From: an uncultured Acetobacteroides sp. | Lineage (GTDB): Bacteria > Bacteroidota > Bacteroidia > Bacteroidales > ZOR0009 | Assembly: GCA_964292015.1 (NCBI GenBank) | Contig: CAXYUU010000001.1 | Coordinates: 1-38,791 of the forward strand | Direction: 5' to 3' | DNA length: 38,791 nucleotides | In this document: piece after piece, positions 1-38,791 of the stretch | How the letters are laid out: every line of letters starts with the position of its first letter | How positions within the stretch are numbered: the stretch's first letter is position 1 | Notes under the pieces: generated by a model | What the model was told of the DNA's origin: nothing | Database searches by the model: none | What the model saw: the letters and a program-made list of their open reading frames with translations, nothing else | Program-made: the position numbers and the translations under genes

Positions 1-90
1 GGGCAGGCTTACAACTTTTCGCGGCAGCCTAACACGACGAAGGGGCAGGCCCGACGGCAAGTCGCCAACCTGTAGCTCCTCCACGGGCGG

Positions 91-2193
91 CTACATCCCC
101 GAAATCACCACTTTTTTTACCACGCGCTTACCGTTGGCCACCATTTCGAGCAGGTACAGCCCGCTTTGCGTGGTTGGCAGCTGGAAGTCGGCAATATCGG
201 TTGGGTTGGTGTAGGTGTTGGAGCCTAGCTTTCGTCCGTTTATGTCGTAAAGATTCACGATTAGCGTACCGCTGAAGAACTTGTACACATTGCTGTTGGC
301 CGCCTGCATTTTTATGTGGATTACTCTGCTGCTAACGGGCACCGGGTAAACGGTGACGTTTTTGGCGTCAACCTCATCGCTGTATTCTATCGTAATAATG
401 TCGGATTTGGCAGTGCAGCCAAACTCGTTAGCCGACTCTACGTAGTATTTTCCAGGTTCCGCTATCTCGATACGCTGCGTTGTGGAGTTGTTGATGGGCT
501 GCCCGTTTAGGTACCACTGGTTTAGCAGGGTTGCTGGGGTAGACAGCGAGGTGCCTACTTTGTCGATGGCCGGTTTCTCCGGCTTTTCTTTGATAGCGGC
601 AATAAAAAACGATCCGGTAGGAATTCCATCTACGGTAAAGTCGGCAGTGATGGTTCGGTTGCTGCCTAGCTTAGCGGTGCTCCATACCAGCTTGTGAATG
701 CCCACGCCTGATACCTGGTTGGTGTTGTCGGCGCGAAGGTTTGTTATGGTAAGGTTGGCGTTTTCGGGGATTACCTGCAGGGTGATGGTATCTCCGTCGC
801 AGGGGGTAGGGTTGCTAACAAGCAGGGTGTTGTTGAGCATTCCGGTGCAGGTCGAATCGCCCGAGCCAATGGGGTCGAGCCATTTTTTGAGCTGGTATTT
901 GGGATCGTTGCTGCTGCTCCATGCTGCATGTACCGACGAAAAGTAGTCGTCCACGGGGTCTTCGCACGACGAAATGCCACCGGTAAGGTTGCCCACCACC
1001 TGATGGCCATTGTTGAATAGCGCCGATCCCGACGAGCCACCTTCGGTTGCTCCGATATCCCATCGGGCTACATGCCAGTGGGTGTTTGGGGCGAAACGCG
1101 AAGTAGGGTCAAGGTCGGAGTAGCTTCCTAGTGTGGGGGTATCGTTATCAACCGATATCTTTTTTACATCGCCATTGGGGTGGTGTAGGCAGGTGGCTTT
1201 GGGTTGGGTAAACGGGTTTTTGCGGATGTTCCAACCGGCGAAGTAGGGTTGGTATTCGAGGGGCGGGGCAACCGATAGCTCAAGCAGCGCGAAGTCGATT
1301 TTATCCTCAAATCCGGTTGCAATAACCTTTGCTCCAGATATCGTTTTACCCTGTATGATGCTGCTCGAACCGCACTCCTTCTTTTCGTAGCCAAAGTAGA
1401 AAACCGAATTAAGGGCATCGGCTTCGGATAGGATGCAGTGGCGGGCCGTAAGCAGGTAGGGATGCTTATCCTTTGCCGTGTTGTTTACCATTACGCCCGA
1501 ACATAGGCGAACTCCCGATGCGGTGTTGGTAAGAATCTTGACGATGCTGTTTTTTTCGAGCTGCCAATCCTTCCCCTCGGGGCAGCACAGGTCGATGTTG
1601 CAGCTTTGCGATATGTCGTTATCCAAGTCGTAGGCTTTTAGCGGGAGCCTATCGCCGTGCACCACCTCGTTGATGGTAAAGCGGGCCTTGCTACTTGTGG
1701 GCTTTTCGATTTCGAGTACGGCACAATCGCCGGGCACCAGGGGTAGCACCACTGTCGACTCGTTGGTGAGCTTGGTGAGCGTGTAGGCCACAAAGGTGTG
1801 GGTTGGATTGTACACAAAAACCTTTTGGCTGTCGAACGATTTACCCTTGTCTACCGTCAGCTTTAGCAGGAGGCATTTGGCCCCTTGTGAGGTTACCTTA
1901 ATTCGGTATATAATGGTTGATCCAACGGTGTCGGCTCTTGCTTGGTCGTTTATGCTAATGCTGGTGGCTACGGTAGCTCCAAATTCGAGCCGCTTTAAGT
2001 AGCTGTGCGATTTTGCTGCCGATCGGGCAAGTGCCGCAGCAGGTATGGGGATAGGGGGGAGGCTTATATTGGGGATTTCGTCAATCGAGCTGTTGGTTAT
2101 CGTAAAGGAAAGCGGAATTCGATCTTGTCCCATTGCGCGGCCATAGGATAAGATGCAGATTACTAAAGCCGCGATAGTAGATCGATTAAACAT
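91..2193 (-). CDS. Secreted trypsin-like (lysyl endopeptidase/Achromobacter protease I-like) serine protease with T9SS type A C-terminal sorting domain
   Basis: N-terminal signal peptide. Catalytic triad motifs LLTARHC, DFALLEL and TEGGSSGS, plus HHPNGDVKK. The C-terminus VYPVPV...LYDINGR...SGLYLL...VVKKVVI fits a Por secretion tail. Confidence 0.85.
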   Translation of the reverse strand: MFNRSTIAALVICILSYGRAMGQDRIPLSFTITNSSIDEIPNISLPPIPIPAAALARSAAKSHSYLKRLEFGATVATSISINDQARADTVGSTIIYRIKVTSQGAKCLLLKLTVDKGKSFDSQKVFVYNPTHTFVAYTLTKLTNESTVVLPLVPGDCAVLEIEKPTSSKARFTINEVVHGDRLPLKAYDLDNDISQSCNIDLCCPEGKDWQLEKNSIVKILTNTASGVRLCSGVMVNNTAKDKHPYLLTARHCILSEADALNSVFYFGYEKKECGSSSIIQGKTISGAKVIATGFEDKIDFALLELSVAPPLEYQPYFAGWNIRKNPFTQPKATCLHHPNGDVKKISVDNDTPTLGSYSDLDPTSRFAPNTHWHVARWDIGATEGGSSGSALFNNGHQVVGNLTGGISSCEDPVDDYFSSVHAAWSSSNDPKYQLKKWLDPIGSGDSTCTGMLNNTLLVSNPTPCDGDTITLQVIPENANLTITNLRADNTNQVSGVGIHKLVWSTAKLGSNRTITADFTVDGIPTGSFFIAAIKEKPEKPAIDKVGTSLSTPATLLNQWYLNGQPINNSTTQRIEIAEPGKYYVESANEFGCTAKSDIITIEYSDEVDAKNVTVYPVPVSSRVIHIKMQAANSNVYKFFSGTLIVNLYDINGRKLGSNTYTNPTDIADFQLPTTQSGLYLLEMVANGKRVVKKVVISGM

Positions 2194-2266
2194 AGAGTGT
2201 TTTTGTTAGGTTAACTTTAGCTTAGCTAAAGTTCTCCATTATAACATCCGAATTGCTCTAAATAAA

Positions 2267-2274
2267 TATATTTG
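2267..2274 (+). promoter_or_regulatory. Bacteroidota sigma-70 -7 element (TAnnTTTG) upstream of ruvA-sprA
   Basis: TATATTTG located 45 nt before the ruvA ATG. Confidence 0.55.
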
Positions 2275-2318
2275 CAAAACTAAAACAACTTTGCAACAAA
2301 TTGATATAAAAAATTGGC

Positions 2319-2900
2319 ATGTTCGAATACATTAAGGGAAGCTTGGCCGAAATTACTCCATCAAATGCAACTGTAGAGACTAGTGGTCTTGGCTACAACC
2401 TACACATATCCGTAAACACGTATTCGAAGATACATCAGCTAAAGGAGGTCAAACTTTTCCTTCACCATGTGGTGCGCGAAGATGCCGAGCTGCTTTTTGG
2501 CTTTGCCGATAAGGTGGAGCGCGATTTGTTTCGCCTGCTGATTAGCGTATCGGGTGTTGGCCCCAATACCGCTCGCATTATGCTCTCGTCGCTTACTCCT
2601 TCGGAGGTAGCAACAGCCATAACAACAGACGATCTTAACCGCATAAAGAGCGTTAAGGGTATTGGACTAAAAACCGCTCAGCGTATTTTGGTCGACTTGA
2701 AGGACAAGGTAGGTAAAGATTTGGTGGATGGCGACACCCTGCTCTCGGTGGGGAATGTTGCACGCGAGGAATCCTTATCGGCGTTGGTTATGCTGGGATT
2801 TGTTAAGGCAAATGTCGAAAAGGTGCTCGATAGTATTCTTAAGGATGATCCGGAGCTTAAGGTGGAAGGCATCATAAAAGCAGCTCTTAAAAGGCTATAA
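2319..2900 (+). CDS. ruvA: Holliday junction branch migration protein RuvA
   Basis: 193 aa. Contains VREDAELLFGF, HhH motifs VSGVGP and VKGIGLKTAQRI, and C-terminal ALVMLGF. Confidence 0.97.
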   Translation: MFEYIKGSLAEITPSNATVETSGLGYNLHISVNTYSKIHQLKEVKLFLHHVVREDAELLFGFADKVERDLFRLLISVSGVGPNTARIMLSSLTPSEVATAITTDDLNRIKSVKGIGLKTAQRILVDLKDKVGKDLVDGDTLLSVGNVAREESLSALVMLGFVKANVEKVLDSILKDDPELKVEGIIKAALKRL

Positions 2901-2906
2901 GTTGGA

Positions 2907-5900
2907 ATGATTAAACGATTACTACTTTACATATTCCTATTTTGTGTCACTTCGGCTAGTGGGATTGGTCCGTATGTCTGCTTTGTCGACTTAACTCAAG
3001 ATCAGGATACCAAGAAACAGGACGAAAAGTCGGTGTCGAAACCGCTCTTTGTCGATCCGGCAACGGGCGACTACATAATTTACGACCTAAAGAGCGAGCG
3101 GTATATTTTCTACAAAAACCAGAGCGTTTCGCACGGCATTCCCTACAAGGTGATGAGCCGCGACGAGTACCAGAAGTACCGCATACAAACCTCGATGCAG
3201 AGCCTGCTGATGGATCAACGCTCCACCCCAGCAGCAGGTAACGGTGGTTTGGCGAATACGCTAATCCCATCGTTAAATGTTGGAGGCGAGGGGTTCGATC
3301 GAATTTTTGGCAGCAATACCATTAGCGTAATCCCTCGGGGGTCGGTTGAGCTAACGTTAGGTATAAAGACGAATAAAACAGACAATCCGATAATAGCGGA
3401 GCAGTTTAGGAAAACATCCATATTCGATTTCCAGTCGAAGCTGCAGATGAATGTCACCGGAATGGTGGGCGAAAAGCTCAAGATGGACATCAACTACAAT
3501 ACCGAGGCGACGTTCGATTTCGAAAACAACGTTAAGGTGGAGTACACGGGCACCGAGGATGAGATTATTCAAAAGATTGAGGCGGGTAACGTATCGCTTC
3601 CTTTGCCGGGTACCCTTATTACCGGTAGCCAATCGCTATTTGGCTTCAAAACCCAGCTCAAGTTTGGCGACATAACCATGACATCGATCTTTAGCCGCCA
3701 GCGCGGGCAAAGCCAGTCGGTAGAGCTAAAGGGGGGCGCGCAAAATCAGCAGTTCGAGCTGCCGGTAGATGGCTACGATGCCAACCGCCACTTTTTGATG
3801 GGGCACTACTTTAGGGAGAGCTACGACAACGCGCTATCTACCTTTCCGCTTATTCAGTCGGGGGTAAACATCACCAAGATGGAGGTGTGGGTTACCAACA
3901 GAACGGCACAGTTCGATAATGCCCGTAACATCGTTGCCTTTCTCGATTTGGGCGAGCAGCAGCGTAACATATACAATAAGGGGGCTTTTACGGGTACCCC
4001 GTCAGTGGTATTCCCTACGAATGGGTCGAACAACCTCTACTCGATGATGACCGGTGCGCTATCGGGTATTCGGCAAATCGATCAAACCTCCAGCATTCTG
4101 GCAGGTATTGGGCTCCATCAGGGCGAGGACTTCGAGAAGCTCGAGAATGCGCGCAAGCTGAGCGCGAATGAGTATACGTTTAACCCCAAGTTGGGATATC
4201 TGTCGCTTAATACGGCGCTCAACAACGATGAAATACTTGGGGTTGCTTACGAGTATATCTTCAATGGAAAAACGTATACCGTTGGCGAGCTCTCGGGCGA
4301 TGGAATAGAAGCTCCCAAGGCGCTTATCGTAAAGCTGCTTAAGGGAACGAACCTTACCCCTAAGCTGCCCAACTGGAACCTGATGATGAAGAACATCTAC
4401 TCTATCGGCAGCTATCAGGTTAATAAGGAAAACTTTTACCTCGACATTCTGTATGAGGACAGCAAGGCAGGAACAACCATCAACTACATCCCCGAAGGGG
4501 CTATAAAAAATAAGCCGCTGCTTAGCGTGCTCAATCTCGATAAGCTCAACTCGCAGGGCGATCCCTATCCCGATGGTATTTTCGACTTTGTAGATGGTGT
4601 AACCGTACTTTCGGAGGGTGGCAAGGTGATTTTCCCCGTATTGCAGCCCTTTGGCAGCTACCTACGCACCAAGATTGGCGATAATGCGATTGCTGATCGG
4701 TACGTTTACCAGGAGCTCTACGACTCGTCGCTTACCAAGGCTAAGCAGGTGGCCGATAAGAATAAGTTTAAGCTCTTCGGAACGTTTCAGTCGTCGGCGG
4801 GTTCCGAAATTTCGTTAAACGCCATGAACATTCCACAAGGGTCGGTGGTGGTTACGGCAGGAGGTCTTAAGCTGGCCGAAAATATAGACTATACCGTCGA
4901 TTATACCCTTGGACGTGTTCGTATCATCAACCAGGCTTACCTCGAATCGGGGGTGCCCATTAAGGTGTCGTTGGAGAGCCAGGCACTGTTCAATATTCAA
5001 ACAAAAACGCTCGTTGGCTCGCACTTCGACTACCGAATATCCGACAACTTTCACATCGCGGCAACGGTGCTGAACCTCTCGGAGCGACCTCTTACGCAAA
5101 AGGTCAACTTCTCCGACGAGCCTATATCCAATACCATTTGGGGATTAAACCTTTCGTACCAAAACAAGGCGCCCTGGCTTACCTCGTTGGTTCAGAAAAT
5201 ACCACTTATAGAAACTCAAGCACCATCGAGCATCCTCTTTGAGGCGGAGTTTGCGCACTTTATCCCGGGCCATGCAAAGGCAATTGGGAAAACCGGCAAC
5301 TCGTATATCGACGACTTCGAAGGGGCAAAAATACCAATCGACTTACGGGGATGGAATTCTTGGACGTTGGCATCTACCCCGCAGGGGCAGCCCGACCTTT
5401 TCCCCGAAGGAAATCTATCGAACAATTTAGCCTACGGGTATAACCGGGCAAAGCTAGCTTGGTACAGTATCGACCCACTTTTCCTGCGAAACAGCTCGTA
5501 CACACCCGCTCATATTGCTCGCGATAAGGCGCAGCTGTCGAGCCACTGGGTGCGCGAAATTCGCGAGCGGGAACTTTTTCCCGAGAAGGATGAGGTACAG
5601 GGAATCCCGAACACAATACCGGTATTAAACCTTGCCTACTACCCAAAAGAGAAGGGTCCGTACAACTACGAGACTTCGGCAAGTATGGTATCTAAGGGTT
5701 TGCGTAGCGATGGTACCCTCGCGGCTCCCGAAACCCGCTGGGGAGGTATCATGCGCTCGATTCCGGTGAGCGATTTCGAAACTGCAAATGTCGACTACAT
5801 CGAGTTTTGGTTGATGGATCCATTTGTGTACGACCGAAACAAAAAGGGTGGGGAGCTTATCTTTAACCTAGGTAATATTTCGGAGGATATTCTTCGCGAT

Positions 5901-8900
5901 GGGCGTAAGTCGTTCGAAAACGGACTCCCCTCCAGTGCAACCGTCACCAAGGTAGATACCACCGTTTGGGGTAGGGTGCCCCTGATGCAGTCGTTGGTAA
6001 ACGCATTCGACAATAATGTGGCTGCCCGTAAGTTTCAGGATGTTGGTTTGGATGGATTAGGTGACGACGATGAGCGTAGCTTTTATAATGCCTACCTCAA
6101 GAATCTGGAAATGCTTTTTGGTGCAGGTTCTAAGGCATATCAGAATGTGCTGACCGACCCTTCGAACGATGACTACCACTACTTCCGTGGTGGCGATTAC
6201 GATGGGCAGAAGGTGTCGATACTCGATAGGTATAAGCGGTTCAATAACCAGGAGGGAAACTCGCCAGCATCGGAGCAAAGTGGCGAATCGTACAGCACTT
6301 CGTCAACGTCCATTCCCGATGGCGAGGATATCAATAGGGACAACACCCTTAGCGATGCCGAGTCGTACTTTCAGTATCGTATCCCGCTCACTCCAACAGG
6401 CGTAGAGGTGGGTAAGAATTTTGTGAGCGACAGGCGCGATGTGGAGGTTGATACGCCTACGGGCAAGAGTAAGGTTACCTGGTACCAGTTTAAGATCCCC
6501 ATCTCCGATTACGATAAAACAGTTGGAAATATCCAAGACTTTAAGTCCATCCGCTTTATCCGTATGCTGCTTCATGGATTCGAGGATACCACCATACTTC
6601 GCTTTGCTCGTCTAGAGCTGGTTAAGGGCGAATGGCGTAGGTACAACTTCTCGCTGCTCGAAGGGCAAGCCAGCAACGTACCACAAATGACCAATGGAAG
6701 CCTGGATATCTCTACGGTAAGCATCGAGGAGAATTCGAGTCGGGTTCCCATCAACTATATTCTTCCTCCGGGAATAGATCGGGTCATTGATCCGAGTAAT
6801 CCGCAGGTTATTCGCGAAAACGAGCAGGCCATGCAGCTTAAGGTGGCGGATTTGCAGGATGGCGATGCCCGGGCTACCTACAAAACTACCGGCTACGACT
6901 TCAGGCAGTACAAACGCCTGAAGCTCGATGTCCATGCCGAGGCCATATCCGGTCAGCCGCTTAAGAATGGCGACCTTTCCTTATTTATTCGTTTGGGTAG
7001 CGACTACCGTAATAACTACTACGAGTACGAAATTCCGTTGAGGCTTACCCCCTTTGGAAAATACTCCAGCGACAGGGCGTCGGATCGCGATATTGTGTGG
7101 CCAGCAGAGAATGCCCTGAACATTGCGCTCGAAGTGTTTCAAAATATTAAGCTAAAGCGGTACGATGCCATGCGGGCCTTGGGGTCGAATGCTTCTACCA
7201 CTCAGCTGTTCACCATAAACGACAATCTTAATACGGTACGTATACTTGGAAACCCCAGTTTAAGCAACGTGCGCACCATTATGATTGGTATTCGAAATCC
7301 GTCGAATAAGAATAGCATGACGGACGATGGGCAACCCAAATCGGGTACTATCTGGATCAACGAAATGCGGTTGAACAACTTCGACGAGGAGGGTGGATGG
7401 GCTGCCAATGCGCATATGGTTGCCAAGCTTGCCGATTTTGGTGTGGTATCGTTGGCCGGAAGTACGATAAAGCCGGGCTTTGGATCGCTGGAGAGTAAGC
7501 TCAACAACCGTAACCAGTCGGATATATACACCTACGATATGGCGGGTGATTTTGAGCTGGGCAAATTCTTTTCCGAAAAGGCGGGAGTGCGAATTCCCAT
7601 GCACGTTGGCTACTCCGAATCGATAGCTAATGCAAAGTATAGCCCAACCGATCAGGACTTGCTATTGAAAACCGCGCTAAAGTACCTGCCAAACGAGCAT
7701 GCGAAGGATTCTGTACTGCGGCTTGCCCAAGATTTCACCGCACGTAAGAGCATCAATTTTACCAATGTAAGCGTAGCCCAAAACGGGTCGAAATCGTCTA
7801 TACTATCGCCAGCCAACCTATCGGTAACCTACGCCTACAACGAAACCTACTCGCGTAATTCGCAAATGGAACGCCAGCTGCAGAAGAACTACAAGGGAAT
7901 CTTTAGCTACGCCTACAACTCCACGCCGGGCTACCTCGAACGTTTTGGTAAGGCAACCAATCGGGTTATTCGATCACCTTACATGCGGTTGATAAAGGAT
8001 TTTAATATTGGCTATAAGCCATCGCAGCTTAGCTTTATATCTGAAATAACTCGGAACTACAACGAGATACGCATTCGGAATCTATCGCCGACCTCTGGTG
8101 TTCAGATACCATCTACCTATGCAAAAGATTTTTACTGGAATCGCATCTACGCCCTGCAGTGGGACTTTACGAAGAATTTGAAGTTTACCTTCTCGGCCAA
8201 TAATATGGCTCGTATTGATGAGCCTGAAGGTATGGTTGACAAAAGTAGGGATAGGGCAAGCTACCAGGTATGGAAAGATTCGGTGTGGAAAAATATTGCC
8301 ATGGGTGGGCGTAATGTGCACTACGATCATACGTTTAAGCTTACCTACAACCTTCCAATTAATAAAATACCCATGTTTAACTGGGTGTCGGCATCGGCAT
8401 CGTACGATGGTAGCTACGATTGGGATTCGGGTCCTATTCTTCCTGCAGCAACGCTGTACTCTGTTGGGAATACCATCAAAAACATGAACCAGAGCTCGCT
8501 GATTGGAACGTTGAACATGGTTTCGCTATACAACAAGGTACCGTTCTTACGAGCCATAAACCAGGAGTTCGATAATGCCAACAAGCAGGTAATCTTGGTT
8601 AGTAAAACTTTTAAAACCGAGAAGATGACCCTCTTTAAGGGGCGTAAGCGTAATATAACGCACGACTTGGAAGGCGTAGACATTAAAATTGCAGTTTACG
8701 ATGCCAAGGGCAAGCTGGTTGATGGGGTTAGCCAGGTGGTATCCAAAGGACGTGTTTCGGTACAGGTTGCCGAAACGGTTAAGGGGGCAACCGTTCATAT
8801 TACGGGCAAGGTGCAGTACAAGCCTAATCCAATAGCCTACTTGGCTAAGGGAGCGGTTAGGCTGCTTATGGGTGTTCGAAATATTAGCGCTACCTATACC

Positions 8901-10217
8901 CAAAACGAGGGTACAATTCTTCCCGGATATAATAAAAGTTCCAGCTGGTTTGGAACCCTGAATACCTCGTCGGGATTGGCACCCGGATTGGCATTTATTA
9001 TGGGGCAGCAGGATCCCGACCTAATGGATGTGGCTCGTGCTAAGGGATGGCTGGTTGGCGACAACAACTTTACCCAGCCCTTTATGATGACTCACATGGA
9101 ATCCTTTTCGGCACGGTTAAACTTCGAACCGATAAAGGATTTGATAATCGATCTTACTGCCAATCGCACCTACCAGAATAACAGCAGCCGGTATGGAAGT
9201 ACAGGCGATGCTGGATCTACCATATTTAATGGGTCGTTTAGCATATCGGTGATTGGTATTGGTTCGGCTTTCGAAAGTCCAACCTCCGGTAATGGCTACC
9301 GATCGGCTGCTTTCGATAGGTTTATTAGTAACCGATCGGCTATATCGGAACGTTTGGGCTCCGCCCGGGCTGCTGCATCGGTAAATGGATATGATGGTAC
9401 GCCAGTAAAGGGGTATGCCAACGGGTATAGCCCGCTTTCGCAGGAGGTTATGCTTCCGGCATTCCTTTCGGCCTACACCAGCTACTCACCATCAAATGTG
9501 GGGCTCAAGCCGTTCATTCGTATTCCTTATCCAAACTGGACGATTCGTTACCAGGGATTTGGAAAAATGGCCATCCTTAAGCCGTACATTAATAATGCCG
9601 ATGTTGAGCACTCCTATAAAGCGGTGTACACCATTGGCGGGTACACCTCCAATCCTCAGTTTGATCCGATTGTCGATGGCTTTAGCTACGTGCGTAATGC
9701 CCAAAATGACTTTGTTCCGCGCCATGAGATTGTCAACGTGAGCATCTCGGAATACTTTCAACCTCTTTTTGGCGTTAATATTGGATGGGTGAACAACCTG
9801 CAAACCCAGGCACGGGTAAACAAGAGTAGGGTGGTGGCGCTTAGCTTAACCAACAACCAGATAACAGAGATTCGAAACAGCGAGTGGAATTTTACCGTCG
9901 GTTACCGACTCGATAACCCCGTTCGTTGGATTGATGGGGAAACTCAGAAGGTAGTACCATCGTACCTGAAGCTCGACTGCGGGTTGTCGTTTACCAACAA
10001 CCAATCGCTTATTCGAAAGATTGTCGAGAATTTTGTTCAGGCCTCTGATGGTCGCGAAACGGTTACCCTAAAGTTAAGCTCCGACTACATGTTTAATGAG
10101 ACGCTAAACATCCGGGCATTCTTTGATAGGGTGGTGAATAAACCATTGATATCGAACACCTATCCAACGGCTAATACATCTTTTGGATTTAGCGTGCGAT
10201 ATAATATAGGACAGTAG
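2907..10217 (+). CDS. sprA: T9SS outer-membrane translocon SprA (Sov)
   Basis: 2436 aa with signal peptide. Motifs include FDFENNVKVEYTG-EDEIIQKIEAGNVS, YIDDFEG, EYIEFW-like DYIEFWLMDPF, FKSIRFIR and WINEMRL. It ends in a beta-strand (FGFSVRYNIG). The ruvA-sprA-gcvH order is typical of Bacteroidota. Confidence 0.93.
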   Translation: MIKRLLLYIFLFCVTSASGIGPYVCFVDLTQDQDTKKQDEKSVSKPLFVDPATGDYIIYDLKSERYIFYKNQSVSHGIPYKVMSRDEYQKYRIQTSMQSLLMDQRSTPAAGNGGLANTLIPSLNVGGEGFDRIFGSNTISVIPRGSVELTLGIKTNKTDNPIIAEQFRKTSIFDFQSKLQMNVTGMVGEKLKMDINYNTEATFDFENNVKVEYTGTEDEIIQKIEAGNVSLPLPGTLITGSQSLFGFKTQLKFGDITMTSIFSRQRGQSQSVELKGGAQNQQFELPVDGYDANRHFLMGHYFRESYDNALSTFPLIQSGVNITKMEVWVTNRTAQFDNARNIVAFLDLGEQQRNIYNKGAFTGTPSVVFPTNGSNNLYSMMTGALSGIRQIDQTSSILAGIGLHQGEDFEKLENARKLSANEYTFNPKLGYLSLNTALNNDEILGVAYEYIFNGKTYTVGELSGDGIEAPKALIVKLLKGTNLTPKLPNWNLMMKNIYSIGSYQVNKENFYLDILYEDSKAGTTINYIPEGAIKNKPLLSVLNLDKLNSQGDPYPDGIFDFVDGVTVLSEGGKVIFPVLQPFGSYLRTKIGDNAIADRYVYQELYDSSLTKAKQVADKNKFKLFGTFQSSAGSEISLNAMNIPQGSVVVTAGGLKLAENIDYTVDYTLGRVRIINQAYLESGVPIKVSLESQALFNIQTKTLVGSHFDYRISDNFHIAATVLNLSERPLTQKVNFSDEPISNTIWGLNLSYQNKAPWLTSLVQKIPLIETQAPSSILFEAEFAHFIPGHAKAIGKTGNSYIDDFEGAKIPIDLRGWNSWTLASTPQGQPDLFPEGNLSNNLAYGYNRAKLAWYSIDPLFLRNSSYTPAHIARDKAQLSSHWVREIRERELFPEKDEVQGIPNTIPVLNLAYYPKEKGPYNYETSASMVSKGLRSDGTLAAPETRWGGIMRSIPVSDFETANVDYIEFWLMDPFVYDRNKKGGELIFNLGNISEDILRDGRKSFENGLPSSATVTKVDTTVWGRVPLMQSLVNAFDNNVAARKFQDVGLDGLGDDDERSFYNAYLKNLEMLFGAGSKAYQNVLTDPSNDDYHYFRGGDYDGQKVSILDRYKRFNNQEGNSPASEQSGESYSTSSTSIPDGEDINRDNTLSDAESYFQYRIPLTPTGVEVGKNFVSDRRDVEVDTPTGKSKVTWYQFKIPISDYDKTVGNIQDFKSIRFIRMLLHGFEDTTILRFARLELVKGEWRRYNFSLLEGQASNVPQMTNGSLDISTVSIEENSSRVPINYILPPGIDRVIDPSNPQVIRENEQAMQLKVADLQDGDARATYKTTGYDFRQYKRLKLDVHAEAISGQPLKNGDLSLFIRLGSDYRNNYYEYEIPLRLTPFGKYSSDRASDRDIVWPAENALNIALEVFQNIKLKRYDAMRALGSNASTTQLFTINDNLNTVRILGNPSLSNVRTIMIGIRNPSNKNSMTDDGQPKSGTIWINEMRLNNFDEEGGWAANAHMVAKLADFGVVSLAGSTIKPGFGSLESKLNNRNQSDIYTYDMAGDFELGKFFSEKAGVRIPMHVGYSESIANAKYSPTDQDLLLKTALKYLPNEHAKDSVLRLAQDFTARKSINFTNVSVAQNGSKSSILSPANLSVTYAYNETYSRNSQMERQLQKNYKGIFSYAYNSTPGYLERFGKATNRVIRSPYMRLIKDFNIGYKPSQLSFISEITRNYNEIRIRNLSPTSGVQIPSTYAKDFYWNRIYALQWDFTKNLKFTFSANNMARIDEPEGMVDKSRDRASYQVWKDSVWKNIAMGGRNVHYDHTFKLTYNLPINKIPMFNWVSASASYDGSYDWDSGPILPAATLYSVGNTIKNMNQSSLIGTLNMVSLYNKVPFLRAINQEFDNANKQVILVSKTFKTEKMTLFKGRKRNITHDLEGVDIKIAVYDAKGKLVDGVSQVVSKGRVSVQVAETVKGATVHITGKVQYKPNPIAYLAKGAVRLLMGVRNISATYTQNEGTILPGYNKSSSWFGTLNTSSGLAPGLAFIMGQQDPDLMDVARAKGWLVGDNNFTQPFMMTHMESFSARLNFEPIKDLIIDLTANRTYQNNSSRYGSTGDAGSTIFNGSFSISVIGIGSAFESPTSGNGYRSAAFDRFISNRSAISERLGSARAAASVNGYDGTPVKGYANGYSPLSQEVMLPAFLSAYTSYSPSNVGLKPFIRIPYPNWTIRYQGFGKMAILKPYINNADVEHSYKAVYTIGGYTSNPQFDPIVDGFSYVRNAQNDFVPRHEIVNVSISEYFQPLFGVNIGWVNNLQTQARVNKSRVVALSLTNNQITEIRNSEWNFTVGYRLDNPVRWIDGETQKVVPSYLKLDCGLSFTNNQSLIRKIVENFVQASDGRETVTLKLSSDYMFNETLNIRAFFDRVVNKPLISNTYPTANTSFGFSVRYNIGQ

Positions 10218-10246
10218 TTTGTACTTTAGAAATTTGTTTAACTTTG
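10218..10246 (+). promoter_or_regulatory. Possible internal promoter for gcvH
   Basis: TTTG at 10218-10221 and TAACTTTG at 10239-10246. The 17-nt spacing is slightly short of canonical. Confidence 0.4.
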
Positions 10247-10300
10247 GAGTGATTTTAAAAGGAAATCGAAGTGAAATGCTAACAATAAAACACTAGAATC

Positions 10301-10681
10301 ATGAATATTCCATCAAACCTTAAGTACACCAAAGATCACGAGTGGATTCTTGTTGAGGGTGATGTTGCTACAATTGGTATTACCGATTTTGCTCAGAGCC
10401 AACTTGGCGATATCGTATTTGTTGAAGTTGAAACCGAAGGTGAAACTCTCGACAGAGAAGAGGTATTTGGTACCATTGAAGCAGTTAAAACTGTATCTGA
10501 TGCCTTTATGCCATTAACTGGCGAGGTTGTTGAGGTAAACGAGAACCTAACCGACCACCCAGATAGCATCAACAAAGATCCATACGGAGCAGGTTGGATG
10601 ATTAAGGTTAAGGTTGCCAATGTTGCAGAACTTAACGATCTTCTATCTGCAGAGCAATACGCAGCGCTTATTAACGCCTAG
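10301..10681 (+). CDS. gcvH: Glycine cleavage system H protein
   Basis: 126 aa. Contains YTKDHEW, GITDFAQSQLGDIVFV, the lipoyl-lysine motif EAVKTVSD, and DPYGAGW. Confidence 0.97.
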   Translation: MNIPSNLKYTKDHEWILVEGDVATIGITDFAQSQLGDIVFVEVETEGETLDREEVFGTIEAVKTVSDAFMPLTGEVVEVNENLTDHPDSINKDPYGAGWMIKVKVANVAELNDLLSAEQYAALINA

Positions 10682-10698
10682 TATTTCGCAAGATATTT

Positions 10699-10730
10699 AA
10701 AAAAGGCCACCCAATTTGGGTGGCCTTTTT
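10699..10730. terminator. Bidirectional intrinsic terminator between gcvH and the convergent lanthipeptide cluster
   Basis: AAAAAAGGCCACCCAA-T-TTGGGTGGCCTTTTT is a perfect stem with A and T tracts on either side. Confidence 0.9.
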
Positions 10731-10847
10731 GCGTTTGGGCAATTCCTAAAACCCAATGGGAATATGGTGGTGCCAAAGCCCTTAAGGCAACGACTTAGTA
10801 CTGGGATGTGTCTTAACGTTTTGCATCTAAATGACTATTTTCAGGAG

Positions 10848-11609
10848 TTACACTTTCTTTTTTAGTAGGAGTAGGTATCCTCCAGTAGAAAACAGTATAA
10901 AATAGGCCGTATTGATATAAAAAATACGATTTAAGACCACTGTCGAGTTTAGGTAGAAATCGCGAAAAGAAGTTGAAATATTGCAGAATGGAATTAGGTA
11001 GCTGTATTTCCAATCTGCCACTATAGAACCAAAGACTATCATAAAACAGGCAAAGGTAATTGGTACGATAAAGTTATCCCATCTTAAACTTAGAAGAAGC
11101 TGTACCGACATAATGGTTACAAGAGTACCGAATGTTCGTACAAAAAATGCAACTATACTAAGCGAGATATCAAAATCTTGAAATCCTAAGTGTGGATACA
11201 TAATACTTAGCAAATTACCACCCAGAAGAAGTAATGAACACGCTACAATTAACGAGCACATAATCCAAAATATCAAAATAAGAATCTTAACTAGGTAGAA
11301 GTAATACTTGCTATATGGCAATGTAAATAGTTGCCTAAACCCATTGCACCGATGTTCTATATTGCATATCGAAAAGCAAATAATAGCAACAAATAGAGGG
11401 TAGAGTAATTGGTAAAAACCGAATATTTTTGAGCTGTAGTACTGCCAATAATTAATACCCTCTTCGTAGTTGATATCATTTAGTTCACTGGTAAAGGACA
11501 TAAAAACGATTAAGGTTACTAGTGCGGGTAAAGATAAAGAAATCGTAAAATTCCAATTACGTCTCGTTTTAAATATCTCGGATGATAAAACGTTATAAAA
11601 ATCGTTCAT
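10848..11609 (-). CDS. ABC-2-type permease, LanE/LanG-like (putative peptide immunity/efflux)
   Basis: 253 aa with ~6 TM segments. Contains SEIFKTRR, EHRCNGFRQLFTLP and LIPF. Its start overlaps the ATPase stop (ATGA at 11606-11609). Confidence 0.75.
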   Translation of the reverse strand: MNDFYNVLSSEIFKTRRNWNFTISLSLPALVTLIVFMSFTSELNDINYEEGINYWQYYSSKIFGFYQLLYPLFVAIICFSICNIEHRCNGFRQLFTLPYSKYYFYLVKILILIFWIMCSLIVACSLLLLGGNLLSIMYPHLGFQDFDISLSIVAFFVRTFGTLVTIMSVQLLLSLRWDNFIVPITFACFMIVFGSIVADWKYSYLIPFCNISTSFRDFYLNSTVVLNRIFYINTAYFILFSTGGYLLLLKKKV

Positions 11610-12508
11610 AATACAACTTGATTTAATTCAACAAAAATCTCTTCTAAATTTGTCGATGATGTGTTAATTGCATAAATTTCTATCTGGTTATTAAATAGCA
11701 AGCTAATTATTTGGTTGAACTCAGAGTCATTGTATACTTCAACCTTCAATTCCCCATTAATCGTTGATTTTACATGGTACAATGTGGATAATAGCGTGAA
11801 TGACCTGTCATTATTACTGGTTCTAACGAATACGCTTTTACTAACAGTTGACAGCAACTTCGACATCTCACCCTGATATATCAAGCCCCCTTGTTTGATA
11901 ATTCCGATATGGGTGCATAGCCTCTCGATTTCGCTCAAGATATGGCTTGACATAAATATGGTCACCCCTTCGCGCCATATTGTCAGCAGGAGCTTACGCA
12001 TTTCTACAACCCCATTTGGATCTAATCCATTAATGGGTTCGTCGAGTATCAAGAGCCTTGGCTTATGGAAGATTACCAGCCCGATTCCTAGCCGCTGCTT
12101 CATTCCTGTTGATAAATGCTTCACTTTTTTATGTCGATGCTCCCAAAGTCCGACATTCATAAGTACTTGGGTAATCCTTTCTTCGCCCATGCCATGAAGG
12201 TAATCGGCATACTTTAAACTCTCGTAAGCAGTTAAGTGAGGGTAGAGCGTTGGAGTCTCAATCAAATTCCCAATTTGTGAAAGTATCTCATTTCTATTAT
12301 GGTCGTAATCTTTATCAAATACTACTATCGAACCAGAATTGCATGGATGTAAACCTAGGAGTATTTTAATTGTTGTTGATTTACCGGCTCCGTTCTCACC
12401 AAGAAAGCCGTAAATGGAATTCTCCGGTACAATCAGACTTAAATTATCGATAACTTTACGGCTACCATAGCTGAAGTTCAACTTCTGAGTTCGTATAATT
12501 TCTTTCAT
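11606..12508 (-). CDS. ABC ATP-binding protein, LanF/BcrA-like
   Basis: Walker A GENGAGKST, signature LSTGMKQRLG, Walker B LILDEPINGLDP, H-loop SSHILSE. LIETP occupies the Q-loop position (an E-loop, as in LanF/BcrA). Confidence 0.85.
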   Translation of the reverse strand: MKEIIRTQKLNFSYGSRKVIDNLSLIVPENSIYGFLGENGAGKSTTIKILLGLHPCNSGSIVVFDKDYDHNRNEILSQIGNLIETPTLYPHLTAYESLKYADYLHGMGEERITQVLMNVGLWEHRHKKVKHLSTGMKQRLGIGLVIFHKPRLLILDEPINGLDPNGVVEMRKLLLTIWREGVTIFMSSHILSEIERLCTHIGIIKQGGLIYQGEMSKLLSTVSKSVFVRTSNNDRSFTLLSTLYHVKSTINGELKVEVYNDSEFNQIISLLFNNQIEIYAINTSSTNLEEIFVELNQVVL

Positions 12509-12512
12509 ATAA

Positions 12513-13799
12513 CTACTGATTTTCTTTTATGTCGGACATCCTATCGATATAAAAAATGCCATCTGTAATATTACACCAGCGCGCATTCATACTTTGACTA
12601 TTATTGCAATTCATATTAACCCTACTAAACATAAATGTGGAATAACGTATGGAGCTAAAATTCAGAAAAAGGTAGGGTTGTTTGAGCTTATGTAGTAAAA
12701 ATTCAACCGTTTTATTGTTGTATACTTCATCAGAATTACCTACCGATCTGGTGTTGGAAAAAGATGTGAAGTTTATGGCATAGCATTGTTTGCCATAAGA
12801 CTTTTTAATATACTCGCCCATCGATGTAAAACCAACCGGATGCGTGTAACTTCTATTATCGTAGCCTATATGCATGTTTGCTGCCCATATAATTATCTTT
12901 CGTCCTTTAAATCTATTCTCTTTTAGCCAGGTAAAGTTGGATGCCATAGCTGAATCTCTAACCTGAAATCGTTTAAGTGAGCCATAGTCGTACTTCCACG
13001 AATAGGTGTAAAGAGCATGTAGATTCGAAAAAAAACGAAGATATAGCATGTCGTTTTTATTTTGTGACTCTCTTTTTTTTAAGTAGTGGCAAATACCTTC
13101 GATATCAGAAAGTACAGAGTCTTTAAACGTTTTTTTCAACGTGTAAAATATGTGCGGCAGGGGGAATTCAGAATAGTTTGGTTTAACTTTAAAAAACGAG
13201 GGAAAGTTTTGTTTGTTAATTACGCGATGATTAGCAAGATAGGATGATAGCAATGAATCTCTCACAATATTCTTTACTTGACCACTAAACTGCACATCGA
13301 ACCCAGCAACAGATATTTCCTTAGTTGTATTAATATTTTTAAGAAGGTAACTTAGTAAATTCTTATTTTCGCTATTGTTTTGCCAGAATCGCCATAGTGC
13401 TGATGAGAATATAGAATCATTTTTCGCCGTATCTCGCTTTGCTTTCTGCCAAAACAACTCGGTATCATAAAGACCAGCTTCATACATCAGCACATCGAAA
13501 CCAAGTTCTTGGTGTAAAAATTTTACAAGCCTACTTTTTGCTAAAAAAGTGATACCATCAGTATGCATAGCTTCGCCGAGTAGTACAATTTGCTTTTCTT
13601 TTAAAACTTCTTTTAAAAAAAGCAAATCGGAGAAATTCGTGTCTTGTGGCGAAATACTTTTAATATGCTGCACATCCCGTCTTAACGAAGACACCTTTTG
13701 ATCCTTTTCACTAGCATTTATCCTTGTATGAGTTGAATACACCAAACTTGTGATTAGTAGGATTATAGTAAAAAGAAATATGAAAAAATAGTTTTTCAT
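12513..13799 (-). CDS. Exported erythromycin esterase (EreA/B-ChaN superfamily) family protein
   Basis: Hydrophobic N-terminus. Motifs IVLLGEAMHTDG, LHQELGFDVLMYEAG, GFDVQ, RDSAMASN, KIIIWAANMH, SMGEYI and DGIFYID. Confidence 0.8.
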   Translation of the reverse strand: MKNYFFIFLFTIILLITSLVYSTHTRINASEKDQKVSSLRRDVQHIKSISPQDTNFSDLLFLKEVLKEKQIVLLGEAMHTDGITFLAKSRLVKFLHQELGFDVLMYEAGLYDTELFWQKAKRDTAKNDSIFSSALWRFWQNNSENKNLLSYLLKNINTTKEISVAGFDVQFSGQVKNIVRDSLLSSYLANHRVINKQNFPSFFKVKPNYSEFPLPHIFYTLKKTFKDSVLSDIEGICHYLKKRESQNKNDMLYLRFFSNLHALYTYSWKYDYGSLKRFQVRDSAMASNFTWLKENRFKGRKIIIWAANMHIGYDNRSYTHPVGFTSMGEYIKKSYGKQCYAINFTSFSNTRSVGNSDEVYNNKTVEFLLHKLKQPYLFLNFSSIRYSTFMFSRVNMNCNNSQSMNARWCNITDGIFYIDRMSDIKENQ

Positions 13800-13808
13800 T
13801 ACGTCAGT

Positions 13809-14681
13809 TTAGGCTTTTATCTTACTTCGTGCCATTACAGAAGAGTAATGCTTATAAAGTAGATTATATAATACGAGTTCATGAGTACGCTGATTGGATA
13901 TAAACAACCTGTTGCAATGCATATGAATAAAATTAGAAACTAAGTCGTTTTTTGAAATAGATGAATTGTGAATTTCTAATATTTCAATAATTGCAACAGA
14001 AACAACGGTAATAGAATTTTCAAAATCATCTAACAAATTATAAATAGTAATATACTCTTGATTTCCATTCTTTCTTTCAAAAAAGTTTCGGATATTAAGT
14101 CTGTTATCGCTATACTTCTTGTCTAATTGTAACTTTAAACCTTTATTCAATCCAAACTCCTTGCCAAAAGAAACACTTAGTTTTTGCAGTAAATAAATTT
14201 TTTCTGACAATTCAAACTTAAACGCATTGAGTATTTTGTCTATTGCACATAAAGAATAAAGCCAACGGACTGTCTCATCTTCATTTTCATTAATAATGTG
14301 TAATAATCTTAAAGTGTAAATACTATCAATTTTAAAGAATTGTTCCGATAACTCCATCGTATTTTCACCATAACGTTCAATTTCTCTCTTATAAGTATCT
14401 AGTTGAATTTTCCAAACTAATTTTAAATCAACAAAAACATTAGTTAATGAATAAAAGTAAAATAGTATGTCATGAAATTTATTTGGATTATCAACTTTAA
14501 TTCTAATTCGAAGATGATAATCTGGATCTGTATATCTTATAAAAAAAAAGTTGCATATAATATGATCTCTCTCAAATAAAGGCATAACACATTCTAGTAG
14601 TAATTTGTCAGAGAATTTTATTCCACAATATAATTTCAAATATAGCCATTCACTACCTGGTATGAAAATACGTTTCAACAT
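13809..14681 (-). CDS. lanB: Lanthipeptide dehydratase, stand-alone elimination domain (Lant_dehydr_C; split LanB part 2)
   Basis: RIFIPGSEWLYLKLY, FFFIRYTDPDYHLRIR, YKREIERYG and FIHMHCNRL. Confidence 0.9.
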   Translation of the reverse strand: MLKRIFIPGSEWLYLKLYCGIKFSDKLLLECVMPLFERDHIICNFFFIRYTDPDYHLRIRIKVDNPNKFHDILFYFYSLTNVFVDLKLVWKIQLDTYKREIERYGENTMELSEQFFKIDSIYTLRLLHIINENEDETVRWLYSLCAIDKILNAFKFELSEKIYLLQKLSVSFGKEFGLNKGLKLQLDKKYSDNRLNIRNFFERKNGNQEYITIYNLLDDFENSITVVSVAIIEILEIHNSSISKNDLVSNFIHMHCNRLFISNQRTHELVLYNLLYKHYSSVMARSKIKA

Positions 14682-14684
14682 AAA

Positions 14685-16844
14685 TCAAAAATTTTTATAA
14701 AATGAAAAAATCATCTGATTAGTATAACCGCCTTCAATTGAATTCACAACTGCTTTTTCCTTCTTAAAGAGGAATTCATTCAACTGAAACACCTGCTTGT
14801 TTTTAACTAAGGACAATAGCATTTGTATGTGATTAGTACACCTAAAGTTAATATACATCTCATTATCACCTTCAATAAACTTAACTTCAATTGGGATTTT
14901 ACGTTCTTGTCGAAATTTTTCGACGAACATAAGTAAATATTCATTACTTACATTCCTCCATTTATCTATTTCTTCCTTTCTTACCAGCCATCTTGCGGAT
15001 GATAAAATTGCATTTTTATATATTAAACGTGGTAAATAATTAAATTCATTGAATAACTCATCCCACTTAAATGACAAACTACTTCGCGTATCTTGATCCT
15101 GTAAGTCACATAAAAAATGATAAATAGGTAGTGAATTGTAATTATAGTTGTGTGCATTACTTAATCTTGGAATTATTTCTTTACTATGATATTTTGACCA
15201 AAGCATAACGCGACCATTTTTAACACCTATCAAAATATCTTGTAGTGAAATTTGATATTCTTTATCGCAGCCTGATTTAGCTAAAAATGGAATTTCATAA
15301 TTTCTTAATATTGGTCGATTTATGACATTTCCTAAACGTGATTCAGGGAGATGAATAATTTCTGCAACAATCTTCCCTTCTAATAATTCCTTCTCCTTTT
15401 TCGTTATTTCTAATACAAAGTTATTAGTTGATACATCTGTATGGCAAAATCTTGCCAAAAGATTTGCAGCACTATGATTTCCTACTGCATTTAAGGAAAA
15501 AGTATCTCCATAATGCTCGACTAGAGCTGAAAAAGTTAAAGGTAAATCATTCCAGTCCTCATCAAGATCGATAATATCTTCATCAGTTATTTCTATGTGA
15601 TCACAATTATCGGACAATGATTTATTAACTTTTTTAATAAGAAATTTAGTTTGAGTGTTCATACTTCCATTATATGTATTTTTAGTCATTGGTAAGGATA
15701 AATCATCTATTAACGGATTAACAATGCCATATCTATTATCAGAACCATAACCTATTCCTATTTCTGGATCAAGAGCAATTTGTATTGGAATAAGTTCATC
15801 TTCATATCGATCAACAAATTTCCTTTTGAATGAAACAAGGTTTGAATTAGAATTTTTAGGTGTTAATTTATTTAATAATTTAATAGTCTGCTTAAGCACA
15901 TCAATAAAATTACAATCTAATTCAGCATTAATAACAGGCTTTGCTAAATCTGTTTGAAATATGTATTTTAAATCATACAAGGTGTCTAATTTCTTTACTA
16001 TATTCAAAATTTGTGTGTAATAATTACTTGTAATTCCTAACTCTTTAGAGTCGATACTTATCAAATGTAATTGAATTTGTTTTAACGAAAAAACAGTGTC
16101 ACGACACCAATCATTATTAATTTTCGACAAACATTCTATAATTGAAGTAAGTAGATCTTTACCAGTAACATTCGGATCTAACTCACTAATTAATATTTGT
16201 GAATCAATTAATTCATTAATAAACTCCAAAGCTTCTGCATAAGTTATGTCTTCTTCAATAATGCTATTGGCTAACTCTTTTATTGTGCAACCATCCTCCG
16301 ACTTAGCAAGTATGTTTTGTAGATACACATTTGCATCAACACTCATTAAGTGATAAAGTCTTTGACTATTTTTGTATTTAAATTCAATGTAACGATATTT
16401 ATCTGCACAAGTATATATTGATGAATTTGGAAAGAATAGTAGTTCATGTTTTACATTTTTATTTTGAGTTAAATCGTATGACAGAGTGCATAGATAGGAC
16501 ATGTCTAATCTAGTATATCTTGTATAACTCGTTTGCGGAGCGAGAAATACTTTTGACTCATTACTCAACTTAAAATCCGTTGTAGAAATACCTGCAAACA
16601 ATCCAAATGGAGTACATCTTACATGCGATCTTATATCATACTTTAAAACCGAAAGCTCAATCTTATTAATTGTTTTACTATTTTTTATATCTTCATTTCT
16701 TACCTTAAGCCATTCTGAATATAATTCAGGAGAAGCTAAAAATATTGATTCTTTAAAAATGGAAGAAATTACTGGATTATCTATTTCATCAAAAGAAAAC
16801 ATGGGAGTTCGAAGAAATATTTTTGAAAAAAGCGAATAGTTCAT
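14685..16844 (-). CDS. lanB: Lanthipeptide dehydratase, glutamylation domain (Lant_dehydr_N; split LanB part 1)
   Basis: FLRTP, SIFLASPEL, RSHVRCTPFGLFAG, RLGNVINRP, IIPRLSNAHNY, YLPRL and EGDNEM. Confidence 0.92.
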   Translation of the reverse strand: MNYSLFSKIFLRTPMFSFDEIDNPVISSIFKESIFLASPELYSEWLKVRNEDIKNSKTINKIELSVLKYDIRSHVRCTPFGLFAGISTTDFKLSNESKVFLAPQTSYTRYTRLDMSYLCTLSYDLTQNKNVKHELLFFPNSSIYTCADKYRYIEFKYKNSQRLYHLMSVDANVYLQNILAKSEDGCTIKELANSIIEEDITYAEALEFINELIDSQILISELDPNVTGKDLLTSIIECLSKINNDWCRDTVFSLKQIQLHLISIDSKELGITSNYYTQILNIVKKLDTLYDLKYIFQTDLAKPVINAELDCNFIDVLKQTIKLLNKLTPKNSNSNLVSFKRKFVDRYEDELIPIQIALDPEIGIGYGSDNRYGIVNPLIDDLSLPMTKNTYNGSMNTQTKFLIKKVNKSLSDNCDHIEITDEDIIDLDEDWNDLPLTFSALVEHYGDTFSLNAVGNHSAANLLARFCHTDVSTNNFVLEITKKEKELLEGKIVAEIIHLPESRLGNVINRPILRNYEIPFLAKSGCDKEYQISLQDILIGVKNGRVMLWSKYHSKEIIPRLSNAHNYNYNSLPIYHFLCDLQDQDTRSSLSFKWDELFNEFNYLPRLIYKNAILSSARWLVRKEEIDKWRNVSNEYLLMFVEKFRQERKIPIEVKFIEGDNEMYINFRCTNHIQMLLSLVKNKQVFQLNEFLFKKEKAVVNSIEGGYTNQMIFSFYKNF

Positions 16845-16855
16845 TTGTCTTAAAT

Positions 16856-18049
16856 TTAATTAAGTAGTAAGCATTCATCCCAATTAGAAACATTATCAGA
16901 TATAGAAGAAAGTAACATGAGTCCTATCCCGGAAATTCCTTCAAGTAATGAGCTGTCATTGATATACTCATTCCCATTAATTGCTTTATAGCCAGCAAGT
17001 CCATCCTTAAACTTTGACATTTTCAAAGTTTCATTTACCCAAAAATCATGAGCAATTTTCAATTTACTATCACCTATATTACAATACATTCGATTGAAAA
17101 TATGCGCTATACCCGCTGTCCCATGACAAAGACCAGCATCAGTCACAAATTCAACATCTAAATTTGTTCTATTGGCAGCATCTAAAAGAACCCTTTTTGC
17201 AATATTTTGCCACTCTAATTTATTCAACGCTTTACCTGCTTGCCAAATTGCACATGCAATTCCTAAATCGCCATAACACCATGCAAGTCGACTTTTTTTT
17301 ATAGTAATTTCACTTTCTATGGAATAACTAGGAAAATGTGATCCATATATATTAAAATCAATATTTTGAGTCGTAATATAATTAACAACACCCTCAATTA
17401 AAAATTCAACCTTTTTCTTTTCATTACTTTTGCATATGTTTATTATTTTAGTTAACAATACAAGTATACTAGACATACCATGGGACATTGAAATGTTGAA
17501 AATGTTTTTTTGCTTTGTAATATCATACGACATCCATTTTGTTATATGATACTCGCCATATGATTCATTAATTGATGACTCACTTAACCAGTCTATTAAT
17601 TCACTAATTATTTGTGCATACTTACTATTTTTAGTATTATTTGCTTTAAATATAAAGTAGAACGAAATACCCAAAGCCCCATGTAAAAAATCATAATGAT
17701 TTAATTTGATTTGATTATTTAATTCAATTAATAAATAATTATCAATTTCGTCATAGTTAATATCGTCAATAATTCCCTGCTTCTCAAGATATGAAAAAAA
17801 CCAACCAACACCAGATATTCCTGTACAGAACGTGGGAAATGCATCTGTATTTTTAAGCAATTCAATAGTGCAATTAATTAGATTTCTAGACGCTATAATA
17901 TATTTTTTATCATTGCTATATTTAGCATATTCAATCAGAAACATCGCACTCTCAGAAGTCCCTGAATGTAGTCCATAGTGTGGTATAAGTTGATATTCAC
18001 GAGAAAGGATCAATGCAATCGCATCAATTTTTGTTTTGTAATCCATCAA
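16856..18049 (-). CDS. lanC: Lanthionine cyclase LanC
   Basis: YDFLHGALG, SMSHG (catalytic His), RLAWCYGDLG and GLCHGTAG (Zn ligands Cys, Cys-His), and SLLEGISGIG. Confidence 0.93.
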   Translation of the reverse strand: MMDYKTKIDAIALILSREYQLIPHYGLHSGTSESAMFLIEYAKYSNDKKYIIASRNLINCTIELLKNTDAFPTFCTGISGVGWFFSYLEKQGIIDDINYDEIDNYLLIELNNQIKLNHYDFLHGALGISFYFIFKANNTKNSKYAQIISELIDWLSESSINESYGEYHITKWMSYDITKQKNIFNISMSHGMSSILVLLTKIINICKSNEKKKVEFLIEGVVNYITTQNIDFNIYGSHFPSYSIESEITIKKSRLAWCYGDLGIACAIWQAGKALNKLEWQNIAKRVLLDAANRTNLDVEFVTDAGLCHGTAGIAHIFNRMYCNIGDSKLKIAHDFWVNETLKMSKFKDGLAGYKAINGNEYINDSSLLEGISGIGLMLLSSISDNVSNWDECLLLN

Positions 18050-18080
18050 ATTATTAATAACTTAAATTTTAATATTCAAA

Positions 18081-18140
18081 TATTGTCCGATTAGAAGAAT
18101 AACTATAATAATTTATAGAAATATCTTAAATCGGACAATA
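18081..18140 (-). terminator. Long stem-loop between precursor gene and lanC (attenuator or mRNA stabiliser)
   Basis: Perfect 12-bp arms TATTGTCCGATT (18081-18092) and AATCGGACAATA (18129-18140), with an inner CTATAA/TTATAG pair. Confidence 0.7.
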
Positions 18141-18166
18141 CATTTCAGTGACATTAAGAAAATGAA

Positions 18167-18406
18167 CTATTCCACAGATTCTAATTCTGTCGATGTACAA
18201 AATGCTCGTGACCCACACGAAATAGTTCCACAATCTCGAGTACAATCAGCTTGTGTACAATTAAGCCAAGTTTTGGCAGTACCACAGCCATCAGTACAGC
18301 CAGCACTCCACCCACCACCTTGAATACCGTTCATTTCATCCTTATTAAGACGAGCAATACTCTCTTTATTAAGAGATAGTTTGTTTTTCAACTTAATCTT
18401 TTCCAT
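18167..18406 (-). CDS. lanA: Class I lanthipeptide precursor (Bacteroidota LxLxKxxIxxL leader, double-glycine cleavage site)
   Basis: Leader ...KLSLNKESIARLNKDEMNGIQGG. Core GWSAGCTDGCGTAKTWLNCTQADCTRDCGTISCGSRAFCTSTELESVE has 7 Cys and 13 Ser/Thr. Lies directly upstream of lanC. Confidence 0.93.
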   Translation of the reverse strand: MEKIKLKNKLSLNKESIARLNKDEMNGIQGGGWSAGCTDGCGTAKTWLNCTQADCTRDCGTISCGSRAFCTSTELESVE

Positions 18407-18420
18407 TATAACGTTTTTTT

Positions 18421-18483
18421 TACTACCTACTCATACCCTTTTCGGCATCCGGGGCAGCAAGGTTAATGGCCATCTTGCCTGCT
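18421..18483 (-). ncRNA. Candidate structured RNA in the precursor 5' UTR
   Basis: Hairpin GCAAG/CUUGC, then stem UGCC/GGUA with GAA opposite AGUA (loop E/bulged-G signature). The loop GGGUA is complementary to upstream UGCCC. Confidence 0.35.
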
Positions 18484-18490
18484 ACGAATG

Positions 18491-18527
18491 CTAATATAGT
18501 TGGGAAGCAGTCCAGAATCTTGTACTG
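18491..18527 (-). promoter_or_regulatory. Probable precursor promoter with palindromic operator, embedded in the 3' end of the HTH gene
   Basis: TATATTAG (a -7 variant, 18498-18491, containing the HTH stop codon). Imperfect palindrome CAGTACA-AGATTC-TGGACTG (18527-18508) sits at about the -33 position. Confidence 0.45.
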
Positions 18528-18820
18528 GGGCAACTATTTCTAGCTCCTCCAATAAGTTTCTTTAGGTCGTTAACCAGTAGGTAATTATCCGACTCCCGTT
18601 CTACTGCAAAAAGAATCTTTATCCCCTTTTTATAGTAGTAGGTATGCTTTTTTGAATCGTACTCAATTTCGGCACCAATATTTTTTAGCTCTTCGAAGAG
18701 GTTGTAGAGCGTACTGCGGGAAATACCTATTTTATGGGCCAGTATTTTTGAATCTCCGGTACATTCCTGATGTAGCTCGCGGTCTAGCTCCGCTAATTTT
18801 ACCATCTCTTTTATTGCCAT
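18491..18820 (-). CDS. Small winged-HTH protein with C-terminal double-glycine-leader-like motif
   Basis: HTH segment TGDSKILAHKIGISRSTLYNLFEELKNIGAEIEY and wing YDSKKHTYYY. Tail is LLVNDLKKLIGG-ARNSCPSTRFWTASQLY. Starts 6 nt after the hlyD stop. Confidence 0.8.
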   Translation of the reverse strand: MAIKEMVKLAELDRELHQECTGDSKILAHKIGISRSTLYNLFEELKNIGAEIEYDSKKHTYYYKKGIKILFAVERESDNYLLVNDLKKLIGGARNSCPSTRFWTASQLY

Positions 18821-18825
18821 GGCAG

Positions 18826-20151
18826 TTAGTTTTTTTGTTGCGATATCATATACTTAAGGGGTGCCCATATTCGGGCTAGGATGCTTAGCTCGTCGGTACT
18901 GATTTCGGCAGTACCTGTCAGCTCTCCTCTTAGATGTAGCGGTTTCTTGTAGGTTGTTATTAGGTTTTGGGGTATGGATATGGTTGCCGAATAGCTGCTG
19001 TCGCCGGGAGCTAGCGATATCTTGAGAACTTTTCCTTTTAGCGTACCAAACTCCTGCTTAGCATATCCGTTGAGGGTAATGTTTACGCTCTGCCCTTCGG
19101 CTATCTTACCCATGCTTGCGCGATTAAGCGATGCATTTCCAACTATTTTGCCCTTATTCCTAGGGATGATGGCAAATAGCGTTTCGCCGGCTCGCACCTC
19201 CTGGTTTACGCTCCACACCTTTAGGTACGTTAGCATGCCTTCGCGCTTGGCCTTTAGCACATACTTTTCGTCCCATTGCGCGAGCGAGCTTTTTAGCTGG
19301 TTGTACGAGGCCAACAGGTTGTCGACTAGCTGCTGCTGCTTGCTACCTGCCTCCATTCGGAGCTCGGTAAGGCTTTGCGATAGCTTGGCCAGCTCTATTT
19401 CGGCATTGGTGGCCGATATGCCTGTTTGTGCAACGCTACTTCGCTTCGAGAGCATGGCCGATTCGGTTTTTTCGTAGTCGGCAGGGGCAATTACCTTTTG
19501 CGCGAGCAGTAGCGAATCGCGCCGCAGCTGCTTTAGGGTAAGATGGTAGTCCTGTTGGGTGATTGCCTGCTGGTTGGTGAGCTTACTTTGGTACTTATGG
19601 TAGCCACTTATCTCGGCTATCAGCGCCTGCTCCTTTCGGGGATAGTACTGCTGCCGAACAAAGAGCTTATACTGGCTTAAGTTTTTCAGCAGCTCGTTAT
19701 ACGAGCTTTGTACATCGCCTAGGGATAGGTTTTCGGGAAAGCTTATGGCGGCAAGCCTATCGGCTAGGGCGGCATTATCGCCATTACCGGGGCAAAGACG
19801 GGTGAGGCGTTCCATATCGCTATAGCTTGCCGAGTTTTGCATCACCGCTACCAGCTGGTTGGCCACCACCTGCATCTTATCCTTTACCAGAATGGCCATT
19901 GGCTTACCCGAGACTCGGGCTATGAGCATTTCGGGTGGTGCTTCGGTGGTAATGGTTATGGGTGCGGGAATTATATCGGGATACTTTACAAATGCGCTGC
20001 CAACAACAACCATTACAACGATGGCTCCTACTACGGTTATTCCGTATCGGATGATCTGCTTGGGAGGTGTTCCCAAAATCTCCGCCATTTCGTCGGATCG
20101 TACAACGAGGTTCTTTTTAGGTTTTATGTCCTTACTGCTAGCTTCTTCCAT
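18826..20151 (-). CDS. HlyD-family membrane fusion protein
   Basis: RSDEMAEILGTPP, a single TM helix, a long coiled coil, then VRAGETLFAIIP, GQSVNITL and FGTLKGKV. Confidence 0.9.
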   Translation of the reverse strand: MEEASSKDIKPKKNLVVRSDEMAEILGTPPKQIIRYGITVVGAIVVMVVVGSAFVKYPDIIPAPITITTEAPPEMLIARVSGKPMAILVKDKMQVVANQLVAVMQNSASYSDMERLTRLCPGNGDNAALADRLAAISFPENLSLGDVQSSYNELLKNLSQYKLFVRQQYYPRKEQALIAEISGYHKYQSKLTNQQAITQQDYHLTLKQLRRDSLLLAQKVIAPADYEKTESAMLSKRSSVAQTGISATNAEIELAKLSQSLTELRMEAGSKQQQLVDNLLASYNQLKSSLAQWDEKYVLKAKREGMLTYLKVWSVNQEVRAGETLFAIIPRNKGKIVGNASLNRASMGKIAEGQSVNITLNGYAKQEFGTLKGKVLKISLAPGDSSYSATISIPQNLITTYKKPLHLRGELTGTAEISTDELSILARIWAPLKYMISQQKN

Positions 20152-20192
20152 ATTTATACGGTTAACCTATTTACTTACTATGAAATTCAATA

Positions 20193-20276
20193 CATAGGGT
20201 TTCACCCTATGCCAAGGTCTGTCGCTTTATGTCAATGGGCTTTACCCATCTCTATCTTATATCGCCCCTTCGGGGC
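20193..20276. repeat. Cluster of short palindromes (REP-like) between exporter and hlyD
   Basis: CATAGGGT-TTC-ACCCTATG, ATGGG-CTTTA-CCCAT and GCCCC-TTC-GGGGC. Confidence 0.55.
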
Positions 20277-20391
20277 TATTCGATTACTTTTAAAACACGT
20301 TCGTCTAACTTCTACAATAGCTTCTTTTCTGCTTGTTGTTTACTACCAATGTAAAATCTGTTCAATCAGTAAAATCGGTGTTCTAACCTCT

Positions 20392-22593
20392 TTAATTGCC
20401 CAGCTCCAGCTGATTCTTTACCAGCTCGTAGTAGCCCACCTTTCTGTCGACCAGCTCGCGGTGTGTTCCTGTTTCGGTTATTCGTCCTTTGTCGAGTACC
20501 ACTATTTGATCGGCATTTTTTACGGTGCTTAGCCTATGGGCTACCACCACTACGGTTCGTCCCTTAAAGAAATCGCCGAGGTTGGCCATTATTGCCTTTT
20601 CGTTATTGGCATCTAGCGCGTTGGTGGCCTCGTCGAAGAAGATGTAGTCGGGGTTTTTGTACACCGCGCGGGCAATTAGCAGGCGCTGCCGTTGTCCTTG
20701 GCTGAGCCCATGCCCATCGCTACCTATCTTGGTGTTGAGTCCTAGCGGTAGCGATTCGATAAATTCGAGGATGCAGGCTACCGATGCGGCATGGATCACC
20801 CTTTCGCGGTCTACAATTTCGTCGGCGGGGGCAATGTTGCGGGCAATGGTATCGGAAAAGATAAATCCATCCTGCATCACAATGCCGCAGCGCTTGCGCC
20901 ACTCGCCTATACTGTAGCGTTCGAGTGGATTACCGCCAATTCGTACCTCGCCTTTGTTGGGGGGATAAAATCCGAGCAGCAGCTTAAGGAGTGTTGTCTT
21001 GCCGCTACCGCTCATGCCCACTATGGCGGTGGTTTTTCCGGCAGGTATATCTAACGAAAGGCTTTCCAATACCAGATCGGACTCGGGGCCATCGTAGCTA
21101 AACGATAGGTTTTTGATTGCTATCTCGGAGCTGGGTGGAATATCGGTACGGTAGTAGCCATCTTCCTTCTCCTCGTTATCGCGTAGGTGTACCTCGCCCA
21201 ACCTTTCAATGCTTAGCTTGGCATCTTGGGTGGCATTTAGAAAGGATATCAGCTGGTCGATGGGGCTATTCATTTGCCCGATGATATACTGCGCGGCTAG
21301 CATCATTCCTAGCGTCATGCTTCCGTTAATTACGGCGCTGGCGGCAAATACCGATATCAGGGCGTTCTTGCTTTCGTTGATGAGCACCGCACCCGACTGC
21401 TGGTACTGGTTAAGCGCCAGCCCCTTTATGCTTACCTTAAATATCTTTGCCTGTATGCGCTCCCACTCCCAACGTTTTTGCTGCTCGCAACCGTTCAGCT
21501 TTATTTCGGGCATGCCCTGTATGAGCTGGATGAGGTTACTTTGGTTAGCCGACATCTGTGCAAAGCGCTTGTGATCGAGCTCTGCCCTTCGCTTTAGGAA
21601 TACCCACACCCATGCACAGTAGATACCGCTACCCAAAAGGAATACGGCAAATATGGCCAGGTTGTAGTAGGCGAGTACCGCCCCAAATATGATGAGGTTG
21701 AACACCGCAAAGGCAACGCTGAGCGTTGTTCCGGTTAAAAAGGTTTCGATACGGTTGTGGTCGCCAATTCGCTGGATAAGATCGCCCACCATTTTGGTGT
21801 CGAAGTAGCGCATGGGGAGCTTCATGAGCTTTATTAGGAAGTCGGATATTAGCGATATGTTGATTCGTGCCCCGATATGGAGCAGTATCCATCCGCGTAT
21901 AAACTCCACGCTTACCTTTCCAAGAGTTAGCGCCAGCTGCGCGATAAGTATGAGGTAGATAAAGCTGATTTTTTGGTTGCCAATACCGTAGTCGACCAAG
22001 CTTTGCGTAAGAAACGGGAAGATAAGCTGCAGCAAGCTACCCACCAACAGCCCAACAAAGAGCTGAACCAGCAGCTTGCGGTAGGGGCGGAGGTAGCTGA
22101 ACAGGTAGGCGAGACGTGTTTTGTCGAGTTTCTCATCTTCCTGACTATAAAAATCGGGGGTTGGCTCCAGTAGTAGGGCTATCCCCACATCTTTACCCTC
22201 CATGCTATCGGATATCCAGCAGCGAAGGAACTCTTCCTTGTTGTACGTTACCATTCCACCACCTGGATCGGCAATGGATACCGTGGTTTTGCCCCGTTTG
22301 GTTTTAATCCGGTATACTACTATAAAGTGATTCTGATTCCAGTGTATAATGGCGGGTAGGGGAGCCTCGTTGGCAAGCTGTTCGAAGGTGGCCTTAACCG
22401 CTATGGTTCGAAAGCCGATACTTTCGGCTGCCTTGCTGATGCCAAATAGCGAAACACCCTCGCGCGATAGGTACGAGCTGTCGCGTAAGCTCTGGATCGA
22501 GAAGCTTTTTCCGTGGTGCTTGGCCACCATGCGAAGGCAGGTTGGGCCGCAGTCCATGGCATCGTGCTGGTTGTAATGGGTAAATTTGGACAT
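20392..22593 (-). CDS. lanT: Peptidase-containing ABC transporter (C39 peptidase + TMD + NBD; LanT/PCAT)
   Basis: QHDAMDCGPTC (catalytic Cys), HWNQNHFIVV (His), IADP (Asp). Walker A GMSGSGKTT, LSQGQRQR, FFDEATNALD, VAHRLST. Confidence 0.95.
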   Translation of the reverse strand: MSKFTHYNQHDAMDCGPTCLRMVAKHHGKSFSIQSLRDSSYLSREGVSLFGISKAAESIGFRTIAVKATFEQLANEAPLPAIIHWNQNHFIVVYRIKTKRGKTTVSIADPGGGMVTYNKEEFLRCWISDSMEGKDVGIALLLEPTPDFYSQEDEKLDKTRLAYLFSYLRPYRKLLVQLFVGLLVGSLLQLIFPFLTQSLVDYGIGNQKISFIYLILIAQLALTLGKVSVEFIRGWILLHIGARINISLISDFLIKLMKLPMRYFDTKMVGDLIQRIGDHNRIETFLTGTTLSVAFAVFNLIIFGAVLAYYNLAIFAVFLLGSGIYCAWVWVFLKRRAELDHKRFAQMSANQSNLIQLIQGMPEIKLNGCEQQKRWEWERIQAKIFKVSIKGLALNQYQQSGAVLINESKNALISVFAASAVINGSMTLGMMLAAQYIIGQMNSPIDQLISFLNATQDAKLSIERLGEVHLRDNEEKEDGYYRTDIPPSSEIAIKNLSFSYDGPESDLVLESLSLDIPAGKTTAIVGMSGSGKTTLLKLLLGFYPPNKGEVRIGGNPLERYSIGEWRKRCGIVMQDGFIFSDTIARNIAPADEIVDRERVIHAASVACILEFIESLPLGLNTKIGSDGHGLSQGQRQRLLIARAVYKNPDYIFFDEATNALDANNEKAIMANLGDFFKGRTVVVVAHRLSTVKNADQIVVLDKGRITETGTHRELVDRKVGYYELVKNQLELGN

Positions 22594-23248
22594 GGCAGCT
22601 TACGTATAGTTAGTATAGAGTTTTACATCTTTTTTTACAGGAGGATGGTTGCCTATTTCTTTGAAGCATTCCTGTTCGAGGCTAGTAGCCAAGAAAAGTG
22701 GGTAGCGGTAGCCACCATATATGCCTGCTAATCGAAAATCAACCTCTTCCTTTATCTACCTACTGCGTAAACCATTTCCTACCCGAAGGGCAGGTATCGA
22801 ACTTAATAAAAACCTATACGATTATAAATGGTTACGCTAATATGATAGGTTGCTAATGTAGCAACTTTTACCTAACGCTGTTATTTTTTATCTAAAAAGT
22901 TAAAAAAAACAGGAGGTTTCCTAGTTATATGGTAGTATTTCTATGTGCGAGTTGCACTCTTTTCTGGCTTGAGATAGGTACATCGCGAGATACCTCGGGG
23001 TTAGCCATTGGTAGAGCAAATGGTAAGCGGAGTATTGGCAAGATTGCTACTTTTTTGCATTTTTATGGGAGTATATCCGATCGTGGATAGCTTGTTTATC
23101 TGGCTCTTTTTTTGTTGTGCGTAGCGCCTTGGTCTACCCTACAGTAGCGGTTACCTTCTTTGCACTGGCTCAACGGTATGTGTCTATGTTGCGGCTAGCC
23201 AGATAGATATGTATTTTGTTTTGTTCGGTAGGGTTCTCTGTAGTGGCG

Positions 23249-23398
23249 CTACAGTTCCCTTTTTTGCTGAAATTTAGTTGAGTTTGTGCACTGTTTAGTT
23301 GAGTTTGTGCACTGTTTCGTTGAGTTTGTGCACCGTTTCGTTGAGTTTGTGCGCTGTTTAGTCGAGTTTATGCACTTGTTTTGCTTTTTTTTTACCAT
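23249..23398 (-). CDS. Possible 49-aa heptad-repeat micro-ORF (not in ORF track)
   Basis: Hand translation gives MVKKKQNKCINSTKQRTNSTKRCTNSTKQCTNSTKQCTNSTKFQQKREL*. ATG at 23398, TAG at 23251-23249. Confidence 0.25.
   Translation of the reverse strand: MVKKKQNKCINSTKQRTNSTKRCTNSTKQCTNSTKQCTNSTKFQQKREL
23273..23377. repeat. Tandem repeat, 5 x 21 bp
   Basis: Consensus TTTMGTTGAGTTTGTGCACTG. Units start at 23273, 23294, 23315, 23336 and 23357. There are no spacers. Confidence 0.95.
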
Positions 23399-23977
23399 TC
23401 ATCGCGTTATTTTGGCTGGCTGCCCTTTTCTTGTAGCCGATAGCTGGAGGTGATGGAGGCCGAGTTGCAGAATGTACCCTACGAGTCTCGGTTTGACGTG
23501 TTGTTTTGGCGATACCGGTGGAACTGATGCCGTATTGCCCCTTCTTTTGCTGGAATACGGCGCTAGCTACGCTATTTTACCGATCGGTAATTCGGATACG
23601 GCTGCATGGGCAGCGGATTACTTGCATGGGGCATTGGTTGGTGAGGTAGCCTTAGCGGTTGTACGATCTATGGGTGGCCATAGAGCCTAGCCCTACCGGT
23701 ATACGCACGATAGTAGCTACTCAACTCCAATGGCAGCACGTCACACGACACAAGTTTCACGAACACCACCAAAAATTGCAGTATAGACTTTCAAATATAG
23801 CTGGCGTTAGGTTTGTGATGCGCGATACATGATACGCGCGGCATGATACCCTATAAAGGTGCTGAGTGGTTATGCAGAAAAAAATTAATGACGTTTACAG
23901 AAAATTATAAAACATGCATTGAAATTCTGTAAAAATCGCCCTAATTTACTTCTGTCTAACTAATATTTTTTTTATTT

Positions 23978-24934
23978 ATGAAAAAGTTCAGCACTGATAC
24001 TACGAAGGCAATGCATGCACGATGCCTTTTGGTGGGTACATCGCCCGATACGGCGAAGATACCCGAGGTTAAGGTTATTTCCGGTAAGATTACCATTTTG
24101 CTCGAGAACAGAGAGGACACTGGGGTAACCCTTAAATCGTGTAAGGTGCTTATGACAAAAAGTACCAAGCAGGTTAATGCGTTATTCGACCAAACCGTGA
24201 AGCTTACCGTTAGGGGATTGCTAATGTTGGAATCGCTAAAAACGCCCGATGATTTAGAATTGAAGAAGCTGCGCGTTACCGGCGATCTGAATAAGTATAA
24301 GGTGAAGGAGCTTCTCGACTACTCGCTAATCATTAGCAACTTCATGCAGGATAAAAAGTCGGTACTTATAGCCCATGGCTATACCGAGCCACAGGTTGAT
24401 GAGATCGATGCGTGCCGCGTGCTACTTTTGAAGGCGATAGCCGATCAGGCAAGCCTGCATGCTCGGCAGGAGCAGCTTCGCACTGAGCGCAGCCAGTGTG
24501 AGGAGCAGGTAGACCACCATTTTTGCAAGCTCAACGATATTATTGCGGTAAACAAGGTGCTGATTCCGGATCTTTACCGCGATTACCACGCCATAAAGGT
24601 AAATGCAAGCAGAAGGCTGCCTAATTCGGTACAGGTAAAGCTTACCTCGGGAGGGCTTCCGGTAGCTAACGCTATGGTACGCCTGTACGGCACTGCCGCT
24701 CCGTATGCAAACAAGGTTGTTACGCTGAAAAAAGATAGGCAGGACGCGCAAGCTGGCGAGGTGCTGGTGTCTAAAAAGCTCTCGAAGGACAAGGGGGTAA
24801 TCAACATTAAGCACCTGAAGCCGGGTACCTACCGAATGATGGTGTCAAAAGTTGGGTTTGCCGATCAGGAGATTACCGTTTACGTTAATCCGAAGGAGGT
24901 AACGCGCATTACCGTAGTGCTTAAGCCGCTATAG
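23978..24934 (+). CDS. Hypothetical protein with helical N-terminal region and C-terminal carboxypeptidase-regulatory/PEGA-like beta-sandwich
   Basis: 318-aa ORF with AT-rich leader. C-terminal PVANAMVRL...LKPGTYRMMVSKVGFADQEITVYV. No signal peptide is visible. Confidence 0.65.
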   Translation: MKKFSTDTTKAMHARCLLVGTSPDTAKIPEVKVISGKITILLENREDTGVTLKSCKVLMTKSTKQVNALFDQTVKLTVRGLLMLESLKTPDDLELKKLRVTGDLNKYKVKELLDYSLIISNFMQDKKSVLIAHGYTEPQVDEIDACRVLLLKAIADQASLHARQEQLRTERSQCEEQVDHHFCKLNDIIAVNKVLIPDLYRDYHAIKVNASRRLPNSVQVKLTSGGLPVANAMVRLYGTAAPYANKVVTLKKDRQDAQAGEVLVSKKLSKDKGVINIKHLKPGTYRMMVSKVGFADQEITVYVNPKEVTRITVVLKPL

Positions 24935-24969
24935 GTTAAGCCGCACTCCTCTTTTAGGATAAAAAATAG

Positions 24970-25013
24970 GTAGGGCATAGGTGTAACCGTTGGTGGTGGC
25001 GCTTATGCCCTAC
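24970..25013 (+). terminator. Stem-loop after the 318-aa gene
   Basis: GTAGGGCATA...TATGCCCTAC inverted repeat. No good U tract. Confidence 0.45.
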
Positions 25014-25390
25014 TGATGTAGCATATGGCGGTACTAAAATTGTTGAATATTTTACTGCTATATGGGTTGATGGTGTATTGCTGTAGCTGTGCTTAATTAA
25101 CTATAGCATAGTAATACAAATAGAATTCGCATTTTAAATGTTAGTATAGTGAATACTTTGGTATTCTGCTTCATACCGCAACTGTTAAGTAGCTAATGGA
25201 TGCAGGTGAATATGACAATTTGTAAATGAATAGATTGTTTTTTTGTATCATTTGAACATATTTTATATCTATATTATGGACTCCTACCGTTCTATATTGA
25301 TAATCTTCAAGTACATACTTACCTTGCTCTTTACTTTATTGTTGTTGGGATATGATCTGTAACTTATATGCCAGTCTATCTGTTATAACC

Positions 25391-25430
25391 AAAAAGTACC
25401 GCAGCCTTTTGTTGCTGCGGTACTTCTTTT
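25391..25430 (-). terminator. Intrinsic terminator of hypD
   Basis: AAAAAGTACCGCAGC-N8-GCTGCGGTACTT. Confidence 0.85.
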
Positions 25431-25469
25431 ACGGGGTTTTATGAGTCGAGAACGTACTATTTTACGGTG

Positions 25470-27830
25470 TTATACCGCTTCGTGCTCGGTTCGTGTAATG
25501 ATTTCGTTTTGTAGGTCGATACCCAGGTCGTTAAAGTAGTCGCTAAAGCCGGCAACCCGGACAATGAGGTCGCGGTACAGCTCGGGTTTTTGCTGCGCCT
25601 TGCGTAGGGTGTCGGCATTTACGACGTTAAACTGGATATGGTGGCCGTCGATCTTAAAGTAGCTGCGCACTAGGCTCGATACTCGGCGTATGGCCTCGTC
25701 GCCATTAAAGAACTGGGGGGCAAACTTCATGTTTAGTAGCGTACCGCCAGTTCGTAGGTGGTCTATCTTGGCAGCCGACTTGATAACCGCCGTTGGCCCG
25801 TGGGTGTCGCATCCCTGCGAGGGCGAAATTCCCTCCGATAGGGGGGTGGTAGCTTTTCGTCCATCGGGTAGTGCGCCGGTAACCTTGCCAAAGTAGATGT
25901 GACAGGTGGTGGGTAGCAGGTTTACGCGGTGTACGCCTCCTCGGGCGTTGGGTTTACCGTCAACGGCATGGAAGTAGAGCTCAAACACCTCGTTTAAACA
26001 GCGGTCGGCGAGGTCGTCGTCGTTGCCGTACTTGGGCGTGCTAAAGATGAGCTCGTTTCGAATGGCCTCGTAGCCTACAAAGTTGGCATTTATGGCCTCG
26101 AGCATGGTGGCCATGGTGATATCCTGCTTTTCGAACACGTGGTGCTTTAGCGAAGCAAGGCAATCGGTAATGGTACCAAGGCCAACTCCCTGTACGTAGG
26201 TGGTGTTGTAGCGTGCCCCGCCAGCGTTATAGTCTACGCCCGAGGTGATGCAGTCGTCGATAAGGATGGAGAGGAAGGGAACGGGCATATGCTGGGCAAA
26301 TATCTCCTCGTTCTTTACGTTACCGGCAATTTTTATGCGCATAAAGTGGTTTACCTGCTCTTCGAAGGCTCCAAGAAGTTTTTCGTAGGAGGTAAATGTG
26401 CTGGCATTGCCTGTTTTTATTCCCAGCTGTCTGCCGGTTCGTGGATCTACACCATCATTTAGCGTTAGCTCCAGAATTTTGGGCAGGTTAAAGTATCCGG
26501 TAAGCCAGTAGGCCTCGGTACCGAATGCACCTACCTCTACACATCCGCTTGCACCGCCACGTCGGGCATCGATAATGGTCTTGCCCTGGCGTAGCATCTC
26601 CTGAACCATGGCGTCGGTGTTGAATATAGACGGTTGTCCAAATCCGGTTTTGCTTATCTTGATGGTTCTGTCGATAAAGCTGTCGGGGTTCTTCTTCGAT
26701 AGCTGTACCATGGAGCTGGGCTGTAGCAACCTCATCTCCTCGATCACATCCAGAATGAGGAATGATACCTCGTTTACGCCATCGCTGCCGTCATCTTTTA
26801 CTCCGCCAACATTTATTAGGCAGAAATCGGTGTAGGTGCTGCTCTCCTGGGCGGTAATGCCCACCTTAGGTGGCGATGGATGGTTGTTGAACTTTACCCA
26901 AAAGCACTGGAGTAGCTCGCGAGCAGCTTCTTGTGTAAGCGTACCGCTTTCGATTTCGCTTTTGTAGAAGGGGTATAGGTGTTGGTCGAGTCTTCCAGGG
27001 TTAAACGCGTCCCACGGATTCAGCTCGGTTATAACGCCAAGATGGATAAACCAGTAGTACTGTAGCGCCTCGTGGAAGGTGGTGGGTTTATTGGCCGGTA
27101 CGTTTCGGCAAACCGTTGCCATCTTTAGCAGCTCGGCTTTTCGAGTCGTATTAGGCTCTACACTGGCGAGCTCCTCCAGCTTTTGGGCGTGCCTTTGCGC
27201 AAAGGTTATGATGGCCGTTGCCGTTATCTGCATGGCAATAAGCTCCTCTATCTTGTTGGAGTTATCGCCATCGTTTTTCTGATTCTTTTCAATAGACTTA
27301 TCAATTTGGTGGATGAAGTCGTTCATCCCCATCTGGTAAATCTTACCGCCGCAAACGGTATGTCCTGGAGCGCGCTGCTCCATAAACTCGGTAAAGATGC
27401 CTGCCTCGAATGCCTGCTTCCACTCGCTGGTCATAGCCGACATGATACGTTCGCGGTTATTGTTGCCCGTCCAGTATGGCGTGATGGTATTCCCGAAGTC
27501 GGTTCGTGTTTGCTCGTCCACCTTAAACGAAACATGCTTACGGCTGTTGAGTACTTCCAGATCTTCGGGCGTATGCACGCAAATTTCGGGATAGGTTGGT
27601 GTTGCCTTGGGTTTTGGCCCTCGTTCGCCAACGATTAGCTCGCCTTGGCCAATGTATATCTTCTTACGGGTAAGGATGTGCTCAAATGCCTTGGCACGCT
27701 TAACGGGTACCGATAGGTTGGTGTTTTCTATGCTTTTGTAGAACTCGGTAATCAGGAGTCCTCTTTCCGACGAAAGGGTATTAACCGCATTAAGGGTCTC
27801 CTCTCGTAACTTTTTTACTCGTTCGTTCAT
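25470..27830 (-). CDS. hypD: Glycyl radical enzyme, trans-4-hydroxy-L-proline dehydratase
   Basis: HypD-type motifs PTYPEIC, FTEFMEQRAPGHTVCG, WDAF, ESSTYTDF, SGCVE, LTGY, LPTTCHIYFG and the glycyl radical loop LIVRVAGFS. Start placed at the ATG of MNERVKKL (27830) rather than the TTG at 27869. Confidence 0.88.
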   Translation of the reverse strand: MNERVKKLREETLNAVNTLSSERGLLITEFYKSIENTNLSVPVKRAKAFEHILTRKKIYIGQGELIVGERGPKPKATPTYPEICVHTPEDLEVLNSRKHVSFKVDEQTRTDFGNTITPYWTGNNNRERIMSAMTSEWKQAFEAGIFTEFMEQRAPGHTVCGGKIYQMGMNDFIHQIDKSIEKNQKNDGDNSNKIEELIAMQITATAIITFAQRHAQKLEELASVEPNTTRKAELLKMATVCRNVPANKPTTFHEALQYYWFIHLGVITELNPWDAFNPGRLDQHLYPFYKSEIESGTLTQEAARELLQCFWVKFNNHPSPPKVGITAQESSTYTDFCLINVGGVKDDGSDGVNEVSFLILDVIEEMRLLQPSSMVQLSKKNPDSFIDRTIKISKTGFGQPSIFNTDAMVQEMLRQGKTIIDARRGGASGCVEVGAFGTEAYWLTGYFNLPKILELTLNDGVDPRTGRQLGIKTGNASTFTSYEKLLGAFEEQVNHFMRIKIAGNVKNEEIFAQHMPVPFLSILIDDCITSGVDYNAGGARYNTTYVQGVGLGTITDCLASLKHHVFEKQDITMATMLEAINANFVGYEAIRNELIFSTPKYGNDDDLADRCLNEVFELYFHAVDGKPNARGGVHRVNLLPTTCHIYFGKVTGALPDGRKATTPLSEGISPSQGCDTHGPTAVIKSAAKIDHLRTGGTLLNMKFAPQFFNGDEAIRRVSSLVRSYFKIDGHHIQFNVVNADTLRKAQQKPELYRDLIVRVAGFSDYFNDLGIDLQNEIITRTEHEAV

Positions 27831-27937
27831 GGTAGTAATGGTTATGTTGTTAGCATTAGATTTGGACAAAGCTGGTATTAAGTATCACGACACACTATTT
27901 ATGCCCCCCCCGCCCTACGGGCACCCCTCCTTGATAA

Positions 27938-28146
27938 GGCAATGTCATAAAGTTAAGCACGAAGCTCTATCAGCGTTGTCATTGACTTCGTCGAGCTCGC
28001 GTTGCTCGGTTCCGGGCTTGTCCCGGAATCTAAATATGAATCCAATAGATTCTAAAAAAAGGCCCTTCGGGCAATTCATTAGATCCCGTGACAAGCACGG
28101 GATGACACTCCGAGGAAAGTTTTTTCCTTAACTTAATAAGATTGCC
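27938..28146. mobile_element. 209-bp non-autonomous MITE with IS1595-like ends
   Basis: TIRs GGCAATGTCATAAAGTTAAG (27938-27957) and CTTAACTTAATAAGATTGCC (28127-28146), 17/20 match. Direct repeat TTGATAA on both flanks. Confidence 0.7.
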
Positions 28147-28193
28147 TTGATAAGGAGGGGAGTCCCGCTCCGATCGAGGTTCTGCCTATTCTC

Positions 28194-28245
28194 TAACTTC
28201 CTTTAACTTCTTTAACTTCTTTAACTTCAACCTTCTTTAACTTCT
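28194..28245. repeat. Degenerate ~9-bp tandem repeat (TTAACTTCT)n
   Basis: About five imperfect TAACTTC-containing units just downstream of the activase stop. Confidence 0.6.
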
Positions 28246-28256
28246 CAATTTCATTC

Positions 28257-29054
28257 TCACCCTCCAACCGACACCTTTAGCCCTGCCTGTTCGAATAGAT
28301 CGTAGTAATGCTGAATACTTTCGGCATGTAGCGATTCTTTTTCAAATAGGGGGTTGTAGATGCCCAGCCGTTCGTACTTCGACTGGGCGATTTTGTGGTA
28401 CGGTAGCAGGTCTACGCGTACGACGTTGCTGAGCTGGCGAATAAAGCTCAGCAGCAGTCCCATCTCGTTGTCTTCGTAGTTAAATGTGGGGATGATGGGG
28501 ATGCGAATTTGAACGGGGGCACCCAAATCCGACAGCTTTTTCAGATTTTCGAGAATGATGGCGTTCGATACGCCGGTAAAGCGCTGGTGCTTTGCGTCGT
28601 CGATGCACTTGAGGTCGTACAGAAACAGGCTGGTATGGGGGATTAGCGGTTCAATATCGCTCCATTGGGCAAAACCCGACGTGTCGACAGCGGTATGAAT
28701 GCCCTTTTGGTGAAGTTCCTTGAGCATTTGGTGTAGAAATGCGGCCTGCATGAGTGGTTCGCCTCCCGAAAAGGTTACCCCACCGTCCGAATCCTCCATA
28801 AAAATTTGATCCTTCAGCAATTCGGCTACCAGGTTGGTGGTAGTTGTTTCGTAGCCGATGCTGTAGGGCATGGTATAGGCAACACCATCAACCCTTACGG
28901 TTTTGGTCGACTGCTCTATATCCCTGCACAGCCCTTCGGGGTTGTGGCACCACTGGCATCTCAGTGGGCATCCCTTTAAAAATACGGCCGTACGAATTCC
29001 AGGGCCATCATTAACGGCAAAGCGTTTGATGTCGAATACTACTCCTTTATCCAT
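28257..29054 (-). CDS. Glycyl-radical enzyme activating protein (radical SAM), short form
   Basis: NDGPGIRTAVFLKGCPLRCQWCHNPE (CxxxCxxC), GGVTFSGGEP, DTSG and LLPYH. Lies upstream of and co-oriented with hypD. Confidence 0.93.
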   Translation of the reverse strand: MDKGVVFDIKRFAVNDGPGIRTAVFLKGCPLRCQWCHNPEGLCRDIEQSTKTVRVDGVAYTMPYSIGYETTTTNLVAELLKDQIFMEDSDGGVTFSGGEPLMQAAFLHQMLKELHQKGIHTAVDTSGFAQWSDIEPLIPHTSLFLYDLKCIDDAKHQRFTGVSNAIILENLKKLSDLGAPVQIRIPIIPTFNYEDNEMGLLLSFIRQLSNVVRVDLLPYHKIAQSKYERLGIYNPLFEKESLHAESIQHYYDLFEQAGLKVSVGG

Positions 29055-29434
29055 AGTAAACTTGGAGTTAGAAATCAGGAATCAATGTGGCTTCGTTAAG
29101 AATAGTTTTAACCACGAAGAGCACAAAGGCCTTCACAGAGAGACACTAATCAAGCAACATTGAATCAGTAATTATTAAAGTAAAGTTGGAAAATGGTGGA
29201 TGTGAGGATGGGCATCCTCGAAATGGGGAAGTTAAATCAGCAGATCCAGCAGCTGTATAGGCCTTTGCCCTGCTGGTGGTATAGATTATTTACGAAGCGT
29301 ACAACCATGTGCCAAATATAGCATATTAGTGGGTAAATGCAATGAAATATGCATGGCTAGCGTTATTATCTGCTTGTTTATGGTTGGAATTAACCTAAAA
29401 TATATATTTTTAGAGAAATCTAAATTCAAATAGT

Positions 29435-30277
29435 ATGAATAAAAATTATTTGTTAATGTTCGGCCTGCTACTGGCCTCTCTTGGTGCTCATGCACAATGG
29501 ATTTACAACTATGCCGATGCCGAAAAAGTTGCCAAAGCAACAGGTAAGCTGCTAATGTTTGACTTTACCGCGAGCTGGTGTGGCCCCTGTAAATCCATGG
29601 AAATGGAAGTTTGGTCCGATCCAGCGGTAAAAGCACAGATGGCTAACATGGTAATGGTTAAGGTTGATATTGATGATGATCGTGGAACTGCATCGAAGTA
29701 TGGCGTTCAGGCTGTTCCAAATATTGTAGTTGCAATTCCTGGAGGGGACCCGCTTCAACAAGAAATCGGATATCAACGTATTCCGGCTATTATCTCGATG
29801 TTAAAGTCGTATCCTACTAACTTGTCGGAAGTGTATGGCATTCTTTTTAGTAAAGAGAAGGAGACTGACTCAACCTTTTGTGCCCTTGGCAATGCCTACT
29901 GCAATGTTGCAAAGAATGCTCCCGAAGCAAATAGTTCAAGGTTTTTCGCCCGTTCCGAATCGGCTTATAAGAAGGCCCAGAAGTTAGGTGCAAAAGCAAA
30001 CCATGCAGCTATCCGCGAGCTGGCTATGCTTCGTTCCATCTCTCTTTATCTCGAAAGGGGGAAGCCTCAAAAGGCAGTTGATGTCTTAAATAAGGAGGTA
30101 AAGGTCGAGAATCTTTGTGCCGAAAGTAAACCCGAAGCGGTTGCGCTGTATATGCGTGCCTACCTTGCCCTAAATAATAAGGAGGAGGCTAAGAAATATC
30201 TTCAGCAGCTCAGGGTAAACCCAAGTGCTTTATCGCTTCTCGACAGGTACAAGGAAGAGGTTAAGCTGATTGATTAG
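29435..30277 (+). CDS. Exported thioredoxin-family protein with helical (TPR-like) C-terminal half
   Basis: Signal peptide ending AHA. FDFTASWCGPC and cis-Pro motif YGVQAVP. Confidence 0.8.
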   Translation: MNKNYLLMFGLLLASLGAHAQWIYNYADAEKVAKATGKLLMFDFTASWCGPCKSMEMEVWSDPAVKAQMANMVMVKVDIDDDRGTASKYGVQAVPNIVVAIPGGDPLQQEIGYQRIPAIISMLKSYPTNLSEVYGILFSKEKETDSTFCALGNAYCNVAKNAPEANSSRFFARSESAYKKAQKLGAKANHAAIRELAMLRSISLYLERGKPQKAVDVLNKEVKVENLCAESKPEAVALYMRAYLALNNKEEAKKYLQQLRVNPSALSLLDRYKEEVKLID

Positions 30278-30329
30278 TGTCGGAATATTCTTTGATGCAA
30301 ATTTATTGCGACATATAAAACAGAAAATC

Positions 30330-30611
30330 ATGGCACCATATGTAGCTTATATTATTCTATCTATTCTTGTAATGGCTGCTATTTTGAAGTTTACTAATAG
30401 GAGAGTATTTGTAATTTCAGCATATTTCATTCTAGTAATGCCATCGAGCTTCTTTTTAGCGAAATACATATATGTAGAATATTTATTGGGAAGTTCTGCT
30501 ATTGTTAGAATAGCAGTAGAACTATTGCTTACAATTCTGTTTATACTGATTTCACTTGCAGTATCAAAGGCTCTTTCATTAGTTTTTAGATCAAGAAAAA
30601 GCAAGGCTTAG
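30330..30611 (+). CDS. Small hypothetical membrane protein (~3 TM)
   Basis: Hydrophobic 93-aa ORF from the ATG at 30330 (the track extends it to 30270). AT-rich, with a basic C-terminal tail. Confidence 0.5.
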   Translation: MAPYVAYIILSILVMAAILKFTNRRVFVISAYFILVMPSSFFLAKYIYVEYLLGSSAIVRIAVELLLTILFILISLAVSKALSLVFRSRKSKA

Positions 30612-30684
30612 ACTAATGTATTGTAACTTTTTTTAATGACGCGAAGTTGTTAGGTGAAAACTTACAATTCGTATTCTAAAAATT

Positions 30685-30719
30685 AAGAAGGTCGCTCCTT
30701 AGGGCGACCTTCTTCTTTT
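30685..30719. terminator. Intrinsic terminator between convergent genes
   Basis: AAGAAGGTCGCT-CCTTA-GGGCGACCTTCTT followed by CTTTT. Confidence 0.8.
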
Positions 30720-30730
30720 ATGGTGAATTC

Positions 30731-32269
30731 TTACAGCTTTACCCGAATCATTTGGCTTGGCTTGCTCTCGTTGTACAGCCTGTCGAGCGCCGTGACGCAA
30801 ATCTTTACCTTCTTGCGAATCGACTTCTTCTCCCTGCTAATTGCTATGGAGGTATCTCGGGTAATGGCGTATATATTTTTTGGATTGCTGAAGTCTACTT
30901 TTCCCTTAAATAGGTATACCACATAGTACCTGGCCCTATCCATTTCCGATGCGGTAGAGTTGCTATCCGACCAGCTAAGTCGTATTTCCGATTGATTCAC
31001 CCTGGTGGCTAAGCTAGCGGGTATTGCTGGCGCAAGGCTATCGATGAAGCTCATCTGGGGAACAATGGCCGGGAACTGGTAAAATTTCTTCTTTAGCTGC
31101 TCGTTTACCTTAAGCGGATTGTCGAGGAATGACTTTGCGCTAAAGTAGACGCTACCTTGTATGGTTGGTATCGTGCGGTTCATCGTCATCTGGCGCGCTA
31201 TCTCCTTACCATCTCGCCACTCCTTGTTTTTCGACATTGGATCGACCCGGTAGTAGCCTTGTCCGATAAATAGGGGTACACCGTTACTATTGTCGCTCCA
31301 CCATTTTGCCAGCGTTTTGTAGTCGGCAACCTTGAGGCCAATGTGCCAGTAGAGCTGCGGTACCACGTAGTCGATCCACTTGTTTTGTGTCCAAAGCAGA
31401 ATATCGGCATACAGGTCGTCGTAGTTCGATCCGCCATTGGTTTCCGAACCGCGCGGGTCGTTAGACTTGTTCCTCCAAATACCAAAGGGCGAAATACCAA
31501 ACTTAACATAGGGCTTGGTGGCATGTATGCTGTCGTGCAGCATTCGAATAATGAGATCGACGTTGTCTCTTCGCCAGGCCTCCTTCTGATCCTGCGCAAA
31601 ACCACGTGGGTAGGCGGCAAAGGTGGCGTCGTCATTAAACTCTTTTCCTTTTATCTTGTAGGGGTAGAAGTAGTCGTCGAAGTGAATGCCGTCTACATCG
31701 TACCTGCGCACCACATCTTCAATTACCTTAACAACGTGCTCTCGTGTTTGAGGGAGCCCCGGGTCGAAGTAGCGTTGGTTGCCATAGGTAACCATCCAGT
31801 CGGGGTGTTGCTTGGTGACATGTAGCGAGTCGGTTTCGGTATCGGCAGTGGTATCCTTAATGGTACGGTAGGGGTTGAACCAGGCGTGAAACTCGATACA
31901 GCGCTTGTGGCACTCCTCTATCATAAAGGGGAGGGGATCGTAGAACGGGTTGGGGGCAGCGCCCTGCTTTCCGGTAAGATACTTCGACCAAGGCTCGATC
32001 TTCGAGTCGTACAGCGCATCGGCACAGGGACGAATCTGTACGATAACGGCATTTATGCCTACCTCCTTTAGCTTATCTAGCAGCGTGGTAAATTCGGTTC
32101 GTTGTTGCTCGGGTGTTCTGTTTTTACTCGATGGCCAGTCGATGTTCTCCACCGAGGCTATCCAAGCCGCCCGCATTTCGCGCTTCGGGTTTGGGTTTTG
32201 ACTTTGCGATGGAAGGGCCACAAGTATTAAGGAGGCTACTAGCGCTAGTAAAATAATAACCTTATTCAT
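30731..32269 (-). CDS. Glycosyl hydrolase-like 10 (YddW/DigH family) protein with C-terminal Fn3-like domain
   Basis: REMRAAWIASVENIDWPS, QIRP, EFHAWFNPYR, YDVDGIHFDDYFYPY, FGISPFG and PQLYW. Start placed at MNKVIILL, which begins a signal peptide. Confidence 0.88.
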   Translation of the reverse strand: MNKVIILLALVASLILVALPSQSQNPNPKREMRAAWIASVENIDWPSSKNRTPEQQRTEFTTLLDKLKEVGINAVIVQIRPCADALYDSKIEPWSKYLTGKQGAAPNPFYDPLPFMIEECHKRCIEFHAWFNPYRTIKDTTADTETDSLHVTKQHPDWMVTYGNQRYFDPGLPQTREHVVKVIEDVVRRYDVDGIHFDDYFYPYKIKGKEFNDDATFAAYPRGFAQDQKEAWRRDNVDLIIRMLHDSIHATKPYVKFGISPFGIWRNKSNDPRGSETNGGSNYDDLYADILLWTQNKWIDYVVPQLYWHIGLKVADYKTLAKWWSDNSNGVPLFIGQGYYRVDPMSKNKEWRDGKEIARQMTMNRTIPTIQGSVYFSAKSFLDNPLKVNEQLKKKFYQFPAIVPQMSFIDSLAPAIPASLATRVNQSEIRLSWSDSNSTASEMDRARYYVVYLFKGKVDFSNPKNIYAITRDTSIAISREKKSIRKKVKICVTALDRLYNESKPSQMIRVKL

Positions 32270-32612
32270 TCGGTGTGCTTTTGGGTTCTGTTGTGTCGAT
32301 GAAAATATGTGCAGCACAAATTTGGCTTTTATTTTGGTCAGATTATACTGTCGACACCAAATTCGCGATCGTTTCCTATAAATATGCTACATTTCTGTGC
32401 AAGTTACGAGGCATTATTCGTTGATTGTCCTCAGGTAGTCGGTATTTAGTCGCTTTCCATAGTCGAATACTTCTTTTAATGGCTGCTACTGAACCGTTTC
32501 GAACCCGAAGGGGATTGCGGTATCTATCTTGTTCTGCCGCGGCACCTTCTCGGCTATTAATCCGTGTGTATCCGCTGTCGGATACTCGGTATTCTATGCA
32601 ATAGTGGGCAAC

Positions 32613-32645
32613 AAAAAGGGGGCATCGTTTCCGATGCCCCCTTTT
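32613..32645 (-). terminator. Intrinsic terminator of rimP-nusA-infB
   Basis: AAAAAGGGGGCATCG-TTTC-CGATGCCCCCTTTT. Confidence 0.9.
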
Positions 32646-32674
32646 ACTATATGGGTGGTAGCCTAAATCGTTGT

Positions 32675-35600
32675 TTAGTCTAACGTTTTCTTTACCTCAA
32701 TAAGCTCGTAGCCTTCAATGAAGTCACCAACCTTAAGGTCGTTGTAGCCCTTGATATTCAGACCACACTCGAAACCGTTCTTAACCTCTCTAACGTCGTC
32801 CTTAAAGCGCTTAAGCGACCCAAGGTCTCCGGTATAGATCACAATACCTTCGCGAATGATGCGAATCTTGGTGTTTCTGGTAGCCGTACCTTCGCGAACG
32901 ATACATCCGGCAACTGTTCCAACCTTGGTAATGTCGAATACTTCAACCACCTCAATCGAGCAGGTCGTTTCTTCCTTAATTTCGGGCGAAAGCATCCCTT
33001 CGATAGCGTCCTTCACCTCGTTGATGGCGTCGTAAATAATCGAGTAGTGGCGAATTTCGATGCCTTCCTTCTCGGCAATACGGCGGGCGTTGGTCGATGG
33101 TCGAACCTGGAAGCCAACCACAATCGCATTCGAAGCGGCAGCAAGCAGTACGTCCGATTCCGAGATCTGACCTACAGCCTTGTGAATAACGTTAACCTGA
33201 ACTTCTTCGTTCGACAGTTTGATAAGTGAGTCGGTAAGCGCCTCAATCGAGCCGTCCACGTCACCCTTAACAATAATGTTGAGCTCCTTGAAGTTTCCAA
33301 CGGCAATACGGCGACCAATTTCGTCGAGGGTAATGTGCTTGGTGGCACGTAGTCCCTGCATACGCTGTAGCTGCTCGCGCTTGTTGGCGATATCCTTAGC
33401 CTCACGTTCGTCGAGTACGTTGAAGGTTTCACCTGCTGTTGGTGCACCGTTTAGTCCGAGCATTTGCACGGGAACCGATGGACCTGCACTGGTAATCTTC
33501 TTTCCACGTTCGTTGAACATGGCCTTTACGCGGCCGTAGTACTGTCCTGATAGAACCACGTCACCAACATTAATGGTACCTGCCTGAACCAGCATGGTGG
33601 TAACGTAACCACGTCCCTTGTCCAATGTCGATTCGATAACCGTACCGGTTGCGTTCTTATTTGGGTTGGCTTTAAGCTCGAGCATTTCGGCTTCAAGCAC
33701 TACCTTGTCAAGCAGCTCCTGAATACCCTCACCCTTCTTAGCCGATATCTCTTGAACCTGATACTTACCACCCCAATCCTCTACGAGGTAGTTCATGCTG
33801 GCAAGCTGTTCGCGAATTTTTTCTGGATTTGCACCCTGTTTGTCAATCTTGTTGATGGCAAACACCATGGGAACCCCTGCTGCAACAGCATGGTTGATGG
33901 CTTCCTTGGTTTGAGGCATGATGCTATCATCAGCAGCGATGATGATGATGGCAACGTCGGTTACCTTGGCTCCACGAGCACGCATCGCGGTAAACGCTTC
34001 GTGACCTGGAGTGTCGAGGAAGGTTACCCTACGGGTGTCGTCAATCTTTACCGAGTAGGCTCCAATGTGCTGGGTGATACCACCCGCCTCACCGGCAATT
34101 ACGTTCGCCTTACGGATGTAGTCAAGTAGCGAGGTCTTACCGTGGTCAACGTGACCCATTACGGCAACAACAGGTGCACGTGGAATCAAATCTTCCGGTT
34201 TGTCCTCTACTTCCTGAATCGACTCCTGAATGTCGGCGGCAACAAATTCTACCTTGAATCCGAACTCTTCAGCAACCAAAACTAGAGCTTCGGCATCTAA
34301 ACGCTGGTTGATGGATACCATCAGACCAAGGTTCATACATGCTCCAATTACTTCGGTAACCTGAACGTCCATCATGATGGCCAGCTCGTTTACGGTTACA
34401 AATTCGGTTGCCTTAATAAGGTTACGATCCATATCGGCGAGCTCCTGCTCAGCCATCATACGGTGGCGAACATCGTCGCGCTTATCTCTACGATACTTCG
34501 AACTCTTTGTCTTCGATCCTTTCGATGTTAGACGAGCCAGAGTATCCTTGATTTGCTTTTGTACGTCCTCTTCGCTAACCTCCTTGTGAAGAGGTCTCTT
34601 ATTTGCGGTGAGCTTGTTTCCTCCCTTTGCCGCAGTGCCACCGGTGTTACGGTTAACCTGTAGGCGGTTGCCCTGTCCTGGTTGCCCTGTACGAGCGCCT
34701 GCCTGAGGAACACGAGCACCCTTTTGTGGGCGGTTCGCATCGGTTTGTTTAGGACCCTTTTCGAGAGGCTTATCACGAGGGGGAAACTGTGGTTGACGGT
34801 TAACCTCCTGCTGTTTTGCTTCGCCTTCGATATTTATCTTTTGATCGGGCTTAATGCGCTTGCGCTTTTTCTTGTTCTTATCGCTGGCATTTTGCGCATT
34901 AACCGAAGGGGTTACAGTCTTTTTCTTTGGGGCAAAGGCCGATAAGTCGATCTTGCCGACAACGGTTGGCCCTGAGAGCTTCTCCACATCAGCCCTGTAA
35001 AGCTCCTCGCTGCTTTCAGCAGCCACTTCGGCTACCTCTTCTTTTGCAACTTCTTTCACTAAATCTGGTTTCGTTTCTACAACGCCCTTCTTGGGTTTTT
35101 CAGTGATTTCCACCTCTTTTTTAGGGGTAGGAATATGCTTGGGGCGGTTATGTTGTTTAGGTTGAACTTCTGCTGGTGCATCGGTTGTAACCTCGGTTGG
35201 TTTTACCTCTTCGGCCGCTATCTTTTCTTTAGGTACAGCTGGCGTTACCTCCTCTGCCACCTTTTTCTCAATAGGTGCAGCTGGTTTTACCTCTTCTACC
35301 ATTACTTTTTCAACCTTTACTTCTTCTACTTTTGGCATCTCGATAGGTGCAGGTTCGGTCTTAGCCGGTTCAACCACAGCAGCAGGTTGAGGCTTTTCCT
35401 CCTCTTTGATAGGTGTTTCTATGACAGCAGGACGTGCGGTAGGTTTCGATTCGAGATCGATCTTACCAACAATGTTGATTCCCTTAATTGTGGGAACTTC
35501 AACTTTTTCCACTACTGGCTCTTGAACTTTAGGTCTTTCTGCGATCGTATTATCCTTTACCATGATGCTTCTTTCGCCATCATCGTCCCCATCTTCATCA

Positions 35601-35875
35601 TCGTTCTGGGATAGATTTTTACGCATATCGTCAATCGAAACGGTGGCTTTTTTCTCACGAATGCCTTTAAGGTCAACCTTATTGGCTTCCGCTTTAAGCT
35701 TTAGTTCCTTGCCGAATTCCTTCTCGAGCAATAGGTATGCTTCGGTGGTAATTTTTGCATTAGGGTTCGAGTCTACTTGTACTCCCTTCTTGTGAAGAAA
35801 ATCTACAATGGTCTGAACCCCTACGTTTAGCTCCTTAGCTGCTTTAAGAAGCCTGGTTGATTTATCCTGCGTCAT
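32675..35875 (-). CDS. infB: Translation initiation factor IF-2
   Basis: [34 protein letters not shown] and SLKRFKDDV. Confidence 0.99.
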
Positions 35876-35924
35876 ACTTATCCTATCGATTTTTTAAGTG
35901 AAGGCAAATTTAATACTTTGAACG

Positions 35925-37163
35925 CTACGCCTCTAATTCCGAGCGAAGGATGTTTACCACTTCGATAACGGTTTCCTCCTCCAAGTCGGTACGGCGTACC
36001 AGCTCGCTAGTAGAAATTTCAAGCACGCTTCTGGCTGTGTCGCAGCCAATATTTTTAAGCTGATCGATAATCCAGCCTTCGATTTCATCACTGAATTCGT
36101 CGAGCGATACGTCTTCGTCATTTTCAGCACTTTCTCTGTAAACGTCGATTTCGTAGCCTGTAAGCTGACCTGCAAGCTTAATATTTAGACCACCCTTACC
36201 GATTGCAAGCGATACTTCGGTAGGTTGAAGATAAACAGCCGCCCTGCAATTCTCCTCATCAAGCTTAATGCTGCTAATTTTAGCAGGACTAAGTGCGCGT
36301 GTGATAAAGAGCTGCGTGTTGTGCGTAAAGTTTATAACGTCGATATTTTCGTTGCGTAACTCACGAACAATGCCATGAATACGCGACCCCTTCATACCAA
36401 CACATGCGCCTACTGGGTCGATACGCTCGTCGTAGCTTTCTACAGCTACTTTAGCGCGCTCCCCAGGAACACGTACGATTTTTTTTATGGTGATTAGGCC
36501 ATCAGAAATTTCGGGAACTTCCTGTTCGAATAGGCGCTCTAGGAATACAGGCGATATTCTCGACAGGATAATAAGCGGGCTGCTGTTGCGCATCTCAACT
36601 CGAACAACTACGGCCTTAAGCGTATCGCCTTTGCGGTAGAAGTCGGATGGAATTTGTTCAGTGCGGGGAAGTATCAGCTCGTTATTTTCGTCGTCGATTA
36701 TTAAAATTTCCTTTTTCCAAACCTGGTAAACCTCGCCAGTAACAACTAGGCCTACTTTATCTTTGTACTTATTAAAGATGCTCGCTTTTTCGAGGTCCAT
36801 GATTCGACCCGCAAGATTCTGACGTAGTGCTAAAATGGCACGACGGCCGAAATTCTCAAATTTAACCTCCTCCGAAACTTCTTCGCCAATCTCGTATTCC
36901 TCGTCTATCTTTTTTGCTTCGCTTAGCGGAATCTCTTTTGTTGGATCCTCCAGCTCGCCATCTACTACCACAATGCGGTTGTGGTATATCTCAAGGTTGC
37001 CCTTGTCGATATTTACGATGATGTCGAAATTTTCGTCGCTCCCGTAAAGTTTTACGAGAAGGCCACGAAACACGTCTTCGAGGACGCTCATCATGGTTGG
37101 GCGGTCGATATTCTTGAGCTCTTTAAACTCCGCGAATGTCTCTATGAGGTTAAGATTTTCCAT
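35925..37163 (-). CDS. nusA: Transcription termination/antitermination factor NusA
   Basis: FGRRA, S1 and KH domains, IDPVGACVGMKGSRI and AIGKGGLN. Start placed at the ATG at 37163. Confidence 0.98.
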   Translation of the reverse strand: MENLNLIETFAEFKELKNIDRPTMMSVLEDVFRGLLVKLYGSDENFDIIVNIDKGNLEIYHNRIVVVDGELEDPTKEIPLSEAKKIDEEYEIGEEVSEEVKFENFGRRAILALRQNLAGRIMDLEKASIFNKYKDKVGLVVTGEVYQVWKKEILIIDDENNELILPRTEQIPSDFYRKGDTLKAVVVRVEMRNSSPLIILSRISPVFLERLFEQEVPEISDGLITIKKIVRVPGERAKVAVESYDERIDPVGACVGMKGSRIHGIVRELRNENIDVINFTHNTQLFITRALSPAKISSIKLDEENCRAAVYLQPTEVSLAIGKGGLNIKLAGQLTGYEIDVYRESAENDEDVSLDEFSDEIEGWIIDQLKNIGCDTARSVLEISTSELVRRTDLEEETVIEVVNILRSELEA

Positions 37164-37187
37164 CTGCAACTAGCTTATATCTCTTAC

Positions 37188-37655
37188 TTACTTGAATGAT
37201 ACTACTTCTTTGGTTGATTTGGCATCGGCAAAAGCGATTCGTTGTTTTACTTCAACGGTATGCTTCCTCTTGGTACCCTCAATGAGCTCCTTACTGCTGA
37301 AGGTTACCTCAATGTCTTCGGGGGTAACGTCGGTTAGCGTTCCTGCAATCTTGGTTCCATCGGTAAGCTGCACTTCCACCTGGCGTCCTAATGCCTTGGT
37401 GTATTGGCGTGCTACCTTAAGGGGCTGTCCAATTCCGGGTGATGCTACCATCAGTTCAAAGTCTTCTTCCTCACGGTCGAGCGAATTTTCAATAGCGCGA
37501 CTAACCGCAATACACTTATCTATACCAACGCCATTGTCGCCATCTATTGCAATGTCGATTCTGTTTGCGGTATCAATTTTTAAATCCACAAGGAATAACC
37601 CTAACTCTTCGAGCTTTTCCTCTACGATTTTCAATATAAAAGCCTGATCTACCAT
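37188..37655 (-). CDS. rimP: Ribosome maturation factor RimP
   Basis: IDGDNGVGIDKC, FELMVASPGIGQPL and position upstream of nusA. Start placed at MVDQAF (37655). Confidence 0.93.
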   Translation of the reverse strand: MVDQAFILKIVEEKLEELGLFLVDLKIDTANRIDIAIDGDNGVGIDKCIAVSRAIENSLDREEEDFELMVASPGIGQPLKVARQYTKALGRQVEVQLTDGTKIAGTLTDVTPEDIEVTFSSKELIEGTKRKHTVEVKQRIAFADAKSTKEVVSFK

Positions 37656-37670
37656 ACTTTTTTGATAACA

Positions 37671-37730
37671 AAAGGGGGGACATCGTGTCCCCCTCGGTAT
37701 TGGATTTCCTCCTTTACGAGCGCAAATATA
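37671..37730 (-). promoter_or_regulatory. rimP promoter (-7 TATATTTG) and 5' leader hairpin
   Basis: TATATTTG at 37730-37723. Hairpin GGGGGACA-CGA-TGTCCCCC followed by a U tract (37695-37671). Confidence 0.6.
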
Positions 37731-37912
37731 GTAATAATCAAGTAAAATTGAAAACAATGCTGAAAATTAAGCAAATATACTTGATAAGTTAGCTCTTTCA
37801 GGCTGCGTTATTGTGTTTTAAGCTTAAAAATAATTAGCTATATTTAGTATTCAAGGGTTCGTGGTAGGGTAATATTGCTCGGGTTGTGCCCATATTGGGT
37901 GCTTCTGTAGGC

Positions 37913-38791
37913 TTAGTCGTCCACTTTTTGTAGGACAAATGCAGTTCTAGCGGGGATGTACAGCTTCAGCCACTCCTTGCCCTCCTCCTTATATAAAGGA
38001 TCAAGCTGGGTAAAGTGCTCAATGCTATCGTCGTTTGTTGCAAATCCGCCAAATTTCGACGAATCGGTGTCGAGTATAACTACGTACTTCCCTTTTGATG
38101 TAAGGATGCCGTAGTCGGAGAATGATTTAGACGGGTTGAAGTTGAATATGAATAGTAGGTTATTCCGTTGGTAGGCTAGTACCTGATCATTGTTGTTGTC
38201 CCATAGCTTAACGAGGGGCTTGTTTTGGAAGTTCTTCACCTTCTTTATGAGGTGAATCATGGCTATATCAAACGTGTTTAAGAACTGGTACTTCAGCTTA
38301 GGGTCGTTGGATAGGCTCCACTGCCTACGTGCGTACTTGTACGACCAGCCATTTCCTTCGCGGGGAAAGTCAATCCATTCGGGGTGTCCAAATTCGTTAC
38401 CCATAAAGTTGAGGTACCCTCCGTTTATGGTTGATGCCGTGATTAGGCGGATCATCTTGTGCAGTGCTATTCCCCTGCTCACCGTTAAATCGGTATCTTC
38501 AGCAGTCATATTCCAGTACATCTTTTCGTCGATAAGCCGGAATATGATGGTTTTATCGCCCACTAGTGCCTGGTCGTGACTTTCGGCATAGCTGATGGTC
38601 TTTTCCTCTTTTCGGCGGTTGGTTAGCTCCCAAAATATTTTGCTTGGTTTCCAATCCTCATCTTTCGACTCCTTATTCAGTTTAATCCAGTAGTCCGGTA
38701 TGCCCATGGCCATGCGGTAGTCGAAGCCAAATCCTCCATCTTCAAATTTTGCCGACTGCCCAGGCATTCCGCTCATCTCTTCGGCAATGGT
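37913..38791 (-). CDS. glgB: 1,4-alpha-glucan branching enzyme (GH13), 5' part outside the window
   Basis: The frame is open to the window edge (TIAEEMSGMPG). Motifs GFGFDYRMAMG, YAESHDQALVGDKT, LNFMGNEFGHPEWIDFPR and ARRQW. Confidence 0.93.
   Translation of the reverse strand, partial: TIAEEMSGMPGQSAKFEDGGFGFDYRMAMGIPDYWIKLNKESKDEDWKPSKIFWELTNRRKEEKTISYAESHDQALVGDKTIIFRLIDEKMYWNMTAEDTDLTVSRGIALHKMIRLITASTINGGYLNFMGNEFGHPEWIDFPREGNGWSYKYARRQWSLSNDPKLKYQFLNTFDIAMIHLIKKVKNFQNKPLVKLWDNNNDQVLAYQRNNLLFIFNFNPSKSFSDYGILTSKGKYVVILDTDSSKFGGFATNDDSIEHFTQLDPLYKEEGKEWLKLYIPARTAFVLQKVDD

Follow-up and report, generated by a model that had tools for sequence, protein, structure and literature searches.

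The closest described relatives of the locus reported here are the pinensin-type class I clusters of Bacteroidota, whose precursors carry an LxLxKx5L/Gly-Gly leader and which share with it the NF038153 leader, a split LanB, a LanC, and a PCAT (Walker et al., 2020, in excerpt; PMC7268733). Four organisms have been studied experimentally: Chitinophaga pinensis, Pedobacter lusitanus, Runella limosa, and Chryseobacterium OV715. In contrast to our locus, their cores as listed in that excerpt lack a GCTDGC frame, and neither a pump-hydrolase trio nor an HTH-dyad slot was found in it for pinensin-type clusters (PMC7268733). Inspected by eye, the 12 precursor rows of these organisms contained no five-Cys GCTDGC frame, which sets the present core apart from those of pinensin, PedA, ChmA, and RuiA. 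The assignment of rows to these studied peptides is in part presumed. ChmA (Chryseobacterium OV715) and RuiA (Runella limosa) are likewise Bacteroidota class I precursors, and their full dehydration in E. coli needs a Bacteroidota GluRS/tRNA-Glu pair; they have three rings each on unrelated cores, as against the five to seven predicted here (Lee et al., 2023; PMC9993889).

Membrane-anchored proteins encoded with an ABC transporter are known from the nisin resistance operon (NSR with NsrFP) and from producer immunity (LanI with LanFEG; PMC4828448, in excerpt). According to the same excerpt, NSR has an N-terminal helix and cuts the lantibiotic. It is an S41 serine peptidase of Gram-positive non-producers, in which it accompanies a BceAB-type transporter. 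In contrast, the protein described here has an Ere/Tiki fold, its gene neighbours encode a 300-aa ATPase and a single permease, and it occurs in apparent non-producers as well as in a Gram-negative producer.

Gene content and organization of the locus

Ten co-oriented ORFs were found on the minus strand of the window (the whole 38,791-nucleotide stretch of DNA analysed), in the order PCAT, HlyD, HTH, LanA, LanC, LanB(N), LanB(C), Ere, ATPase, permease. From PCAT on, the intergenic gaps were 240, 5, 84, 117, 11, 3, 9, 4, and -4 nt, the last three being those of lanB(C)-ere-ABC-permease. Profile families were assigned as follows: C39/ABC PCAT, HlyD_3, LANC_like, Lant_dehydr_N, Lant_dehydr_C, Erythro_esteras, ABC_tran, and ABC2_membrane_4. 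ORFs and profiles bore out the gene order, positions, and single orientation given in an earlier note made from the sequence without database searches.

The PCAT, a C39 peptidase-ABC exporter of 733 aa (20392..22593), contained the domains PF03412, PF00664, and PF00005, with C15/H89, Walker A/B, and signature motifs. As in its family, it would cut after Gly30-Gly31 of LanA and export the peptide via the HlyD adaptor (441 aa; 18826..20151) and a TolC encoded elsewhere. The LanB halves lay on two genes: a glutamylation half of 719 aa (14685..16844; PF04738, 430.6 bits) and an elimination half of 290 aa (13809..14681; PF14028, 211.7 bits). LanB active-site residues were read from alignments to NisB and MibB; Y69, R72, R76, and T78 of LanB(N) aligned to NisB Y80, R83, R87, and T89, which we take to be catalytic, and LanB(C) contained the motifs RYTDP..H.R.R, ERYG, and HMHCNRL. 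In the LanC cyclase (397 aa; 16856..18049), H190, R254, C258, C308, and H309, comprising intact Cys-Cys-His zinc ligands and the catalytic His, were invariant in all five aligned sequences (NisC residues from PMC7296275, in excerpt). From family knowledge, LanB(N) would glutamylate Ser/Thr with Glu-tRNA, LanB(C) would eliminate, and the Zn-dependent LanC would close the rings. The residue checks agree with the earlier reading of intact catalytic motifs in the C39 peptidase, LanC, and both LanB halves, and the cluster is complete, with the split LanB, GG leader, and PCAT of the known Bacteroidota class I (pinensin-type) architecture. No near-identical cluster was encountered, the best LanC being 48% identical among 7995 candidates scored.

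A two-way terminator hairpin at 10700..10730, common to the convergent gcvH, lay 117 nt beyond the permease stop, as the earlier note had placed the end of the locus. The hairpin (14 bp, with A and T runs flanking both sides) had a folding energy of -23.7 kcal/mol on either strand, which 0 of 200 shuffles equalled. It was absent from the output of a simple terminator scan of the window, and a sigma-70 and terminator scan of the window gave counts at chance level.

Mosaic structure and the cargo slot

Three modules, PCAT-HlyD-HTH, LanA-LanC-LanB, and Ere-ABC-permease, make up the locus, which is thus a mosaic and not a single evolved unit of ten genes. GC3 dropped in three levels: 0.62 and 0.57 in PCAT and HlyD; 0.34, 0.41, and 0.34 in Ere, ATPase, and permease; and 0.20-0.25 in lanABC (LanC 0.22, LanB(N) 0.20, LanB(C) 0.22). 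The first module is host-like in GC and common to relatives, and LanA-LanC-LanB is low-GC cargo. The resident hub formed by the first module was present with different cargo in a same-genus genome (G001), which encodes 88%, 68%, and 59% orthologs of PCAT, HlyD, and the HTH protein.

Behind the hub, LanA-LanC-LanB and the trio sit in a variable slot (10750-18435). Related-strain contigs from runs X3 and X5 (two studies; 2 of 7 runs) joined position 10749 to 18436 over 420 different bases, and contigs from X7 and X9 (15.0 and 10.1 kb) matched the HTH side up to 18424-18425, where different sequence took over. The joints were called at a similarity of 85%, using sides of 60 and 46 letters, and only contigs joining or running on were counted, not missing cover over the cassette in the seven runs. 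The upstream edge of the slot is the downstream end of a repeated promoter/5'-leader element (18424..18529, minus strand), and its downstream edge (~10749) lies at the terminator hairpin.

The HTH protein and its promoter element

The small Bacteroidota HTH protein (109 aa; 18491..18820) is a predicted activator of the downstream peptide gene. It scored weakly against HTH_11 (20.3 bits, below the cut-off of 25), its single-sequence fold prediction was too poor to use (pLDDT 43.8), and it carries a leader-like (L/I)xxIxGG motif close to the C-terminus. A dyad, GTACA-N6-TGGAC (18510..18525, minus strand), lies within the final HTH codons. The -7 promoter box TATATTAG (18491..18498, minus strand) follows 11 nt after the dyad, overlaps the HTH stop, and has one mismatch to the consensus TAnnTTTG (PMC7641319, in excerpt). 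The dyad is a predicted HTH binding site because of its recurrence, the single window copy being within chance (11 dyad matches across the window, 10.6 expected). One locus of G001 (L021) contained 10 dyad copies, nine of which had the -7 box exactly 11 nt downstream. The composite pattern of dyad and -7 box, defined after the data had been seen, occurred at 15 of 28 HTH gene ends versus 29 of 681 background windows. In its exact window form, the dyad lay close to just 1 of 30 HTH gene ends, and arm sequence differs between lineages. A GG-leader ORF followed the HTH gene in 11 of 25 loci versus 3 of 428 other genes, and the dyad and -7 box at the HTH gene end recur ahead of many small peptide genes.

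The element at 18424..18529 had no Rfam match and no notable RNA fold (z -0.89), and a literature search on such a promoter/activator unit found nothing related. The HTH protein may bind the dyad in its own final codons, at the -33 box position, and activate the -7 promoter ahead of lanA. It was absent from seven other clusters of the core family and was rejected as an accessory of that family; it belongs to the PCAT-HlyD-HTH hub, which bears other cargo in relatives.

LanA and the core family

LanA (79 aa; 18167..18406) consists of a 31-aa Gly-Gly leader, matching the L1a leader model NF038153 at 42.8 bits (cut-off 22), and a predicted core of 48 aa that contains 7 Cys and 13 Ser/Thr, has a net charge of -3, and leaves just two residues ahead of the first ring. 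A word-index search with LanA returned one relative only, and a LanA profile search gave the family members. Altogether, 76 of the 151 proteins examined had the same five-Cys frame, with the motif S/T-x-G-C-T-D-G-C...N-C-T-x3-C-T-x2-C. Ser/Thr occupied all five ring offsets in 72 of the 76, versus 24 of 15200 shuffles. Because this Ser/Thr-Cys spacing is conserved across the family, five sequential rings are predicted family-wide (core numbering S3-C6, T7-C10, T15-C19, T20-C24, T25-C28), with perhaps two more in this core, T30-C33 and S35-C39. The family core has an invariant Asp and a conserved Asn/Asp and is negatively charged in 56 of 76 members. Both the stretch separating GG from the ring motif and the tail vary among family members. 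Ring B (T-D-G-C) resembles the lipid II-binding T-P-G-C of nisin (motif from PMC7268733, in excerpt).

A degenerate DNA pattern, limited to TGT-ACN starts and to cores whose third Cys is preceded by Asn, returned 33 loci. Of these, 23 carried a family LanA, 20 of which were distinct, and 10 were chance matches in other phyla. In thirteen Kordia-like loci, precursors were present, often arrayed, and the available flanks contained neither a lan enzyme nor a pump. The core had been taken for an orphan, a view rejected given the frame common to half the proteins examined and relatives in the 2020 mining table, where predicted precursors from Chryseobacterium, Kordia, Prevotella intermedia, Porphyromonas macacae, and Alistipes sp. 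are among the entries listed (Walker et al., 2020, in excerpt; PMC7268733). No member was found in the searchable experimental papers, nor did a literature search for CTDGC with lanthipeptide find anything. The core family is large, strongly conserved, and lacking experimental study in searchable papers.

The Ere-fold hydrolase

The Ere protein (428 aa; 12513..13799) has one N-terminal hydrophobic helix, conserved in 5 of 5 relatives tested, and a 2His/2Glu site (E76, H79, E107, H310) invariant in 20 of 20, as in hydrolases of the Ere/Tiki superfamily. It matched PF05139 above cut-off and no other family, so it is not an NSR-like S41 peptidase; an S41 peptidase takes the same gene position in one other locus (L290). 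Against the macrolide esterase models EreA/B/D it scored 37.4 (EreB, cut-off 750), 25.3, and 21.4 bits, far under cut-offs of 750-800, and an EreA/B-type gene was rejected.

Its predicted model (pLDDT 87.8) matched Bcr135/136 and EreC, followed by ChaN, HopBA1, and RRSP. EreC (6xcq) and the Bacillus cereus proteins Bcr135/Bcr136 (2rad, 3b55, 2qgm) share the fold (TM 0.67-0.73, Z 32-38) and the 2His/2Glu site at 13-19% identity (13-14% to EreC; Bcr135/136 are closer); unlike them, ours has an N-terminal membrane segment and a constant link to an ABC pair. We know of no substrate for most members of the erythromycin-esterase family. The His-Glu site of the Tiki superfamily cuts esters and peptides (PMC6254334, in excerpt). 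A 710-aa Ere-ATPase ORF (L037) was rejected as a true fusion, apparently being the product of a short deletion that spans the boundary of the two genes.

The ABC pump and distribution of the trio

The LanF-like ATPase (300 aa; 11606..12508) has a C-terminal extension, and the single LanE/G-like permease (253 aa; 10848..11609) has at least five hydrophobic segments. Both fell below model cut-offs (ATPase against LanF, TIGR03740, 230.8 < 309.75; permease against lantibiotic immunity, TIGR03733, 44.9 < 117.2), and there is one permease only, versus E and G in LanFEG, which places the pair outside the LanFEG immunity transporters. The proposal that ATPase and permease work like LanFEG stands.

Among eight core-family clusters, five had the ABC-permease pair and three the full trio; the available DNA of three (L170, L190, L192) had no pump or Ere. 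Ere was missing from five of the eight and is therefore dispensable. Trees were built from loci drawn by searches with the cluster's own Ere, LanA, and permease, and their counts are biased accordingly: 11 Ere proteins, all beside an ABC pair, formed one branch (98/97 with 36 rows; SH 99 with 91 rows), four of them in lan clusters and seven stand-alone, with L188 and L060 on long branches; all six lan-cluster ATPases fell in one 13-row branch with six stand-alone trios and one lone pair (97/99), and 0 of 21 rows beyond it came from lan clusters. In at least three Bacteroidota families, lan clusters with differing gene orders contain members of these Ere and ATPase branches.

The five closest trios (48-53% identical) had no lan gene in available flanks, and 0 of 20 permease loci in a phylum-wide sample lay beside lan genes; the module may therefore act against other compounds. 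One 100% complete genome (G147) had the trio and a leaderless core remnant, with no LanC match. In other genomes, the neighbour of this permease family is variously an S41 peptidase, a LytS/LytTR pair, or a hydrolase of the beta-lactamase family, which in one case is fused to the permease. Ere also accompanies this pump family in two or more additional lineages without lan genes. Four other Bacteroidota lan clusters contained more distant Ere genes, and this ABC pair was missing from three of them (L052, L106, L157).

The trio, recurring with and without lan genes, is thus not peculiar to this cluster. The earlier note had taken the combination of HTH, Ere, and two-gene ABC to look uncharacterised. 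This holds for the Ere-ABC-permease set, undescribed in the searchable papers, although Ere genes may have been noted in such clusters before, and fails for the HTH protein, which is no accessory. Literature searches on erythromycin esterase with lanthipeptide returned no paper on that link, and nothing was found on Bacteroidota lanthipeptide immunity.

Discussion

Our preferred reading, given a probability of roughly 55%, is that lanA-lanC-split-lanB and the trio occupy a slot behind PCAT-HlyD-HTH, that the product is likely a 48-residue, five-to-seven-ring, probably antibacterial peptide, and that the pump and anchored hydrolase likely serve self-protection. Re-entering peptide would be expelled from the inner membrane by the ATPase and a permease dimer, and the Ere-fold enzyme would hydrolyse it on the periplasmic face, a role that may be likened to that of the S41 peptidase NSR beside its transporter in nisin resistance. 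Such a pump and membrane-anchored hydrolase would amount to a novel form of lantibiotic self-defence. The anionic core, unlike nisin-type antibiotics, speaks against an antibiotic. Self-destruction of its own product is unusual for a producer and counts against a shield; the known producer proteins (NisI) bind and do not cut (PMC4828448, in excerpt).

A trio that came with the cassette as a general envelope detoxification module, acting on other peptides or ester compounds without a specific tie to this peptide, is unlikely. The pathway would be real in that case too, and the stand-alone majority (7 of 11 rows of the Ere branch), the lan-free permease loci of the phylum sample and Ere-pump pairs of at least two other lineages, and a GC3 of 0.34-0.41 versus 0.20-0.25 in lanABC would all fit; the recurrence of the same branches in lan clusters with varied gene orders from three or more families, and gaps of just 9, 4, and -4 nt, argue against it. 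We consider it quite unlikely that Ere is a maturation enzyme trimming an N-terminal extension or C-terminal tail from the exported peptide, with the ABC pair alone giving immunity. Its closest relatives occur without a precursor or lan enzyme, the LanA here offers only two residues ahead of the first ring, and five of eight family clusters do without Ere, against which stand the distant Ere genes in four other lan clusters (three without the pair), the variable residues after GG and variable tails of the family, and an Ere homolog at graspetide loci proposed for peptide modification or resistance (PMC8939145, in excerpt).

The anionic core with its invariant Asp and conserved Asn/Asp, and the 13 Kordia-like precursor loci without lan enzyme or pump in available flanks, could also suit a signal, metal-binding, or surface peptide that is no antibiotic and whose turnover the pump and hydrolase manage. 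This is improbable: a LanFE-like pump in five of eight clusters, with stand-alone copies in apparent non-producers, fits antagonism, as does strain-variable cargo, which is typical of bacteriocins. The likeness of ring B to nisin T-P-G-C points the same way (PMC7268733, in excerpt). If Ere were a plain macrolide esterase carried along by the cassette, the PF05139 match and the Ere fold, catalytic residues included, would be explained; this is very improbable given the EreB score, the 13-14% identity to EreC with Bcr135/136 closer, and the helix conserved in all relatives tested.

A bolder form of the self-protection reading is tentative and rather doubtful. Here the membrane-anchored Ere/Tiki-fold enzyme would act as a protease that destroys the lanthipeptide and, with the one-permease pump, give both self-protection and stand-alone resistance against a widespread five-ring anionic lantibiotic family of Bacteroidota, whose S-x-G-C-T-D-G-C rings are maybe an acidic counterpart of the nisin lipid II cage; the cassette would have been swapped into an HTH-activated promoter slot that feeds varied kinds of peptide to one exporter.

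Few Gram-negative lanthipeptides have been studied, and their self-protection is not described in searchable papers. LanB has been stated to be absent from Bacteroidales, across 1136 genomes (PMC10352776); this locus, whose host presumably belongs to that order, joins the cases against that, Walker's table already listing Bacteroidales precursors. Complete and intact, the locus opens a route into an unstudied core family for which specific rings are predicted, and offers a testable natural role for one branch of the erythromycin-esterase family. A regulatory unit common in Bacteroidales, made up of small HTH protein, dyad, -7 box, and GG-leader peptide, is also suggested, and it could serve to turn on silent peptide clusters.

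Gene content and cluster type

The locus at 10848..22593 comprised ten minus-strand genes in the order PCAT, HlyD, HTH, LanA, LanC, LanB(N), LanB(C), Ere, ABC ATPase and permease, as the earlier note had it, and the genes matched the expected families. The peptidase, cyclase and dehydratase motifs that it had read as intact were confirmed from the sequence, the last in both LanB halves, and its operon end at the gcvH terminator corresponded to a two-way hairpin at 10700-10730, between the operon and gcvH. The Bacteroidota-type architecture was also borne out: a split LanB, an LxLxKx5L/Gly-Gly leader and a C39 transporter characterise the Bacteroidota class I type in Walker et al. (2020; PMC7268733). 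The cluster type is already known. No near-identical cluster turned up, as the closest LanC found was 48% identical. The genome also encoded a tRNA-Glu and, away from the locus, TolC-family genes (33 matches).

Three modules and a variable slot

The locus is made up of three modules. Third-position GC (GC3) separated them: 0.57-0.62 for PCAT and HlyD, close to that of the host genes on either side; 0.20-0.25 for lanA, lanC and the two lanB genes; and 0.34-0.41 for ere, the ABC ATPase gene and the permease gene (genome GC, 45.8%). The same-genus genome G001 carried orthologs of PCAT (88%), HlyD (68%) and HTH (59%), ordered as here. Behind them came S41 peptidases and a series of small Cys-rich ORFs with GG leaders, and the 20 kb examined contained no lan gene. 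The DNA beyond gcvH differed in all three same-genus genomes.

Contigs from related strains or species (85% likeness; 7 of 17 sequencing runs, from 7 studies) were compared to the window. In each of two runs (X3, X5) a contig bridged positions 10749 and 18436 by way of 420 letters of other sequence; in two more (X7, X9) long contigs matched the HTH side and diverged at 18424-18425; and in another two (X2, X4) the element at 18424-18529 was present in two copies, 407 letters apart. The 7.7 kb from lanA to the permease gene are therefore the cargo of a variable slot beside a resident PCAT-HlyD-HTH hub.

Some strains show decay of the hub itself. A joint at 18821-22417 in X2 and X4 omitted most of PCAT and HlyD, and in genome G003 (L113:2113-4962) the first 55-60 PCAT residues were fused to an unrelated 949-aa ORF directly after gcvH. 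Between PCAT and HlyD, the short stretch 20354-20386 behaves like a dispersed repeat, where many contigs from other runs stopped loosely on both sides. Upstream of PCAT lay a tandem repeat (23273-23381; 21 bp, 5.1 copies) that was multi-copy in related strains. The 318-aa protein encoded at 23978-24934 has a carboxypeptidase-regulatory-like domain at its C-terminus; its 29-30% paralogs were encoded close to gcvH in two genomes of the same genus, and also on contig C6. The stretch 25470-29054 encoded HypD, a trans-4-hydroxy-L-proline dehydratase that scored over its cut-off, together with the enzyme that activates it; in G001 this pair adjoined gcvH.

The HTH gene and its promoter unit

The 105-nt element preceding lanA (18424..18529) matched five places in G001 locus L021. 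The leading portion of the element is a dyad, GTCCA-N6-TGGAC, which matched 12 times in L021 where 3.2 matches were expected; ten of the 12 had 0-1 mismatch. The window copy, GTACA-N6-TGGAC, occupied the last HTH codons (18510..18525). Exactly 11 nt after the dyad, a box resembling TAnnTTTG, the Bacteroidota -7 box (PMC7641319), occurred in 9 of those 10 L021 copies and in the window (18491..18498). Of 301 genomes in the order, 42 encoded a relative of the HTH protein. The dyad and -7 box, a composite pattern defined after the data were seen, lay at the HTH 3' end in 15 of 28 usable loci, compared with 29 of 681 background windows; a small GG-leader ORF followed HTH in 11 of 25 usable loci, compared with 3 of 428 other genes.

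We infer that the HTH protein is an activator binding at the -33 position, and it probably activates at the dyad. The earlier note's assignment of HTH to the accessory set of the peptide cluster did not hold. The gene was not found in the seven other clusters of the peptide family, whose LanA genes also had no composite site, and HTH therefore belongs to the hub. No description of the HTH-dyad slot or of the pump-hydrolase module was found in a literature search that misses most subscription journals.

A small HTH gene, a dyad and -7 box at fixed spacing and a GG-leader peptide gene formed a widespread Bacteroidales unit (L219-L248; L021:1569-17003). Its HTH carried a leader-like (L/I)xxIxGG motif close to the C-terminus, its dyad arms differed between lineages, and ten dyad copies in G001 preceded small Cys-rich ORFs.

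The LanA core family and its predicted rings

A profile search with LanA returned 312 matches at E 0.001, of which 151 sequences were examined. The strict core motif occurred in 61 and the five-Cys frame, set by C.DGC and Cys spacing only, in 76. Most family cores were acidic. Counting back from the five Cys by 3, 3, 4, 4 and 3 residues, Ser/Thr occupied the position in 75, 76, 73, 76 and 76 of the 76 members; all five positions held Ser/Thr in 72 of 76 members compared with 24 of 15200 shuffles. This conservation predicts five sequential rings, although the cores may instead have overlapping topologies. In core numbering, the predicted rings of this LanA are S3-C6, T7-C10, T15-C19, T20-C24 and T25-C28. 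The calculated monoisotopic mass of its unmodified core is 4981.05 Da; the expected minimum of five dehydrations would bring it to 4891.0, and seven, should every Cys be in a ring, to 4855.0. The first two rings, S-x-G-C and T-D-G-C, are reminiscent of the nisin motif SxxxCTPGC (PMC7268733); ring A is shorter here and Asp takes the place of Pro. The likeness is a lead only.

The earlier note had matched the core to no recognised lanthipeptide. It is indeed unrelated to the cores from experimentally studied organisms, but it belongs to a large family already present in the table of Walker et al. (2020; PMC7268733), where relatives come from Chryseobacterium, Kordia, Prevotella, Porphyromonas and an Alistipes sp. 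A full-text literature search for the family core motif together with lanthipeptide found nothing. The family is catalogued but unstudied.

Twenty distinct genome loci carried a family LanA, with lanB and lanC adjacent in six. Kordia and other Flavobacteriaceae had one to four GCTDGC precursors without lanB/lanC in the flanks covered (loci without adjacent lanB/lanC: L173, L177, L178, L181, L183, L186, L189, L191, L195, L196, L198). A 36-41% LanC match elsewhere in all four such genomes tested suggests modification in trans. In G001, a sibling cluster (L112:6890-14405) encoded a LanA 51% identical to that of the window; several low-GC ORFs upstream were glycosyltransferase-like by eye.

The Ere protein

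Ere fell in a tight group of 14 relatives (47-55% identity). E76, H79, R90, E107 and H310 were invariant in 20 aligned sequences, and all five proteins tested had a single N-terminal hydrophobic helix. The structure model (pLDDT 87.8) matched Bcr135/136 and EreC, then folds of the Tiki superfamily, in which the His-Glu site cleaves both esters and peptides (PMC6254334). For an Ere homolog in graspetide loci, peptide modification or resistance has been put forward as the role (PMC8939145). One supported tree branch held eleven Ere proteins, each beside an ABC pair; L188 and L060 are long branches. Four further lanthipeptide clusters from Bacteroidota contained more distant Ere-family genes, and another such gene followed a LanA-like leader match (L052, L060, L106, L157, L147). 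These genes come from separate branches of the tree, indicating repeated recruitment.

Distribution of the trio

Eight family clusters were compared: the six loci with adjacent lanB/lanC, the window and L112. The ABC-permease pair was present in five, neither pump nor Ere in three, and the whole trio of Ere, ABC ATPase and permease in three (the window, L167 and Chitinophaga agrisoli L188). In the ATPase tree, the sequences from all six lan clusters represented grouped with those of stand-alone trios. Of the 77 metagenome loci that carried a relative of Ere, six had the trio, none of them with a lan gene seen, and three others lay within lan clusters. In the order-level sample (20 loci examined, from 26 other genomes with a match), one locus had the trio and one was inside a lan cluster. 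Genome G147 encoded the trio; it also contained a core remnant that has no leader, and a LanC search there gave no match.

Phylum-wide, the permease family was matched in 20 of 400 other genomes. No lan genes were near the permease at the 20 loci examined (of 21 places); four had an Ere trio from another lineage, and others an S41 peptidase, a beta-lactamase-family hydrolase or a LytS/LytTR pair. Fusions of the permease family were seen at L289:7880-10096, L291:7993-10257 and L290:7882-12447: two genomes join it to a thioredoxin-like domain, and one, downstream of an S41 peptidase gene, joins it to a beta-lactamase-family hydrolase. Of the HTH, Ere and two-gene ABC combination that the earlier note thought uncharacterised, the Ere-ABC-permease part is undescribed in the literature searched; it recurs elsewhere, with and without lan genes.

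Proposed function

A bacteriocin-like cassette is the best fit for the locus, and a lanthipeptide is its likely product (probability about 0.85). For a protective role of the trio, the closest parallel is NSR, a peptidase that cuts nisin, is anchored in the membrane and is encoded alongside an ABC transporter (PMC4828448). Against such protection, Ere was absent from five of the eight family clusters, the pump-hydrolase module mostly occurs alone, and the transporter scored below LanFEG cut-offs. On balance, the prediction that the trio protects against the locus's lanthipeptide is slightly favoured; that Ere itself cuts the peptide is doubtful. In the bacteriocin-like cassette, an HTH-activated promoter would drive lanA-C-B-B-ere-ABC-permease, and the resident PCAT-HlyD would remove the leader and export the product. 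The pump and hydrolase would protect the producer, and stand-alone copies, such as the one at L146, would protect non-producers.
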